Of a DNA stretch of 64,000 bases, positions 1 to 64,000 are shown one piece after another. A program made the position numbers and the translations under genes. The DNA comes from Candidatus Kapaibacterium sp. GTDB lineage: Bacteria > Bacteroidota > Ignavibacteria > Kapaibacteriales > UBA2268. Numbering within the stretch: the first letter of the stretch is position 1; each line of letters opens with the position of its first letter. The stretch covers positions 512,001 to 576,000 of the forward strand of contig OY762428.1 of NCBI GenBank assembly GCA_963665665.1. The letters are read 5' to 3'. A model generated the notes under the pieces. The model searched no databases, was not told where the DNA came from, and saw only the letters and a list, made by a program, of their open reading frames with translations.

Positions 1-1809
1 GCCCTGGGGATTAGTTGTTGCCGCTTTCCAGTACCAGATATCAATTGTGCCTTCAGCAGGATAGAAACCGCTTTCATAATAGTTAAGCGATTTTGCAGTA
101 TGGCAGGCAGTCATACAACCTATCTCGTCAAAAACTTCGTCATTATCTCCGAAAACAACATAGGAAACCGGAAATACAAGCCCTATTCCATCCTGGCCGT
201 CAGATTCCATTTTCCAGTTCTTGTCATCTGAAGCATCACCCCCGTTGAAAACCAGCTTATTTGGAAGGTCATTTTTTGTATCATCTTCAATTTTTACAAG
301 AAAATATATATACTCCTGGTCATAAATTGCCCTTAAATATCCTTTTATCATTCTGTTATCACCGGAAGAAGGTTCTACCTGATTCATTTCAAGATACATC
401 TCTTCAGTTTCATTCCATTCAGGGTCGGAATCATCGCCGTCAATTGTAGGAGCAGTATAAACTTCCGTGGCATCAAGGGTTAAATCCTGAATAGCATTGA
501 CAGTAGCGCTAACCGGTATATTATAAATTTTATTATTAGATGTTGTAATTGTAAAAATATCATTTATCGTTCCGAAATTTTTAGGGGTGAATCTCAGTGA
601 AATTTGCACCGATGCACCGGCCTGTAAAGTTCCTTCGGGATCAGATTCAACAAACAGCGAACTGTCTGCACCGGTTTTAAATTCAGTTGAGTAGTCAACT
701 GAATTATCAGAAATATTTTTTAGAGTAATTTTAAATAATCTGGAAGCTTCAATCTGCACCTGCCCGAAATTAATTTCATCCGGAGCAATTTCAAGATCAT
801 CTGCCATATATGCTTCGCCTGTCAGAGATACTTTATATTCTGCGTCTTCACCAAATGTAATATTTGCGGAATATTCTTTTGCCTTGGTGGGAGAAAACCT
901 GATTATAATGGAATCTTTTTCACCGGGCTGGAGAGTTGTCATGTAATTATTGATAATTTCAAAATACTCTTTGTCATCGCCTTCTATCGCAATATCAACT
1001 TCAGCTTCTATCTCGGACTTATTTTCGTAAGTGACTGTTCTTTCCTCTGTGGCACCAACAAGAATCCTGCCGAAATCCAAGCCTCTTGTTGACAGATCCA
1101 GATTGATAACACTGGTAGCGCTTCCCTGCAATGCTACAATTGCGAAAGTATCAACTTTTACTGCAGCACTGAATTGGCCGTCCATTGTAGGATGGAATTC
1201 AATACCAACGTCTGATGATTCCTCAGGTGAAAGAGTCAAGGATTTTTCGGTGGTGATTGTAAAGGCATTATCTTCGTTTGTTTGAAAACTAAGTAATATT
1301 TCAACTGATGTTTGTGACAGATTAGTGATTTTGAATGATTTGTTATCTGTTTTGCCGGTTTTTAAAACTCCAAAGTCTATTTCAAGAGGGGCAACCGCTA
1401 ATTCGGAATTTGTCCAGGCATCGCCTTTTAAAATCACTTTAAATTCGCCAATATTTAGCAGAGCGGAGTATTCTCCCGGAACGGTAGGTACAAATTTAAC
1501 TGACATTTTATTATCGGAATCAGCATCGATACTAATATTTTCTTCCGGAGTTGGAATAAAAGCAGAACTATCAGTTCCTGAAACAGAAATATTCAGGGTT
1601 TGTTCTGATTTCATAGAGTTTGTTAACGTCAGTTCCAAAGTTTCGGCTTTACCAATTTCAACGCTCCCGAAATCAAGCTCAATCTTGTCGATTGTTACTT
1701 CTCCGTTATCAACAGGGTTGTTTTTATCATCATCGCCGCATGATTGAAGGATCAATATTGTTAGAAAAGAAAAAACAAGGGCATAAGCCCTTATATTAAA
1801 AATATTCAT
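1..1809 (-). CDS. Lipoprotein with tandem ASH/choice-of-anchor-D Ig-like domains and a C-terminal ethylbenzene-dehydrogenase-like (DOMON) heme domain; partial, runs off the window start
   Basis: Not in the ORF track because its stop lies outside the window. Manual translation from ATG 1809: MNIFNIRAYALVFSFLTILILQSC (lipobox), repeated LDFGxVxxG...F.P motifs, then GCMTACH and IDIWYWKAATTNPQG, in frame at position 1. Confidence 0.75.
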   Translation of the reverse strand, partial: MNIFNIRAYALVFSFLTILILQSCGDDDKNNPVDNGEVTIDKIELDFGSVEIGKAETLELTLTNSMKSEQTLNISVSGTDSSAFIPTPEENISIDADSDNKMSVKFVPTVPGEYSALLNIGEFKVILKGDAWTNSELAVAPLEIDFGVLKTGKTDNKSFKITNLSQTSVEILLSFQTNEDNAFTITTEKSLTLSPEESSDVGIEFHPTMDGQFSAAVKVDTFAIVALQGSATSVINLDLSTRGLDFGRILVGATEERTVTYENKSEIEAEVDIAIEGDDKEYFEIINNYMTTLQPGEKDSIIIRFSPTKAKEYSANITFGEDAEYKVSLTGEAYMADDLEIAPDEINFGQVQIEASRLFKITLKNISDNSVDYSTEFKTGADSSLFVESDPEGTLQAGASVQISLRFTPKNFGTINDIFTITTSNNKIYNIPVSATVNAIQDLTLDATEVYTAPTIDGDDSDPEWNETEEMYLEMNQVEPSSGDNRMIKGYLRAIYDQEYIYFLVKIEDDTKNDLPNKLVFNGGDASDDKNWKMESDGQDGIGLVFPVSYVVFGDNDEVFDEIGCMTACHTAKSLNYYESGFYPAEGTIDIWYWKAATTNPQG

Positions 1810-1841
1810 TATAATTCGCGTTATTTGTTTTTATTTATAAA

Positions 1842-2336
1842 TTATTTTAGCGAGTCCAACAAATCGTCAACTTTTTCAATTGTCATAAATTCATAATAGT
1901 CTTCGTTAATGGCTATCATGGGTCCGCCACCGCAGGCACCCATGCATTCAACTTCTTCAAGCGAAAATTTGGCGTCGTCGGTTCGTTCGTTGTGCCCAAT
2001 GTTGAGTTTGTTTGAAACGTGTTCGTATATCTTATCGCCGCCCATCAGCATACATGATACATTTGTGCAAACCTGTACATGATATTTACCCATAGGTTTT
2101 TTGAAATACATGGTATAAAAGGTGGCTACACCATAAACATGTGAATATGAAAGCCCTAAAAGGTCGGCAATATATCTCATTACTTCTTTTGAAATCCATC
2201 CGAATTTCTTCTGGGCCATCCAGAGCAGTGGCATTACTGCTGATTGGTTATCCGGATATTTTGCTTTAATATTTTCAACTTGTTTAAGTTCTTCTTCCGA
2301 AAAAACAATTTCTTCCTGAACATGAACATCTGACAT
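1842..2336 (-). CDS. nuoE: NADH-quinone oxidoreductase subunit E (2Fe-2S)
   Basis: SAVMPLLWMAQKKFGW, VATFYTMY, CTNVSC...ECMGAC. Start placed at MSDVH; the ORF track extends it to 2384. Confidence 0.9.
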   Translation of the reverse strand: MSDVHVQEEIVFSEEELKQVENIKAKYPDNQSAVMPLLWMAQKKFGWISKEVMRYIADLLGLSYSHVYGVATFYTMYFKKPMGKYHVQVCTNVSCMLMGGDKIYEHVSNKLNIGHNERTDDAKFSLEEVECMGACGGGPMIAINEDYYEFMTIEKVDDLLDSLK

Positions 2337-2393
2337 AGTATTTCTCTGTGCTTGTGAATTATTTATTTCATTTATGATTTTCAAATCTATCTA

Positions 2394-3299
2394 TCAGGAA
2401 TAAGGCCCTTTTTTGAACCTGCCCACAAACATTCCAACTGAAAGCCAGTGCTTCATTGCTATCAGTAACTTATGGGCTGTTGCTACCCTGATCTTTTTTC
2501 TGTAAACATTATAATCATTCAATTCAATTTTTTCCAGGAGGCGATAATATATGGCATCCATAATTTCCGGGGCAATAGTATTTGTTCTTTCATCTGTTCT
2601 GAGTGATGTTCTTGCCTTGTGATAATATTTTTTTGCCCTGTTTGCCTGGAATGTCATCATTTCGATAAAATTATCATTATAAACCTCGTTGAGCAAATCA
2701 TTCTGGCTGTAGCCAAATCTTCTCATATCTTCTGCCGGCAGATAAATGTAGCCGCGATCTTTATCAATCTTGATATCCCTGAGAATATTTGTTAGCTGCA
2801 GGGCATAACCGAGATTAATCGCATAATTTTTGGTTTCTTCATACCGGTATCCGAATATTTCAATACTCATCAGGCCAACAACACTGGCAACGCTATAACA
2901 ATAGTTCTTAAGGTCTTCGAAAGTTTCGTACCTTTTCTGAACCAGGTCACGCCTGCAACCGTCTATCAGAGTATGAAAATACTGCCCGGGAATATTGAAC
3001 CTTTTAACAAGTGCACCAAAAGGAGCAATTAAAGGACCGGCACTATCGCTGTAAATTCTTTCTATTTCGTTGTCCCACCAGGCCAGCCTGTCCATTTTCT
3101 TTTGTATTACGATACTATTGTTAGATGGCGTACTGTCAACAATATCATCGATATAACTACAAAAAGCATAAACAGAATTGATTGCCTGCCTTTCTTCTTT
3201 TGGCAGGAAAGAAAACGAATACCGGAAATTTGATTTTTCAAGTTCCGGCGGTTCTGCCTGCTCGTGATGAGCCAGGTGTATTTGAGTTAATGCTTCCAT
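2394..3299 (-). CDS. hpnD: Presqualene diphosphate synthase / phytoene-squalene synthase family
   Basis: SNFRYSFSFLP, YAFCSYIDDIVD, YCYSVASVVG, QLTNILRDI, RGYIYLP. Confidence 0.8.
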   Translation of the reverse strand: MEALTQIHLAHHEQAEPPELEKSNFRYSFSFLPKEERQAINSVYAFCSYIDDIVDSTPSNNSIVIQKKMDRLAWWDNEIERIYSDSAGPLIAPFGALVKRFNIPGQYFHTLIDGCRRDLVQKRYETFEDLKNYCYSVASVVGLMSIEIFGYRYEETKNYAINLGYALQLTNILRDIKIDKDRGYIYLPAEDMRRFGYSQNDLLNEVYNDNFIEMMTFQANRAKKYYHKARTSLRTDERTNTIAPEIMDAIYYRLLEKIELNDYNVYRKKIRVATAHKLLIAMKHWLSVGMFVGRFKKGPYS

Positions 3300-4243
3300 C
3301 AGAATAATACTCTGTGTTTGAATAATGACCTAATTAAAACCGAAATAATCCCGGTTTTATTGATTTTCGGCCTTCGAAATAAAATCTCCGCTTTCAATTT
3401 CCTGGTTTTATCTAAAATAGTCATTCCTCCTTCGATTGTTACTGCAATTTCAGCTTTCAATCGAAGAGGTTTAAGATACTCAACCAGTTTCACCCCTATT
3501 TTAAAAAAATTTTCTGAATAATCATAGATTTCATTTAAAATTTCTTCAACTTTTTTACTATTTTCGGAATACTGTATATTTTCCTGTGTTATTTTATACT
3601 TATTCATCAAATTTTCGGGTATATAGAAGCGTCCGATTTTCATATCACGCGAAAGATCCTGCCAAAAATTTACAAGCTGCAAACCTGTACAAATTTTATC
3701 AGACAGATAGGCATTCTTTTCATTATACTGATCAAATATCCTCAGAACCAATTCGCCCACCGGATTGGCAGAATGCTCACAGTAATATTCCAGGTCTGTA
3801 TAATCCTGTGGCTGCCTGAAGTTAACATCCATTATAAAAGCATCGATCAATTTTTCCAATGGTTCGGGAGGGATCAGCTTTGTCTTCATTGTTTTTTTCA
3901 GGGCCATGAAAACTGGATTGCCGGCCTGATGATAATTTTCCGAATTTAACTCAGTTTTCATGCCTTCAAGAAGTTCTATCCGTTTTTCTTTAGGATAATC
4001 AGTTAATTCATCGGAAATATCATCAGCTATGCGTGAAAAAGCATAGACTGCAAATATATGAGGCCTTTGTTCCCCGGGTATTAACATCGATCCCACGGGG
4101 AAATTCTCATAATGGGTTTGTGCTCTTTGCCTGCAGAAATCGTAAGCTGCATCCGGGTTATCAACAGCAAAACGCCCTCCATCCGGCGAAGCAAGGCTGA
4201 ATAAATCCTCAGCTGTATATTTTTTTGAACTCAGACTACCCAT
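3299..4243 (-). CDS. hpnC: Squalene synthase HpnC-like
   Basis: HYENFPVGS, ADDISDE, SANPVGELVL, ICTGLQLVNFWQD; coupled to hpnD. Confidence 0.8.
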   Translation of the reverse strand: MGSLSSKKYTAEDLFSLASPDGGRFAVDNPDAAYDFCRQRAQTHYENFPVGSMLIPGEQRPHIFAVYAFSRIADDISDELTDYPKEKRIELLEGMKTELNSENYHQAGNPVFMALKKTMKTKLIPPEPLEKLIDAFIMDVNFRQPQDYTDLEYYCEHSANPVGELVLRIFDQYNEKNAYLSDKICTGLQLVNFWQDLSRDMKIGRFYIPENLMNKYKITQENIQYSENSKKVEEILNEIYDYSENFFKIGVKLVEYLKPLRLKAEIAVTIEGGMTILDKTRKLKAEILFRRPKINKTGIISVLIRSLFKHRVLF

Positions 4244-4306
4244 ATAAATATCGACTAACTATTTGTAGTATCATTGAACAGGCAACTGTTGTTTTGCCTG
4301 CTTATA

Positions 4307-4314
4307 CAAATTTA
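4307..4314 (-). promoter_or_regulatory. Bacteroidota-type -7 promoter element (TAAATTTG) upstream of hpnC
   Basis: Matches TAnnTTTG about 65 nt upstream of the start. Confidence 0.4.
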
Positions 4315-4383
4315 ATACAATAACTTCAAATATCTAAATTAATTAAGACAAATATAACAGTAAGGTAATATAAATAAGATGTT

Positions 4384-4734
4384 CTAATCTATCAAAGCAT
4401 TAATTTCCTTTTTATTCAGGCCTGTAGCCTGAATGATAATATCTATATCAATTCCATTATTAAGCATTTTCTTTGCAACTTCAATTTTTGCCTTTCGTTT
4501 GCCTTCGGCCATTCCTTTCTCAATCCCTTTTTCGACACCATCTTTATATCCCAATTCTTTGCCTTCATCACGGGCAGTATCAATGGAATTTTTTAAATCC
4601 CGGTAATATTTCAGGCTATCATCATAGTTCATTACCTGTTCCGGAGTAAATTTTGCGATTTCAGCAGTTTCAAAAAGTTTCTTAAATCCGTAATCGGTAA
4701 AAGGATTAATATATTTTTCTTTAAAATGATGCAT
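4384..4734 (-). pseudogene. Internally deleted Rpn family (PD-(D/E)XK nuclease 'transposase') gene
   Basis: The N-terminal motif INPFTDYGFKKLF is fused directly to the C-terminal ETAEIAKFT...SLKYYRDLKNS...GIEKG...IEVAKKML...IIQATGL. The nuclease core is absent. GGAGG precedes ATG 4734. Confidence 0.7.
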
Positions 4735-4837
4735 TCTCAACCTCCGACCAAAATTCATTTATTTTTCTGTTCCATCTTTTTAATAAATGTAACAAATTCT
4801 TTCAAATTTCCAAAAAAGGATAAGATTAAGAAGCATC

Positions 4838-4870
4838 AAAAAAAGCCGGCAAATTGAACTTTGCCGGCTT
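4838..4870 (-). terminator. Rho-independent terminator after the STAS gene
   Basis: AAGCCGGCAAA...TTTGCCGGCTT stem with a T-run on the minus strand. Confidence 0.75.
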
Positions 4871-4896
4871 CTAATATTTAAAGATAGCAATAATTC

Positions 4897-5244
4897 TTAT
4901 TCTGCCGCTGTTTCCACAGTATCAAAAATTTTAAATACTTTATCAAGATGTGTCATGGTTAGTAATTCCAATACTTTTTCCGGAACAGAAGCAAGTTTAA
5001 GAGGAATGCCGTGCTTGCGCAAAGTGCTAAGGCCGCTGACAAGCATTCCCAGCCCGGAACTGTTGATAAGTTCAACATCAGCAAGATCAACAATCACGGA
5101 TTTAATTTCTTTTTCAATCAGTTCATGAAGTGTGGATGTGAAGCCGAAAGCTTCATTCCCGCCGAGAACGCTTTTACCGAGTTTTATTACCCAGATTCCG
5201 TCCCTATATTCATCTGTACTGTATTTCACTGTGTCGTTGCTCAT
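4897..5244 (-). CDS. STAS-domain anti-sigma factor antagonist
   Basis: IVDLADVELINSSGLGMLV, LLTMTHLDKVFKIF. Confidence 0.85.
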   Translation of the reverse strand: MSNDTVKYSTDEYRDGIWVIKLGKSVLGGNEAFGFTSTLHELIEKEIKSVIVDLADVELINSSGLGMLVSGLSTLRKHGIPLKLASVPEKVLELLTMTHLDKVFKIFDTVETAAE

Positions 5245-5319
5245 CAGATTCCTCTTATATTATGTAAAATCTTTCATTTTGTACCAGACATAGCAATTTA
5301 TTTGGAAATATTGAAAATT

Positions 5320-5395
5320 CTGACCTCTCCAAACCCCTCCGAAGGAGGGGCTCATTTTTAGCCATCCCCTTCGGGGAGGGTTTGGGAGGGGTCAG
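5320..5395. repeat. REP doublet (REPIN-like) of the CCCTCC...GGAGGG family
   Basis: CTGACCTCTCCAAACCCCTCCGAAGGAGGG...CCCCTTCGGGGAGGGTTTGGGAGGGGTCAG nested hairpin; the right half recurs at 60698-60726. Confidence 0.75.
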
Positions 5396-5453
5396 TCAAT
5401 TTATTCATCTTAACTTTCAACATTATAAAATTGCCTGGAAAAACTAATATTTC

Positions 5454-6401
5454 CTATGCTGTTTTTGCTGAAATAGAACTTCTTTCGCCTGTTCCCTGTA
5501 CTTTTACTTTTTTAACTTTTTCAAGATACCAGATCACGAATGATGATGCTATGTAAATTGAAGAATAAGTACCGGTGATAAGACCAACGAGCATTGTGAA
5601 AGCAAAACCCTGGAGAACCGGGCCGCCAAACAATACCAGAGTGATAAGTACAAGAACAGATGTCAGCACCGTGTTCACAGTACGGCTTAAAGTTTCGTTA
5701 ATACTCAGGTTAACCATGTAAATGAAGTCGGTTCCTTTTTTGACTTCTTTATTCTCACGGATACGGTCAAAGATAATCACAGAGTCATTAATTGAGTAAC
5801 CAACCACAGTAAGCATACCTGCAAGTATGGTTTGGTTCACCTCAATATTGATAATTCCGGTATGTCCCACAAGTGTAATAATTGAAAATGTTATTATAAC
5901 ATCGTGGAACAGAGCTACGATGGCTCCAAGCCCGAAGACGAACTCAAATCTGAATCCAATGTAAATCAGAATTGCCACTACAGCAAGAAGAACGGCTATA
6001 AAAGCATCAGTTCTAAGTTCTTTACCGATTTTCGGCCCGATCTTGTCTACTTTGAGAGTTTCAATGTCAACTCCCGGGAATGCTTTTACCAATGCCTGAT
6101 TAACAATCGTAGGTGCATCTTCTGAGTCTTTAACCCGGATTAGGAACTGATTCTCTTTACCAAATGATTTGATCTCACTGCCATTGAATCCTGCCCCGTC
6201 AACTGCTGAACGAATGTTCTCGGCTTCCACTGTCTGCGAAAATTTAACGCCTATTTCAGTACCGCCTTCGAAATCGATACCATACTGAACGCCAAGCCCC
6301 AATACAGAAGCAATTCCAACGACGATCAATACTGCTGATACTACAAAGAATATTTGTCTTTTTCCAACAAAATCTATTTTTGTTCCATGAAAGAACTGCA
6401 T
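5454..6401 (-). CDS. secF: Protein translocase subunit SecF
   Basis: GIDFEGG, IGPKIGKEL, GYSINDSVIIFDRIRE, TLSRT, GTYSSIYIAS. Confidence 0.95.
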   Translation of the reverse strand: MQFFHGTKIDFVGKRQIFFVVSAVLIVVGIASVLGLGVQYGIDFEGGTEIGVKFSQTVEAENIRSAVDGAGFNGSEIKSFGKENQFLIRVKDSEDAPTIVNQALVKAFPGVDIETLKVDKIGPKIGKELRTDAFIAVLLAVVAILIYIGFRFEFVFGLGAIVALFHDVIITFSIITLVGHTGIINIEVNQTILAGMLTVVGYSINDSVIIFDRIRENKEVKKGTDFIYMVNLSINETLSRTVNTVLTSVLVLITLVLFGGPVLQGFAFTMLVGLITGTYSSIYIASSFVIWYLEKVKKVKVQGTGERSSISAKTA

Positions 6402-6417
6402 ATTTTATCCTTTCCTC

Positions 6418-8535
6418 TTATTTATTGACAATTTTAGGTTGACCAAAGTTGTACGAATCCACGCCTTTCGATACTGTCAGTTCGATGATAGCGCGGGATA
6501 CAACGATACCTGTGAACAGTGTGCCGAGAATACCGACCATAAGTGTTGTGGCAAAACCCTGAATCGGGCCGCTGCCGAAATAGAACAGAATAAAGCCGGT
6601 GATGAAAGTAGTGATGTTGGAGTCAAGGATAGCGCTAAGGGCTTTGCTGAAACCTTCGTCAACAGCAGAGCGGATTGAGCGTCCCTTGTATAGTTCCTCC
6701 CTGATCCTTTCAAATATCAGCACGTTGGCATCCACTGCCATACCTATTGTCAGGATAAGGCCGGCGATACCCGGTAATGTAAGTGTGCCGCCAAGAGCGG
6801 AAAGTATTGCAATAACAAGTGTCACGTTCAGGATTACCGCAAAGTCAGCTACAAGTCCGCCTCTGAGGTAATAGATAAACATGAAGAATACAACAAGTAA
6901 CACAGCAACTATTGAAGACATAATACCGCTGTCGATTGAATCCTGTCCGAGTGACGGGCCGACAACTCGTTCTTCGATAATTCTTACAGGGGCCTTCAGG
7001 GCGCCGGCTTTAAGAACGATCTCCAAAAGGCGTGCTTCTTCAATATCGGACGAACCGGTAATTGAAGAAATACCATTGTTTATTTTTGTAATAACGTTAG
7101 GGGCAGAATAGACCCTGTTATCAAGTACAATGGCAATTTTCTTGTTAATATTTGCGCCTGTAATTCTTGACCATCTGTCAGCACCGTCTGAGTTCATATA
7201 CATAATAACTTCAGGTGCATTTGTCATCTGGTCGTAAGTTGCAACAGCATTAGTTACTACTTCACCAGTCAGTTCGGGGTCTTTCTTTATGCCCCAGATC
7301 CCAAATATTTCAGCGCCGTCAGATTGCTGAAAGCGTTTAATCGGTTTGGCATCAATAAGAACATCAAGATCGAAAGGAATCAGTCCTTTAATTTCCGGCA
7401 TATTAAGGTATGCCTGGAATTTCTTGATAGAATCTTTTGGGATATAAAATGTATATTCACCATCCGGTACGTCTCTTACGTAATCAACCGGAACCATTCT
7501 CTGGTCCTTACCGGGAACATAATAAGTTGTAAATAATCTGGTAAACTGGTGGTCAATATAAAATTGTTTACGAGTTTCATCTTCGCTCATGCCTTCATAA
7601 GGATTGTCAGAATCCGGTGTTGCTGTTGTTGATTCACCTGCAACGGCTGTTGTATCATTAACTTTTGTTGTATCATTAACTTTTGTAGTATCGCTCGCTG
7701 TTACATCAGTTGTAGATTCAGGTGTTTCGGTAACTTCCGGAATATCATGAGCTTCTTCGCGGGCAGATTTTCTTTTGTACTGTGCAGCCAAAAGCTCATC
7801 AATTTTCTTGAAAGCACGTGCAATATTCTGATTATTGCGAACTAAGTTGAATTCAAGGCGGGCTGTTGTCTGCAGGAGTTTCCTTACAGCAGTTTCGTCA
7901 GTAACACCTGGAAGTTCAAGAAGAATCCTGCGGCTTCCCTGCTTCTGGATGTTTGGTTCAAGAACACCGAACTGGTCAATACGCTGGCTTATAACTTCTT
8001 TTGCCTGATCGATAGCATCTTCAGCATCTTTTTTCAGTTTTTCAACTATTTTTTCTTCCGATGCATCGCGGATATTGCCAATATCAAAGTAAGAAATCAG
8101 TGATTTGCCTTTTGGCCTTGCAATCTGGTCAAAATTACGAAGGAAAATATCCATTGTTCCTTCTTCCGAATCTTTTACTGCCTCTGCTGTTACAGACAGA
8201 ACTTCATTGAATACTTCATCAATTGCTTCCCTTTGGGCAGCTTCTTCGATAAGTTTGATAACATCAACTTCAAGAGTGACATACATACCGCCCTGCAAGT
8301 CAAGTCCGAGTTTTAAAGCATTGTCCTTCGAGTTATCGTAATCTTCCTTATACTTTTGATTAAACTCATCCATTATTGCATTTTTTTCAGTAAGATTCGG
8401 GGCATCCTCGGCCCTTTTTTCGTATTCACTCTTTTTCTGTTCCAAATTGTAATTGTTGTACGTTGGATACAGTAAGACCACGGCAACTATAATTGGTGCC
8501 AGGATCGTGAACCATTTTCCAAAATTCTTTTTCAA
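6418..8535 (-). CDS. secD: Protein translocase subunit SecD
   Basis: LGLDLQGG, RIDQFGVLEP, VGPSLG, GMAVDANVLIFERIREE; TTG start with GGAGG. Confidence 0.95.
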   Translation of the reverse strand: MKKNFGKWFTILAPIIVAVVLLYPTYNNYNLEQKKSEYEKRAEDAPNLTEKNAIMDEFNQKYKEDYDNSKDNALKLGLDLQGGMYVTLEVDVIKLIEEAAQREAIDEVFNEVLSVTAEAVKDSEEGTMDIFLRNFDQIARPKGKSLISYFDIGNIRDASEEKIVEKLKKDAEDAIDQAKEVISQRIDQFGVLEPNIQKQGSRRILLELPGVTDETAVRKLLQTTARLEFNLVRNNQNIARAFKKIDELLAAQYKRKSAREEAHDIPEVTETPESTTDVTASDTTKVNDTTKVNDTTAVAGESTTATPDSDNPYEGMSEDETRKQFYIDHQFTRLFTTYYVPGKDQRMVPVDYVRDVPDGEYTFYIPKDSIKKFQAYLNMPEIKGLIPFDLDVLIDAKPIKRFQQSDGAEIFGIWGIKKDPELTGEVVTNAVATYDQMTNAPEVIMYMNSDGADRWSRITGANINKKIAIVLDNRVYSAPNVITKINNGISSITGSSDIEEARLLEIVLKAGALKAPVRIIEERVVGPSLGQDSIDSGIMSSIVAVLLVVFFMFIYYLRGGLVADFAVILNVTLVIAILSALGGTLTLPGIAGLILTIGMAVDANVLIFERIREELYKGRSIRSAVDEGFSKALSAILDSNITTFITGFILFYFGSGPIQGFATTLMVGILGTLFTGIVVSRAIIELTVSKGVDSYNFGQPKIVNK

Positions 8536-8877
8536 TTAAAACCTCCAAATATCGCTAAAAACTTATTTCTATTTTTTACATACTTTACAGGAATACGAAT
8601 ATAGGGGTATTTGCATTAATAACCAACGATTTTTGTAATACTAAATTATTCACTATATACCTAAAACAAAGCTTTATAAGTATTTAATCACAATTAAGAT
8701 ATACTGCCAATATGAGATATTTTTTTATTTTTTATAAACAAAGGTTGAAAAGTTGAAAGTTGTTATAACAATTAATATTAAAATTTTCGATACTAAAAAT
8801 GATGAAAACGCAGGAATGTTTATAATATTCTAAATTAAAAATCGGGAGAACAAATATTATTAATGGTAAGCAATTGT

Positions 8878-8906
8878 AAAAAAGCCCGATACTGAATGTA
8901 TCGGGC
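8878..8906 (-). terminator. Rho-independent terminator after etfA
   Basis: GCCCGATAC...GTATCGGGC stem plus T-run on the minus strand. Confidence 0.75.
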
Positions 8907-8931
8907 CAGATAAAATATATAAGGTAAAAAA

Positions 8932-9894
8932 TTATTTACCTGTAACAGCGCCAATCTTTTCTGTCAGTACCGGAAGTACTTCAAACAGGTCGCCTACGAT
9001 ACCATAATCGCAAACTTTGAAAATCGGTGCATCTTTGTCTTTATTAACAGCTACAATCACCTTTGAACTTGACATTCCTGCAAGGTGCTGAATAGCGCCG
9101 GAAATGCCGCAGGCTACATACAATACCGGGGATACTGTTTTACCTGTCTGGCCAACCTGCTCTGAGTGAGGACGCCAGCCAGCGTCAACAACAGCCCTGG
9201 AAGCGCCAACTGCTGCGCCAAGTTTATTTGCCAACCCTTCAATCAGGTTGTAATTTTCAGGAGCTTTGATACCGCGGCCGCCGGAAACGATAACGTCAGC
9301 TTCGGCTACATCCAGTTTGCCTTCATTCTTTGCAAGTGATGTAACGACTGCTTTTGCATGAGCATCATTCAGGTCAGGAGCAAAGTCTTTAACATTTGTA
9401 TCTGCTGCATCCTGTTTTACTGCTGTGAAAACATTCGGCCTGAGGGCAAATACTTTGTTGTCCGTATCAATCTGTGTTTTGATCATTGCTTTTCCTGCAT
9501 AAACCGGTTTGCCGGCAACGATGTTATCACCTGCTTCAAGTGACATAACGTCAGCAATGTATCCGGCTTCGAGTTTAACAGCTACGCGCGGGGCAATTTC
9601 AAGGCCCGTTGCATTTGCCGGGAAAAGGACAACATCAGCGCCCTCTGCTTTTGCAGCCTGTGCAACAGCTTCGGCTGCTGCCGTCGAAGAATATTTCTCA
9701 ATCATGGCATGGTTTATAACAACTGCTTCACTTAGTCCGTATTCACCTGCTGTTTTTGCCTGATCTGCTGATCCGCCAATTAAAACACCGCAAATATTTT
9801 CTGCGTTGAGTGATTTAGCAGCGGTTACGAGTTCATAGGACACCCTTTTAAGGGCGTTATCCTGTGCTTCAAGAAAAACTAAAACTTTTTTCAT
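8932..9894 (-). CDS. etfA: Electron transfer flavoprotein alpha subunit
   Basis: VSGGRG, GASRAVVDAGW, QVGQTGK, GISGAIQHLAGM. Confidence 0.95.
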   Translation of the reverse strand: MKKVLVFLEAQDNALKRVSYELVTAAKSLNAENICGVLIGGSADQAKTAGEYGLSEAVVINHAMIEKYSSTAAAEAVAQAAKAEGADVVLFPANATGLEIAPRVAVKLEAGYIADVMSLEAGDNIVAGKPVYAGKAMIKTQIDTDNKVFALRPNVFTAVKQDAADTNVKDFAPDLNDAHAKAVVTSLAKNEGKLDVAEADVIVSGGRGIKAPENYNLIEGLANKLGAAVGASRAVVDAGWRPHSEQVGQTGKTVSPVLYVACGISGAIQHLAGMSSSKVIVAVNKDKDAPIFKVCDYGIVGDLFEVLPVLTEKIGAVTGK

Positions 9895-9915
9895 CTGTTT
9901 CACCTGATATTAAAA

Positions 9916-10662
9916 TTATATAACTTTTGCATCTTCATGAAGAGCGCGAACTACTTCGTCAATATCCGCTGCTTCAGCGCCAACAATTTTGCCAACTCTC
10001 TGCTTCACAGGCAATTCCATACCGAGAACAGAAACACGGTTTGCAACTTCAGTTGCGTCTCTTTCTTCGATAGGTTTTCTTTTGGCTTTCATAATATCAG
10101 GAAGTTTCGGGTAGCGGGGATCGTTCAGGCCTTTCTGGCAACTGATTACACATGGCAGAGATGCTTCAACGATTTCTTTACCGCCTTCGATATCTCTTTC
10201 TGCTTTCAGTTTGTCAGATTCAACATCAAGTTTAGTTACAACAGATACTGAGGGCATATCAGTCATTTCAGCAAGCATGGATGTCATCTGCATTGAATCA
10301 TAATCAACTGACTGTTTACCGCAGAGTATCAGGTCGGGGTTTATTTCTTTTGCATAATCAGCAAGATTTTTTGCAACGTAGAAAGAATCCGCATCGTCCC
10401 TGCCTTTGATAAGCGTTACTTTATCAACGCCCATGGCAAGGGCAGTTCTGAGAATATCTGTCGATTGTGCAGAGCCTACTGTAACGGCAGTTACTTCACC
10501 ACCGTTTGCTGTGCGAAGCCTGAGAGCTTCTTCAAGCGCAAATTCGTCGTAAGGGTTCACAACAAACTTAACTCCCTGGCCATCAATAGTTTTGCCATCG
10601 GAGCCGATCTTTACGCGGACTGCCGTATCGGGTACTCTCGATACACAAACCAAAATGTTCAT
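9916..10662 (-). CDS. etfB: Electron transfer flavoprotein beta subunit
   Basis: RVPDT, NPYDEFALEEA, GKQSVD, NDPRYP. Confidence 0.95.
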   Translation of the reverse strand: MNILVCVSRVPDTAVRVKIGSDGKTIDGQGVKFVVNPYDEFALEEALRLRTANGGEVTAVTVGSAQSTDILRTALAMGVDKVTLIKGRDDADSFYVAKNLADYAKEINPDLILCGKQSVDYDSMQMTSMLAEMTDMPSVSVVTKLDVESDKLKAERDIEGGKEIVEASLPCVISCQKGLNDPRYPKLPDIMKAKRKPIEERDATEVANRVSVLGMELPVKQRVGKIVGAEAADIDEVVRALHEDAKVI

Positions 10663-10722
10663 TATTCCTCCGGAATGTTGTTTTCAAAAAAAGTTTAAAA
10701 AATTTATTAAATAAATTCATTG

Positions 10723-10730
10723 CAAATATA
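10723..10730 (-). promoter_or_regulatory. TATATTTG -7 promoter element upstream of etfB
   Basis: TAnnTTTG consensus about 60 nt upstream of the start. Confidence 0.45.
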
Positions 10731-10951
10731 ATTATTAACTGCAAATATTTAAAAACAGTTAATCTAAAATACAAGGGCTGATATATCTAAAATTATATAA
10801 TATCAGTTGTTTATAAATATTTTCAGTTTTGATTAATTTCCGATTCGTTAAGCGTATTTTCTCGAACCATATATTATTATCCAATATAAAAATTGCTAAT
10901 AAAAACGATAAAAGCAAGAAATGAATAAGTTCTGTAAACCATGTGTTTGGT

Positions 10952-11401
10952 TTATTGCAAAAATCCTTTTTTTCTACCTTCCTTAACAATAAAAGTAAGA
11001 TTTCCGGTGAATTGTTCCGGAACAGATACTGAACATGGAGGTATTGAATCCAGATACCATTTCATATCGCTTCCGTTTATTATTACTGGTTCATCCCCCT
11101 GTGAAATTTCAATTGTAATTTCGCCCTCGTAAACATTTGGATTATTGGAACAACATAGAATATGCCATGCCATGTGCATCATGTGTAGAGCCTGGGCAGG
11201 TGTACGTAATCTTCTTTTTACGGACTGCCCTGCCGGTATATCAATTTTAACATTCTCTTTTACTGTTTTACGGTCATCCTTAACAATAGTAATATCAACG
11301 CCAACTAAAATATTTTCTGTTGAGGAAACTTTTATGATCAAATCACCTGATTTTTCATCATTTAATATACAGTAAATAGCTTTCTTTTGTTTTGGCTGCA
11401 T
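10952..11401 (-). CDS. Hypothetical protein
   Basis: 149-aa ORF directly downstream of uvrA on the same strand; no family recognised. Confidence 0.55.
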   Translation of the reverse strand: MQPKQKKAIYCILNDEKSGDLIIKVSSTENILVGVDITIVKDDRKTVKENVKIDIPAGQSVKRRLRTPAQALHMMHMAWHILCCSNNPNVYEGEITIEISQGDEPVIINGSDMKWYLDSIPPCSVSVPEQFTGNLTFIVKEGRKKGFLQ

Positions 11402-11429
11402 GATAAACTCTCTGAACTACTATAAAAAT

Positions 11430-14324
11430 TTACTTAATATTTAATTCTTCCTTCAGGTATTTACCCGTCAGGCTTTTATCATTTTTTATTATATCTTCGG
11501 GTTTTCCGGCCGCAATAATTTCACCGCCATTTATTCCGCCTTCAGGCCCCAGGTCAATTATCCAATCCGCACATTTAATAACATCAAGGTTATGCTCAAT
11601 TATGATTACTGTATTACCCTTATCAACAAGTTTGTTCAATAATTTAAGTAAAATTCGGATATCTTCAAAATGTAATCCTGTTGTTGGCTCATCCAGCATG
11701 TAAAGAGTTTTACCGGTACTTGTTTTAGATAATTCAGTAGCAAGCTTTACCCTTTGCGCTTCTCCACCCGAAAGTGTAGGTGCCTGCTGCCCCAGGGTTA
11801 GATAACCCAGGCCTACTTCAACAAGAGTACTAAGTTTTTTCTTAATTTTAGGGATGTCACTGAAAAATTCAACTGCTTCGTTAACGGTCATATCAAGAAC
11901 ATCCGCTATGGATTTTTCTTTATATTTCACCATCAGGGTTTCTTTATTATATCTTTTTCCCTGGCAAACATCGCATTTAACATAAACTTCCGGCAGGAAA
12001 TTCATCTCAATTTTTCTTATACCGGCACCCTCGCATTCCTCACATCTTCCACCTGTTACGTTGAAAGAAAATCTTCCGGGTTTATATCCCCTTACCTGTG
12101 ATTCGGGAAGCATGGCGTAGAAATCTCTTATCAGAGTGAAAAGCCCTGTATATGTAGCCGGATTTGATCGGGGTGTTCGGCCAATAGGTGACTGGTCAAT
12201 TTCAATAACTTTGTCAATATATTCAAGCCCGTCGATAGATTTGTAAGGGAGAGGTACCAGGTTTGACCTGTAAAATTTTCTTGAAAGAATCGGGTAAAGA
12301 GTGTCATTTATTAATGAGGATTTTCCCGAACCACTCATTCCTGTTACACAAACAGAAAGTCCAAGAGGAATTTCAAGATCAACATTTCCCAGGTTATTTC
12401 CCTTTGCTCCTTTTAGCCACAGCTTTGCTCCGTTGCCTTCACGTCGTACTTCGGGCACTTCAATTTTCCTGGAACCGCAAAGGTATCCGGCAGTGAAAGA
12501 TTTGTCAAGTTTTGTTTTAGGAAGTTTACAGAATTTGTCTGGTTCGGAGGAAAAAACAACTTCTCCGCCATGAACACCTGCGCCGGGGCCCAGATCAGCC
12601 ACGAAATCTGCCTGCTCTATCATAGCTTTGTCATGTTCTACCACTATTACCGTGTTGCCAAGATCCCTGAGTTGTTTTAGTGAATCAATTAATTTATTGT
12701 TATCGTGCTGATGAAGCCCGATGCTCGGTTCGTCAAGTATATACATTATACCTACAAGTTTTGAACCGATTTGAGAAGCCAGCCTTATCCTTTGGGATTC
12801 ACCCCCTGAAAGCGTTCGCACTGACCGGTCGAGCGACATATAGGAAAGTCCCACATCCCTGAGAAAGCCAAGCCTGGCAATTATTTCCTTTAAAATAAGA
12901 TTTGCTATTATCTTCTCGCGCTTGTTTAGTTTCGAGTCCAGATTGCTAAAATAATTATAAGCGCTGCTTACATCCAGAACAGTAATATTTCTGATATTTG
13001 TGTCATGGATTAGTACAGCAAGGCTTTCGGGCTTTAATCTGCCGCCACCGCAATTCTCGCATTTAACCGACGACATATAATTATCCATATTCTTCCTGAA
13101 TGATCCGCTGCTCGTACTCTCGTACTGATGGCGCAAAGAAGGAATAATCCCAAGGAATTTATGCTTATAAACAATTTCCTTGCCTTTGCCGAATTTATAC
13201 TTCACAGGTATCTCATTATCATCAGTACCATATAGTAATCTTCCCAGAACCGCTTCATCAATATCTTTTACCGGCAAATCCAGATCAATGCCGGCCTTTT
13301 CGGCAAATACTTCTACCTGGGTCCAAAGCCACATCTGCCGTTTTTTTCCAAGCGGTGCAATACCGCCCTTTGCAATCGACAATGAGTCATCAGGAATGAA
13401 TAATTCCGGGTTGAAATCACGCAGTTCACCCAGGCCCTGGCATTTTGGGCATGCTCCGTAAGGCGAGTTGAATGAAAACATGTTTGGAGCCAATTGATCA
13501 AATGATTTCCCGCAGGAAGGACAGGAATATGAGGTGGAGAAAAGTTTTTCTCCCCATCCGCTGTCTTTCTGGAAAAGAATCATCATTGTGCCTTCGCCTT
13601 TATTAATTGCCAATTCGCAGGATTCGCTAATTCTATGCTCCTGCTTAGAAACCACATGGCAGCGATCAACAATCAGTTCAATATCATGAATTTTGTATCT
13701 GTCAACCTTCATCTCAGGGATTAAATCCGTTATTTTTCCGTCAACACGGACTTTAGTAAAACCAAGTTTCATCAGTTTTTCAAACAGATCCCTGTAATGG
13801 CCTTTTCTGGCCCTGACGAGCGGCGCCAGTATCTGTATTTTTTTATCGTGATAATCATCAAAAATTTCCTCTACTATCTGTTCGCCGGTTTTTTGTTGCA
13901 CTGGCACATGGCAGTCCACGCAGTATTGAATACCTATCTTGGCAAAAAGAAGCCTGAGGTAATCATAAATCTCAGTTACAGTTCCAACAGTCGAACGTGG
14001 GTTGTGGCCAAGGGTTTTCTGTTCTATTGATATCGCCGGGGAAAGTCCGTCGATACGGTCAACACTTGGCTTCTTCATCATACCGAGAAATTGCCTGGCA
14101 TAGGAAGACAGGCATTCAACATATCTTCTCTGGCCTTCTGCATAGAGAGTATCAAAAGCAAGGCTGGATTTCCCGGAACCCGACAGCCCTGTAATAACAA
14201 CAAATTTATCTCTTGGAATATCTATATCAATATTTTTTAGATTGTGCTCCCGGGCCCCCCGGACACTTATCTTTGTTAGCTCGCCTGTTATCTCCGGCGC
14301 CTTATCTTCCTTTATTTCCCGCAT
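11430..14324 (-). CDS. uvrA: Excinuclease ABC subunit A
   Basis: [22 protein letters not shown], two ABC domains, Zn fingers, [12 protein letters not shown]. Start could be 14348. Confidence 0.97.
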
Positions 14325-14362
14325 AATCCGCTTGTAAATGACAAACACATAAATACAAGCTA

Positions 14363-14370
14363 CAAAGATA
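14363..14370 (-). promoter_or_regulatory. TATCTTTG -7 promoter element upstream of uvrA
   Basis: TAnnTTTG consensus just upstream of the start. Confidence 0.45.
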
Positions 14371-15032
14371 GTTTTTTTTTATTTCATAAGGAATTTTTTT
14401 ATTCCTGGATCCAAAATTTCAAGAGCGAAATGATTGGAATTGTGTATGAAGAATAATACAGGTTAAAGTCGAAGGGGAAAAAGGCAGCTTGTTGAGGAAT
14501 CAATTTCAAAAATTTACATTAAGAACCCTGCGTTCGATTCCTGATGTTCAATTTTCGCAAAAGAAGTAATCGAGAATGACATTCTGAAAATTCGTTCCTG
14601 TTGATTGAGTTGGAAAAATGCACAAAAATAACGATATATTGGAGTCAATTTTTTACTACACGGAAAATTGAAATCGTTATTTCTGCATCAGGATAAGACA
14701 GGTTGATATTTTTTTTAATTCTGGCAAAAATAAAAATATGCAGAATTTTTTATCGAATATTTTGAAAAATATTTACAAAATGGATAATATTATAAACATT
14801 TTCATATCATAGATTTATGAATTTTTTTCTTTTTAAGCAATTTCTATTGTTATCACAAATTAAAAAATATTTACAAAATTTTTGTAACGGAATGTAACTT
14901 TTTAAATAAATCAGTGTTATTGTGCATGTAATTGTTACAACTACATTGATAAAACAGATATAATGACAATGTTGCAAAATAAATACTACAAACATCAACT
15001 TTTTATTTTTCTAATATTTAGCGGAGTCACTT

Positions 15033-18000
15033 ATGACTAAATCTACTTCTATGCGCGGATTGCTTTTTGCAATAGTCGCAGCATTTTTCGTTCTTGCAGG
15101 TGCAAGAAATACTTACTCGACAGACCTGCCGGATTACTGTATCTGGCCGGATAGCTGGGATTATCTATACTTCACAGATTACGCCTCTATGTATGATTAT
15201 GGATCTCTTACATGGGTTCATATCGAATCAGCTGACGGTGAAGTGGTTCTTGACCATGAATCAGACTACGAAGGGCCACACCGCTTTTGGGATGATATTA
15301 CATTCCAGCTGATACCCGGAATGGAATATTATATTTCAGTGGCAACATACGGCCGGTATTATGCCAGGGTAAGAGCCTGGATTGACTGGGACCGCGACGG
15401 CGAGTTTATAAACACACCTCAATATGTTGAATATATGGGTCTATCATACGATTACTATTATGGTAATTCCAACTGGACTCCTTATAACAGTTATCAGGGT
15501 GGTATCAGGAAACAGGTCTTTAAATTTACGGTACCTGAAGATGCTTCTGAAACATATCGCTTCAGGATAGCGAATACCTATTATTCTTATCATTATGTTC
15601 AAAGTCCTTATTCTTATGAATATCCTTATGATGATGCATGTATTAACGGATATCTTTATGAATATACTACTTACACAAGAATTTACAATTACGGCGAAAT
15701 TCATGACTACAACTTCGACGTATTCGGCGGCGTAAAAGACACATATCCTTCTGACGGCGACATCCTTTATGCAGATGAGGAATATGACGGAACATCACGC
15801 ATGAAAAACGGCGAGATGGTTGACTTCCCGAAACCTCAGATAATTTTCCCGGCAGAGCCTGAAGAAGGCGCCCTCGTGCGTTTCTACATTTACGGCCCTG
15901 CACCATCAACAGATATCGTGTATGAAGGCCTGGCAGAATACCCGTCTACATCTGAAAACGTTGATGTAGCCGGCGCAGTAGGCGATACATACACAATTCA
16001 GCATTCAAGAGGCCAGTATTCATATCCTTCATCACCCTACGGCGACGGTACATTCAAAGCCGATCGCGGCGGTACATACAAAGTATATGCTTACCAGCTT
16101 GAATCACCCAAAGCAATTGTGAACTCCTTTACAGTATCCTGGGACAATGACCTTTCCGTTTCAAGGATCGTTTCCCCGAGGACTAATGTGGAACCTGATT
16201 TCTTCAAATATGTACAGGGCCAGTCAATCAGGATAATCGGCCTGTACAGGAACGTTGGTATCAACGATGTTACCGAGTTTGAAGGAACAGCACGTATATG
16301 GGATCCAAACGGCGAACTGGTTTATGACGACACTAAATCTTATGAAGCTCCCCCGAGGGAAGTTCTCAGTACATCAGATGCCGTAGAACTTGAATTCGAT
16401 AACGCAAGGTTCACACAGACAGGCGTTTATACTATTGAAATGACCTGTGACCTTATTGATACGGAAGATGATAACTTCAACGGCGACCAGGATGACTACA
16501 ATGATGTAGTTCCGCGCTCAGACCTCAGCAGCTATACATTTGAAGTATCCTACGAAATCCAGCTTCAGGCAGATGAAATTCTTCTCCCGACAGAAGATAC
16601 TGAAGTACTTGTAAACCGTACAGTTGTACCGATGGCACGCTTTGCAAACGCCGGTATCGGCGATGCATCTGACGTACCTGCAACAATGATTGTTAAAAAC
16701 GAAGACGGCGAAACTGTATACGAAAGTAATATCATCGTACAGGATATTCCTGCCGGTAAATATAACACCAAGATCGAGAAATTTGCAGAAATGACAATTT
16801 CCGAGCCTGGCGATTATACAGTATGCGTATGGCTTACTGATGATAACGACCCCATTCGCGAAGACGATACGGTATGCACCACATTCTCGGTGGAAGCAGG
16901 AATGCAGGGAACATTCACGGTAGGTACCAGGTTTGAAGGCCAGGAACGCAACTACACAACCATCGACGATATGATGGACGATATCTATTTCAAAGGTATC
17001 ACCGGCCCGATAACATTTGAATTCACAGATGCAAGTTATGAAGTATCCGAGAACAACTATGAATTCGGTGCATGGGAATTCACATCAAGGATCATCGGCC
17101 TTGGCTATGACCTGGAAACTGAAGAACCTTATACAATAACATTCAAACCCCACAGGGACAGGGCAAATGTTAAAGGCGGAGTAACTATTAATCTAAATTC
17201 AGCAAGTGGCCGCGGTGTAACATTCGGGCAGTCACACTACCCGCAGAATGACAATGCTATCGCCAAACGCTTCCCCTCACCGTCAAACTCAAACTTCAAC
17301 GGTTATGTAGTATTTGACGGCGGCCGCCAGAAAGCGCTTAAATTCGTCCTTAATACAACGAACGAACACGGCTCGGCATTCTATCTTGGCCGCGGATCAA
17401 GCAATGTAACAGTTAAAAACTGTATCATTGAAAATGGTACAGAAGGCATAAAAACACAGACAAGAATACCACTTGTAACATTTGATCCTTCACGCGGTTT
17501 CGGATTTGAAGGCGACGTATTCGAATCAGGCGGGGTACGTTCAAGCTACTCTGCAGGTATCGTATCAAGGTCAAGCCTTCTTAAAGCAGAAGAAAGCGAA
17601 TTTATCAAACTTGATACAGTTCCCAACACGAACAACGTAATTGAAGGCAATGAGATCAGCGGCTTCGGTTATGGTATCATGTCGCTTGGTATCGGCGCTC
17701 TCTACATGCAGAACGAGAACTACTACCAACGCTTCTATAATGAAGACAACACATACAGCAACAATACAATAACAGACTGCTACCGTGCAGGTATCCTCCT
17801 CGGCTTTGAAGAAGACAGTAAAGTTGAAGGCAACAGGATATATGACATGGGCGGCGCATCCAATGCGGCAGGTATCCTTCTTGGCGGAAACAGCCGTGAT
17901 GACATTGACGGATATAACAACGTTGACATCATGGTAAACGGCAACGAGATCAGCGGCATTGAAGCCCGCGACTTTGCCTTCGGTATCAGCAACGAGCAGG

Positions 18001-20693
18001 TAAGGATAACATTCCAGAACCCGGGCGGCGGAGTTGTTTACTTCCCGAACAAGATGGAAGACATCGTTATCAGCAATAACGTTGTTCGCGGCATCACAGG
18101 AAATGCAAATACAAATATCTGCGGAATCGGCTCCTTCACAAGGCGCTATGATGATGCCAGGGAAAACTGGGAATTCATCTCCACACCGTTTGAAGAAGAC
18201 TACTTCACAAGAGGCGACATCATTGCCAACAACACAGTAGTAATGACAGATGAAGAAGATATTGAAAATGCAGGCGCAGTTGCAGCTATCGGCATTCAGA
18301 ATGCATACGGCGCAACATTCAAGAATAACGCCATCCTCTTCGAAGACGAAAGCTTCGACGCAGGCAGCCCGATGGCAGCAGGCTTATTCTACCAGGGCCC
18401 GAAAACAGGCAGCGAAGGCGGCCTTATGAGTGACAGGAATGCCTACTTCACAGGCAATGCCACACTCTTCCGCTTTATCGAAACAGATGCAGAAGGCAAC
18501 CTTCTGGAACCAGGCACAAGGAATGAATTCCAGACACTGGGCCAGTGGCAGCTCTGGACAGGCGCAGACCTGAACTCAATAAATGCTGACTTCACAAGCG
18601 ATATGGACTACCAGGGTAATTATCCTTATAAACTAAGAATAGACGACGTACCCGAACTTCCACTTGGTTCAGTCCTGAACAACAGGGGTGAAAACCTTGA
18701 CGAAGTAACAGAAGATATAGACGGCAACCCGAGAGGCTCCGCCGGCCAGCGCTGCGATATTGGCGCATTTGAATTTGCAGGCCGTATGTTCGTATCCGAC
18801 GTTGAAATGCAGAACATCCCTGTTCCTGGTAACTACAAAGCAGGCGACGGCAGCTTCAACGATGCAGAATATATAATGACAGACGCACCTGTTGAAATAA
18901 CAGCCAACATCAGAAATAACGGTTCACTCCAGCAGTCAGACATTAACGTTTACGTTAAAGTCTTCAGGCAGGAGCCTGACGGCACTTATGACGAAGATGC
19001 TCCTGTTGTTGACAAAACAGTAAAAACATCTATCCCGACAACAGAAAGCCGCATGGTATCATTTGGCCTTGCAGACGGTGATAATGACGACTTTGCTCCG
19101 GCTACATACCTTGACCTTGATACATTGAACTATACAGTGCCTTATCTCTTCACAGAGATGAAAGCCAACGTAACACCTGTATACAAGATCGAAGTAAGCG
19201 TCGAAAGCGATCAGGAAAATGATAATAATATAATCGAAAAAGAAGTAAGGTTCTACATAAGGAAATCTCCTCTGAAACTTCTCGTTTCATCAGAGAACTC
19301 CATGCGCGACCTTTATGCAGCAAACATGTACACACCGGGACTTCCCACAGCCAACGAAATAGCAGGACGTTTGAACCGCGACAGCCTTGACCAGGCACTG
19401 CGCCGCCTTGGCTGGTACACAGACCTTGAAGAAGAACGCTTTGACGTTGACCTCTTTGACAGGACAGCATGGGAAGAAAGAGCCGTAAACTATACAATCT
19501 ACCGTTCAATCTTCTGGACTGACGGCGATGACAGCAACGGCGATGACAAAGGTATCACACGCTACCAGCGCCAGGATATCCGCGACTTCCTGAACGAAGG
19601 CGTGCCGGGCGACAAACGCAACCTCGTGGTAAGTTCACAGGAACTTGTACGCGAACTGAGCTCAGCCGGAACAGTAAACAACAGCGATCCTGAATTCGTA
19701 GAAGAGATACTCAGGGCCGAGAATGTATATCCTTACAATCCTCTTGGCATGAATGTCAGCAATAACGGCAACAGCGTAACAGGCGAAGCTGTAGGCCAGG
19801 GCCTGACAGAGTATATCTCTGCATCAAGCTATATCGACCAGGATTACCGTGAAATGGACGGCAATGTGGTAACACTGAACGACGTACAGCCTTATTGCGG
19901 ACTTATGGACGTAAGCCCCAACGGCGACGGACTTGCCAGGATAGCTTACAACTATGAAAACCACGATGCAGCACCGAACAACAGCGGAATGGGCGTAGCC
20001 ACAACAACACTTGAACGCAACGTAGTAGTACTTGGTGTTGACTGGCGTCACTGGGCAAACCTCGACCGTGTACTCCGCTCTGTATTTGACTTTGTAGAAA
20101 ACAACGGCGGCGAGATCGTTCCTGTAGAGCTTGCAGCATTCGATGCAACAGCAGCAGGCAAACGCGTGGATATTACATGGGCAACAGCGAGTGAATATAA
20201 CTCCTCACTCTTTGAAGTTGAAAAAGCAGGCTACAGCGAGGCAGGCACAGGCTTGTTCACAGGCATCGGCGAGATGGCAGCAGCCGGCAACAGCAGCAAA
20301 CATCTCGAATACGGCCCCGTAACAGACTATGATGTAGAATATGGTAACAGCTATGTTTACAGGCTGAAGATGACAGACCTTGACGGAAAAGTTAACTACA
20401 GTGATGAAGAAGTAGTAACAATCGGCGAAAACGGTGCTATTAGCTTAGGCCAGGCATTCCCGAACCCGAGTAAGGAATCTGCTAAGTTTCGCCTGAGCAC
20501 AGGCAGCGACGTAAACATCAGCATAGACCTTTATGATATGAGCGGCAAGCTTGTACGCAACGTTATGAACGAAGCCACAAGCGGCACAAGGACAATTGAA
20601 GTGGATACCCGCAACCTTACAAGCGGCAGTTACACACTCGTTCTTCGCAGCGGCTCAACAATCATCAACAGGACTGTTCGCGTTGTTAAGTAA
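15033..20693 (+). CDS. Large acidic secreted protein: GEVED-like domain, Ig/CARDB-like domains, parallel beta-helix, T9SS type A C-terminal sorting domain
   Basis: Signal peptide; VRAWIDWDRDGEF...FTVP...RFRI...YGEIHDY (GEVED-like); IEGNEISGFGYGI repeats; DIDGNPR...CDIGAFE; VPVELAAF...FPNP...LYDMSGKLV...SGSYTL...VVK C-terminus. Confidence 0.85.
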   Translation: MTKSTSMRGLLFAIVAAFFVLAGARNTYSTDLPDYCIWPDSWDYLYFTDYASMYDYGSLTWVHIESADGEVVLDHESDYEGPHRFWDDITFQLIPGMEYYISVATYGRYYARVRAWIDWDRDGEFINTPQYVEYMGLSYDYYYGNSNWTPYNSYQGGIRKQVFKFTVPEDASETYRFRIANTYYSYHYVQSPYSYEYPYDDACINGYLYEYTTYTRIYNYGEIHDYNFDVFGGVKDTYPSDGDILYADEEYDGTSRMKNGEMVDFPKPQIIFPAEPEEGALVRFYIYGPAPSTDIVYEGLAEYPSTSENVDVAGAVGDTYTIQHSRGQYSYPSSPYGDGTFKADRGGTYKVYAYQLESPKAIVNSFTVSWDNDLSVSRIVSPRTNVEPDFFKYVQGQSIRIIGLYRNVGINDVTEFEGTARIWDPNGELVYDDTKSYEAPPREVLSTSDAVELEFDNARFTQTGVYTIEMTCDLIDTEDDNFNGDQDDYNDVVPRSDLSSYTFEVSYEIQLQADEILLPTEDTEVLVNRTVVPMARFANAGIGDASDVPATMIVKNEDGETVYESNIIVQDIPAGKYNTKIEKFAEMTISEPGDYTVCVWLTDDNDPIREDDTVCTTFSVEAGMQGTFTVGTRFEGQERNYTTIDDMMDDIYFKGITGPITFEFTDASYEVSENNYEFGAWEFTSRIIGLGYDLETEEPYTITFKPHRDRANVKGGVTINLNSASGRGVTFGQSHYPQNDNAIAKRFPSPSNSNFNGYVVFDGGRQKALKFVLNTTNEHGSAFYLGRGSSNVTVKNCIIENGTEGIKTQTRIPLVTFDPSRGFGFEGDVFESGGVRSSYSAGIVSRSSLLKAEESEFIKLDTVPNTNNVIEGNEISGFGYGIMSLGIGALYMQNENYYQRFYNEDNTYSNNTITDCYRAGILLGFEEDSKVEGNRIYDMGGASNAAGILLGGNSRDDIDGYNNVDIMVNGNEISGIEARDFAFGISNEQVRITFQNPGGGVVYFPNKMEDIVISNNVVRGITGNANTNICGIGSFTRRYDDARENWEFISTPFEEDYFTRGDIIANNTVVMTDEEDIENAGAVAAIGIQNAYGATFKNNAILFEDESFDAGSPMAAGLFYQGPKTGSEGGLMSDRNAYFTGNATLFRFIETDAEGNLLEPGTRNEFQTLGQWQLWTGADLNSINADFTSDMDYQGNYPYKLRIDDVPELPLGSVLNNRGENLDEVTEDIDGNPRGSAGQRCDIGAFEFAGRMFVSDVEMQNIPVPGNYKAGDGSFNDAEYIMTDAPVEITANIRNNGSLQQSDINVYVKVFRQEPDGTYDEDAPVVDKTVKTSIPTTESRMVSFGLADGDNDDFAPATYLDLDTLNYTVPYLFTEMKANVTPVYKIEVSVESDQENDNNIIEKEVRFYIRKSPLKLLVSSENSMRDLYAANMYTPGLPTANEIAGRLNRDSLDQALRRLGWYTDLEEERFDVDLFDRTAWEERAVNYTIYRSIFWTDGDDSNGDDKGITRYQRQDIRDFLNEGVPGDKRNLVVSSQELVRELSSAGTVNNSDPEFVEEILRAENVYPYNPLGMNVSNNGNSVTGEAVGQGLTEYISASSYIDQDYREMDGNVVTLNDVQPYCGLMDVSPNGDGLARIAYNYENHDAAPNNSGMGVATTTLERNVVVLGVDWRHWANLDRVLRSVFDFVENNGGEIVPVELAAFDATAAGKRVDITWATASEYNSSLFEVEKAGYSEAGTGLFTGIGEMAAAGNSSKHLEYGPVTDYDVEYGNSYVYRLKMTDLDGKVNYSDEEVVTIGENGAISLGQAFPNPSKESAKFRLSTGSDVNISIDLYDMSGKLVRNVMNEATSGTRTIEVDTRNLTSGSYTLVLRSGSTIINRTVRVVK

Positions 20694-20734
20694 TCAACCT
20701 TAACAGCTGAATATAATTCTTATAATAAGAAAAG

Positions 20735-20762
20735 AACCCCGGGCAAAGCCCGGGGTTTTTTT
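20735..20762 (+). terminator. Rho-independent terminator
   Basis: AACCCCGGGC-AAA-GCCCGGGGTTTTTTT. Confidence 0.85.
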
Positions 20763-20862
20763 ATATTTTATTTTAACAAGGTTTATAAAAAATGGCCGCC
20801 CGGATAAATCATGTGTTTAGGAAGAGAATGAATTTGGCGGCCATTATATTAGGGGTTATTTT

Positions 20863-21297
20863 TTAAGAATTTTCGTCAATAATATTTCCATTGTAACTTA
20901 GATTGTTCTGGTTTATCCAGCTAAGCAAAGAATCAAGGTCTTCTTCATCAGCTGTTCCGCTTTTAAATTTTTCAATAAAATTATTCAAAGTTTCTGAAGT
21001 CTCTGAATTTTGAGCCATCATACCCGCACCCTGAGGAGGAGTGCCTTTGCCAGGAGGCGGACCGGGCATATCGAATCCGGCTTCCTGCATCATATTTTTC
21101 AGATCTTCACCGGGTTTTATCCCGGCATCTTTCAATTCTGATCTAAGTGATTCCGTATCTTCCTTAGTCATGTTCGCGGAATCATATTTTTCAATTATAT
21201 CTGCAAAAGTTTCTTTATCCTCATCAGTCATCTCATAATTAAAGCGGGGCATATTCATTCCCCCGCCAAATTGTGCAGAACTAATTCCTTCAATCAT
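20863..21297 (-). CDS. Hypothetical acidic protein with a PPPG motif
   Basis: AAGGAGGT SD before the ATG; 144 aa. Confidence 0.7.
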   Translation of the reverse strand: MIEGISSAQFGGGMNMPRFNYEMTDEDKETFADIIEKYDSANMTKEDTESLRSELKDAGIKPGEDLKNMMQEAGFDMPGPPPGKGTPPQGAGMMAQNSETSETLNNFIEKFKSGTADEEDLDSLLSWINQNNLSYNGNIIDENS

Positions 21298-21443
21298 CAG
21301 AACCTCCTTGTTGTGAAAAAACTTCCCGGCCTATTTCAGGACCGCTGAAATTTAGACATATCAAAAAAGAAAAGGTTTAAGAGCATTTTAATTTTTTTTG
21401 TTTTAAATTGCCGAAAATTAAATTTCAAATACAGGAAATACAA

Positions 21444-22610
21444 ATGGATAATGTTATAGATATTATAATAAAGCAAAGAGCGGCAAAAAAATTAAATTCC
21501 GGTTATCTATGGGTTTTTAGTAATGAAATAGTAGATATCATTAAATCCGATCCGGGAGTATTTGTTAATGTCATAGATGAAAATGAAAATTCTTACGGAT
21601 TAGCGATTTACAACCCTCACAGCCTGATCGCTCTCAGATTATTAAATACTAATACCTTGCCGGATAACGCATTTTTTATTGACAGAATTAACTCCGCAAA
21701 ACTTCTCAGGGAATGGGTTCTGCCAGATGAAAATTCTTACAGGCTGGTTTTTGGAGAGTCTGACCTGCTAAGCGGATTGATAATTGATAAGTACGGGGAT
21801 TATTTTTCTGTGCAGATACAGTCTGCCGGAATGGAAAAAATGATCGATAGTATAACCGGTGCTTTGCTTGAATTATTCCCTGATACAAAAGGAATTATTG
21901 CCAAAAACAACTCACGTGCCAGGGAAATTGAAGGATTACAATCAGAGGACAGAATATTATTCGGTGCTATTCCCGACAATATACCGTTTTCTGAAAATGA
22001 TATCAATTTGAGTATATCACTGAAACAGGGACAAAAAACCGGATATTTCCTTGATCAAAGGCCAAACAGGAATTTTATTGGAAGTATAGCAAAAGGAGCC
22101 CGGGTTCTTGATTGCTTTTGCAACCAGGGAGGTTTTGCACTTTCCGCTTTAAAGGGCGGAGCAGATTATGCATTAGGAATTGATATTTCAGAATCCGTAA
22201 TAGACAGAGCTGAAATAAACGCTGAAATGAATAGTTTTAATAACTATAGCTTCCAGACAAAGGACGTATTCGATTTTTTGAAAAATGATAACGAAAAATG
22301 GGATATTATTATACTCGATCCTCCGGCATTTGCAAAAAACAGGAAAACAGTTCCTGCTGCAAAAAAAGGCTATGCCCGAATAAATTCCCTTGCCATGCAA
22401 AAACTTAATCCCGGCGGAATACTTGCAACATCAAGCTGTTCTCATCATATTTTCGAGGATGTTTTTCATGATGTAATTATTCGCGAAGCTGCAAAACTTG
22501 GCAGGCAACTTCAATTGATTTATCGTGGCCAGCAGGGAGTGGATCATCCGATATTACCACCAATGCCGGAAACAAGATATCTTAAATTCTTTGCTTTCGC
22601 GGTGTTGTAA
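21444..22610 (+). CDS. rlmI: Class I SAM-dependent rRNA methyltransferase (RlmI-like)
   Basis: WVFSNEI, GQKTGYFLDQR, VLDCFCNQGGF, ILDPPAF, TSSCSHH, PETRYLK. Confidence 0.8.
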   Translation: MDNVIDIIIKQRAAKKLNSGYLWVFSNEIVDIIKSDPGVFVNVIDENENSYGLAIYNPHSLIALRLLNTNTLPDNAFFIDRINSAKLLREWVLPDENSYRLVFGESDLLSGLIIDKYGDYFSVQIQSAGMEKMIDSITGALLELFPDTKGIIAKNNSRAREIEGLQSEDRILFGAIPDNIPFSENDINLSISLKQGQKTGYFLDQRPNRNFIGSIAKGARVLDCFCNQGGFALSALKGGADYALGIDISESVIDRAEINAEMNSFNNYSFQTKDVFDFLKNDNEKWDIIILDPPAFAKNRKTVPAAKKGYARINSLAMQKLNPGGILATSSCSHHIFEDVFHDVIIREAAKLGRQLQLIYRGQQGVDHPILPPMPETRYLKFFAFAVL

Positions 22611-22655
22611 AATTGTATTGTAATATGAAATTATTCTTAACTGGAGATACTACCC

Positions 22656-23675
22656 ATGGACTTGAATGTTAAAAATGACTTTCTATACATAACCGAATTA
22701 ATAAATCGAGCCCGCCATGATGCTTTGAAATCTGTAAATAAAGAACTAATTAATCTTTATTGGAAAGTTGGCGAATATATTTCAATAAAAGTATAATCAG
22801 AAAAATGGGGAAAATCCGTTGTATTTGAACTATCTGATTTTATTAGAAATGAGATACCAGGAATTAAAGGATTTTCATCTCAAAATATTTGGAGAATGAA
22901 GCAATTCTATGAAACTTATTACAAATTTCCAAAACTCTCATCACTGTTGAGAGAAATATCCTGGTCTTCTAATCTTCATATAATCAGCAAGACAAAAAGC
23001 ATTGAGGAGAGGGAGTTTTATCTTAGACTGGCCGTAAAAGAAAGATATTCAGTACGTGAACTTGAGAGACAGATAGATTCAGGATGTTTTGAAAGAACAA
23101 TCTTATCGAAAAGCAAAAATGATATTTATCAATATCAGATATCTATTAAAGAAGATATAAAACTCTCAACGCCATCGAGAGAAATTCAAGGATATTTTAA
23201 GGATACCTATGTTCTTGAATTTTTAGATTTACCTGAAAAATTTAATGAGAAAACTCTTCAAAAGTCATTAGTAAATAATTTAAAACACTTTCTTATTGAA
23301 CTTGGTAGAGACTTCTGTTTCATTGGAGAAGAATTCCGTATTCAGGTTGGGAACAATGATTTCTATATCGATCTGCTTTTGTTTCACAGGGAACTCCAAT
23401 GTTTGGTTGCAATAGAATTAAAAACCGACGATTTTAAACCTGAGTATCTGGGAAAGTTGAATTTTTATCTGGAAGTATTGGATAATGAGATTAAAAAATC
23501 ACATGAAAATCCTAGCGTTGGAATAATATTATGTAAAAATAGAAATGTTCAGGTTGTAGAGTATTCTTTGAATCGAAATATGAGTCCGGCTTTGATTGCC
23601 GAATATGAGACTAAGTTAATTGATAAGTCAATCTTAGAAAAAAGACTGAGAGAATTATTTGATTGGAAAGATTAG
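22656..23675 (+). pseudogene. YhcG/DUF1016 PD-(D/E)XK nuclease-domain gene with a premature stop
   Basis: ATG 22656 (GGAG upstream) reads ...VNKELINLYWKVGEYI, hits an in-frame TAA at 22794-22796, then continues WGKSVV...GFSSQNIWRMKQFY into the 259-aa ORF (KDTYVLEFL, FYIDLL, LVAIELK). Confidence 0.8.
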
Positions 23676-23855
23676 CAATCAAGAAAAAAGTATATTATTG
23701 GGTAGATAGAATTTATCACAAACTTATAGATGAAATTTTGAACAATTAGCGATTACAAATAAAAAATCGGGATATATAGAACTGACAATTGGAAATGTTG
23801 GAGTACATTGCAGCTTCCAATGTATGTTTGTTCTATAAATCCCGAAAAAAACAGA

Positions 23856-24194
23856 TTAAAACTCGTTAAGCTGGCCTTGTTTATACATTTCCAAAGCATC
23901 TTTGGCAGTTCCGCTTCCGGCCCCAATAAAAACTTTTATTTCCGTGCGTCCGAGAACCATTGCTGCATTCCCGCCGGGCCCGTTTCCTGTAATAAGCACA
24001 TCCGGGTTCAAAGTAAAAAGTTTTTCTACTGCTTTTGGTCCTGCACCATGAGCCATTGCAGTAATATCGCTATTCTCGGTAGCTTCCAGTGTATCCTTTT
24101 CTTCATCATAAACAAGAAAGAAAGGAGCTCTGCCAAACCTTGGATCCATTTCTGAATCCCAGGAATCACCTTTTGTTGTAAATACTATCCTCAT
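23856..24194 (-). CDS. NifB/NifX family (dinitrogenase FeMo-cofactor biosynthesis domain) protein
   Basis: DPRFGRAPFF, AHGAG, LITGNGPG. Confidence 0.85.
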   Translation of the reverse strand: MRIVFTTKGDSWDSEMDPRFGRAPFFLVYDEEKDTLEATENSDITAMAHGAGPKAVEKLFTLNPDVLITGNGPGGNAAMVLGRTEIKVFIGAGSGTAKDALEMYKQGQLNEF

Positions 24195-25084
24195 TGCATA
24201 ACCTTTAAATTTTTAATAAAATTCGATTTTATTTTTTCCCAGCATTCCGCAATTTTTTCACGGTAAATTTCACTGTATTCGATTATTGCCTTGCCTTCAG
24301 TCATTGCCCTTGTAAAATCTTCATCGTAATTAAGTTCCATCAAAGGAATAATTTTTTCTTTTTTAAGATACATGGCAATTTCTCTTGAAACTTCAGGGTT
24401 TATATCACTTTTATTAATAATACAGGCGGACTTGATATTAAAATTTGCAACCAGCTTATGAACTCTTTTCAGGTCGTGAATACCTGATACAGTTGGCTCG
24501 GTAACAAAAATAACTAAATCAGCACCGGATATTGATGATATAACCGGACAACCGATGCCCGGGGAACCATCAACTATAACATATTTTGCATCTGTTTCTT
24601 CGGCCAGCTTTTTTGCTTCATTCTTTACTTTTGTTACCAGCTTCCCCGAATTATCAGCGCCGATACCCAACCTTGCATGTACCATTTTCGAACCGTTTTT
24701 TATATTTGATACAAACCAGCGTCCGGCCTTTTGATCCGACATAATTATTGCTTCTTCCGGACAAACCCGTGCACAGTAACCACAACCTTCGCAATCAAGA
24801 TCGTCGATGTTATAATTCCCGTCGATAATATTTATTGCATCAAAACGGCAGGTATCCATACAAGTTCCGCAGTTAAGGCATTTATTCTGATCGATCGAGG
24901 CTGTCAGGCCACTATAAAAATCTTCTCCGAATCCGAAATCGGGTTCAAGAAGCAGGTGCATATCCGCAGCATCAACATCACAGTCGGCGGCAATAGCTTC
25001 CCTGCCGGCTGTCAAAGCCAGTGAAGCTGTTAAAGATGTTTTACCAGTACCACCCTTACCGGAGATTATTACTATTTCATTCAT
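24191..25084 (-). CDS. MinD/CbiA-type P-loop ATPase with 4Fe-4S domain
   Basis: SGKGGTGKT, DCDVDAAD, CxxCxxCxxxC x2, DGSPGIGC. Confidence 0.85.
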   Translation of the reverse strand: MNEIVIISGKGGTGKTSLTASLALTAGREAIAADCDVDAADMHLLLEPDFGFGEDFYSGLTASIDQNKCLNCGTCMDTCRFDAINIIDGNYNIDDLDCEGCGYCARVCPEEAIIMSDQKAGRWFVSNIKNGSKMVHARLGIGADNSGKLVTKVKNEAKKLAEETDAKYVIVDGSPGIGCPVISSISGADLVIFVTEPTVSGIHDLKRVHKLVANFNIKSACIINKSDINPEVSREIAMYLKKEKIIPLMELNYDEDFTRAMTEGKAIIEYSEIYREKIAECWEKIKSNFIKNLKVMQ

Positions 25085-25937
25085 TTTTGTTCAACCCAAG
25101 ATGTTCTGCTATTTTTCCAAGTTCCCATTTGAATTCCGCTTTTTTGTCGTAAATCAATTCGCCACGAGAATACAATTCGGCTACTTCTCTGTCATTGCCG
25201 AACCTGGCAATAATCGGAATATTTTCTTCAAGACAATATTCCTCTGTATCTGAATTCCCGATTCCGTAGCGGTTAATTACAACCACAATTCTTCTGCCGA
25301 GTTTTCTCATTGCTCCTACAGATAGTTTTAAGTCGTGCAAACCGAAAGGAGTAGGTTCTGTAACAAGAACTACTATATCAGCTTTTTTTGTTGACTCAAT
25401 AACCGGACAGGATGTTCCCGGAGGAGTATCCATAATGATGATACTATCATCGGAGAAAGTACTATCAATATACTCCAGTGTTTGCTTAATTAACGGAACG
25501 GCCTGTTCCCTGCCAATATCCAAACGGCTGTCAATAAAATCAAGATTCCCTCTCCTGAAATGACTTAATTTTCCTATTAGCTGATTTTCCATTGGCAGGG
25601 CGTTTTCAGGGCACATTTCCGTACATGCAAAGCATGAATGGCACATATCCGGAAAATTCATTATCTCGCTGCCCAGCTTGATAAGAGCATTAAAATTACA
25701 AACATCCGTACAGATGTCACATGGCTTACATCTGTCCCTTTCCCATTTAGGCACCTGCTTGAACTTATCTTCGCTGAGCAGCAAGTCTCCGATTATAAAA
25801 AGTCCGGAATTGGGTTCCTCCACGTCAAGGTCAACCAATGTAATATATTTATTTTCTGAAAGATAAGCGGCAAGGTTCGAGGCAATAGTTGTTTTTCCTG
25901 TTCCTCCCTTTCCGCTTGATACAGCGATTTTCATCAT
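25077..25937 (-). CDS. MinD/CbiA-type P-loop ATPase with 4Fe-4S domain
   Basis: SGKGGTGKT, DLDVEEPN, ferredoxin Cys motifs, DTPPGTSC, TEPTPFGLHDL. Confidence 0.85.
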   Translation of the reverse strand: MMKIAVSSGKGGTGKTTIASNLAAYLSENKYITLVDLDVEEPNSGLFIIGDLLLSEDKFKQVPKWERDRCKPCDICTDVCNFNALIKLGSEIMNFPDMCHSCFACTEMCPENALPMENQLIGKLSHFRRGNLDFIDSRLDIGREQAVPLIKQTLEYIDSTFSDDSIIIMDTPPGTSCPVIESTKKADIVVLVTEPTPFGLHDLKLSVGAMRKLGRRIVVVINRYGIGNSDTEEYCLEENIPIIARFGNDREVAELYSRGELIYDKKAEFKWELGKIAEHLGLNKNE

Positions 25938-25946
25938 TTTTCCAAA

Positions 25947-26282
25947 TTAATGGTCACAAAGATTTTGTCCTGTCACTAACTTATTATTCAAATATTCCTG
26001 AACAAGCTGTGCCGGAGTATCAGCATTTACACCAACACAAACTTCGATATTATTCATTGCAAACAATTCCTGAGCTTTCATACCCATTCCGCCGGAAATA
26101 ATCACATTAACACCGTTTTGTGCAAGAAATTGGGGATAAACACCTGGCTGATGCACAGGAGGTGTAAGAAAAGTTTCACCAATGATCTTATCATTATCTG
26201 TATCTACAATAGCAAATTTTTCGCAGTGGCCGAAATGAGCACACAACCTTCCGTTTTCAGTCGGGATGGCAAATTTTTTCAT
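25947..26282 (-). CDS. NifB/NifX family protein
   Basis: LCAHFGHCEKF, HQPG, ISGGMG, C-terminal NLCDH. Confidence 0.85.
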   Translation of the reverse strand: MKKFAIPTENGRLCAHFGHCEKFAIVDTDNDKIIGETFLTPPVHQPGVYPQFLAQNGVNVIISGGMGMKAQELFAMNNIEVCVGVNADTPAQLVQEYLNNKLVTGQNLCDH

Positions 26283-26484
26283 TTTTAATAACTCCATTTA
26301 ATGCTGTCTTTTAAAAAAATATATTTCAATGTTTCAATGCTAACAAACTAAACTCAGGCAACAGCAGATACAGACCCTAATTACTAAACCCGGTCATCAT
26401 CCTGGCCTGTTGGCGAAATAATTATTATTCTACATTGACATATTTCTTAAACATTTTGCGGAATGGCTTAATTTCCACAAACTA

Positions 26485-26697
26485 CTACTTATTTAATAAT
26501 TCTTCTCTTACCATTGTATTCCCACATTTGGGACATTTCAACTGCTTGCAGGGCTTTCCCTGAACGTGCGGTATTTTTGCTCCGCATTTTGCACAAACAC
26601 AATCACCTCCGGGACCGAAGGCTCCGCCTTTGTTGCGGCCTTTGCCGCCGCCTTTTCCAAGACCGCGGCCCTGACCGTTAGCTCTATCGCCATTCAT
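26485..26697 (-). CDS. Small Gly-rich zinc-ribbon protein
   Basis: GPGGDCVCAKCG...HVQGKPC...CPKCG; GAGGAG SD. Confidence 0.75.
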   Translation of the reverse strand: MNGDRANGQGRGLGKGGGKGRNKGGAFGPGGDCVCAKCGAKIPHVQGKPCKQLKCPKCGNTMVREELLNK

Positions 26698-26722
26698 AAA
26701 TAACTCCTCTTAAATTTATTGA

Positions 26723-27010
26723 TCAATCTTTATTTTTTCGTACAGCATTCTCCAGTTTTTCTTCCAGAGCGCTAATCCTGTTCATTAGCGAACTTATCAG
26801 GCCACCGTCTGAGTTATCCTGATATGATCCGCCAAACCTGTTAAATCCGCGTCCGCGTCCAAAGTTCCCGCGGCCCATGCCGCCACCGAAATTCCTTCTT
26901 CCGGCACCTCTTCCAAAAAATCCGGTATTGTCGGCTCCGGTGCAATTGCCCATTCTTCTTCCTGTGAGCGGGCCTTCGCCCATTGGTCCTGTTTTATCTC
27001 CACCCGGCAT
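26723..27010 (-). CDS. DUF5320-like Gly/Arg-rich protein
   Basis: MPGGDKTGPMGEGPLTGRRMGNC; AAGGAGG SD before ATG 27010. Confidence 0.8.
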   Translation of the reverse strand: MPGGDKTGPMGEGPLTGRRMGNCTGADNTGFFGRGAGRRNFGGGMGRGNFGRGRGFNRFGGSYQDNSDGGLISSLMNRISALEEKLENAVRKNKD

Positions 27011-27464
27011 GTCTGCCTCCTTTATTTTTTTTAGGAATACAACAACGCCCGTGGCCAAATCCTCCGGCAAGGTTCAGAAGACGTTCCGAACCGCATTCCG
27101 GACATTTGGCAAAACGGGTTTCAAAATCTATTTTAAACATATACCCACAATTTTCACATTTAATAATATTTTTGCGGAAGTGAACATTCCCGCCATTAAT
27201 TCTTAATAGTTTTCCGTTTATCAGGAAATCAGCAAGCTTTCTCCTTGCTTTTTCAATCAGGCGTGTGAAAGTGGAACGCGAAATTTCCATTTCATCAGCC
27301 GCCTCGGAATGAGACATTCCCAACATATCGGCAAGACGCAAAGCTTCGTATTCATCAAGGGAAAGCTCTATCTCCCGCAGAAGATTCCCTGATATACCCA
27401 CAGGCTTGAACTCGTCGAACAGCGGCGGGTTATGTACAATCCTGTCTTTTTCCGGTCTTGGCAT
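26994..27464 (-). CDS. DUF134 HTH DNA-binding protein with zinc ribbon
   Basis: MPRPEKDR...FKPVG...LDEYEALRLAD...AADEMEISRSTF; CENCG/CPECG. Confidence 0.85.
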   Translation of the reverse strand: MPRPEKDRIVHNPPLFDEFKPVGISGNLLREIELSLDEYEALRLADMLGMSHSEAADEMEISRSTFTRLIEKARRKLADFLINGKLLRINGGNVHFRKNIIKCENCGYMFKIDFETRFAKCPECGSERLLNLAGGFGHGRCCIPKKNKGGRHAGWR

Positions 27465-27501
27465 TTATTTTCCTTTCATTTCAACTACAATTGCAATATA
27501 A

Positions 27502-27515
27502 TGAACATATGTGCA
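27502..27515. promoter_or_regulatory. Palindromic operator candidate TGAACATATGTGCA upstream of the DUF134 operon
   Basis: 12/14 palindrome 38 nt upstream of the start codon. Confidence 0.45.
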
Positions 27516-27843
27516 AAAAGCAAGTTTTTTTTATATCTTCCGAAAAGTTTCTTCATCAGCTGATAAAACCATGGGGGGAATCATCAAATGTATCCACTAC
27601 TCCACCCTGATTGTAATTTATATCGGGCCAATATAAAAAATCAATTATACCGAAGCCCGTTTCGTCTGGCCAAAACATCTTACTGTAAATGTAACGGGCC
27701 GGGATGGTAAAAAAATTGATAAAGAAACACGACATTTATAAATAAGTTATTTTCCGAGTTTCTTGTTCCGGGTGCTTGCTTGATTTAGTTTTTGAAAAAC
27801 CGAGGGTTGGAAATTTTCAATTATTTTTCGGTGATAAGATATA

Positions 27844-28311
27844 TTAATCCTCTTCATCTTCAGGAATTTTGCAATCAATTTTCCTTTCTGCCGGAGGATT
27901 TTCAACTACAATTCTAACCATAAACGGGGAATTAGAAGCATTGCTGTGAATTGTAAAATCCACTATACGGTGATCCTTATCAAGGCCGTCCATATTTATT
28001 GTCATCTGTATTTTTCCCACTGACAAAGGAACAACATTAGAACTGAGAACTTTACCATTGGCACAGGAACAGGTAGCATCTATCTTTGTAATTTTTAAAA
28101 CGCCTCCACCCCTGTTCAAAACTTTAAAATCCTCCATGATGAATTGCCCTTCCGGGGCAGGAACAGTTAACACTGACGGTATAATATCAATTTCCGGTTT
28201 CAGTGTATCAGAATTTCCAGGTTTATCAATGAATAACTGGGCGTATGAAATATTCACAGAGGCAGCAAAAACCAAAATCGCGAAAAACAACTTTATCATT
28301 TCTGACCCCAT
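27844..28311 (-). CDS. DUF1573-like exported protein
   Basis: Signal peptide; FKVLNRG...LKITKIDATCSCA...IHSNA. Confidence 0.75.
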   Translation of the reverse strand: MGSEMIKLFFAILVFAASVNISYAQLFIDKPGNSDTLKPEIDIIPSVLTVPAPEGQFIMEDFKVLNRGGGVLKITKIDATCSCANGKVLSSNVVPLSVGKIQMTINMDGLDKDHRIVDFTIHSNASNSPFMVRIVVENPPAERKIDCKIPEDEED

Positions 28312-29045
28312 TTTATATCCAATACTTCATTAAAAGACCAAAAACCTGTTTTTCCGTGAAGCCACAATGCCGCTTCCACAGCACCGTCAGCAAAACCTCT
28401 GCGGTTTCGTGCCCTGTGTGTCAGTTCAATTGTATCAGCAAAGGAATCCAGGTATAGTGTATGAGTACCAGGAATTTCTCCGCCCCTTGACGAACTGATG
28501 TGCAATTGTTCCGGTTTGATAGCATCCCTCGCAGTATCGTCCAGAATAGTATTTTTAATACTGACTTCTTCAAGGATGATATTTCCCAGGCTTACAGCAG
28601 TGCCGCTCGGGCTGTCTTTCTTTCTGTGGTGGTGCATCTCATGGAGAAAAATATCATACCCGGAATTTTTATTCATCAGCGAGGATGCAAACCGGGCTAT
28701 TCTAAAAAACATCTGCATTCCAATTGAAAAGTTTGAACCCCAGACCAAACCCACACCGTTACTTACTACAATATTCTTCACCTCATCCATTTTATCATAC
28801 CATCCGGTAACGCCGACAACTATATTTTTTCCCATTTCGGCAAACAGCCTGATATTATCGACAGCCGTGTCGGGAATAGAAAAATCGATTACAACATCGA
28901 AATTATAATTTTTCTCTTTCACAGGAAGATTATCAATATCAAATTTTTCCGAAACCTCGATGTTTCTGTTTCGGGCAGATTGTTCAATTTCCCTGCCCAT
29001 TGTACCATAGCCGGAAATGGCAATTATCGGATTATGATTATTCAT
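28296..29045 (-). CDS. dapB: 4-hydroxy-tetrahydrodipicolinate reductase
   Basis: GYGTMG, IDFS, SNFSIG, EMHHHRKKDSPSGTA, HRARNRRGFADGA. Confidence 0.93.
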   Translation of the reverse strand: MNNHNPIIAISGYGTMGREIEQSARNRNIEVSEKFDIDNLPVKEKNYNFDVVIDFSIPDTAVDNIRLFAEMGKNIVVGVTGWYDKMDEVKNIVVSNGVGLVWGSNFSIGMQMFFRIARFASSLMNKNSGYDIFLHEMHHHRKKDSPSGTAVSLGNIILEEVSIKNTILDDTARDAIKPEQLHISSSRGGEIPGTHTLYLDSFADTIELTHRARNRRGFADGAVEAALWLHGKTGFWSFNEVLDIKWGQK

Positions 29046-29054
29046 GAGATAATT

Positions 29055-29738
29055 TTAACTGAATGAAACAATTGTATCTTTCTTTATAAGCCTGCCTTCG
29101 TTCAAAGATGCTCTTGCTGCATCAGGGAAAGCTTTCAGCAGGCTGGAGTCATTACTTGTTACTATCAGCGAGGCACCCCGATCCAATGCTTTGTGCATCA
29201 TTTCAAAGATAAGTGCTTTCGATCCTTCGTCCAGGTTTTCAGACGGCTCATCGGCAACAATTATTTCAGGATCATGAGCAAAAGCCCTTGCTGATGAAAG
29301 CATTTTCTTCTCGCCAATTGAAAGTTCATTCGGATATTTCGTCCTCAGGTAACTGATATTAAGCATTGCCATAGTTTCAAGGCATTTCCTGTGCGCCTCA
29401 TCTTTGGAATTTTTATTCAGAACAAGTGGCAGCATAACATTTTCGTAGCATGTAAGATGCGATATAAGCTGCGGGTACTGAAACATAATTCCGCTAATCT
29501 GCCGGAGTAGCTTCCTTTTCCTGCCTTTGAATTTTTTCATAGGCTCGCCCCTGAAGAAAATATCACCAAGGGTTGGCTTCAAATCCCCGTATAGTAATTT
29601 TAGCAGGGTGGTTTTACCGGCTCCTGTCTGCCCACTCAATATTGTTATATAATTTTCATTGATACTCAGGCTTACATTTTTCAATGCCGGAATATTTTTC
29701 TGAAATTGTACCGAAACACTCTGCAGGTCAAATAGCAT
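29055..29738 (-). CDS. FtsE-like ABC ATP-binding protein
   Basis: GQTGAGKTTLLK, LSIGE, ADEPSENLD. Confidence 0.75.
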   Translation of the reverse strand: MLFDLQSVSVQFQKNIPALKNVSLSINENYITILSGQTGAGKTTLLKLLYGDLKPTLGDIFFRGEPMKKFKGRKRKLLRQISGIMFQYPQLISHLTCYENVMLPLVLNKNSKDEAHRKCLETMAMLNISYLRTKYPNELSIGEKKMLSSARAFAHDPEIIVADEPSENLDEGSKALIFEMMHKALDRGASLIVTSNDSSLLKAFPDAARASLNEGRLIKKDTIVSFS

Positions 29739-30082
29739 CTGAATCCTGTTCAAAATATACACACAGCTATGATTACGAAAATAATGATTAACTAACAAAT
29801 ATTGATTATTTTATTTTTAATATATTTTAACAGGCCTTCGGTTAGGATGTGTTTTACAATTAATTCTGTCGTGATGTATTCACCTCCGATTTGTACAGCC
29901 CTTATGATTTACACTGCTAATTTATCATTTAATGCTTCTTTCTTTGAAAGAACCAATTGCCTTTATCATGAAATTTTGTATTTAATCCACAGGTTTCGAT
30001 ACAAGTCGGAAATTAACCCCTGATTATATTAAAAAATGATTTGAATTGAAAATATAAATTATTAACTTAATATGTTAAAATA

Positions 30083-32089
30083 TTGACAACAATTGCCAAA
30101 ACGGGGGGACGACGCTTGGGCAGCTTGATAAACAGATTATTTCCTGACATATCCAATCTACTTATTATCAGGATGGCGATAATTGCCGTCATATTATCAT
30201 TTTTCTTCTTTGATAATATCATGGCCTATGATATTATCAATGTGATTTATCCCGACGGTATGAAGAAGCAGATCCGTACTTCAGGCATGGTAAACGGAAA
30301 TTATATATCCCTGGAACAGGCTTGCGGGATTTTGTTTCCTAATAAGCAATGCAGCTATATCGATGGAAGTTTTATCGTCGGGCACTACAGGATAAAAACA
30401 ACCCCTTCCTCTTTTTTCATTCTGATCGAAAGTGATACAGCTGTTAAATTAGCCCAGATGGTGACGCCGGCAATTGATAACAAACGTGGCATCCACGTGC
30501 CTTATCCTGCTTTTTTCAGAGCTTTGAATGATATTGGATTCCTGAAAGCCGATTTTCAGAATAATGCTAAATCAATGGAGTTTGAATTTCTGCCTGAATA
30601 TAGATCAAAAAACAGATCCCGGGCAAATATTGATGAAAACAAATTGCCACTCAACCTGAGATTATTTGAAAAAGACCAGGAAGTATACGAAAAAGCCAGA
30701 CAGTACAATACACTGAAGCCAACTGAAATCAGAAATGATTCAATAAGCAAGCACGATATACCCGAACACAAACCGGCTAAAATCGAAAATCCAAACCCTG
30801 ATGACGAGAAAATATATATTTTACCCGGAAAGCTCCGCAGAAAGCACATTGACGAAAAAAAGAATGACACCAGCCAAAAAAGTGACTTCTTTCCGCAAAA
30901 AGATATTAGCTTCGAACCTCTTTTTTCAGGGCCTCCATCAGATGTGAATTTTATCAAAATCAAAGATATTTTTTCGGTGAACCAGAATGGAATGACTCAG
31001 GTTAATATTATATCCGACAAAACAATAGAACACTACCACAAACCGGAAATCAAGGACGGTGAATTGATAATCCGGCTTCCTTATGCAGTTAATACCATTA
31101 CAGATTTCAGCCGTGCGGAAATGATATATCCGTTAGATTCGGTGCATATAGAAATCATCAGGGAGTTCCTATTGTACAAATTTATCCTTAAAGGCAATGT
31201 AAATGCCATGAAGGTTTCCCGTGTAGCCCCTGACCATATCGTTTATTCCATTTTTCATGATAATAAGAAATTTCCTGAAAGCACTCCGAAGCCCGAGAAA
31301 ATTCGCCCCGAAAAACCTGATTCTTCCGGCAAAGTCAATATTATCCGGTCAAAAAAACAAAATGAGACTAAAAACCGCTGGGATCTGGATTGCATCGTGC
31401 TTGATCCGGGCCACGGCGGAAAAGACCCCGGAGCTATTGGTATTCACGGGTACAAGGAAAAAGAATATGCTCTGAAAATTGCCCTGAAACTCAGGGAACT
31501 AATCCAAAAAGGACTGCCCGGAACAAAAGTAGTTATGACCCGGGAAGACGATACATTTATTCCCCTTTATAAACGCGGGCAGATAGCCAATAAAGCCGGC
31601 GGCAAACTCTTTATCAGTATCCACCTGAACTCAATGCCGAAGAAACCTTGGCATTCAAACGGTTTCGAATCATATATATTACGTCCCGGAAGAAATGACG
31701 ACGCGGTAAGGGTTGCCAATAAAGAAAATGCCTCGATTAAATTTGAGCAGGACCAGACAAAATATAAAAAACTTACCGAAGAGGAAATAATTATTGCTAC
31801 CATGGCTCAGAGCGCCTTTGTTAAACTTAGCGAACAATTTGCCGTTGAATTACAGAAGGAAGTAGGCAACACAACTCCTTTGAAGGACAGGGGCGTTAAT
31901 CAGGCCGGATTTTACGTTTTGGTGGGAGCATCAATGCCAAATGTATTATTCGAAGCAGGGTTTCTTTCTAATTCAAAAGACGAGAAGTATATGGTAAGCA
32001 ATGAAGGAATAAACAACATAGCTCTTGGAATGTTCAATGCAATAAAAAATTATTCCGGTAAATATTCAGAACTAATTAACGGCAACTGA
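30083..32089 (+). CDS. N-acetylmuramoyl-L-alanine amidase (Amidase_3) with long N-terminal region
   Basis: LDPGHGGKDPGA, VVMTR, FISIHLNS, AGFYVLVGASMPNVLFEAGFLSN; start uncertain. Confidence 0.85.
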   Translation: MTTIAKTGGRRLGSLINRLFPDISNLLIIRMAIIAVILSFFFFDNIMAYDIINVIYPDGMKKQIRTSGMVNGNYISLEQACGILFPNKQCSYIDGSFIVGHYRIKTTPSSFFILIESDTAVKLAQMVTPAIDNKRGIHVPYPAFFRALNDIGFLKADFQNNAKSMEFEFLPEYRSKNRSRANIDENKLPLNLRLFEKDQEVYEKARQYNTLKPTEIRNDSISKHDIPEHKPAKIENPNPDDEKIYILPGKLRRKHIDEKKNDTSQKSDFFPQKDISFEPLFSGPPSDVNFIKIKDIFSVNQNGMTQVNIISDKTIEHYHKPEIKDGELIIRLPYAVNTITDFSRAEMIYPLDSVHIEIIREFLLYKFILKGNVNAMKVSRVAPDHIVYSIFHDNKKFPESTPKPEKIRPEKPDSSGKVNIIRSKKQNETKNRWDLDCIVLDPGHGGKDPGAIGIHGYKEKEYALKIALKLRELIQKGLPGTKVVMTREDDTFIPLYKRGQIANKAGGKLFISIHLNSMPKKPWHSNGFESYILRPGRNDDAVRVANKENASIKFEQDQTKYKKLTEEEIIIATMAQSAFVKLSEQFAVELQKEVGNTTPLKDRGVNQAGFYVLVGASMPNVLFEAGFLSNSKDEKYMVSNEGINNIALGMFNAIKNYSGKYSELINGN

Positions 32090-32959
32090 CGTTGAATCCT
32101 TTCCTGCTATCTTATTTTTCTCGGCATTGATCTTAAGATTATCCTTTCTGGTTAGCTGCCCGATTTTAAGATCGATTGGTTTCAGCTGCCTGAAAGGTAT
32201 TTGTAACCCATCCCCTACCGGATAACCACCTGGCCTTAGTATTGTATCCTGGTGAAGGAATATCCTGCATTTGTTTTTCAAGAAATGTTCCCCATTATAA
32301 AGATTAGTCAGCCGCTGCTCCAGGAGTTTGTGCTGCTGCCTGCTGTCTTTCATCAGGAAAATATCTTTATTGTGCCGGAAATCGCTTTTATCAGCAAAAG
32401 CAAATATCCTGGCAGGGATACTGTCATAAACCAATACAGGTGTTCCTCTGCTGACTCTTTGATACAAATCTTCACCATCCTCGCGGGAAATCCTGACACA
32501 TCCGTGTGATGTAGGCTTTACTCCAAGATGCCGGTAGTATGAATTTGTTGTCAGCCCGTGGAATCCAATATTCAGATTGAATCCAATCCACCATAGCAGT
32601 TTGCAATTGTTAAACTGGCGGGATTCGGCAGCTCTGGCCATCAGCTGTACGGTGTAAATACCCTCGCGTGTATCTACCCCCTTGCTTATTCTTGAAGTGC
32701 CTGAAGATATTTTGTAAGTAAATACACTATCGCCCCTGTAATGAAGAACCGCCTTCTGCTCATTAAGCGAAATGGAAATATACTTGTCGCTCAGGATATA
32801 AACCGTATCTCTGAGGGGAATAAATTCCAGTATATCCTTCTTATCTTCAAGAAAATCCTTATGAAAGCGCAAATAGTCCGGCCCCGAATAATCCCGGCCG
32901 GAAACACACAATCCGGAAATTATTATAACAAATGCCAATATGAAAATCTTCGTTTTCAT
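32072..32959 (-). CDS. L,D-transpeptidase (YkuD family)
   Basis: IGFHGL...SHGCVRIS; signal peptide from MKTKIFILAFV. Confidence 0.8.
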   Translation of the reverse strand: MKTKIFILAFVIIISGLCVSGRDYSGPDYLRFHKDFLEDKKDILEFIPLRDTVYILSDKYISISLNEQKAVLHYRGDSVFTYKISSGTSRISKGVDTREGIYTVQLMARAAESRQFNNCKLLWWIGFNLNIGFHGLTTNSYYRHLGVKPTSHGCVRISREDGEDLYQRVSRGTPVLVYDSIPARIFAFADKSDFRHNKDIFLMKDSRQQHKLLEQRLTNLYNGEHFLKNKCRIFLHQDTILRPGGYPVGDGLQIPFRQLKPIDLKIGQLTRKDNLKINAEKNKIAGKDSTSVAVN

Positions 32960-32963
32960 AATA

Positions 32964-33167
32964 TCAAATCTTACCCTGGCTAACAAGTTTTGCAAAATGT
33001 TCAAACGAACGGTCGTAAGTTCTTTCAGCATCATTCGGAAAAACACAGGCTGGTAATTGCCTGGATCGGACATGATATTTTATACAGTCGCAGCACATTC
33101 CTTTTCTGCTGCATGGCTCATAAGTACAGTTACAGATTTTCAGGTTCATTTCTTTCTTGCATTCCAT
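32964..33167 (-). CDS. DUF6485-like small Cys-rich protein
   Basis: [21 protein letters not shown]...LPACVF...ERTYDRS. Confidence 0.75.
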
Positions 33168-33660
33168 ATTCTTTCCTTGCATATAGTCCCTGTATTACCA
33201 TAAGTAATTTACAAAATTCAGAGAATATAAAGCAATTTATATACCAAAATATAATTCAATAAATACCTGTAGTACCTACAATCGCTATAAGCAATTAAGC
33301 AAAAATTTATGGAGAAACACCGAATCAACACTATGAAGAATTACTATTGTAACCTTTTCTTTAGCAAAGTGTAGTTTATAAAAATGAAAATTTTATCGAT
33401 TCAGGAGATAAATCACGTACTAATTCATTATGGAAATAATATTGTTGCTTTCTGATTGCAGGAATCATACAAGCCCAAAACGGGATTTTTTTTATTAATA
33501 CTTTACAAATACAATTAATGATATAATTTTTCACACAAAAAAAATCACTCAAAATAAGCCCGGGCATTTCTTACCTACAATTTACCCAAAACCAAATACC
33601 CCCTCCCGGGCTTAAATATTTCAATCATTGATTTTGATAATCCCCCCCTCAACGCTTCCC

Positions 33661-33774
33661 CCTCATTACGAACTTGTACTTGGTAATGCAGTTTTCTTTT
33701 GAATCTGAGCTTCTCTATTTCAAAGTAGTACTTTGCAGGAAATATTTCTTCCCAAGCGGGGGCTTGGGAAGGAG
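33661..33774. repeat. REP-like hairpin cassette (TTCCCAAG...CTTGGGAA / TTACCAAG...CTTGGTAA family)
   Basis: Reverse complement aligns along its length with 44851-44964. Confidence 0.7.
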
Positions 33775-33780
33775 GGAAAG

Positions 33781-34089
33781 ATTTTCTGCTATTTTGCATG
33801 GATTCTTCGATCGCTTCGCTCCGTCAGAATGACGGATGGGAATGTCCCCCGCTGGCGGGGGTGTCCGAAGGACGGGGGTGGATTTCCGGAAAATTCCCCT
33901 CGTTGAGGGGTGGCGAGCGCAGCGAGTCGGGGTGGATTCTTTTTCCGATTGAAGTTATTATAGTTGGCAGAAGTAGAATGTCATTCTGAGCGCCAGCGAA
34001 GAATCCATTCTTCATACATTATCTGCAAACAAAGATGGATTCTTCGGTCGCAAGCTCCGGAAGCCTGCCCCGACGTGTCGGGGAATGAC
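33781..34089. repeat. Cluster of REP-like hairpins (GTCATTCTGA...GAAGAATCC, CCCCTCGTTGAGGGG and CCCGACGTGTCGGG motifs)
   Basis: Segments are near-exact reverse complements of 61405-61494 and 61598-61651. Confidence 0.75.
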
Positions 34090-34289
34090 AACATAATACC
34101 TCCTTCTCCCGCCCTATCCCCCCGTTTTTCCACCCCAATTAACCAAGCACCGGACTTAATTCCCCATCCTGTGGTATCAATGAATCGAATAATTTCCTTA
34201 ATTCAATGCTGTTTTTAATCAAACCCCTGATGTTGGGGCTAATCGCTTTGTTGTCGGAGCTTTAAACTGTCTTGGCCGGAGTTATTGAA

Positions 34290-34607
34290 CTACTGTTTGG
34301 CCTTATTGTAGTGAAATTTGGCCTCATTGAACACTTGGTTGATCTTACTGAACACTTGGTTGATCTTACTGAACACTTGGTTGACCTTACTGAACACTTG
34401 GTTGACCTTACTGAACACTTGGTTGACCTTACTGAACACTTGGTTGGCCTTATTGAACACTTGGTTGACCTTATTGAACACTTGGTTGGCTTTACTAAAC
34501 ACTTGGTTGACTTTACTGAACACTTGGTTGGCTTTACTGAACACTTGGTTGATCTTACTGAACACTTGGTTGGCTTTACTGAACACTTGGTTGATCTTAC
34601 TGAACAT
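34290..34607 (-). CDS. Putative 105-aa heptad-repeat protein MFS-(K[VIA]NQVF[SN])13-EAKFHYNKAKQ
   Basis: GGAGG-8nt-ATG; start and stop positions conserved in the second copy; conservative heptad changes between copies. Confidence 0.45.
   Translation of the reverse strand: MFSKINQVFSKANQVFSKINQVFSKANQVFSKVNQVFSKANQVFNKVNQVFNKANQVFSKVNQVFSKVNQVFSKVNQVFSKINQVFSKINQVFNEAKFHYNKAKQ
34326..34598 (-). repeat. 21-nt tandem array A, 13 units (AAGGTCAACCAAGTGTTCAGT consensus on the minus strand)
   Basis: Counted directly; variation confined to a few positions. Confidence 0.95.
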
Positions 34608-34614
34608 GTTCTTT

Positions 34615-34971
34615 GCCTCCGACCAAGAGTTCAATGCCTTCAAACAAGGCAGCAATGACTTCGACCAAGGGGTCAATGACTTCAACCAAGGCATCATTAT
34701 CTTCAACCAAGGCATCAATAACTTCGACCAAGGTATCAATGACTCCGACCAAGGCATCAATGACTTCGAACAAGGCAGCAATGACTCCGACCAAGGCAGC
34801 AATAACTCCGACCAAGGCAGCAATGGCTCCGACCAAGGCAGCAATAACTCCGACCAAGGCAGCAATAACTCCGACCAAGGCAGCAATGACTCCGACCAAG
34901 GCGGCAATAACTCCGACCAAGGCGGCAATGACTCCGACCAAGGCATCAATAGATTCGACCAAGGCGTCAAT
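34615..34971 (+). repeat. 21-nt tandem array B, 17 units (GACTCCGACCAAGGCAGCAAT consensus); 2 further units at about 35119-35160
   Basis: Counted directly; related to array A but on the opposite strand. Confidence 0.9.
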
Positions 34972-34980
34972 AGATTCGAA

Positions 34981-35119
34981 CATTGGTGAAATGCCGCTGC
35001 CCCTTCCTACCTCCCCCCGGCCCCCTCCTTCGGAAGGAGGGGGAGTTAATCTTATGATATTTAACTTCTTATCCCCTCCTAATGTAGGAGGGGATTATAG
35101 GGGTGGTTTTCTTGCTTTG
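34981..35119. repeat. REPIN-like double hairpin (CCCCCTCCTTCGGAAGGAGGGGG...CCCCTCCT..AGGAGGGG)
   Basis: Near-identical reverse complement at 60522-60660. Confidence 0.8.
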
Positions 35120-35333
35120 ACTCCGACCAGGGCAGCAATAACTCCGACCAAAGCAGCATTATTTTTTAAACATTGGGAATATGTCGGGGAATGCGGGATT
35201 GAAGTATATTATAATTCGGACGGAGGAAAAATGATCATAACAATTCCGGGTAAAGGCACAGCCCTGCCTGAATAGTGTAATTATTACATATATTAAACCC
35301 GGAAAATAAAATCTGTTTGAAATTGTTGAGTGA

Positions 35334-36659
35334 TTAATATTCGGGATCACCCCCGAGTTTTTTAATCCACATCCTGACTTTTCCGGATAAAGAATCACGC
35401 TTTTGGTATCTCTTTAAAAATTCATTGAAATCGCGCACAGCATATAAATATTTTTCATCATGTTTGAATGCAATAGCCCGGTTCATATAAGTTCTGGGAT
35501 TATCCGGAAAAAGTTCTATTGCGAGGGTATAATCTTCGGCTGCTTTTTTATAATAGCGCATATTCATGAATATATTTCCGCGCGTTATATATGCCTGTAC
35601 AAATTTCGGATTAATTGTAATAGCCTTTGTAAGGTCATATATAGCTTCCTTATATCTGCTCATTCCTGCCTTTGCGTTTCCCCTGCCAAGAAAGGCAGCC
35701 GCAAGTTCAGGATTCAGTTCCAGTGCCTGGTCGTAATCCATAATTGCTTCAGCATATTTTTTCATAAATGTAAAAGCATTCCCCCTGTTATAGTAAAGAA
35801 CAGGGTTTTTGGGATTAATTGAAATTGCCTTGTCGTAATCAGTAATAGCGTTATCATAATCTTTTACAGTCAGATAGGATAGAGCCCTGTAATTATATAC
35901 CTCTACTGATTTTGGTTTGAGCTGGATTACCATGTTGAAATCCTGTATGGCTTCTTCATGCTTTTTCAACTTGCTAAGCACCATGCCACGGTAATTCAGC
36001 GCCATAACAGATTCCTTGTTCACTTCGATAGCCGAGGAATAATCTTTAACAGCTTCCTTAAGCTTGTCCATGTTGCCATAAGCAATACCTCTTGAAATAA
36101 AGGCTTTTTCGTGCTTTGGGTCCAACTGAATAACATGTGTAAAGTCATCAACAGCAAGCTGGAAATCTTTTTTATCAAAATAACAATTGCCCCGGTTAAG
36201 ATATGAAAGCAGATGCCCCGGGTTCAGATCGATAGAAGTATTAAAATCTTCAATAGCTTCATCAAAATTTCCCATTTCTTTCTTTGCCACTCCTCTTTTG
36301 TAATAGGCAAAGGAAAATTCTGAATTTTGTTCAATAGCAAGGGTCAGATCCTTAATAGCCCTTTGATATTTCCTCATATCAACAAGAACGCTTCCTCTTT
36401 TGAAATAGGCAAAGGAAAAGCTGCCGTTCAGAGTAATAGCATTATTGTAATCTGTAAGGGCTTCATTGAACATATTTAATTCATACAAAGAGTTTCCCCT
36501 TTTAAAATAAGCAAAGGAAGACCTCGGATTACGTTCTATGGCATTTGAATAGAACTCTACAGCTTTCTCAAACTCACCCTGTTCAAATTCCTGATCACCT
36601 TTTTCGACCCATTTTTCCGAAGAGTAATTCTCAACATTCGATTTTTCATCTGATTTCAC
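35334..36659 (-). CDS. Tetratricopeptide repeat protein
   Basis: About 12 TPR units (AYxxRG...AIxDYxxAIxLNP). Confidence 0.9.
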   Translation of the reverse strand: MKSDEKSNVENYSSEKWVEKGDQEFEQGEFEKAVEFYSNAIERNPRSSFAYFKRGNSLYELNMFNEALTDYNNAITLNGSFSFAYFKRGSVLVDMRKYQRAIKDLTLAIEQNSEFSFAYYKRGVAKKEMGNFDEAIEDFNTSIDLNPGHLLSYLNRGNCYFDKKDFQLAVDDFTHVIQLDPKHEKAFISRGIAYGNMDKLKEAVKDYSSAIEVNKESVMALNYRGMVLSKLKKHEEAIQDFNMVIQLKPKSVEVYNYRALSYLTVKDYDNAITDYDKAISINPKNPVLYYNRGNAFTFMKKYAEAIMDYDQALELNPELAAAFLGRGNAKAGMSRYKEAIYDLTKAITINPKFVQAYITRGNIFMNMRYYKKAAEDYTLAIELFPDNPRTYMNRAIAFKHDEKYLYAVRDFNEFLKRYQKRDSLSGKVRMWIKKLGGDPEY

Positions 36660-36788
36660 CTGCTCACCATCAAAAAATGATACAGCACTTTACTAATAAT
36701 GCATTAAATTTGTACTTAATAACATTCTTATTAAAATAAAAAAATTTGAATTGTTTTTGAAAGTATTATTCTTATCCGGGAAATTTTT

Positions 36789-37331
36789 ATGAAAGTTTTA
36801 GTTCCAATTGCAAACGGAACAGAGGAAATGGAAGCGGTAATAATCATCGATATGCTTAGAAGAGCAGGCATTGAAGTAGTTGTGGCCGGAACAGAAAATG
36901 AAGTATTATGTTCGCGCGGGGTTGTTTTGAAGCCGGACGTACTGATAGAGACAGTTTTAACCGAAAAATTCGATGCAATAATTATTCCCGGCGGATTGGA
37001 AGGAACGGAAAACCTTATTAATTCCGAACCGATGAAAGAAATTATTGAATATCACAAAAATAATAGTGGAATATTTGCTGCAATATGCGCCGCACCGTTG
37101 ATACTTGATGAAGCAGGATTATTTAGCGACAGTACTGAATTTACATCACACCCATCGGTAAAGGAAAAATTCAGCCATGGTTCATACCAGAATGATAAAG
37201 TTGTTATATCAAATAGCATTATTACATCTGCAGGTGCCGGAACTGCTTTTGATTTTGCTCTTGAAATTATTAAATTACTTACAGGCAGGGATATGGCAGA
37301 TAAAATTTCAAAATCAATTTTATACAGATGA
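36789..37331 (+). CDS. DJ-1/PfpI (YajL/ThiJ) family protein
   Basis: GTEEMEAV, IPGG, AAICAAP, ITSAGAGT. Confidence 0.9.
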   Translation: MKVLVPIANGTEEMEAVIIIDMLRRAGIEVVVAGTENEVLCSRGVVLKPDVLIETVLTEKFDAIIIPGGLEGTENLINSEPMKEIIEYHKNNSGIFAAICAAPLILDEAGLFSDSTEFTSHPSVKEKFSHGSYQNDKVVISNSIITSAGAGTAFDFALEIIKLLTGRDMADKISKSILYR

Positions 37332-37337
37332 AATAAT

Positions 37338-37613
37338 ATGAAAAAGATCAGAGCAGAATTTATCATCAGCGGACACGTTCAGGGCGTGGGTTTCAGGTAT
37401 TTTGTATATAGAAAAGCAGAACAGATAGGGCTTGAAGGATACGCCAGAAATCTTTATGACGGAACGGTAGAAGTTAAAGCAGAAGGCGGGGAAAATCTGA
37501 TAGCAGCTCTGAAACAGTATTTGGAACAGGGCCCTTCAAGATCAAGGGTTGATTCGTGTAAAGTAATTTTTTCCGATGCAACAGGCGAATTTAATGGATT
37601 TGGTATCAGATAA
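37338..37613 (+). CDS. acyP: Acylphosphatase
   Basis: GHVQGVGFR, GYARNLYDGTVEV, GPSRSRV. Confidence 0.9.
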   Translation: MKKIRAEFIISGHVQGVGFRYFVYRKAEQIGLEGYARNLYDGTVEVKAEGGENLIAALKQYLEQGPSRSRVDSCKVIFSDATGEFNGFGIR

Positions 37614-40335
37614 AAACAACTCATACATAATTACAAGATTTTTGATACTTATATCAGCAATCTTAATAATTTTGATTCCGGCAGAATCGTATTGTACCGG
37701 CATGAATGAAATTGAATTGTCTGTTGATAACACAACTGAATTCGACCAATTGGGATTCCGTCCTAAAATCGCACTTGTTCTTAGCGGAGGCGGCGCACGC
37801 GGCCTGGCTCATATCGGTGCTATCAGAAAACTGGAAGAAGCCGGAATAAAACCTGATTATATTGTTGCAACCAGTATGGGAGCCGTAATTGGCGGCTTAT
37901 ATGCTTCCGGATACAGTATTTCCGAGATTGATTCCACGATGCGCGCAACCGACTGGGACGGGATTCTGTCTGTAAGTGCCGGCAGTAACAGGAACAGGCT
38001 TTTCCTGGACCAGAAAGAAATGCAGGACAGAAGCCTTGTTACTCTGAGGTTCAAAAATTTTGAGTTTATAATTCCTGAGGCTGTTTCATTCGGCAATAAA
38101 TATATCGGGGTTTTGCAAAGAATGCTATGGAACAGTAAATACCACTGTAACGACAGTTTCGATTCTCTCAGGTATATCTTCAGGCCGGTTGTTACCGACC
38201 TTGTAAGTGGTAAATCAATATCGTTAGAAAAAGGGAACATGGTAAGAGCAATCAGGGCAAGTTCAACGTTCCCACTGCGCTTTCCGCCCGTCAGGGAAAA
38301 AGGAATGATACTTGTTGACGGCGGTATTCTTGCAAATCTGCCTGTTGATCACGCAAAAAAATTTAACCCGGATATAATTATTGCTGTGGATGTTAGTTCC
38401 CCCCTGAACAAAGAAACTGCCATTGATAACCCGCTTACAATTGCAGACCAGGTAATTTCACTTTCAATGAAAATCTTTTCTGATTCAGCAGCTAAACATG
38501 CAGATATTCTTATCAAACCGGATATTGGTACAATATCTAATCTGGAATTCAATAAAATCGACAGCCTGATATTGATGGGCGAGATTGCAACACAATCCGA
38601 ATTTTTTGATTTGAAGGAAATTATTAATAAAAAAACAAATTCAAATTTTCAGGATTATGTGTTGGCTACAGGGCTGTCTGAAATGATTGAAAAGGCTGAT
38701 ACTATTGTTTGCAGGGGCCTGAAGGACAAAGATGATAAATATTTTTGCTCTAAATTCAGAAAGTTTTCCGACAACAGGCAGGATGCCGTTAAAAAACTAT
38801 TACTTAATTTTCCACGATATAGAAAAGTCTTATTAAGTTATAACAAATTAAATAATTCAATTCACCTTGAAGCCAGGCAGTTCCACAAAGTTGATTCTAT
38901 CATTGTAAATTTTGAAAACCGCAGTATTACAAAGAAAATCATTGAATTATTCGACAATCAACTAAAGAACAAAGAATTCGATCCATACAGAAAAAAGAAA
39001 CTCGAAGAATCTGTTTTGAATTTGCTACGCGAAAATGATTATTCGTTTGCATCAATAACGGAGTTTTATTCAGACAGTATTGGTGGTAATATACATTTAT
39101 CACTGGATGCCGGCAGACTGAAACACATAATTATAAAAGGAAATGAAGAAACTCCTGAATTCATGGTTTTACGAGAGCTATTATTGAAAGAAGGGGATAT
39201 AATAACTGCCGACCGATTAGTTGAATCATGGTATAACTTAATCAGCACAGGTTTATACAGCGATGTACAATTCAAAGTTGATTGCAGCAACGAAATTACA
39301 GATAAAATTTTAATAATATCGGTTAAGGAAAGAGGGTCTCAGATGATATCCATCGGAGCTTCTACCGATAACGAAAGAAAACTGAAATTCGGGCTGGACC
39401 TTATCCAGGAAAACCTGATGAATCTTGGCAGCAGGCTTTCTATGCGGCTTGTAGCCGGAGACAGAGACCAGAAAGTGAACCTGATGCTGAGCATTCCACG
39501 TATATTCAGTACTCTTTTTACATCCAGGATATCGGGTTATGCCGAAAGAAAAGAATATTATGAATATAAAACAGTAACTGAAATACCGACAAATGACTAT
39601 AGGAAAGAAGAATCAGGTGAATTTTCCGAGGAAAGGTACGGCTTTAAAGCTGCTGCCGGAACAAGAATTCAAAAGAACGGTATATTCGATATCGAACTCA
39701 GGCTTGAAAAGCAAAGATTTTACAATCTGGCCCAGAGGATTGTTCCTGAATTCTATGCACTTTCCACAATAAAAGTAAAAACATTGTTTGATTCCGAAGA
39801 TGACAGTTATTTTCCGAGGGAAGGAAGGCTATTAAAAATCTCTCTTGAATCTACGATTTATCGTGAAAGCAGTTCTTCTGGTTTTTCAAAAGCAGAATAT
39901 TATCATGCCAATAATTACTCTTTTGGTGATAATACAATAAGAAGCAGCATATTCTTTGGTTATGCCGATAAAACACTTCCCGTTCCTGAATTTTTCAGTA
40001 TTGGCGGTATTGATGATTTCTTCGGCTTCAGGGAGGACGAATCAAGAGGAAGGCAAAAGATAAGAGCCTCACTCGAATATCGCCGATTAATGCCGTTTCA
40101 GTTGTTTTTTGATACTTATATGTCCCTTCGGTATGATATTGGCTCTGTTTGGACAAACCCGGAATCAATTCAGATAAATGACCTCAAACACGGAGTCGGT
40201 TTCAAAATAGCTTTTGATACACCGCTCGGACCTGCAAGTTTTGCTACCGGGAAAAGCTTCTTTTTCCTGAAGAACCCTTTTGCAATGGGCTGGGGGGAAA
40301 CAAAAATGTATTTCAGCATTGGCCTGAAAATGTAA
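37576..40335 (+). CDS. Patatin-like phospholipase fused to POTRA and Omp85 barrel (PlpD / type Vd-like)
   Basis: LSGGGARGLAHIG, ATSMG, LVDGG; POTRA-like IKGNEET...RELLLKEG; DTPLGP...YFSIG C-terminus; start uncertain. Confidence 0.8.
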   Translation: MQQANLMDLVSDKNNSYIITRFLILISAILIILIPAESYCTGMNEIELSVDNTTEFDQLGFRPKIALVLSGGGARGLAHIGAIRKLEEAGIKPDYIVATSMGAVIGGLYASGYSISEIDSTMRATDWDGILSVSAGSNRNRLFLDQKEMQDRSLVTLRFKNFEFIIPEAVSFGNKYIGVLQRMLWNSKYHCNDSFDSLRYIFRPVVTDLVSGKSISLEKGNMVRAIRASSTFPLRFPPVREKGMILVDGGILANLPVDHAKKFNPDIIIAVDVSSPLNKETAIDNPLTIADQVISLSMKIFSDSAAKHADILIKPDIGTISNLEFNKIDSLILMGEIATQSEFFDLKEIINKKTNSNFQDYVLATGLSEMIEKADTIVCRGLKDKDDKYFCSKFRKFSDNRQDAVKKLLLNFPRYRKVLLSYNKLNNSIHLEARQFHKVDSIIVNFENRSITKKIIELFDNQLKNKEFDPYRKKKLEESVLNLLRENDYSFASITEFYSDSIGGNIHLSLDAGRLKHIIIKGNEETPEFMVLRELLLKEGDIITADRLVESWYNLISTGLYSDVQFKVDCSNEITDKILIISVKERGSQMISIGASTDNERKLKFGLDLIQENLMNLGSRLSMRLVAGDRDQKVNLMLSIPRIFSTLFTSRISGYAERKEYYEYKTVTEIPTNDYRKEESGEFSEERYGFKAAAGTRIQKNGIFDIELRLEKQRFYNLAQRIVPEFYALSTIKVKTLFDSEDDSYFPREGRLLKISLESTIYRESSSSGFSKAEYYHANNYSFGDNTIRSSIFFGYADKTLPVPEFFSIGGIDDFFGFREDESRGRQKIRASLEYRRLMPFQLFFDTYMSLRYDIGSVWTNPESIQINDLKHGVGFKIAFDTPLGPASFATGKSFFFLKNPFAMGWGETKMYFSIGLKM

Positions 40336-40352
40336 CCGCCAAATTTGGTGTA

Positions 40353-40378
40353 TGAAACAATGAAACCTTTTTTTCGTC
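40353..40378 (+). promoter_or_regulatory. ECF sigma-type promoter TGAAAC-N16-CGTC
   Basis: Canonical SigW-like motif and spacing about 30 nt upstream of the LOG-family gene. Confidence 0.55.
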
Positions 40379-40409
40379 TCCCGATTAGTAAAATAAATTT
40401 TGGATTATT

Positions 40410-40937
40410 TTGATGAAAGTAGCAGTCTTCGGCTCCTCTGAACCGAAAGAGGGAGATAAAATATATTCAACAGGCAAACTGCTGGGCAAGAGTCTTGCAG
40501 AAGAAGGGCATTCTATTGTTACCGGAGGGTATTCCGGGCTGATGGAAGCCCCGATAAAAGGCGCTAATAAATATAATGTAAACAGGATTGGAATAATAAC
40601 TGAACATTATTCAAAACAGCCGAATAAATACCTGACCGACATTATCAAAGCAGGCTCCTATGGCGAAAGAATGCAGAGCCTGATAGAGTATGCAGACGCT
40701 TATATTATTATGCCCGGAGGAACGGGAACTTTGCTTGAATTTTCTGCCGTATGGGCTTACAGGCAAAGAGGCATCCATGATAAACCCGTTATTCTATTCG
40801 GCAGCACATGGAGAAAAATTATTGACATACTTTCAAAAGACGATTATTTTATAAAATCTATCGATAATTTAATCATTGCAGACAATATTGATGAAATAAT
40901 TGAATTATTAGAAATGAAAAATAAGTCGGGAATATGA
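40410..40937 (+). CDS. LOG family nucleotide-binding protein
   Basis: [21 protein letters not shown]. Confidence 0.8.
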
Positions 40938-41335
40938 TGGGACAGATATTTAACAGAATTAAAAGAATAATTAGAACTGAATGGGGACAGGCTTCTTACA
41001 AAGGCAGAAATATTTTCGAAGAAGAGGATGAAGAGTTAAGACGAATTATCGACGAATTGAATAATGACCGAACAGATGAAAAATCCGATTCTGAAACTAA
41101 AAGGGAATATTATTCAAATCCGGATGTAAAATATAATGCAGCCTGCTCTGTTCTCGGGGTTCAATCGGATGCAGATATTAAAGAAATCAAAGCTGCATAT
41201 AAAAATCTGATAAGAAAATATCATCCGGACAGGGCACATAAACTTGATGATGCAGGAAAATCAGAAGCAGAAAGAAAATCTCGTGAAATTAATTCTGCTT
41301 ATGATTATATTCGTAAAGTGAAAGGATTGAAATAA
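40934..41335 (+). CDS. DnaJ-domain protein
   Basis: [16 protein letters not shown]...EINSAY. Confidence 0.85.
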
Positions 41336-41345
41336 AGGTGACGGA

Positions 41346-41849
41346 ATGAAGAAGATCATAATTGAAATAATAATAATTATTGCCATTTCAGGAATTGTGG
41401 CCATTGCCTATAACGCGACTACAGAAAGGCCCCTGGAATTAATTAAAAAAAGCCTGGACGAAAGATATATCAAGGAAGACCTGCTTTTTGACGAATCCTT
41501 CGAAGCTACTCCTGAAAGTTTAGAGAACACGCTTAGCTATCGCCACATGCTGAAAATAGTCAGGCATCCCGACGTGCTTATTATCGATGCAAGAACTCCT
41601 GAAAATTTTGAAAAGAACAAAATTGGCGATGCTATTAATATTTATCCCTACATGGATGAATCTGAATATTTCGAACAAATAATGATGCTTCCGCGAGATA
41701 AAATTATTATACTTTATTGCGACGGCGGAACCTGCGACCTGAGCCATAACGTAGCATCGGATATGCTCAATTTCGGTTTTAAAAGAGTTTTTCTCTATTA
41801 CGGCGGCTGGGAGGAATGGGCCAAAGAAAAAGGTATTGCCGGCTTATAA
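41346..41849 (+). CDS. Membrane-anchored rhodanese-like protein
   Basis: IIDAR, LYCDGGTCDLS, YYGGWEEW. Confidence 0.8.
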   Translation: MKKIIIEIIIIIAISGIVAIAYNATTERPLELIKKSLDERYIKEDLLFDESFEATPESLENTLSYRHMLKIVRHPDVLIIDARTPENFEKNKIGDAINIYPYMDESEYFEQIMMLPRDKIIILYCDGGTCDLSHNVASDMLNFGFKRVFLYYGGWEEWAKEKGIAGL

Positions 41850-41883
41850 TTTATTATTATGTTAATTCATCAAATTAGTTAAA

Positions 41884-43089
41884 ATGTCATTTGTTCAAAG
41901 AGACGATTACTCGAACCTGCTGAAATTAAAATACGGTATTATCGGTGATTCGGCTGAAATGACCGAGGCCGTGAATATGCTTCTACAGGCTGCCCCGACA
42001 GACCTGACAATACTTGTTACAGGCGAGACCGGTACCGGCAAGGAATTATTTGCCCAGGCAATACACGGCGAAAGCAAGAGGAATAAAATGCCTTTCGTAA
42101 GCGTTAATTGCGGAGCTATACCGGAAACTCTACTGGAATCTGAACTTTTCGGGCATGAAAAAGGTGCATTTACAGGTGCTACCGACCAGAGAAAAGGCTT
42201 TTTTGAAGTTGCAGACAAGGGGACAATTTTCCTTGATGAAATTGGAGAAATGCCCGTTGGAACACAGGTAAAACTACTCAGGGTATTGGAATCCGGCGAG
42301 TTCTCCAGGCTGGGTTCTTCAAAGGTTCACAGGGTTGATGTAAGAGTTATAGCCGCCACAAACAGACTGCTCGAAGAAGAAGTCAGGGACGGGAACTTCC
42401 GTCAGGATCTGTTTTTCAGGCTGAAATCGGTACATATTATACTTCCACCCCTCCGTAAACATTCTGATGATATAAAGCAGCTTTCAACTTTCTTTGCTGA
42501 GAAAACAGCCAAGAAGATATCAAGAGATTTCGAAGGTATATCTCTGGAAGCACTAAACATTTTAAAATCACTTCACTGGCCCGGGAATGTTCGTGAGCTA
42601 AAAAACATGATGGAAACAATTGTAACTCTTGAAAAAGGGGCATTCATTACTCCTGCGATTCTTTCAAAATATCTTCCCCGCGCCCTGCCGGCACATTCAA
42701 TGGAAAATATTCCTAAAGAATCTTCGATAGTTCCAATTGAACAGGAAGACGCTTTCGGTAAGATGGAACTGGGCCTTATTTTTAAAACACTTCTGGAACT
42801 TAAAAGCGATATTGGCGATATTAAAAACGGCATGAAGGCTTTGAATTGGAAAATTGAGGAATTGCAGGACAAAGAGGAATCTGTTCCGTATAATGTGATA
42901 AAAGAAACCGAGAGTATAGAGGAATACTTAGAAAATACCGATGATTTCCGGCTGGATGATATGGAAGCAAGGCTTATAAGGGCCGCCCTGCACAGGTATG
43001 ACGGAAACCGAAGGCTTGCTGCTCAGTCACTTGGCATAAGCGAAAGAACATTATATCGGAAAATTTCTGATTATGATATTGAAGTGTAG
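41884..43089 (+). CDS. Sigma-54-dependent Fis family regulator (no receiver domain)
   Basis: GETGTGKE, ESELFGHEKGAFTGA, FLDEIGE, WPGNVREL, C-terminal HTH. Confidence 0.9.
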   Translation: MSFVQRDDYSNLLKLKYGIIGDSAEMTEAVNMLLQAAPTDLTILVTGETGTGKELFAQAIHGESKRNKMPFVSVNCGAIPETLLESELFGHEKGAFTGATDQRKGFFEVADKGTIFLDEIGEMPVGTQVKLLRVLESGEFSRLGSSKVHRVDVRVIAATNRLLEEEVRDGNFRQDLFFRLKSVHIILPPLRKHSDDIKQLSTFFAEKTAKKISRDFEGISLEALNILKSLHWPGNVRELKNMMETIVTLEKGAFITPAILSKYLPRALPAHSMENIPKESSIVPIEQEDAFGKMELGLIFKTLLELKSDIGDIKNGMKALNWKIEELQDKEESVPYNVIKETESIEEYLENTDDFRLDDMEARLIRAALHRYDGNRRLAAQSLGISERTLYRKISDYDIEV

Positions 43090-43238
43090 TTGAAGGAATG
43101 GACTCGTAAGGTTTTTTATTCAATAATACCCAATGAATTTCCAAAGTTAATTCGCCGCCAATTCTGTCGGGGATTTTTCTTATTTTTGTATTCTGTTTTA
43201 ATAACATTCGTATTTTATTGAAAATAAATAAGCTATAA

Positions 43239-44507
43239 ATGAACAATAATAATAGTAAAATTGAGATAATGTCGCCGGCGGGTTCTTATGAATCTCTCCA
43301 TGCTGCAATACAGGGTGGAGCAGGATCGGTATATTTCGGAGCCGGAAAACTTAATATGCGGTCTCGTTCTTCTAAGAATTTTACCATTGCAGACCTAAAA
43401 AACATTGCATCTATATGCGATGAAAACGTCGTTAGATCATACCTGGCACTGAATACTGTGATTTATGACCATGAAATGGGAGATATGGCAGAAATGATTG
43501 ACGCTGCAAAGGAAAGCGGAATCTCGGCAATAATCGCCACCGACCAGGCAGTAATTAATTATTGCAGGGAAGTAGGGATGGAAGTGCATATTTCCACACA
43601 GCTTAATGTAAGTAATACCGAAGCCGTGAAATTCTACTCTCAATTTGCTGATGTGATGGTTCTTGCCCGAGAACTGAATCTGGACCAATGGCGGGTAATT
43701 GCCGAAAACATCAAAAGTATGAATATTACAGGCCCTTCAGGAAAACCTGTTCAGCTTGAAGTTTTTGTTCATGGTGCTCTTTGCATGTCTATTTCCGGGA
43801 AATGCTACCTGAGCCTGCATGAGAAAAATTATTCGGCGAACCGCGGTGCATGCCTGCAAACATGCCGCCGTTCATACACTGTTCAGGATACTACTTCAGA
43901 CACCGAGCTGGAAATTGATAATGAGTACATTATGTCACCGAAGGATCTCTGCACGATAAGCTTTCTTGACAGGATACTCGATGCAGGAATCACCGTGCTG
44001 AAAATTGAAGGCCGCGGACGCTCTCCCGAATATGTAAAAACCGTAACAGAATGCTACCACGAAGCAGTTGAAGCTTATTTTGATAATTCCTTCAGTGAGG
44101 AAAAAGTTAAAGAATGGGAAGAAAGGCTTGGCACTGTATTCAACCGGGGATTCTGGGACGGCTACTACCTTGGCAGGAGGACGGGCGAATGGACAGACAG
44201 CTACGGCAACCTGGCAACACAGACAAAAGAATATATTGCAAAAACTCTTCATTTCTATAAGAAGATAAGTGTCGGCGTTTTCAGGATACAGACAGGCGAG
44301 CTGAATATTGGCGATAAAATACTGATAACAGGCCCTACAAGCGGCGTGGTGGAAACAGAAATCAAAGAGCTGAGAATTGACGAGCAGGTTGTTGAAAAAG
44401 CCGTGAAAGGCGATGTCGTATCAATTCACCTGCCATCAACGGTGCGCCAATCGGATAAACTATTCAAAATCATCAGCAGGAATATCAATGACCGAAAAAA
44501 TAAATAA
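43239..44507 (+). CDS. Peptidase U32 family (TrhP-like)
   Basis: MSPAGS, HISTQ, HGALCMSISGKC, NRGACLQTCRR, LKIEGR. Confidence 0.88.
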   Translation: MNNNNSKIEIMSPAGSYESLHAAIQGGAGSVYFGAGKLNMRSRSSKNFTIADLKNIASICDENVVRSYLALNTVIYDHEMGDMAEMIDAAKESGISAIIATDQAVINYCREVGMEVHISTQLNVSNTEAVKFYSQFADVMVLARELNLDQWRVIAENIKSMNITGPSGKPVQLEVFVHGALCMSISGKCYLSLHEKNYSANRGACLQTCRRSYTVQDTTSDTELEIDNEYIMSPKDLCTISFLDRILDAGITVLKIEGRGRSPEYVKTVTECYHEAVEAYFDNSFSEEKVKEWEERLGTVFNRGFWDGYYLGRRTGEWTDSYGNLATQTKEYIAKTLHFYKKISVGVFRIQTGELNIGDKILITGPTSGVVETEIKELRIDEQVVEKAVKGDVVSIHLPSTVRQSDKLFKIISRNINDRKNK

Positions 44508-44742
44508 ACTGAGAGCTGAAATTGATTCCCTCGACAACCGGATAGTTGAGCTTATCGTCCGCAGGCTTGATATTTCCCGCGGGATAATAAAGGAAAAGCA
44601 ATCTCTTGGAATAGACGCACGAGATAAAAAAAGAGAAGCGGATATAATTTCAAAATTATCCGGTGAATCCGGCCTGGATATTGATTTAGTCTGGAAAATA
44701 TTCCAGAGTATATTTGATTATGCCGTTCGTGGTGGTAAGTAG
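44488..44742 (+). CDS. Chorismate mutase type II
   Basis: LRAEIDSLDNRIVELIVRR...K...RDKKRE. Confidence 0.75.
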   Translation: MTEKINKLRAEIDSLDNRIVELIVRRLDISRGIIKEKQSLGIDARDKKREADIISKLSGESGLDIDLVWKIFQSIFDYAVRGGK

Positions 44743-44801
44743 AGGCTGAAGTTATATTAGTACTCCTTCCCAATCCCTGCTCCTTCTGGTTAGCTAAGAT
44801 T

Positions 44802-44964
44802 CCTCCCCCGGCCTGGCGGCCACCCCCTCGTTGAGAGGGACAGTTTCGATCCTCCTTCCCAAGTTGCACTTGGTAAGGAACATTTCCTGCAAAGTTATAC
44901 TTTGGAATTCCGAAGCTAAGCTTCACAAGAAATTGAAATTACCAAGTACAACTTGGTAATAAGG
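44802..44964. repeat. REP-like hairpin cluster between convergent genes
   Basis: CCCTCGTTGAGAGGG hairpin plus a cassette homologous to 33661-33774. Confidence 0.7.
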
Positions 44965-44987
44965 AAGAAAAGAGAATAATAATATTC

Positions 44988-45464
44988 TCAAATAAGCTTG
45001 TGAATCACGTTGGTTACCACTCCCCATACCTCGAAATTCATCTCTTTTGTGATTCTGATTGGCTGGTATATTTCATTTTCAGGGTAAAGCCAGATTTTCT
45101 CTCCGTCGAGAACAAGGCGTTTTACTGTCAGCTCACCGTCGATAACGCCGATAACGATATTACCGTCCTTAGGTTGAAGTGACCTGTCTACAACAAGTAT
45201 ATCATTACCATGAATTCCTGCATTAAGCATTGAATCACCGGTTACCCTGACAAAAAATGTGGCAGTAGGGTTTTGCACCAAATAATCATTCAGGTCGAGC
45301 CTTTTTTCAAGATAGTCATCCGCAGGAGAAGGGAAACCGGCAGAAACCGACTCCAGGAATAGCGGAAAATCCTTCTTAGGAGCTTGAGGATCGGGACTAA
45401 AAATATCAAGCACTTCCACCCTGTCCTCATTTTTCAGATCGAATATATGGTTTTTCTTTCTCAT
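44988..45464 (-). CDS. umuD: UmuD / peptidase S24 family
   Basis: VSAGFPSPADDY, RVTGDSM, GELTVKRL, WGVVT. Confidence 0.88.
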   Translation of the reverse strand: MRKKNHIFDLKNEDRVEVLDIFSPDPQAPKKDFPLFLESVSAGFPSPADDYLEKRLDLNDYLVQNPTATFFVRVTGDSMLNAGIHGNDILVVDRSLQPKDGNIVIGVIDGELTVKRLVLDGEKIWLYPENEIYQPIRITKEMNFEVWGVVTNVIHKLI

Positions 45465-45483
45465 ATTCTATAGCTTATAATTT

Positions 45484-45517
45484 ATCCTTCCGAAGGATTC
45501 AATCCTTCGGAAGGTTT
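45484..45517. repeat. Tandem CCTTC(C/G)GAAGG hairpin doublet
   Basis: ATCCTTCCGAAGGAT-TC-AATCCTTCGGAAGGTTT; same motif at 60444-60462. Confidence 0.65.
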
Positions 45518-45532
45518 AAAAAATCATACCAT

Positions 45533-46438
45533 CTACTTACCGATAAACAGCGGAGGACTGTTCTTACTGTTTCCCATAAGAATTATTTTGGCGTTAGGAG
45601 ATTTGGCAAGTTCCCTTTGAACTTTGATATATTCGAACTGGAGCACCTTGTCGGTAAGCGCCTGAGCCACTATTCTCTGAGCATCGGCATTACCCTTTGC
45701 TTCAACACGTTTACGTTCGGCTTCCTGCTCTTCCTTCTGAAGTACATATTTCATTCTCTGTGCTTCCTGTACTGCAGTTATCTTTCTTTCGATACTCTGC
45801 TTCACAGAATTGGGAAGGTTGATCTTACGAATAAGAAGCTGTTCAAGAATCAGGCCCCTGGTTTCGAAATCTTTTTCAATAGCAGTTCTGATCTTTGATT
45901 CGAATTCTTCTCTTGCATCCGAGTAAAGTGATGTTGCGTCATAATAAACAGCAGTTTCCCTCATTTTTGTCCTGGTTATCGGCCGAATAACCTTTGCTTC
46001 ATAGTCCAGGCCGATGGTTTGATAAATAGAAGGAGCTTTAAGGTCGATGATCCTGTACAGGATTGTAAGATCGATGATCACTTCAAGCCCGTCACGGCTT
46101 AGCACGCGGATGGCATCATCGCCTACCTGTTGTCCTTCATTTGAAGTCGATGACATTGTATAATTCTGAGTTCTTACGCTCATTGTTTCAACATCAACCA
46201 GAGGGTTCACAACATTAAGACCCTCGTAAAGGATTCTGTCTTCAACTTTTCCGAACAGAACCTGTACACCTACCATACCGGGATCGATCTGCCTTACTGC
46301 AGAAGTACCAAACCCAACAATCATTACGATAATACCGCCAATCTTAAGCAAAGTCCTGAAACGATAAACCGGACTGTTTGAGGAAGCACCGAAAATACCG
46401 ACTAACAAAGCAATTAATCCAAGTATTATTAATCCCAT
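45533..46438 (-). CDS. SPFH/prohibitin (band 7) family protein
   Basis: VGVQVLFG, EGLNVVNP, LSRDGL, QEAERKRVEAKG. Confidence 0.88.
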   Translation of the reverse strand: MGLIILGLIALLVGIFGASSNSPVYRFRTLLKIGGIIVMIVGFGTSAVRQIDPGMVGVQVLFGKVEDRILYEGLNVVNPLVDVETMSVRTQNYTMSSTSNEGQQVGDDAIRVLSRDGLEVIIDLTILYRIIDLKAPSIYQTIGLDYEAKVIRPITRTKMRETAVYYDATSLYSDAREEFESKIRTAIEKDFETRGLILEQLLIRKINLPNSVKQSIERKITAVQEAQRMKYVLQKEEQEAERKRVEAKGNADAQRIVAQALTDKVLQFEYIKVQRELAKSPNAKIILMGNSKNSPPLFIGK

Positions 46439-46529
46439 TTTTTTCCCTGATAATAATCAATAAAAATTTCTATCTCACACGAATAGCCAAGTTAATTATT
46501 TAGTTTCAGAAATGAAAACGTATAAAAAT

Positions 46530-46560
46530 AAAAAAGGGAGCCTGAAAGCTCCCTTTTTTT
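46530..46560. terminator. Rho-independent (bidirectional) terminator
   Basis: AAAAAAGGGAGC-CTGAAA-GCTCCCTTTTTTT. Confidence 0.8.
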
Positions 46561-46574
46561 ACAATATGATCAGT

Positions 46575-48830
46575 TTAGTTATTCTTGCCCATGCTGGCAT
46601 ATCCCTTCATCGTAGTCTTATATAAGTCACGGGATGCTTCCATCACAGCCTGAATATCGGTAATATTGTCAAGGAAAAGCCTGCTTCTCTTAATATTAGC
46701 TGTAGAATGCCTTACTCTTTCAAGCTGATTTTTGTAAAATATTTTCGATCTCTTTGTGTAGAGGTCAAAATACTCTGTTATTTTTTCAGTTTTGTCAAAT
46801 TTCAGAGTTTCAATTGATTCAAAGATCGGCATCAAAGTTGTATTAACATCATTACCAACTTCAATCAATTCGTTAATCTGATCTTCCGTCAGAGGCGAAT
46901 GATTGTTGTCCAGATAATTATAATTCTGCTCTGCAAGATGGAACAGGTTTTCGGTAAGTCTCCCGATAGCAGCAAATGTTGCGGCATAATTCGGTGTTGC
47001 TATAAGGTCCCGGTCTGTTTCCAGACGAGCCATTTTAATAAGATCGTTGATAAGATAGCCATTAGCCCTGCGTAATTTTTTAGCTTTTTTTCTGGCTTTC
47101 TTAAGTGTTTTCAAATTCTGATTGAAAAGTCCGGCATGAGAAGAGCGGATGATTTCACCGGAGGTTTTAATCATTTTACCAATATTTGTAATCAGTTCAA
47201 CAGTTTCTTCTTCAGGCGTTTTTGTATCCTTGCTGCTTGCCTGTACTTCTTCTTCTTCTTCTTCCATTGCACGTTTTTTATGAGTTACTTTTGACCTGAT
47301 TACAACGGTTGCTGATATTACGGCCATTCCAAGTAAACCATATACTTCAAGGTAGTAGAGAATAAATGCAATTACAAAAGCTACAGCAGAAGCCATGAGC
47401 GCAGTCAGGAACCATCCGCCAATAACCGTAAGAACACCGGATACCCTGTAAACAGCTGTTTCCCTGCCCCATGCTTTATCCGGAAGGGCAGCTGCCATAG
47501 CCACGATAAATGTAACATAAGTTGTTGAAAGCGGGAGCTTAAGTGAAGTGGCGAAAGAGATTATTGCTGCTGAAACCATAAGAATAACAGAAGCACGAAC
47601 AAGGTCGAATGCCGGTACTTCCCCGTCTTTAGCTTTCACTGGTTTATAATTTTTAAGGTCGAACCTGGCAGAAATCTTTTTACTAATAGGTTCAGGTGTA
47701 ATTTTTTTAATAATATCAAAAAGAACGATAACCATTCTTACAATACCGCGAGCCATAGCATTGGATTCGAAACGTTCCACACCTTCGTTCTGGCTGCCAA
47801 GGCTTATCGTGGTTTTTGTAACCGACCTGGCTTTTTTGGAAATATATAATGTACCAACCATTATAGCTCCGGAAAGAAGCAATAGCCATGTATTTGCCTT
47901 GAAGGGTTCAGATAGAGCCTCCATCGTTGCCGTAAGGGGATCGCCACCGGAAGCATGAGCTATCTGATACGTATTTAAACCGGCAAGAGGTGCGCCAATA
48001 AAATTAACAAGATCATTCGCAGCAAATGCCATAGCCAGCGAGAAAGTACCAATTAGAACGATGACTTTCAGAATATTAATTTTTGTGAACCACATCAATA
48101 ACTGGAGTAATACAACCCAGCCGACGAAACTATAAATCGATACTAATCCAAGATTTGATTTAATCCAGGTTGATACATCAGCAGTCATGAATGATGCACC
48201 TTTAGCGCCTTTCAGAATAATAAAAAATGTAATACAAGTCAGGGCCAGGCCACCCCACAGGGAACCCCAGCGTTTGAATTTTTTCTCGAAATCAAATGTA
48301 AACAGCATTCTGGTCAGGTACTGAATCAAACTGCCAACAATAAATGCTACAACAATGGACAGGAATATCCCGGATACAATTTTAATAACATTGGCTGAAT
48401 TGATATAAGTAAATATCTGGCCAAAATCAGCTCCTGCATCCGTTATCTTAATTACAGACATAGCCAGAGCACTGCCAAAAAGTCCGAATACGATAGAAAC
48501 GGTTGTTGATGTAGGAAGGCCGAAAGTATTGTACAAATCTAAAAGTAATAAATCCTGGAACATAACTGCCGTGAATATTACCAGCAGTTCCGCCATCAGG
48601 AAATACTGAGGATTGAAAATTCCCTTCCTGGCTACCTCCATCAGGCCGCTGGAAAAAGTAACACCGGCCATAACACCCAGAGCTGCTACAACCATTATCA
48701 CCTTGAAGCTTGCTGCTTTCGATCCTATAGCCGAGCTAAGAAAATTAACAGCATCATTTGCCACACCAACGGTTAGATCCATTACTGCAAGCAGCAGTAG
48801 TATCACCACGAAAATCAGATATTGATCCAC
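46575..48830 (-). CDS. Inorganic phosphate transporter (PiT/PHO4) with PhoU-like C-terminus
   Basis: GVANDAVNF, GLPTSTT, AFAANDLVNF, LPLSTTYV. Confidence 0.88.
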   Translation of the reverse strand: MDQYLIFVVILLLLAVMDLTVGVANDAVNFLSSAIGSKAASFKVIMVVAALGVMAGVTFSSGLMEVARKGIFNPQYFLMAELLVIFTAVMFQDLLLLDLYNTFGLPTSTTVSIVFGLFGSALAMSVIKITDAGADFGQIFTYINSANVIKIVSGIFLSIVVAFIVGSLIQYLTRMLFTFDFEKKFKRWGSLWGGLALTCITFFIILKGAKGASFMTADVSTWIKSNLGLVSIYSFVGWVVLLQLLMWFTKINILKVIVLIGTFSLAMAFAANDLVNFIGAPLAGLNTYQIAHASGGDPLTATMEALSEPFKANTWLLLLSGAIMVGTLYISKKARSVTKTTISLGSQNEGVERFESNAMARGIVRMVIVLFDIIKKITPEPISKKISARFDLKNYKPVKAKDGEVPAFDLVRASVILMVSAAIISFATSLKLPLSTTYVTFIVAMAAALPDKAWGRETAVYRVSGVLTVIGGWFLTALMASAVAFVIAFILYYLEVYGLLGMAVISATVVIRSKVTHKKRAMEEEEEEVQASSKDTKTPEEETVELITNIGKMIKTSGEIIRSSHAGLFNQNLKTLKKARKKAKKLRRANGYLINDLIKMARLETDRDLIATPNYAATFAAIGRLTENLFHLAEQNYNYLDNNHSPLTEDQINELIEVGNDVNTTLMPIFESIETLKFDKTEKITEYFDLYTKRSKIFYKNQLERVRHSTANIKRSRLFLDNITDIQAVMEASRDLYKTTMKGYASMGKNN

Positions 48831-48956
48831 GCCCTAAACCTTGAATTTATTCATAAAATAAAGATATTTCAAAAAACATTTTCAAATATAAAAATAATTT
48901 CAATAGAGACTGTTAAGATTCCTTAACATTGAAATTTTCTGAAAAAAAAAATAATT

Positions 48957-50120
48957 CTATGAATTTTTATGCTTAACTTTCAAGTCATTTAGAATTTTTA
49001 CCGTAATATTGTCGCAAAATGCAAATCCCTGTGCCGTAAGTTTCACCATGCAGTTCGAAGATACTAATAAATCATCAAAATATCCACTATTAAAATATTT
49101 TAATAGCCTGCTAACGGATGAACCGGTCAATTTTGATAAATCATTCAGATTGATTCCTTCAGCTCTTAATCCAAGGTAAATAATCTCGAAAAAGATGTCT
49201 TCCTTCGACAGCTGTTCATATTTTTCTACCGGCAATTGTTCCGTATTGATCTCCCGGATATATTTATGAATATCAGGAAAATTTGAATACCTTTGGCCAT
49301 TAATAAATCCATGAGCAGCCGGGCCGAATCCGTAATACTCTTTGCGCCGCCAATAATTCAGGTTATGCCTGCATTCATATCCCGGCAGCGAATAATTTGA
49401 AATTTCATACTGATTCAGATTATTAGCAGACAGAAATTCGCCAGTGAAAAGATACATTTCAGAATCCGTATCATCGCTGACCGGGGTGATCTTTCCCTGC
49501 TGAAAAGATGAATACAGCGGTGTTCCCTTCTCGTAAATAAGACTATATGCAGAAATATGATCAGGAGCCAAAGCAACGGCTTTTTCAAGATTATTCTTCC
49601 ACGATACCATCTCCTGGCCGGGGAGTGAAGAAATCAGATCAATACTAATGTTTGCAAACCCCGCCTTTCTTGCTTTTTCGAATGACTTAACAGCAGTTCT
49701 GGAATCATGAATTCTTTGCAGAAATTTCAATTCTTTATCATCGAAGGACTGTACTCCCATACTAATACGATTTATTCCGCAAGCCAGCATTTTATTCAAC
49801 TTTTCAGCATCTAAAGTTCCGGGGTTAGCTTCTATCGTTATCTCGGCATCCGGAGCAATATCGAATTTATTCCATAATGCGAATAATATGGATTCAATTG
49901 CCTTATCCGATAATAACGAAGGTGTTCCCCCACCTATAAAAATTGTGCTGATAATTTCCTGCCGGGGCCTTTTGCCGGAATAGTACGCAATTTCTTTCAG
50001 TAACGAATTCAAATAGCTATCTGAATATGAAGTATCAGTTATAGAATAAAAATCGCAGTAAAAGCATTTGCTTCTGCAAAAAGGTACATGGATATATATT
50101 GACCGCTCTATTTTATCCAT
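48957..50120 (-). CDS. hemW: Radical SAM heme chaperone HemW
   Basis: YIHVPFCRSKCFYCDF, GGGTPS, YEISNY, HNLNYW. Confidence 0.9.
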   Translation of the reverse strand: MDKIERSIYIHVPFCRSKCFYCDFYSITDTSYSDSYLNSLLKEIAYYSGKRPRQEIISTIFIGGGTPSLLSDKAIESILFALWNKFDIAPDAEITIEANPGTLDAEKLNKMLACGINRISMGVQSFDDKELKFLQRIHDSRTAVKSFEKARKAGFANISIDLISSLPGQEMVSWKNNLEKAVALAPDHISAYSLIYEKGTPLYSSFQQGKITPVSDDTDSEMYLFTGEFLSANNLNQYEISNYSLPGYECRHNLNYWRRKEYYGFGPAAHGFINGQRYSNFPDIHKYIREINTEQLPVEKYEQLSKEDIFFEIIYLGLRAEGINLNDLSKLTGSSVSRLLKYFNSGYFDDLLVSSNCMVKLTAQGFAFCDNITVKILNDLKVKHKNS

Positions 50121-50788
50121 TGGAAAATCCTGCCCGTTTTATGTGACCAATACACGAATAGCGGCTTGCCTATTATCATATCAGCGCTTATCAAACCGAA
50201 GTACCTTGAATCCCTGCTGTTATTAATATTATCACCAACAACGAAGTAACAATCTTCTTCAATAAGCATTTCATTACTTGCCAATCCATTGATAAAAACA
50301 ATACCATTTTTTATGTTAATTTTTTTTTGCTTCATTGAGATAATATTTCTAAAAAATGGTAAAACAGCTTCGTTCAAATCAATTTTATCTCCTTTTCCAG
50401 GTATGACAAGCAATAATGTATCCTTGCAGGTGATATCAGTAATATTCAATGGTATTGATCTGCCATTAATATTAACAATGCCTGAAAAACATTTCAAAGT
50501 GTCACGGGGTTTCCCCAATACCCTTTTAACCAGTGTATTTTTGCCTTCAGGATTATTAAAAACAATAACATCATTGCTGTCAGAATTTATTAACCCCGGG
50601 ATATAGTTTTTAATTATCAGCAGATTGTCCCCCTTATGTAACGCAGGGAACATTGATAAAGACATTACCCGGTAGAATCCAAAAACAAAAAATTTCAGGA
50701 ATAGAACTGCAAACAGCAGGAATAATAAAAGCCGGAAGGGCTTTATCAATTTTGAATCTATCCGCATCCGGCTCTTAAAAAATTTCAT
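50108..50788 (-). CDS. lepB: Signal peptidase I (second copy)
   Basis: SMFPAL, LVKRVLG, GDNINNSRDSRYFG. Confidence 0.8.
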   Translation of the reverse strand: MKFFKSRMRIDSKLIKPFRLLLFLLFAVLFLKFFVFGFYRVMSLSMFPALHKGDNLLIIKNYIPGLINSDSNDVIVFNNPEGKNTLVKRVLGKPRDTLKCFSGIVNINGRSIPLNITDITCKDTLLLVIPGKGDKIDLNEAVLPFFRNIISMKQKKINIKNGIVFINGLASNEMLIEEDCYFVVGDNINNSRDSRYFGLISADMIIGKPLFVYWSHKTGRIFQWIK

Positions 50789-50794
50789 TTCATT

Positions 50795-51688
50795 TTAATC
50801 AATAAATGTAGCGATCCTGTTCCAGCGAATGGATTTGAATTTATCCACAAGATTACTGATCGGGCTGTTTGTATCCCATGACCAGTATACAACAATTGGC
50901 GAACCTACAATATCCTGAACCGGTATAAAGCCCCAGAATCGGCTGTCCAGGCTGTGATCTCGATTATCTCCCATTCCAAACACATAATCCCGCTCGACGG
51001 TATATTCATTCCTGACTTCTCCGTCAATCAGAATATTTACACCATCGGTTGTAACAGAGTGTCCTTCACGTGCAATAAATATCTTCCATTCAGGCAGAGT
51101 TTGCTTTGTCAGCTGTATTTTATCACCTTCTTTAGGAATTACTATAGGGCCGTAATTCTTTCTTGTCCAACCTTTGCCATACGGAAATGTATCAAATTTT
51201 TCTCTTGGAAGGTCCGGGTAATAATCGTCGTAGGTACCGTGTTCGGGCAATTTCGATTCTTTTCCGTTCACGTAAAGTTTATTGTTAATAATCTGAAGGG
51301 TATCTCCGGCCGTGGCAACACAGCGCTTTAGATAATACTGGAACTCATCAGCTTCTGCCTGATCTCTCATACCCGGAAAAACAAAAACTATCACATCACC
51401 TTTTTCCGGATCCATGATTGGTGGAAGTTTATAATAAGGCAGGGGAATATTGAAGAAAGGAATAACCTGGGGAGTTGAAGGCCCGTAAACAAATTTATTT
51501 ACAAAAAGAAAGTCGCCTGTCATCACAGTATTTTCCATCGACCCAGTAGGAACAACAAATGAAGCAATGGCAATACCATTAATTATCATAACAATAACAA
51601 TGGCACCGGCAATAGTTTTTATCCACGAGATCAGCCACTGGCCAAAACTCTGATTTTCCTTTTTTGATTTTGCTTTTTTCTTTGACAT
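50795..51688 (-). CDS. lepB: Signal peptidase I
   Basis: VPTGSMENT, YLKRC, GDNRDHSLDSRFWG. Confidence 0.9.
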   Translation of the reverse strand: MSKKKAKSKKENQSFGQWLISWIKTIAGAIVIVMIINGIAIASFVVPTGSMENTVMTGDFLFVNKFVYGPSTPQVIPFFNIPLPYYKLPPIMDPEKGDVIVFVFPGMRDQAEADEFQYYLKRCVATAGDTLQIINNKLYVNGKESKLPEHGTYDDYYPDLPREKFDTFPYGKGWTRKNYGPIVIPKEGDKIQLTKQTLPEWKIFIAREGHSVTTDGVNILIDGEVRNEYTVERDYVFGMGDNRDHSLDSRFWGFIPVQDIVGSPIVVYWSWDTNSPISNLVDKFKSIRWNRIATFID

Positions 51689-51722
51689 AATAATTTCTAC
51701 CTGAATATTTATCTTTTTTGAA

Positions 51723-53525
51723 TTAATCGTCAATACTTAAAACTGCAAGGAATGCTTCCTGAGGAATTTCAACACTCCCTACCTGTTTCATACGTTTCTT
51801 GCCTTCTTTTTGTTTCTCAAGAAGTTTCCTTTTTCTTGAAATATCACCACCGTAACATTTTGCGGTAACGTCTTTCCTGAGCGGCTTCACATTTGTTCTT
51901 GCAATAGCTTTTGAACCAATAGCAGCCTGGATAACAACTTCGTACATTTGCCTCGGTATCAGCTCCTTCAGTTTCGAGCACAGTTTCCTGCCCCAATTGT
52001 AGGCTTTTGTGCGGTGTACAATTGCTGACAAAGCATCCAGCGGATCACCGTTTATTAAAATATCAAGTTTTTGCAGGTCCGATTTTTTATAGTCATCCAT
52101 TTCATAATCAAGAGAAGCGTAACCCCTGGAAATTGATTTCAATTTATCATAAAAATCAAAAACGATCTCTGCCAGGGGAAGTTCCCACTGCAGGTCAACT
52201 CTTTCCTGCGAAAGATAAGTTGTATTTGTTTGTGTTCCCCTGCGTTCCATGCAAAGTTTCATAACCGCGCCGATATATTCAGAAGGAAGAATTATCTGGG
52301 CTTTGATATAAGGTTCGTGCAGTTCGGCAATTTCACCCTGTTTAGGCAGTTGGGCAGGATTTTCAATAAATAATTCCTCTCCGTTGGTTTTCAGCACTTT
52401 GTATCTTACGTTCGGAACGGTTGTTACAATATCCTGATTAAATTCCCTGTCCAGCCTTTCCTGAACTATTTCCATGTGAAGCAGTCCAAGGAAGCCGCAA
52501 CGAAAACCAAAACCAAGAGCACTGGAGGACTCGGGTTCATAAGTTATCGCGGAATCATTCAATACAAGTTTGGCAAGAGACTCGCGCAATGTTTCAAAGT
52601 CCTCGGGATTAGTCGGGTAAATACCGCTGAATACCATTGGCTTAACTTCCTTGAAACCTGCAATTGCCTTCTCGCAGCCACCCTTGAAATGTGTAATGGT
52701 ATCGCCAACCTTGGTGTCATGCAAATCTCTGATCGCTGCTGTAAAATATCCAACATTACCTGCAGAAATCATCCTTGTTCTATGCCGTTGCATATACATT
52801 ATTCCAACTTCTTCGATTTCATAGAGATTGTCGGTAGCCATGAATTTCACTTTATCCTTTTCCTTCAAAGTGCCGTCAAACACTCTTACATTAACCACCA
52901 CCCCTTTATAAGAATCGTAAAGGGAATCATATATCAAAGCTCTTAAAGGTTTATCGGGGTCGCCTTTCGGTGGATCAATCCTTTCAACAATTGCTTCAAG
53001 AATATCTTCCACTCCTGTACCTGCTTTGGCTGAAGCATAAAGAATTTCTTCCTCGTCACAACCAATAAGGTCAATTATCTGTTGCTTTACCGAATCTATG
53101 GTTGTAGATGCACTCGGCAGGTCAATTTTGTTGATAACCGGAATTATTTCCAGGTCATTATCTATTGCAAGATAAAGGTTTGATATTGTCTGTGCCTCAA
53201 CTCCCTGGGTAGCGTCAACCACAAGTATAGCTCCTTCGCAGGCTGCAAGAGACCGCGACACCTCGTAAGTAAAATCCACGTGGCCGGGAGTGTCGATAAG
53301 ATTTAATATGTAAGTTTGTCCGTCCCGGGCTTTGTAATCCATCTGAATGGCATGGAGTTTTATTGTAATACCGCGCTCCTGTTCCAAAGGATTATCATCA
53401 AGTATCTGGTTCATCACCATCTCTCTTTTCGTCACTCTGCCTGTTGCTTCAAGCATCCGGTCGGCAAGAGTTGACTTGCCGTGATCTATGTGAGCTATTA
53501 TCGAGAAATTCCGAAATTGTTTCAT
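51723..53525 (-). CDS. lepA: Translation elongation factor 4
   Basis: [51 protein letters not shown]. Confidence 0.97.
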
Positions 53526-53560
53526 ATACCCAACTGAAAGTTCGTACTATTTCCAAACTT

Positions 53561-53568
53561 CAAAATTA
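53561..53568 (-). promoter_or_regulatory. TAATTTTG -7 promoter element upstream of lepA
   Basis: TAnnTTTG consensus 36 nt upstream of the start. Confidence 0.45.
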
Positions 53569-53717
53569 AGCATGATATTTGAATAAACAATATTAAATTT
53601 ATCAGATTTTTTATGCTATTCATACTTTTTTATCCGCCTGTGCAACAATAGTTGCTTTAATGTGTTTATTTAATAATAGGGATACTTGGGAAATTATGTG
53701 AAGAAGAGATAATTATA

Positions 53718-54329
53718 TTGTTCAGAAACTTTGAAAAATATAGAGACGACGTTTTGGTTGATATTATGAAAGGCAGGGATAAGCAGAAAGCTTCCCTTGC
53801 ATTCAATGAATTATATAGAAGATATTCTCCTACTGTTAATGCCTATTGCACCAAAGTCATGCACAACAAACAATTGGCCGAAGATCTTTTTCAGGAATGC
53901 TTCACAAGGTTTTATAAATATATTCATGCCAATAATCCGAAAACAAATCTTTCGGCATACCTTATTACTATCGCCAGAAACCTTGCTCTTAACCACAAAA
54001 GAGACAGCAAACCAACTGTATCGATAGAGGAAATTGATTTCGACTATTTTCAGAATCCGAATTACGAGAAAAAGGAATTACTGGATTTGATTGATATGGC
54101 ATTGGAATTGCTTGATCACGAATACCGTGAGGCTTTTGTTCTCAGGGAATATAATAATTTATCCTACAGGGAAATTGCCGGTATCATGAATATTTCCGAG
54201 GTCAACGCCCGTTCAAGGGCTTTCAGGGCCAAGCAAAAGATAAAACAGATATTGGCCCCCTATCTGGAAGAATATAATGAAAAAAAAAATAAAGAAGAGT
54301 TATTAGAGAAAAAACATGGACATAAATAG
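53718..54329 (+). CDS. ECF RNA polymerase sigma factor
   Basis: AFNELYRRY, AEDLFQECF, YLITIARN, LSYREIA...SRAFRAK. Confidence 0.9.
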   Translation: MFRNFEKYRDDVLVDIMKGRDKQKASLAFNELYRRYSPTVNAYCTKVMHNKQLAEDLFQECFTRFYKYIHANNPKTNLSAYLITIARNLALNHKRDSKPTVSIEEIDFDYFQNPNYEKKELLDLIDMALELLDHEYREAFVLREYNNLSYREIAGIMNISEVNARSRAFRAKQKIKQILAPYLEEYNEKKNKEELLEKKHGHK

Positions 54330-55467
54330 ACTAATTCACGACTTTGCTGACGGTACGCTACCTCCGGAGTATGAAGAAAAATTATTTATTACTCTTAGTT
54401 CCTCACCCGAATTAAGAAATGAGCTAAAGAGTTCCATGGCTCTGACCAATGCTGTTAAATCAGACACGAAGGCATTCACGCCATCTGCCTCTTCGAAATC
54501 AGCTATTTTTTCAAATGTCGGCCTTGATGTTCCACAAGCTGTTACTCCAATTTCATACGCAATGAATAAATTTATTTACGGAACTGCCGGTGTTGGTATC
54601 GGAGCGATAACTGTATTTTTACTAATGTATTCCAGTGTGTTCGATAGCACGGAAAATTTCGATCAGGCAATGATGAGCACAGGACTTGCCAGCCGGGATT
54701 ATCCTGACAAACCGGAATTGGTTATGGAATGTTCTGCGCCGCTTATCACTGATACAGTTACCAAATACGTTTATTTATATCCTGAAGCATTTCAACATGC
54801 AGATTATGCATCTTCAGAAATTATTGATCAAACAAAGCCGCTTGTTTCGCCTTATTATAACCTGACGATCCCTTCCCGTTTCGAAAGTTATACTCCAAAT
54901 CCGCAAATAAGTTATATTAGCGATAATAGCGGATTCAATAGTTCATTCATATATGATGTAATTCAACCGGAAAAACCAATAGGAATAACTCTTGAATTTG
55001 CATCCAATCAGGCCTGGGATTTCCCGGCAGCTACAATTACCCCGGAATCTTTCCAGCCATTTAATAAATTAAGCATGACTGTATTCGGATGGGAGCCTAT
55101 TAAAGGACTGAACTTCGGAGTTGATTTCAGAAGAGAGAACTTCTACCAGGAATTCGACGGTATACGCCAGGACAGCCTGGAATTTGCTTACGCCCAGCAA
55201 CCTAACTTCACATCCTACGGTGTTGTTGCAAGGTATTTCCCTGAATTTCTGAAGACTGAAAAAATTAAACCTTTTGTCCAGATTGGCGCTGCAATGAATA
55301 AGGCCGGGGCAATAGCAAGGGGTATGGGTGGTATATGGTACAAAATTGACGACCATATATCATTTTCTCTCGGGCTTGAAGGCAATATTCTGTATTTCAG
55401 GCATCAGGATAAAAATTTCCACTCAAAGAAAATGAATCTGAACTATGGTATATCTTATGAATTTTAA
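54316..55467 (+). CDS. Putative anti-sigma factor with TM helix and C-terminal outer-membrane beta-barrel
   Basis: Coupled to the ECF gene; N-terminal LIHDFADGTL; TM at about aa 86-109; amphipathic strands ending NYGISYEF. Confidence 0.65.
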   Translation: MDINRLIHDFADGTLPPEYEEKLFITLSSSPELRNELKSSMALTNAVKSDTKAFTPSASSKSAIFSNVGLDVPQAVTPISYAMNKFIYGTAGVGIGAITVFLLMYSSVFDSTENFDQAMMSTGLASRDYPDKPELVMECSAPLITDTVTKYVYLYPEAFQHADYASSEIIDQTKPLVSPYYNLTIPSRFESYTPNPQISYISDNSGFNSSFIYDVIQPEKPIGITLEFASNQAWDFPAATITPESFQPFNKLSMTVFGWEPIKGLNFGVDFRRENFYQEFDGIRQDSLEFAYAQQPNFTSYGVVARYFPEFLKTEKIKPFVQIGAAMNKAGAIARGMGGIWYKIDDHISFSLGLEGNILYFRHQDKNFHSKKMNLNYGISYEF

Positions 55468-56155
55468 AACAACAATAATATTGATTTTTTCCATTCTGAT
55501 GCTTTTGATCTTATCGTCATCATGTGAGGATTCGCTCGGGCTTGAAGACAATTACAGGGAATGGCAAATTAACGTGGAACCCGAAGTGATAGATACCACC
55601 ATGCCAATGGAAATAATATCATTCGAGAGCAGCTTCACGGAATATTACCCGTCGAATATTGACGATACATCATTTATAGAATATCCCTGGGGTATCAATA
55701 TCAGCAGCAGGTCATTTATCTGGGTATCTGCCGATTCGCTGCATGGTGAATATTATGTATCGTTATTCATGAACGTTACCGATAATACATCCAACGATTA
55801 TCATAGAGACCGTATTGACAGGATTACCAATCTTTCAATATCTGTTGATTCAATTCATGCAATAAAAACAGACAAACCTGATACTTTGAAATATAAATCA
55901 ATGTGGTCCGGGATTTATGACGGCAGATACAGCAGTGTTACTGTTGAAAGCATTCAGGAACCTAAAACTATCCAGTATTATTCTTATATGACAAAAAGAA
56001 CTTCCGTAAAAGCTTATCGTATTAAGCGCGATATTGAAATTGACGGGAAAATTGAGAACAGGGAAGTAATTGAATTTAAAATATTCGTCTATTTCTACAG
56101 TACTGATCCTGTAACAACCAAGATGCTTATCGGCACAATAACTGTTCTTGTTTGA
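55445..56155 (+). CDS. Hypothetical lipoprotein
   Basis: Hydrophobic N-terminus with LSSSC lipobox. Confidence 0.7.
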   Translation: MVYLMNFKTTIILIFSILMLLILSSSCEDSLGLEDNYREWQINVEPEVIDTTMPMEIISFESSFTEYYPSNIDDTSFIEYPWGINISSRSFIWVSADSLHGEYYVSLFMNVTDNTSNDYHRDRIDRITNLSISVDSIHAIKTDKPDTLKYKSMWSGIYDGRYSSVTVESIQEPKTIQYYSYMTKRTSVKAYRIKRDIEIDGKIENREVIEFKIFVYFYSTDPVTTKMLIGTITVLV

Positions 56156-56197
56156 TATCAAAATAATAATTTATGCAGAGTAAAAAAACTCTGCAGA

Positions 56198-59100
56198 TCA
56201 ATCCTGCTTATCCAGAACTCTTTTTATTTCGTTCAGAAACTGAGGCAGAACAAGCGGCTTGTCGATCCTGCCAACAAAACCATATTTCTCATAATTTGCA
56301 ACAATTGGTTTGTTTGAATGCCCGCTGAATACAAGTGCCTTTATTTCCGGATTAATTTTCTTCAAATCACATAGTACGTCCGAACCATCCACAGAATATC
56401 CCCTTAATGTCAGATCCAGAATTACTAGGTTGAAATCATCCGGATTTTCGGAATATATCTTTCTTACTTTTTCGGGTGTATTTGCACATACAAGGTCAAT
56501 ATCAAATTCATCAGACAGCTCTTTCATATTTTCCAGAATTTCCTCGTTATCGTCAAGGATAAGAATTTTCGTTGATATATGATCGCCATTATTGCCGGAA
56601 CTTACAGCAGATTTTCCGCTAATTGATTTATTGTATGGCAGAAGGATAGTGAAAGTTGTACCTATTCCAACTTTGGAGTCAACTTTAATCGTTCCTTTAT
56701 GCTTTTCAATTATCGACAAAGCAGAAGCAAGCCCAAGGCCATGCCCGTTCTCTTTTGTTGTAAAGAAGGGATTGAATATTTTGTCAATAATTGATTTTGG
56801 TATACCCATTCCTTCATCAATTATATCAATACTAATATATTGGTCATTACTTTTATCTTTAGCAAATAAATTATCAGAAACCATCTGTTTCGTTGTAATT
56901 GTAATTTTTCCGCCTTTGCTCATAGAATGCTTGGCATTAAGAATAAGATTTGTAATTACCTCGTGTATCTGTTTGTCATCAATTAAAATATCCGACAAAT
57001 CCGGGTCCAGGTCATATTCGATAACAATACTCGAGCCTGTAATGGCCATTTCAGAAGAATCTCTGATAATTTTATTTATATCCGATGACCTCATTATGGG
57101 GGCATCACTTTTGGTAAAAGTCTGGAATTTTGTTGCCAGCGCTGTAGCCTGCTCTATTGTTTTTGATATTTTATCAAGATGGTGGGCAACTCTGTGGGGT
57201 TTCATTTTTGCAAGTTCAACACTCAGGGACATAGCAGTCATCAGATTTTTGAAATTATGGGCAATTCCCCCTGCTACAATACCAAGGGATTCGATCTTTG
57301 CTAATTTTTCAAGTTCGGCTTCTGTTTGTTTCTTTTCTGTAACATCATAATAATTAACAACTATTCCCTGAAGTTCAGGCATGTGCAAAAGATTTTTACC
57401 CGTACCTTCCAGGTATCTGTATTCACCGCTTTTGTTCAAATATCTGAACAAAAGATTTTCGATACCGCCAGGCCTGTTCAGTAGACCATTGAACTGAGCC
57501 AGCAATCCCTTCTGGTCGTCAGGATGAACGTAATCAAAAGCATTTTTTCCCATTAATTCCCCTGTATCATATCCAAGAACAGATTGATGCGAAGGGCTCT
57601 CATAAATAATATTTCCTTCGGCATCAAGCATGGATATCACATCGGTGGAATTTTCAATCAGAGTCCTGTAATAAATCTCGCTCTCTTCAATTCTTTTATA
57701 AGCTTCGCTGAGTTTTGAATTTCTTTCTTCAAGCTGTTTCCTGTATTCAATTATATCCGTTACATCATCAAATATTGCAACGATTTCGCCTGTGGGCAAT
57801 TTATATATATAATTTTCGCGCCAGCCTTCTCTTATGGCATCCTTATAGAAAAATGGTTCAAGTTTTTTATCCCTGCCGCTTTCGTAAACTTCCTGCAAAG
57901 CTTTGAAAAGCGGAGCTTCACCCATATTCGGGAACAATTCAAGTAAAGTTTTACCAATTACATCTTCATACCTGGAATTGGTTATTTCCTCTGCTTTTTT
58001 ATTGAAACCGGTAAATTTAAAATCTTTGGTGTTATTGACGGGTTTATATACAGCCACACCGCTTTTCATATTTTCAATTATCTTTTTGTAGCGGTGGCGG
58101 CTTCTCGCCAGCCTATCCCTGTTCCGAACAAAGGTTAACGACATAGCAGCCAAATCGCCAAAAGCTCCTGCTATTTCTGCATCCCTTTCAGTAAAATCTC
58201 CGTCCTTGTTTGCCATGCCGAGCAAGCCTACTGATTTATCATCAATAACGAGCGGGGCAAACATTACATTTCTAAGATATACATGCCCCTCCGGCATATA
58301 TTTTTCCCACTTGCTGTTAGCAAAGTCATTTTCATAAGCAACGGAATTTGTTCTGTATGCAGTTTCCCTTAAGCCGCGTATGGGCATGGGAAGTTCCGGG
58401 TTGACAGTACATGGCAGGCCTCCGGCTTCGAGGAAAAGTACTTCGTTTTCAGCGCCGTCATCCGAAAGCATTGCCACATAGCCTGATTTCGCACCTATCA
58501 GCTCACAGCAAATATCGAAGAGTGTTTTTGCAGCTTCTTCAAAGCTCTTTGCAACTGGAATTGCCTTTGAGGCCTTCAGCAGCAGGCTTATTTCTTTTTG
58601 TTTTTCTTTGGCTTTCTTCAGGGCAGCTGTCACTTTCTTTTCGGACAACTTACGGTCAGTTATGTCCTTTGAAATTATCTGCGCCCCTATCACTTTGTTA
58701 TTAAATCCCCTGACGGAACAAATACTTGAAAGATAATAATAATCTTTTCCGTCAACAGTTATTTTGTCTTCATAATCCTTTATCCCATCGTTTTCAACAG
58801 CAATTCGGATTCTTTTTTCATATTTCTTTCCTTCTTCCTCACCGAATACTTCACGAAGAGTTTTGCCGGTAAAATCACCGGGGCTGCCGTTAAGATTGGC
58901 AGCTGCAATTTTGTTAAATGCAATGATCTTTGCATCCTTAGTATAATAGCCTATACCAAGGCCGGCGTTTTCGAAAAGTAATCTGTGCTTTTCCTCGCTT
59001 CTTTTTAACTCTTCTTTGTCCTTAATGCTGTCATCAATGTTTATTGAAATCCCGGTCCATATTGTTCTGCCGTCGGGCATTCTTTCCGGAATAGAGCGGG

Positions 59101-60247
59101 TAAGCATCCAGATATAATTTCCGTTTTTTGTTTTCTTCTGGTGCTCGCAGACAAATGGAGTTAAATTCTTTTCTGATTCAAGCATACCTTCTTTTACTAT
59201 CCCGGAATGTCCGGGGCTGTTTACTTTGCTAATCAGTGACGAATCCTGATAAACATCCTCGGGGCCGAAACCGAAATAATCCTTTACAGAATCGCTGATA
59301 TAGGTATATCTGCTATTCCCGTCTTTATCTTTTTCAATCTGAAATACAATTCCCGGCACATTGTCGCTCAATATCTTGAACTTATTATTTGCCAGCATTT
59401 GCTTTTGTTCTGCTTTCAGTCTGCTTGTAATATCCCTGACAGTACCAATTATTCTTATTCCGGCCGGAGTTTCATACAATGAAATATTTATCTCTACCGG
59501 AACTTTACTCCCGTCCTGCCTGATATGCTCGGATATTAAAATCGTTTTCCTGATTGACTTCAGATTCTCGATAAAGTCTGCCATTTGCTTCGGGGTTCGG
59601 TGAATACTGTCAATATCAAAAACATTCATCCCTATAAGCTGTTCTTCACTGAACCCTGTCATCTCGCAGGCTTTTTTATTTACCCTTGTTATCCTGGCAT
59701 TTTCGTCACATTCATAAATTGCATCGGGTGAATTTTCGGCAATGGCCCTGAAGTTTTCCTCGCTTTGCATCAAAGCTTCTTCGTATAGCATCCTGGCACT
59801 AATATCTCTGTTTATGCTTTGCCTTCCAAGGTATTGTCTGTCGGAATCAAACACGGGCTTGCAGGTATGCCCAATCCATTTTACTTCATTGTTCTTTGTC
59901 AGTATCCTGAAAACAAATTCCGGATTTTCATATTCTCCCCGGAAAGAATGTTCCCTGTGATTGCTCCATTTTTCTTTGTCTTCAGCGATTACTATATCAT
60001 GGATTAATTCCGGATTTTTATAGAAATCAATATCAGAATAACCAGTGATCATCATGCATGATTTTGAAACAAATTCCAGGGTTTTATCCGGACGCAGCCA
60101 ATAGGACCAGTCATAACTATTATTGGCAATTGATTTGAATTTATTATTGTCTTTGGACAGAAGTGTATTCTTTTTTTCCAACTCTTCGCATTTCTTCTTA
60201 TAAAATGCTACTTGATCATGATAATCAGAATCAGCCGACATTTTCAC
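56198..60247 (-). CDS. Multi-PAS/GAF hybrid sensor histidine kinase with receiver domain
   Basis: Multiple PAS/PAC (RDIT), GAF, GIAHNFKN H-box, NLILNA, DEGMG, GHGLGL, C-terminal REC. Confidence 0.9.
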   Translation of the reverse strand: MKMSADSDYHDQVAFYKKKCEELEKKNTLLSKDNNKFKSIANNSYDWSYWLRPDKTLEFVSKSCMMITGYSDIDFYKNPELIHDIVIAEDKEKWSNHREHSFRGEYENPEFVFRILTKNNEVKWIGHTCKPVFDSDRQYLGRQSINRDISARMLYEEALMQSEENFRAIAENSPDAIYECDENARITRVNKKACEMTGFSEEQLIGMNVFDIDSIHRTPKQMADFIENLKSIRKTILISEHIRQDGSKVPVEINISLYETPAGIRIIGTVRDITSRLKAEQKQMLANNKFKILSDNVPGIVFQIEKDKDGNSRYTYISDSVKDYFGFGPEDVYQDSSLISKVNSPGHSGIVKEGMLESEKNLTPFVCEHQKKTKNGNYIWMLTRSIPERMPDGRTIWTGISINIDDSIKDKEELKRSEEKHRLLFENAGLGIGYYTKDAKIIAFNKIAAANLNGSPGDFTGKTLREVFGEEEGKKYEKRIRIAVENDGIKDYEDKITVDGKDYYYLSSICSVRGFNNKVIGAQIISKDITDRKLSEKKVTAALKKAKEKQKEISLLLKASKAIPVAKSFEEAAKTLFDICCELIGAKSGYVAMLSDDGAENEVLFLEAGGLPCTVNPELPMPIRGLRETAYRTNSVAYENDFANSKWEKYMPEGHVYLRNVMFAPLVIDDKSVGLLGMANKDGDFTERDAEIAGAFGDLAAMSLTFVRNRDRLARSRHRYKKIIENMKSGVAVYKPVNNTKDFKFTGFNKKAEEITNSRYEDVIGKTLLELFPNMGEAPLFKALQEVYESGRDKKLEPFFYKDAIREGWRENYIYKLPTGEIVAIFDDVTDIIEYRKQLEERNSKLSEAYKRIEESEIYYRTLIENSTDVISMLDAEGNIIYESPSHQSVLGYDTGELMGKNAFDYVHPDDQKGLLAQFNGLLNRPGGIENLLFRYLNKSGEYRYLEGTGKNLLHMPELQGIVVNYYDVTEKKQTEAELEKLAKIESLGIVAGGIAHNFKNLMTAMSLSVELAKMKPHRVAHHLDKISKTIEQATALATKFQTFTKSDAPIMRSSDINKIIRDSSEMAITGSSIVIEYDLDPDLSDILIDDKQIHEVITNLILNAKHSMSKGGKITITTKQMVSDNLFAKDKSNDQYISIDIIDEGMGIPKSIIDKIFNPFFTTKENGHGLGLASALSIIEKHKGTIKVDSKVGIGTTFTILLPYNKSISGKSAVSSGNNGDHISTKILILDDNEEILENMKELSDEFDIDLVCANTPEKVRKIYSENPDDFNLVILDLTLRGYSVDGSDVLCDLKKINPEIKALVFSGHSNKPIVANYEKYGFVGRIDKPLVLPQFLNEIKRVLDKQD

Positions 60248-60521
60248 CCCGATAGTTACAACCCGATAAATAGTAGTTTAAAAGAATTTAATTTTCTTTT
60301 GAGTAATATAGTAAAAATATCAATAAATTAAAAAGGGTTCGAAAAATAAATAACAACCCCCGATAGAAATGTTCTCCCGGATAATCCGGGGCAGCAAAAA
60401 GTGAAAAAACTGCCTGTCCGCAACGTTTTCTTCTTCAATCCTGCAAACCTTCGGAAGGTTTGTATTCAAATTCAATATCCACGTGCTCTATCTCGTGGAT
60501 AAGGGAGGCAAAGCCCCGAAG

Positions 60522-60660
60522 CAAAGAAAGAAAACCACCCCTGTATTCCCCTCCTCCCCGAGGAGGGGATAAGAAGTTAAATATCATAGAATTAACTCCC
60601 CCTCCTTTCGAAGGAGGGGGCCGGAGTGAGGTAGGAAGAGGCGGAAGCAAAGCACCAAAG
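60522..60660. repeat. REPIN-like double hairpin
   Basis: Reverse complement of 34981-35119. Confidence 0.8.
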
Positions 60661-60732
60661 TTTTAACCTATTGCCGCCTTATTCTTCTTCAAAGCCCGCC
60701 CCTTCGGGGAGGGTTTGGGAGGGGTCGATGCC

Positions 60733-60963
60733 ATTGCAGTAATGTTTTGCTTTATTGACGCCTTGGTTGAAGTCATTGATGCCTTGTTCGGAGTCATTGC
60801 CGCCTTGTTTGAAGATAATGAACTCTTGTTTGAAGCTATTGCACCGATGTTTGAAGCTATTGCACCGATGTTTGAAGATAATGAACTCTTGGTCGACACT
60901 ATTGCAGCAATGTTTTGCTTTATTGCTGCCTTGTTTGAAGGCATTGAACTCTTGGTCGGAGGC
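60733..60963 (-). repeat. Degenerate 21-nt array B of copy 2 (11 units)
   Basis: Heptads ASDQEFN/AFKQGSN/KAKHCCN/.../DFNQGVN/KAKHYCN on the minus strand. Confidence 0.8.
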
Positions 60964-60970
60964 AAAGAAC

Positions 60971-61204
60971 ATGTTCAATAAGGCCAAACAAGCGTGGGAT
61001 AATGTCAAACAAGCGTGGGATGAAGTCAAACAAGCGTGGGATGAAGTCAAACAAGCGTGGGATGAAACCAAACAAGCGTGGGATGAAACCAAACAAGCGT
61101 GGGATGAAGTCAAACAAGCGTGGGATGAAGTCAAACAAGCGTGGGATGAAGTCAAACAAGCGTGGGATGAAGCCAAATTTCACTACAATAAGGCCAAACA
61201 GTAG
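60971..61204 (+). CDS. Putative 77-aa heptad-repeat protein MFN-(x[VTA]KQAWD)9-EAKFHYNKAKQ
   Basis: GGAGG-8nt-ATG; termini match those of 34290-34607. Confidence 0.45.
   Translation: MFNKAKQAWDNVKQAWDEVKQAWDEVKQAWDETKQAWDETKQAWDEVKQAWDEVKQAWDEVKQAWDEAKFHYNKAKQ
60980..61168 (+). repeat. 21-nt tandem array A of copy 2, 9 units (GAAGTCAAACAAGCGTGGGAT)
   Basis: Counted directly. Confidence 0.95.
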
Positions 61205-61404
61205 TTCAATACCTCCGGCCAAGGCAGTTTAAAGCCCTGCTAACAAAGCAATTAGCCCAAACATCAGTATTCTGATTCAAAACAGCATTGAATTAAGGAA
61301 ATTATCCGGTTCATTGAAACCACCGGATGGGGAATTAAGGCCGGCGGCCTGTTCATTTGGGTGGAAGAACGGATAAACTGAGCAAAAGAATGAGGTGTTA
61401 TGTT

Positions 61405-61675
61405 GTCATTCTGACGGAGCGAAGCGACGGAAGAATCCATGCAAAATAGCAGAAAATTTATGAAGAATGGATCCTTCGCTTCGCTCAGGATGACATCCCG
61501 GCTCTGCCCTCGTCATATTCAATAGCCACGTGCTTTAGCTCGTGGATAAGGGAGGCTAAAAAAAGAAACCACCCCAGCCTGTCCCGACGTGTCGGGAACT
61601 CGCTGCGCTCGCCACCCCTCAACGAGGGGAATTTTCCGGAAATCCACCCCCGCCCTTTCCCGACTCGTCGGCACC
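61405..61675. repeat. Cluster of REP-like hairpins
   Basis: GTCATTCTGA...TCAGGATGAC, CCACGTGCTTTAGCTCGTGG, CCCGACGTGTCGGG, CCCCTCAACGAGGGG. Confidence 0.75.
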
Positions 61676-61716
61676 AGCGGAAGTTGGAATTTGATCAATA
61701 AGGCAGGTAGAAAACG

Positions 61717-61744
61717 AAAATCCCCCGAATCAATCGAGGGATTT
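61717..61744 (-). terminator. Probable terminator after nuoC
   Basis: AAATCCC..CGA...TCGAGGGATTT imperfect stem, T-run on the minus strand. Confidence 0.5.
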
Positions 61745-61760
61745 AGTTTGTAAAATTTCT

Positions 61761-62291
61761 TTACTCCAATTCGCCGTATTTTTCCGGATAAGGCGGAAGA
61801 GGAAGCGAGCCGGGAATTCCCATAAGCGGAAAATCTTTCCTTAGCGGGTGTAATTGCTCGCCGGTTTCCGGATCGGTAAAATCCTCCGGCATGTAGAAAC
61901 GCCTTAATCCCGGGTGGCCGGTAAATTTCACCCCATACATATCAAATGTTTCTCTTTCGTACCAATTGGCACTTTCCCAAATTTCAGTTAATGTGGGGCA
62001 TTCAGGATTATCTCCTTCAAGCGGAGTTTTAATTCTCAGCTTGCCCTTCTTAGTTGTAGAATAAAGAAAATAAACAGTCTCGAACCTGACACCGGGTTTT
62101 GCCCAATCGATAGCCGTAACATCTTTCAGCATATCAAAATCAGTATCCGGATTTTCTTTTAATGCTTTTGCTGTTTCAAACAGCTTCTCCGGGGTTACGA
62201 TAATCGAAAGCTGCCCGTGATGCTCGTAAGTTTCAACATCAGGATTTACTTCTTTTACAACATTCAGGATTGTTTCTTTGTCAATAGCCAT
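61761..62291 (-). CDS. nuoC: NADH-quinone oxidoreductase subunit C
   Basis: DVTAIDW, SANWYERETFDMYGVKFTGHP, HPLRKDFPL. Confidence 0.92.
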   Translation of the reverse strand: MAIDKETILNVVKEVNPDVETYEHHGQLSIIVTPEKLFETAKALKENPDTDFDMLKDVTAIDWAKPGVRFETVYFLYSTTKKGKLRIKTPLEGDNPECPTLTEIWESANWYERETFDMYGVKFTGHPGLRRFYMPEDFTDPETGEQLHPLRKDFPLMGIPGSLPLPPYPEKYGELE

Positions 62292-62383
62292 AATTCACTC
62301 GGAAAGTTAAATCATTTATCATTTTTCTCAAGATATTACAAAAATTTTATTATGACAAATAATTTTTTCATTTATGTAACCAG

Positions 62384-62830
62384 TTAGCAATTTTTTATTT
62401 CCTTCCTGCGAAATATATTCCTCATTTTCAAATCAAGGATAATGAAAAGAGCAAGCAAAAACACACCACCAAAAATTACTGCCACCGGTGCTGTAATTAT
62501 TTCCACAGGTATTGAAAGTGGCAGGTAATTAACAGCCTTGCTGACGGACCCGGATAGCGAATTCATGGCTGTGTTGTCATGCGTATCCGAAGGTGGTGCC
62601 AGGAGAACAAGCAAAATCAAAGACGACAGGACTATACCGATAAGCATCCAGACTTTTTTTGAAATTACAGGTTTATATTCAATTATCTTTGATTTGCTTA
62701 AATCAATTTGAGACATTATCAAATCTGTCAGATTTTCAGGGGCTTTTTCAGTTCCGGCTTCCCTGATAAGCTTTCCTGCAAGTAAATCTTCTTCTATATG
62801 ATTATCGTAATATGAATTCTCTTGTTTCAT
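62384..62830 (-). CDS. Putative membrane anti-sigma factor
   Basis: Overlaps the ECF gene; KAPENLTDLIMSQI...KPVISKK plus two TM helices. Confidence 0.65.
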   Translation of the reverse strand: MKQENSYYDNHIEEDLLAGKLIREAGTEKAPENLTDLIMSQIDLSKSKIIEYKPVISKKVWMLIGIVLSSLILLVLLAPPSDTHDNTAMNSLSGSVSKAVNYLPLSIPVEIITAPVAVIFGGVFLLALFIILDLKMRNIFRRKEIKNC

Positions 62831-63377
62831 TTTTCAGTATCCTTCTCAGAACTTCAAACATTTTCTTTCGTGCGCGGAATATCCTGACTTTCACCGCCGA
62901 CCTGCCAAGCCCCGTAATTTTTGAAATTTCTTCTGTATTCATTTCATTCAGGTAAAATAGTGTCAGGATAAAGGCATCAGTTTCATTGAGTTTATCCATT
63001 GCTTCCCTGATTATTTTTTTTCTTTCCTCTGATTCCAGGTTTTCAATTCCGATATTTATATCAGTCAGGCCGTAATTCTCATTATCGTCAATACTGACCT
63101 TGCTGATATTGTATTCGGCTTTTCTGTATTTCGACACATAAGTAGTATAAATAATTCTATAAAGATATGTCGAAAATTTAGAATCTCCCCGGAAATTATC
63201 AATATTATTTATTGCTTTCAGGAATGCATCCTGTACAATTTCCTCGGCATCCTCCCTGGTGCGTGCCAGCCTGAGGGCCAGGTTAAAAGCAAAATCCCGA
63301 TGCCCGTCTATCAGCTCCCTGATAGCAGCAGAATCTTTGTTCTTAATTTTTTTTATATCGTACTTTTTTCTTTCCAT
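62802..63377 (-). CDS. ECF RNA polymerase sigma factor
   Basis: DAEEIVQDAFLKA, FRGDSKFSTYLYRI, EEIS...VKVRIFRARK. Confidence 0.92.
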   Translation of the reverse strand: MERKKYDIKKIKNKDSAAIRELIDGHRDFAFNLALRLARTREDAEEIVQDAFLKAINNIDNFRGDSKFSTYLYRIIYTTYVSKYRKAEYNISKVSIDDNENYGLTDINIGIENLESEERKKIIREAMDKLNETDAFILTLFYLNEMNTEEISKITGLGRSAVKVRIFRARKKMFEVLRRILKNETREFILR

Positions 63378-63405
63378 TTAAACCTGTTTTGCTGTCATAG
63401 TATTT

Positions 63406-63432
63406 GACGCGCCGTACCGATAATCGGTTACA
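63406..63432 (-). promoter_or_regulatory. ECF-type autoregulatory promoter TGTAAC-N17-CGTC
   Basis: Directly upstream of the ECF sigma gene. Confidence 0.5.
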
Positions 63433-63553
63433 TAAATGCAGTAATTTAAAAAAAATCAGGTAAATTGGAAATTGCAACGAAAAAACATTGTTGTAAATCC
63501 TGATTATAACTTTACGACAGATTTACAACAAAAAGGTAAATAATTATTTTGAA

Positions 63554-64000
63554 TCATCTCAGAGAAAATCTTACCGGTATTTCTATCCACGAATCCTCAG
63601 GTTCATCATCAATTATACTTGGTTTGAAATATTTGAATGTTTTGGCAGATAATTTTAAAGCACAATTCAAAGCAGCTTCAATAAACTCGGCGGAATTATC
63701 TTTTTGATATTTGATAATTGCAATTTTTCCTTCTTTAGTAAGCAAAATGCGAAAAGATACAATTTCTTCACGATTCAGCGTCAGCATATTCTCAGGATAA
63801 ACTAAGCAGTTCTGTAAGGATTCAATGTCAACAGAAGGATTAACCTGATAATCCGTATGAAATGCTTCATTCCCGAGGCTGTCAAAGCAAGTTCCGGAAA
63901 CAAACACCCTGTCGTTGAATATATCATCTCTTTTCAACTGCCCGTTTTGGTAATAGGTTTTCACACTCGAGTATAAATTCTTATTCTGATAATATTCAAC
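63554..64000 (-). CDS. TonB C-terminal-domain protein with MORN-variant repeat; partial, 5' end outside the window
   Basis: Frame open to position 64000; TYYQNGQLKR; LVYPE...F...KEG...FKPS...IPVRFSL. Confidence 0.7.
   Translation of the reverse strand, partial: VEYYQNKNLYSSVKTYYQNGQLKRDDIFNDRVFVSGTCFDSLGNEAFHTDYQVNPSVDIESLQNCLVYPENMLTLNREEIVSFRILLTKEGKIAIIKYQKDNSAEFIEAALNCALKLSAKTFKYFKPSIIDDEPEDSWIEIPVRFSLR

Follow-up and report, generated by a model that had tools for sequence, protein, structure and literature searches.

Two blocks of 21-nt repeats lie in inverted orientation within the window, by which we mean the whole 64,000-nucleotide stretch of DNA that was analysed, and they raise the question of what kind of element they represent and where it came from. 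To our knowledge, bacterial tandem repeats of constant 21-bp length have no accepted origin or function. Here, in three genomes belonging to one order, the source of 21-bp repeats could be traced to the block upstream of genes of a single uncharacterised family. This provides a likely parent and a candidate protein partner for otherwise unexplained repeats, and makes an open description testable.

Layout of the two copies in the window

Both loci present the order REP cluster, tail, array A, core, array B and REP, in inverted relative orientation, as described in an earlier note made from the letters alone. Copy 1 starts with a mosaic left cluster of three REP types (33661–34085, plus strand), each found at 63–153 loci genome-wide, and its last arm is fused to the tail (34086–34327, plus strand). 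The tail is conserved and, judging from its periodicity and its lack of codon-position bias, appears to be a non-coding, decayed part of the 21-nt lattice. Array A follows with 13 units of 21 nt (34322–34594, plus strand), then the core (34601–34656, plus strand), which consists of a 10-bp palindromic junction (34602–34611) and the first array-B units. Array B itself, the mirror homologue of array A, counts about 17 units of 21 nt (34612–34980, minus strand). The right REP doublet (35001–35119, plus strand) is 88–96% identical to repeats around a trio of DUF559 genes (C1:1354482–1356506), and two more array-B units lie past it (35120–35165, minus strand).

Copy 2 comprises a left REP cluster (61409–61675, minus strand), a tail (61167–61408, minus strand), an array A of 9 units of 21 nt whose unit type is common to at least six other loci (60985–61177, minus strand), a core (60922–60977, minus strand) with its palindromic junction at 60967–60976, an array B of mixed units (60640–60965, plus strand) and a right REP doublet of the DUF559-flank type (60466–60639, minus strand). 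A hairpin embedded in this array B (60693–60727) also flanks a DUF559 gene at C1:2708335. Our comparison agreed with the figures given before: the cores are identical at 56 of 56 positions, the tails align without gaps with 39 mismatches in 242 nt, and the arrays A differ by locus in unit type as well as number (13 against 9). Neither locus carries an enzyme-like ORF, the ORFs present being heptad read-throughs of the arrays. Copy 1 has a YkuD transpeptidase and a TPR protein as neighbours, copy 2 a PAS histidine kinase and NuoC. At 44851–44964 of the window stands a solitary, diverged (78%) REP of the first left-cluster type, with neither tail nor arrays.

A larger segmental duplication had been named as the observation that would undo this reading. 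BLAST of window positions 28001–40000 against 54001–64000 gave no match outside the element, and because the flanks of the two copies share no match, we do not consider the pair a segmental duplication. An assembly artefact is also unlikely. Short-read contigs from four runs, representing at most two samples, reach into the element from both unique flanks, no single record spanning the locus, and the second sample shows SNPs in the flanks with the element at the identical site. In run X1, the summed depth rises from about 40 in the flanks to 400–4700 over the element. None of these contig records is listed as RNA.

A family of 53 copies and its modules

The source genome consists of one contig (C1) of 5.46 Mb, with 38.6% G+C and 99.5% completeness. 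Two copies within 64 kb had suggested that more exist genome-wide, and we indeed found 53 tail matches of 80–100% identity, with an array A of 5–34 units (median 12) behind every one of them. The description as a family of non-autonomous elements is thus upheld: the copies are dispersed and non-coding and must rely on functions supplied in trans. To the left of the tail, 52 of 53 copies have a REP at no more than 450 bp, and in 45 the tail is fused to one and the same REP arm. This arm carries a TGTC-type tag, a variant of the CGTC REP families (PMC3733652). REP doublets and mosaics make up the flanks of the element, not the lattice between them.

The centre of the element proved more variable than the window copies indicate. 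The core has 26 genome-wide matches of 48–56 nt, and four junction types share the 53 copies: the window core (26), an AT island of about 570 bp with 17% G+C (14), and two further types, both short (9 and 4). A small dyad is present in all three short types. The central core first described is only the point where arrays A and B meet, followed by the opening units of B, and it is one of four such junctions among the copies. The arrays, which had been called divergent, do lie on opposite strands; array B is, however, a mirror homologue of array A, with agreement at 14 of 21 consensus positions in a hand comparison. Arrays A and B draw units from a shared pool. We did not retain the idea of a fixed scaffold with a locus-specific repeat payload, given that 536 of 689 array-A units recur verbatim at more than one locus and that the core is found in 26 of 53 copies. 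These units run head-to-tail, and the unique spacers of CRISPR-like arrays are not seen. Nor did we find support for a repeat-generating cassette: a search for reverse transcriptase (PF00078) gave no match in the genome, its control matching in 3 of 14 genomes.

Tail and island both lie on the 21-nt lattice, and the self-identity of the tail is 0.38 and 0.39 at periods 21 and 42, compared with 0.18–0.32 at other periods. Conservation of the tail is equal over the three codon positions (0.90, 0.90 and 0.89) and the variable positions of array A are spread evenly over them; we therefore read the element as non-coding. The tail was also considered as a gene remnant and this was rejected, as there is no codon bias and a six-frame profile search of the genome gave no match (outside the gene, the best were at E ≥0.37). 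Promoters and terminators in the element show no excess over shuffles. No empty site was seen, and the tail was absent from all 40 relatives searched. On a tree of 51 tails (two truncated ones excluded), which is short and poorly supported, the junction type requires 19 changes, for a minimum of 3 and a shuffled mean of 22.6, which points to module exchange between copies.

A search for an enzyme-linked copy had been proposed. The linked gene we found encodes a helical protein with FN3 domains and no recognisable catalytic domain, and DUF559 genes are linked through the right REP. One copy (E16) lies between the 416-aa paralogue of the helical gene and the DUF559 trio flanked by the element's right REP, and another (E46) lies directly behind a copy of the 304-aa gene. 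Neither window copy has a BLAST match to the RAYT locus (C1:1821300–1822700), the DUF559 flanks being matched instead, and neither matches the flanks of the tandem GIY-YIG genes. From these links, DUF559 would be the best-linked candidate nuclease acting in trans. A search for IS91-type transposases gave no match, but its control was likewise silent. As side observations, the three DUF559 genes are arranged in tandem, each embedded in right-end REP arrays (the first corresponds to L017:3983–4384), and two tandem 84-aa GIY-YIG genes at C1:1891150–1892300 are interleaved with repeated tRNA-like fragments.

A helical gene family with upstream arrays

The helical+FN3 gene of 304 aa is present in six dispersed copies (C1:4944127, 4924663, 3454397, 4629096, 164771 and 860840), 90–98% identical and one of them internally deleted, together with two longer paralogues of 416 and 429 aa. 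Four full-length copies differ by 17–25 synonymous and 6–13 non-synonymous codons, and the gene copies are under purifying selection. The protein is predicted, at pLDDT 96, to form long helices at residues 14–209 followed by an FN3 domain at residues 220–304. A fold search with the helical domain returned no clear known fold (best Z 9.2, among generic bundles) and no viral match under E 0.4, while full-length structure searches returned only FN3. PQLLE_fam (NCBIfam NF052641) is matched weakly by 30 of 63 homologues, with a best E of 1e-9, and the four scores inspected lie far under its 80-bit cut-off; the two long paralogues score 34 and 22.5 bits, and the 304-aa protein has no match. Named relatives of the protein belong to Ca. 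Kapabacteria and Bacteroidota. Proteins of the family are mostly acidic (median pI 4.9), which does not suggest DNA binding. Two of the 304-aa gene copies are interrupted by a two-ORF insertion sequence, IS3-like in look.

We then analysed the regions upstream of 42 homologous ORFs, 9 of which were excluded for having less than 300 bp of upstream sequence. A clear array (period 20–22 or 41–42 nt, within 700 bp) precedes 22 of the remaining 33 genes, compared with none of 30 neighbour ORFs and 11 of 1200 ORFs drawn at random from this genome; this count is based on five metagenome loci plus relatives, and the loci are not independent because many come from two genomes. The other 11 genes show no clear array, an assembly gap being present at one of them. 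Units of the gene-linked arrays vary between loci. We describe a widespread cassette in which a phased array of about 21 bp and a leader rich in AT precede a gene whose distantly PQLLE-like product is a long helical bundle carrying 0–2 FN3 domains. Genome G018 has about ten paralogues of about 406 aa (L040, L064–L068, L070, L072, L073 and L075), most of them preceded by their own distinct 21-bp array.

The link between cassette and element comes from the AT island. The leader of the 304-aa gene is conserved over about 850 bp and begins in REP clusters, and the long-form island has weak BLAST matches about 450 bp upstream of the gene in the six dispersed copies. We also found eight free-standing AT islands of about 570 bp (C1:1194081, 2032544, 2358448, 2399604, 2666431, 5074631, 3765293 and 1732911), which contain a motif of about 23 bp and neither a homogeneous array nor a gene. 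They are homologous to both the long-form spacer and the gene leaders. A profile of seven of these orphan islands, run against 601 AT-rich segments, gave as its best matches 8 orphan islands, 16 long-form spacers and 6 gene leaders, the last at E 6e-13 to 6e-11; the remainder of the 55 best matches fall on the opposite strand at the same loci. Reciprocally, a profile of five leaders gave 25 matches (6 leaders, 16 spacers and 3 islands), weak outside the leaders (E 4e-5 to 0.12). All these profile matches concern an AT-rich module and carry large composition corrections, and the six leaders count as one event because they are near-copies.

The motif of about 23 bp is common to islands and leaders (29 matches), with an alignment score of 66 compared with a mean of 33 and a maximum of 50 for shuffles. 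In all 14 long copies, its position agrees exactly with the 21-nt register of arrays A and B. The start codon of the gene lies 406 bp past the motif, about 30 bp short of the point at which array B starts in the long form. Both window copies are devoid of the island. A tail profile matched three divergent islands and no gene leader. The units of arrays A and B show no significant likeness to any of 22 gene-linked units from other loci (best uncorrected p 0.023), and 13 nt that array A has in common with the L021 array were discarded as not significant after 23 comparisons. The motif was further considered as an array unit, for which it is weak under the unit weight matrix, and as a site conserved across taxa, for which GTDB contigs yielded 12 scattered exact matches, about the chance level. 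In 129 genomes of the family, short AT-rich matches to it were present in three.

Loss of the gene from such a block has several precedents. A second family of 21-nt arrays in this genome, family 2, occupies 29 loci (for example C1:2118176–2119905 and 4735498–4736755). One copy precedes the intact 429-aa helical+FN3 gene and 20 others match the leader of that gene. In a consensus of 14 copies, 46 of the first 68 coding bases match, in frame from the start codon; taken singly, 8 of 14 remnants beat the best of 60 random controls. From this alignment, family-2 copies appear to keep the leader, the start codon and about 22 decayed codons of the paralogue. Several copies have ISL3 ends, with both ends on one copy. 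Only 1 of 29 loci is near the REPs of the element, and 21 of 29 share the same orientation relative to replication. In G018, one array and leader copy follows its gene-linked counterpart at 83% up to the RBS and continues with no gene; a second copy is the array alone. In genome G033, which belongs to another family, a gene-less block brings together an array from one gene leader and units from another, along with a dyad junction and inverted related units. Related sequence is present on nine contigs besides the gene-linked one; the gene was found at none of five distinct loci examined, and the mirror layout was read in three. These multicopy gene-less mirror arrays are located at L098:1427–1900 (G033:C94) and L101–L105, and have the same architecture as the window elements, built from other sequences. 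Solitary 21-nt arrays with other unit sequences were also seen outside the loci of both families (C1:501028, 2447549, 3702332 and 5413704).

Origin of the element and its relation to known repeats

We interpret the element, with moderate confidence, as derived from the array and helical gene cassette: its upstream block, folded back and without the gene, would have spread among REP clusters. Helical genes carry an upstream array of about 21 bp in many genomes and, by homology, the long-form AT island also precedes the six dispersed gene copies here. Starting from such a block, we infer that an inverted copy of the array replaced the gene, and that loss of the island at small dyads produced the short forms, including both window copies. 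The block would then have become joined to a REP arm and, through nuclease-assisted recombination or gene conversion, have reached further REP clusters, with DUF559, RAYT or GIY-YIG enzymes acting in trans and no cut-and-paste step, while modules were swapped between copies. In REPtrons, the enzyme is considered to move the REPs and not the REPtron as a whole (PMC6006769). The proposed descent of the 53-copy family from a gene leader is based on the AT-rich island. The same kind of block would have been amplified by two routes in this genome, between ISL3 ends in family 2 and inside REP clusters in the 53-copy family.

The role of the array is the weakest part of this scheme. Twenty-one bp correspond to two helical turns, and the array might serve at the DNA level as a helically phased binding lattice, with the product of the adjacent gene as first candidate binder; that the protein binds the lattice is speculative. 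A stronger version holds that, in a so far undescribed class of dispersed elements, the array and helical/FN3 gene represent the autonomous form, whose protein acts in trans as a lattice-binding polymer, recruits a nuclease or organises DNA, and thereby drives the repeated birth and amplification of gene-less fold-backs. We consider this version doubtful; if true, it would account for many unexplained constant-length 21/42-bp satellites of Bacteroidota-related bacteria.

Similarly unlikely, in our opinion, is that the roughly 90 gene-less blocks are functional rather than passengers, as selected chromosome-wide binding sites for chromosome organisation or titration, on whose 21-bp lattices a helical+FN3 or host nucleoid protein polymerises. 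Each unit does have two conserved patches, spaced by about one helical turn and separated by variable bases, the register is kept across the island in all 14 long copies, the gene copies are under purifying selection, and orphan blocks recur in two other genomes (G018 and G033). Descent combined with unit-wise slippage also gives a fixed register, however, and this explanation has to accommodate a family without replichore bias (22 of 53 copies), a tail missing from the 40 relatives searched, and a mostly acidic protein with no known DNA-binding fold.

An independent lineage-specific 21-nt satellite, which expanded in REP clusters, happened to acquire the AT island and does not descend from a gene cassette, seems to us less likely still. 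Satellites of constant 20–21-nt size and variable sequence are common in bacteria (PMC8161180), and neither the tail nor the units match gene leaders. The specific homology of the island argues against this, as does the route from leader to orphan, which was taken three times (family 2, G018 and G033). We also find improbable a MITE of the BrickBuilt type, that is, a minisatellite between insertion-sequence ends moved by the cognate transposase. The leader-repeats-tail layout and the copy number are like those of BrickBuilt (PMC4596501), and the sister family 2 carries ISL3 ends; ISL3 ends are nonetheless found at 0 of 53 loci of the element. Its outer ends vary, with no fixed terminal repeats, and the mean longest direct repeat, measured on approximate ends set by k-mer multiplicity, is 5.36 for true end pairs and 5.12 for mismatched ones, which gives no sign of target duplications. 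A role as structured RNA, or as a store of heptad peptides, is very improbable, since the better folding of the strand compared with shuffles (z −5.1, DNA parameters, 20 shuffles) is predicted by mirror arrays alone, Rfam gave three chance-level matches with none near threshold, and the frame that stays open across array A, in 52 of 53 copies, has its variable positions spread evenly over the codon, shows no start signal and would encode peptides of sharply different chemistry between unit types.

Under the favoured derivation from the cassette, the element is akin to known dispersed minisatellite elements, with the addition of a probable parent cassette. The following comparisons refer to the cited sources as far as their text was available. 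Like BrickBuilt and MITEPgRS/464 of Porphyromonas gingivalis, which have repeats of 23 and 41 nt (PMC4596501), the element is intergenic, multicopy, species-specific and non-coding, and joins a conserved flank to variable-number tandem repeats. The features of a MITE are thus present in part: a multicopy, intergenic, non-coding sequence with an internal minisatellite. Unlike BrickBuilt as described there, it has two mirror arrays, its ends lie within REPs and it can be linked to a gene leader, while the search for ISL3 ends gave no terminal inverted repeats and no target duplications were seen; family 2 with its ISL3 ends fits the BrickBuilt type well (PMC4596501). With the constant-size 20–21-nt bacterial repeats (PMC8161180) it shares the 21-nt period, the variable sequence, a short conserved motif, the restriction to one species or lineage and the absence of coding; it differs from them, as described, in the mirror architecture, the conserved tail and island, and the parent gene.

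The mosaic REP flanks and the TGTC-type tag on the left arm recall REP, BIME and REPIN sequences and REPtrons (PMC3116915, PMC6006769, PMC3733652), and, as in REPtrons, the REP families here surround candidate cognate enzyme genes. In contrast to these REP systems as presented in the same sources, the 0.5–1.3-kb lattice between the REPs is not REP, the left and right REPs belong to different families, and the window copies match the flanks of DUF559 rather than RAYT genes. PARCELs (PMC2996958) are likewise tandem repeats that are dispersed, show dyad symmetry and contain open frames, but they are described as 25-codon repeats inside ORFs, whereas the element has a 21-nt period, is intergenic and shows no codon-position bias or other coding signature.

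On the protein side, the linked genes resemble the PQLLE family (NF052641)/DUF6261, a helical protein of about 215 aa, in having a helical domain of about 210 aa and a phased upstream array. They score 34 instead of 80 bits and most of them add FN3 domains, and the element itself, unlike PQLLE, is gene-less, mirrored and amplified. In a literature search, with most subscription papers and all supplements outside its reach, we found neither the element nor the array and gene pairing described.

Finally, related tyrosine-recombinase genes lie directly to the right of two copies, E01 and E06 (C1:98470–99774 and 626269–627606), and the repeated DNA of these copies ends in the same sequence. These loci are possibly integrative elements that captured or targeted the element.

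Follow-up and report, generated by a model that had tools for sequence, protein, structure and literature searches.

BOX elements of Streptococcus pneumoniae, which are among the closest described counterparts of the repeat reported here, have the layout boxA-(boxB)n-boxC and a size of 67-637 bp in the accounts given by PMC3049150 and PMC3184786. In PMC3184786, the ends of MIRU ORFs are described as overlapping neighbouring ORFs in a polycistron. Regarding coupled gene pairs, overlaps of 4 or 1 nt are those named as common in the background literature (PMC10666635, PMC12548453).

The window analysed here is a stretch of 64,000 nt from the genome of a Candidatus Kapaibacterium sp. (contig OY762428.1, positions 512,001 to 576,000). 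The element under study has the modular order U hairpins, B array, junction, A array and D module, and the second copy of the window is inverted relative to the first. We propose, with a probability of about one half, that it is a lineage-specific, non-autonomous modular repeat of ~1 kb which, if translated, would carry two co-directional frames, ORF-B and ORF-A, on the minus strand. Judged from the sequence, the mirrored arrays are better taken for a couple of small frames on one strand than for a back-to-back pair, and the evidence that these frames may be coding is statistical and mixed. The features are as follows.

34984..35125, minus strand: U module, upstream of array B; an AT-rich stretch flanked by the G+C-rich hairpins CCCCTCCT..AGGAGGGG and CCCCCTCCTTCCGAAGGAGGGGG
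34617-34979: array B, 21-bp units, about 16 copies, 83% matches
34983..34597, minus strand: ORF-B, 128 aa, MFESIDALV..(IDALVGV / IAALVGV heptads)..IELLVGGKEHVQ, stop; spans array B
34601..34636, minus strand: junction block ATTGAACTCTTG[G/T]TCGGAGGCAAAGAACATGTTCA, near-invariant in palindrome-bearing copies
34602-34611: palindrome GAACATGTTC, between the two opposed 21-bp arrays
34328-34606: array A, 21-bp units, 13.3 copies, 92% matches
34290..34607, minus strand: ORF-A, 105 aa, MFSKINQVFSKANQVF...NEAKFHYNKAKQ, stop; spans array A
34100..34289, minus strand: D module, non-repeat conserved trailer after ORF-A, running ~235 nt past the stop
34606..34989, plus strand: frame of the first-pass annotation, MFFASDQEF..., 127 aa; open, coding not supported
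60541..60662, plus strand: U module of copy 2 (genome 572541-572662)
60715..60981, plus strand: ORF-B of copy 2, 88 aa, ending ...IELLVGGKEHVQ, stop
60971..61204, plus strand: ORF-A of copy 2, 77 aa, MFNKAKQAWDNVKQAWDEV...KFHYNKAKQ, stop; palindrome at 60967-60976
61169..61372, plus strand: D module of copy 2 (genome 573169-573372), 86.8% identical to that of copy 1

As far as the two sources on BOX elements go (PMC3049150, PMC3184786), the analogy is a functional one: both are composite repeats scattered over intergenic sites, in which a tandem module of variable number stands between conserved ends, both vary in length from copy to copy, and both have ORFs on the two strands whose translation is unproven. 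The present element has many dispersed, mostly intergenic copies with conserved ends around a variable tandem module. It differs, however, by its two opposite-polarity arrays with a dyad centre, its 21-nt (one-heptad) unit, its size of ~1 kb against the published 67-637 bp and its confinement to 1 genome among 254 of its order; the likeness put forward is one of layout. MIRUs, as PMC3184786 presents them, are comparable by their about 40-50 dispersed tandem-unit loci with small ORFs. Here, in contrast, it is ORF-B and ORF-A of the element itself that overlap each other, the flanking long ORFs are not overlapped, and opposed arrays are present, of which MIRUs have none. With REP/BIME and MITE repeats, the element shares a high copy number, hairpin modules and a 3' intergenic preference, but it is much larger and built around tandem arrays. 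MITEs are typically under about 600 bp, and the span from U to D is ~1 kb, or longer in the copies termed S-type below. A tandem-repeat array that is potentially transcribed also recalls type III toxin-antitoxin systems (ToxIN-like), whose arrays comprise a few copies of about 35 nt, whereas here the units are of 21 nt in 6-33 copies, no toxin gene follows the array and D is without ORF signal. Finally, the predicted frames would resemble translationally coupled overlapping pairs by their common strand, an SD motif inside the upstream ORF and a start/stop overlap, which is of 11 nt and not of the 4 or 1 nt that the sources above name as common.

Modules, copies and genomic context

A query of 1101 nt gave 106 matches in its own genome, and the modules taken separately gave 53 (D), 38 (junction) and 107 (U, with BLAST). 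The 53 copies anchored on D are 82-92% identical and carry arrays of 3-28 units between U and D, the number of units differing among copies. U copies often occur in tandem or beside other sequences such as DUF559 ORFs, and one U hairpin was flagged as terminator-like on the plus strand. Of note, GTCATTC..GAATGAC hairpin modules adjoin U. According to the coverage profile, adjoining repeat modules blur the ends of the element; a 7-nt inverted match, CCACCCC / GGGGTGG, was seen by eye away from the element boundaries. As for the D module, it has no 3-base periodicity, which ruled it out as a coding region, and it was also rejected as a structured RNA, with alifold energies of -8.5 kcal/mol (238 columns) and -1.2 kcal/mol on the two strands.

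All 53 copies sit between long ORFs, mostly in 3' intergenic regions. The upstream gene is co-directional in 39/53 copies, and 26 of the 53 lie between convergent genes and 4 between divergent ones. The nearest flanking ORFs (at least 180 codons) are mostly about 130-1900 nt away, the few closer ones being possibly array-derived, and no neighbouring ORF recurs within 5 kb of the 53 copies. In 254 genomes of the order, fragments were found but not the whole element. A search of 30 relatives did not recover the D module, and a D-module pattern scan gave 0 matches in genome-contig and metagenome-contig collections. One weak relative outside this genome was retrieved among 5.8 billion clusters; P0001 gave no related locus in a collection scan, Rfam gave no match, and a literature search on 21-bp heptad intergenic tandem repeats returned nothing relevant.

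Period 21 is common in this genome, with 288 of the 777 TRF rows and a total of 48.9 kb, about 1% of the genome (overlapping rows unmerged). Among these arrays, a second and unrelated 21-bp family is bordered by an AT-rich leader and trailer of its own and lacks a coding signal, which shows that 21-bp arrays arise in this genome without evident coding; since it is without the signal of the synonymous test described below, this family serves as the control for that test. There is a serious rival explanation, which we hold to be possible: the element may belong with the non-coding interspersed repeats of modular build such as BOX, BIME or MITE, with arrays acting as DNA or RNA (e.g. a long imperfect fold-back hairpin in a 3' UTR, or phased binding sites two helical turns apart) and with open frames that are a by-product of the 21-nt unit. 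The preference for convergent intergenic sites and avoidance of divergent ones, the lack of a recurrent neighbour gene, the conserved D trailer without coding signal, the frequency of period 21 and the second family with its leader and trailer all argue for it.

The dyad axis and the junction block

The palindrome occurs 31 times in the genome, against 6.3 occurrences expected from base composition, and 26 of these 31 are in the junction context of the element. The first-pass annotation had placed it exactly where the polarity of the arrays flips and had given an outward match of about 13/21 between A and B units. The position is borne out and the match measured at about 12/21: in 26 copies, over 145 nt per arm and with the palindrome itself excluded, complementarity at equal distance from the centre amounts to 56.9% when the arms are in register; shifts of -21 and +21 give 55.5% and 57.3%, and all other shifts 15-36%. 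At the level of units, A matches the reverse complement of B with a mean best match of 11.8/21 (range 8-16), as compared with 8.8/21 in direct orientation and 9.7 +/- 1.2 for shuffled units. The dyad is also found in 9 copies lacking the palindrome (0.49-0.69). By its register and by the comparison of units, the element is indeed the large degenerate inverted repeat that had been described, with the palindrome as axis, and such an inverted repeat fits the suggested origin by inverted duplication (fold-back or template switching). For a fusion of repeat-capped ends, also suggested, nothing was found for or against. The two 21-bp arrays would represent an old inverted duplication of one heptad-phase array, with the palindrome as dyad centre. 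The element has spread to about 53 sites, and slippage or unequal exchange may have changed its number of units.

Two types of copies can be distinguished. In the 39 J-type copies the arrays abut, and in 14 S-type copies a 480-nt AT-rich spacer stands instead of the junction. The earlier question whether the palindrome and the ATG pair are invariant across genomic copies is answered in the negative: both are present in 26/39 J-type copies, 9/39 have another junction in which only the minus-sense (B-to-A strand) ATG is kept, and 4/39 have neither ATG. The A-frame ATG is retained in 35 of the 39, and the opposite-strand ATG occurs only with the palindrome (26/39).

In the 26 palindrome-bearing copies, the junction block has 1 variable column in 36. 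For the D module of the same copies, 100 of 230 columns are invariant (57% variable), and windows with no more than one variable column reach 10 nt at most. This block contains the last ORF-B codons, GGAGG (34620..34616), an 8-nt spacer, the ORF-A ATG (34607..34605) and the palindrome, and its conservation is one-sided, being confined to the B side, which lies upstream of the minus ATG. Such one-sided near-invariance fits a start region better than a symmetric site, which speaks against the non-coding explanation. The start of ORF-A overlaps the end of ORF-B, which reads GGKEHVQ-stop, by 11 nt (ATGTTCAGTAA), the ORF-B stop (34599..34597) lying 6 nt after the ORF-A ATG. The layout of a coupled bicistron, i.e., a common strand, GGAGG-N8-ATG within ORF-B and a stop/start overlap, is thus identical in 26 copies. 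SD motifs are in use in this genome, GGAG peaking near -10, although GGAGG also simply corresponds to the 'GG' codons of a common B unit. In the main subfamily, the junction would supply GGAGG, the 8-nt spacer and the ORF-A ATG, a layout suited to coupled translation, and the palindrome would be an inversion scar and the ORF-A start region, not a divergent double start.

Reading frames of the two arrays

With a 21-nt unit, four of the six frames are open in both arrays, as the non-coding explanation would have it. The frames were compared by their one-step changes. As these changes are non-independent, all p-values are nominal. In array B, only the minus-sense LVGVIDA frame has an excess of synonymous changes (52/122 = 0.43 vs 0.27 expected, nominal p 1.6e-4); for the long-ORF frame of the array, the value is 0.08 vs 0.26 expected. 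Codon usage of ORF-B is gene-like, with an LLR of 0.25 vs 0.195 +/- 0.073 for genes. In a relative, G158, a B-like array is read as LVGAIDD. By manual count, the changes that separate it from LVGVIDA are 2 synonymous and 2 non-synonymous ones when read in the ORF-B frame, whereas in the plus frame of the first-pass annotation all 4 are non-synonymous. The 5' ends and starts of ORF-B vary among copies, and many B arrays have in-frame TAA units directly after U (54 stops in 4559 codons).

For array A, the picture depends on the type of copy. In S-type arrays, synonymous changes are in excess when the EQASNEA frame of the same strand is read (49/130 vs 0.18 expected, nominal p 4e-8), and their canonical A-frame start is mostly missing. 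J-type arrays, to which those of the window belong, have no such excess in the ORF-A frame (17/82 = 0.21 vs 0.18), and it is the third positions of the opposite codon-aligned frame that vary least (14/82 changes). The codon usage of ORF-A is very atypical, with a mean log RSCU of -0.36 vs 0.089 +/- 0.063 for genes and -0.029 +/- 0.056 for antisense frames, and the opposite strand scores better (0.006). Where ORF-A runs out of the repeat at its end, no codon periodicity was found. Stop counts of 12, 1 and 5 in the three frames of A that are mostly open are not discriminating. Weak or absent coding signs in J-type ORF-A and missing S-type starts favour the non-coding explanation, as does the fact that these ORFs are passed over in gene calling, just 2 B-frame and 0 A-frame proteins being in the public annotation of the genome. 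For BOX elements, ORFs open on both strands are likewise thought likelier to be untranslated in the account of PMC3049150. The frame-specific synonymous excess in B and S-type A arrays, absent from the control family, points in the other direction.

ORF-A matched 95 Pfam families at E <= 1, including the coiled-coil families DUF948 (33.4 bits, below the 37.2 cut-off) and DUF5798 (30.8 bits, above the 27 cut-off, but in 4 short stretches), and the opposite-strand ORF matched ApoB100_C (40.7 bits). That both strands and many families are matched points to a composition effect. An atlas search with ORF-A gave a best score of 0.86 to unnamed clusters, and an exact look-up of 10 ORFs found none in the collection, the TTG-start ORFs having possibly been queried with L first.

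It had been suggested in the first-pass annotation that the palindrome opens two divergent ORFs, with back-to-back starts at the minus ATG 34607 and the plus ATG 34606, possibly as a sense/antisense or toxin/antitoxin-like pair. The lengths that it gave are correct: 105 aa from the minus ATG (MFSKINQVF...), an ORF that forms part of our preferred reading, 127 aa from the plus ATG, and 77 and 97 aa in copy 2, the last value following by arithmetic from ATG 60972 and the ORF end at 60679. Both ATGs and both open frames are present in 26 copies, and the peptides mirror each other (x-Q-x-h-[SN]-x-x). In array B, however, the plus frame is depleted in synonymous changes (9/122 = 0.07 vs 0.22 expected, and 0.07-0.12 vs 0.21-0.22 overall) and weaker in codon usage than the minus frame. 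Its ATG has no SD and a variable upstream side, whereas the minus ATG lies in the near-invariant block; it is absent from all 13 abutting copies without palindrome (13 of the 39), of which 9 keep the minus-sense ATG. Moreover, the starts are 1 nt apart, with no room for promoters, and neither a toxin-like ORF nor a conserved ORF or gene downstream of the arrays was found. We thus consider this divergent arrangement as extremely improbable.

Codon usage alone pointed to another arrangement, in which two paralogous genes would converge tail to tail at the palindrome: the minus-strand ORF-B and a plus-strand ORF driven from the D module (34272..34658, MAGVIELLFG..LVDLTEH heptads). The TEHLVDL frame of the latter is a codon-aligned mirror of the LVGVIDA of B, its codon usage is near-normal (mean log RSCU 0.006, LLR 0.17, vs -0.36 and -0.18 for NQVFSKV) and it has 1 stop in 13.9 kb of arrays; S-type copies even give a complete TTG-started ORF with FIACLFR heptads resembling the MFCFIAA of B. 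This hint was set aside because descent from an inverted B array explains such codon usage and makes it expected even without translation. There is, moreover, no synonymous excess (0.17 vs 0.22 in J-type and 0.25 vs 0.22 in S-type copies), third codon positions are the least variable ones in J-type arrays (14/82), the TTG start has no SD and the conservation of the junction is on the wrong side. Convergent genes are, in our view, very unlikely.

Under the preferred reading of two co-directional frames, the putative ORF-B product would consist of hydrophobic and acidic heptads of the LVGVIDA type, and the putative ORF-A product of polar amphipathic heptads of the NQVFSKV type. A complex prediction of ORF-B with ORF-A scored 0.01, which is neutral as to binding.

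RNA folding, origin of ORF-A and implications

Folding bears on the non-coding explanation in both directions. The minus-sense RNA reaches -228.9 kcal/mol vs -192 +/- 9 for shuffles (z -3.96), and native arms -130.8 vs -105.0 with the A arm reversed, both in favour of it. Arm complementarity is, however, just 57%, and native arms barely outfold chimeras of arms from different copies (-130.8 vs -124.5, p 0.019). Co-variation between arms (rho 0.58) and the native-versus-chimera difference were considered as evidence for a selected hairpin and discarded, as subfamily structure can explain both. The absence of an Rfam match and of a conserved structure in D also weighs against this explanation.

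If both ORFs are translated, about 50 hidden pairs of paralogous heptad micro-proteins without known relatives would be present in this genome, and the element would show in a concrete instance how the antisense strand of an inverted repeat can give rise to a gene. A more specific scenario, which we consider unlikely, derives the ORF-A gene from the antisense side of an inverted copy of the ORF-B heptad array: through the inversion, what had been antisense would have come to lie on the sense strand directly after B, and an SD and an ATG would then have been gained where the dyad has its centre. One mRNA would yield both heptad peptides, which are hydropathically complementary and would act as a pair, and the cassette would since have multiplied to about 50 loci. 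If true, de novo gene birth by inverted duplication would have a natural example here, and so would a peptide pair of sense/antisense descent. If the frames are untranslated, the element would represent a new kind of modular repeat in bacteria, unusual in its large size and with phased arrays that form a dyad, and also a warning case, in that a 21-nt tandem unit leaves 4/6 frames open and gives rise to 'ORF pairs' on both strands.

Irrespective of translation, about 1% of the genome consists of unannotated 21-bp arrays that break short-read assemblies, and these loci, differing as they do in their number of units, are candidates for use in strain typing. Short-read contigs of a second strain break at 33773-33840 and 35090, the edges of the repeat block, and in four DNA runs the read depth inside this block is 50-100x that of the flanks.

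Dyad centre and copy family

The element, about 1 kb long, runs from U hairpins through array B, a junction and array A to the trailing D module, its palindrome and arrays lying in the window as follows:

34602-34611: palindrome GAACATGTTC, between the two 21-bp arrays
34328-34606: array A, 21-bp unit, 13.3 units, 92% matches
34617-34979: array B, 21-bp unit
60967-60976: palindrome of copy 2, a copy inverted relative to the first

In the 5.46-Mb genome, where base composition predicts 6.3 occurrences, the palindromic 10-mer is found 31 times, 26 of them in this junction context. Across these 26 copies, pairs of bases equally far from the middle of the palindrome are complementary in 56.9% of cases when the arms are in register. 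A shift by one unit hardly changes this (55.5% at -21, 57.3% at +21), but every other shift lowers it to 15-36%. The palindrome is thus the dyad axis, and the first-pass annotation was right to place it exactly where the polarity of the repeats flips. Unit by unit, array A matches the reverse complement of array B with a mean best of 11.8/21 and a constant register (direct orientation, 8.8/21; shuffled units, 9.7 +/- 1.2), which, together with the in-register complementarity, comes close to the match of about 13/21 previously noted for units read outward. We propose that the palindrome may be a scar left when a heptad-phase array was duplicated in inverted orientation.

The locus belongs to a repeat family and is not merely one of a pair of copies. 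Indeed, a 1.1-kb query gave 106 matches within its own genome, including some 30 that span the full length (69-83% identity), and the D, junction and U modules gave 53, 38 and 107 matches, respectively. In the window, the entire stretch from a YkuD-domain gene to a TPR gene (33650-35170) is a mosaic of repeat modules, and short-read contigs break at the element. Counting D-anchored copies only (B arrays and U modules also occur elsewhere in the genome), there are 53 copies, of which 39 have abutting arrays (J-type) and 14 have arrays parted by a spacer (S-type). This spacer, of about 480 nt, is extremely AT-rich and at least 90% conserved in the 14 copies (e.g., locus L026, 590-1090), and it lacks both Rfam matches and long ORFs. 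The J-type junctions read GGAGGCAAAGAACATGTTCA, the palindromic form, in 26 copies, GATAATGAG[T/C]AACCTCA[A/G]TAA in nine and other sequences in four. The palindrome with its double ATG, whose invariance across copies the first-pass annotation had set as a check, is therefore not invariant, since 13/39 J-type copies carry other junctions; the dyad is kept without it in the nine alternative-junction copies (complementarity 0.49-0.69). Unit number varies even among near-identical copies (e.g., 7 vs 8, 16 vs 12 units), presumably because units have been both gained and lost.

More repeat modules border the element at window positions 33650-34100 and 61380-61700, and an adjoining hairpin, GTCATTCTGAGCG..GAAGAATCCAT..ATGGATTCTTCG..GAATGAC, has about 100-125 BLAST matches in the genome by coverage profile. 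At another locus (L053, G000:C1 1352900-1357100), a 133-aa DUF559 ORF stands three times in tandem (Pfam E 2.5e-32), each flanked by U-type hairpin modules, and one element copy adjoins.

Strand, frame and putative start sites

Two back-to-back ORFs, starting at the palindrome on opposite strands, had been proposed, and the four ORFs concerned in the two copies are all present with the lengths given (that of 97 aa being arithmetic from the ORF coordinates). Open frames are uninformative here because, with a repeat unit of 21 nt, four of the six frames stay open in either array. Single-step differences among distinct units were hence scored in each frame as synonymous or not and compared with expected values in which transitions and transversions carry their own weights; p-values are nominal, since the changes are non-independent events. 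In array B, the minus-sense LVGVIDA frame is the sole one with a synonymous excess (52/122, 0.43, vs 0.27 expected; nominal p 1.6e-4). The proposed plus frame has a synonymous deficit in this array (9/122, 0.07, vs 0.22 expected), which argues against a plus-strand partner, and a deficit is also found for the frame uniting both arrays as one long ORF (0.08 vs 0.26 expected). On the same strand, the EQASNEA frame of S-type A arrays has an excess (49/130 vs 0.18; nominal p 4e-8). J-type A arrays, the type in the window, have none (17/82, 0.21, vs 0.18 expected), but their changes avoid what would be codon position three in the opposite codon-aligned frame (14/82). Regarding codon usage, array B on the minus strand is gene-like (LLR 0.25 vs 0.195 +/- 0.073 for genes). 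Array A on the minus strand is not, with a mean log RSCU of -0.36 (genes, 0.089 +/- 0.063; antisense, -0.029 +/- 0.056), and its opposite strand gives 0.006. B-like codons on that opposite strand follow from A being a diverged inverted copy of B; the codon result for A thus fits descent and does not require plus-strand translation.

We favor a reading in which the arrays would encode two minus-strand ORFs, arranged likewise on the plus strand in the inverted copy 2:

34983..34597, minus strand: ORF-B, through array B, ending in IELLVGGKEHVQ before the stop
34607..34290, minus strand: ORF-A, through array A, starting 11 nt before the end of ORF-B (ATGTTCAGTAA)

Both ORFs may be transcribed and translated, possibly in a coupled manner, and their peptides may have a function; the palindrome would now double as the start region of ORF-A. 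Conservation at the junction is one-sided. In the 26 palindrome-bearing copies, a block of 36 nt (window 34601-34636) has one variable column, and in the D module of the same copies 100/230 columns are invariant and windows with at most one variable column never exceed 10 nt. The block extends 25 nt toward B and ends at the A-side edge of the palindrome; within it, GGAGG precedes the minus-strand ATG at a spacing of 8 nt, in a genome which uses SD motifs with a GGAG peak near -10. The A-frame ATG is present in 35/39 J-type copies. As a start, the plus-strand ATG fares poorly: it has no SD, its upstream side is variable and it is confined to the palindrome-bearing copies (26/39).

In 12/53 copies, the A frame overruns its usual stop (window 34290-34292) to the next one, 17 codons further, in what seem to be decayed heptads opening the D module.

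Non-coding alternative and known analogues

That the element is non-coding and BOX-like is a strong rival, kept as such because of the points against coding, even if we hold the odds to be somewhat against it. Indeed, J-type ORF-A combines an absent synonymous excess with very poor codons, S-type copies are mostly without a canonical start in the A frame, and the start of ORF-B varies in position, with in-frame TAA units right after U in many copies. Neither the D module nor the non-repeat end of ORF-A has a 3-base periodicity, no more than two B-frame ORFs were picked up by gene callers, and Pfam matches are promiscuous and on both strands. Moreover, period 21 makes up 288/777 tandem-repeat rows in the genome, and there is a second, unrelated 21-bp array family (23 loci) without coding signal, which, used as a control in the substitution test, had no frame with a clear synonymous excess. 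The elements lie between convergent genes at 26/53 sites and between divergent genes at 4/53, with no recurrent neighboring gene, as is typical of non-autonomous intergenic repeats. Minus-sense RNA can also fold back (z -3.96), although its arms are just 57% complementary and, in their native pairing, do hardly better than arms swapped between copies.

Pneumococcal BOX elements have end modules flanking a variable tandem module and ORFs open on both strands, whose translation their describers doubted (PMC3049150), and MIRUs are tandem units at about 40-50 loci with ORFs overlapping neighboring ORFs (PMC3184786). These would be the nearest analogues, likened by layout and not by sequence homology: the element may work alike without being a member. 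It differs in being larger, in having one heptad as its unit, in its two arrays of opposite polarity about a conserved dyad centre and in being found in one genome only. A type III toxin-antitoxin locus was excluded because no toxin gene lies downstream.

Distribution and other 21-bp arrays

Judging from sequence searches, the family is essentially confined to the source genome. Of 30 relatives searched, none yielded the D module, and a scan of genome_contigs and metagenome_contigs for the D motif returned nothing. Among 254 genomes of the order (source genome included), a related 21-bp array was found in one relative, G142, and nine other genomes matched over 25-43 nt only, mostly with U-hairpin pieces. 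Matches to the B-like array pattern numbered 476 in the source genome, three in the relative G158 and one in G136, the latter (two mismatches) probably by chance. Among 5.8 billion protein clusters, ORF-A retrieved one protein, P0001, with SKANQVF / SKANHVF heptads in a different context; ORF-B retrieved two proteins only, both from this genome's own contig, and longer forms were not found. In G158, from another genus, two adjoining 21-bp arrays occupy a convergent intergenic region (L043, 1438-1807), and one of them reads LVGAIDD in a minus-strand 78-aa ORF (MVLAIDDLV...LVGAIDD...FHQLYKVTVRKLKVTI). Read by eye, the neighboring 279-aa ORF is presumably a glutamate racemase, and we take the tail of the 323-aa one to resemble a T9SS sorting signal. 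The array of G142 (L032, 1440-1765), ATGTTCAATAAGATGAAGAAA (MFNKMKK), lies in an AT-rich intergenic region and shares 71% identity with array A across 139 nt. Both relatives hint that such arrays may predate the expansion seen in the source genome.

The second family (L054, G000:C1 1573700-1574900, and 22 further loci) has the 21-bp unit GAACGCTCGGAAAGCACGGGG, often preceded by another array, GCACGAACCAACGCTAAGACG, and its own conserved AT-rich leader (about 250 nt) and trailer (about 150 nt). Period 21 dominates the tandem repeats of the source genome, its TRF rows summing to 48.9 kb, with many further rows of period 42, 63 and 84; at 5.46 Mb, this genome is larger than most listed relatives (about 1.6-5 Mb within the family).
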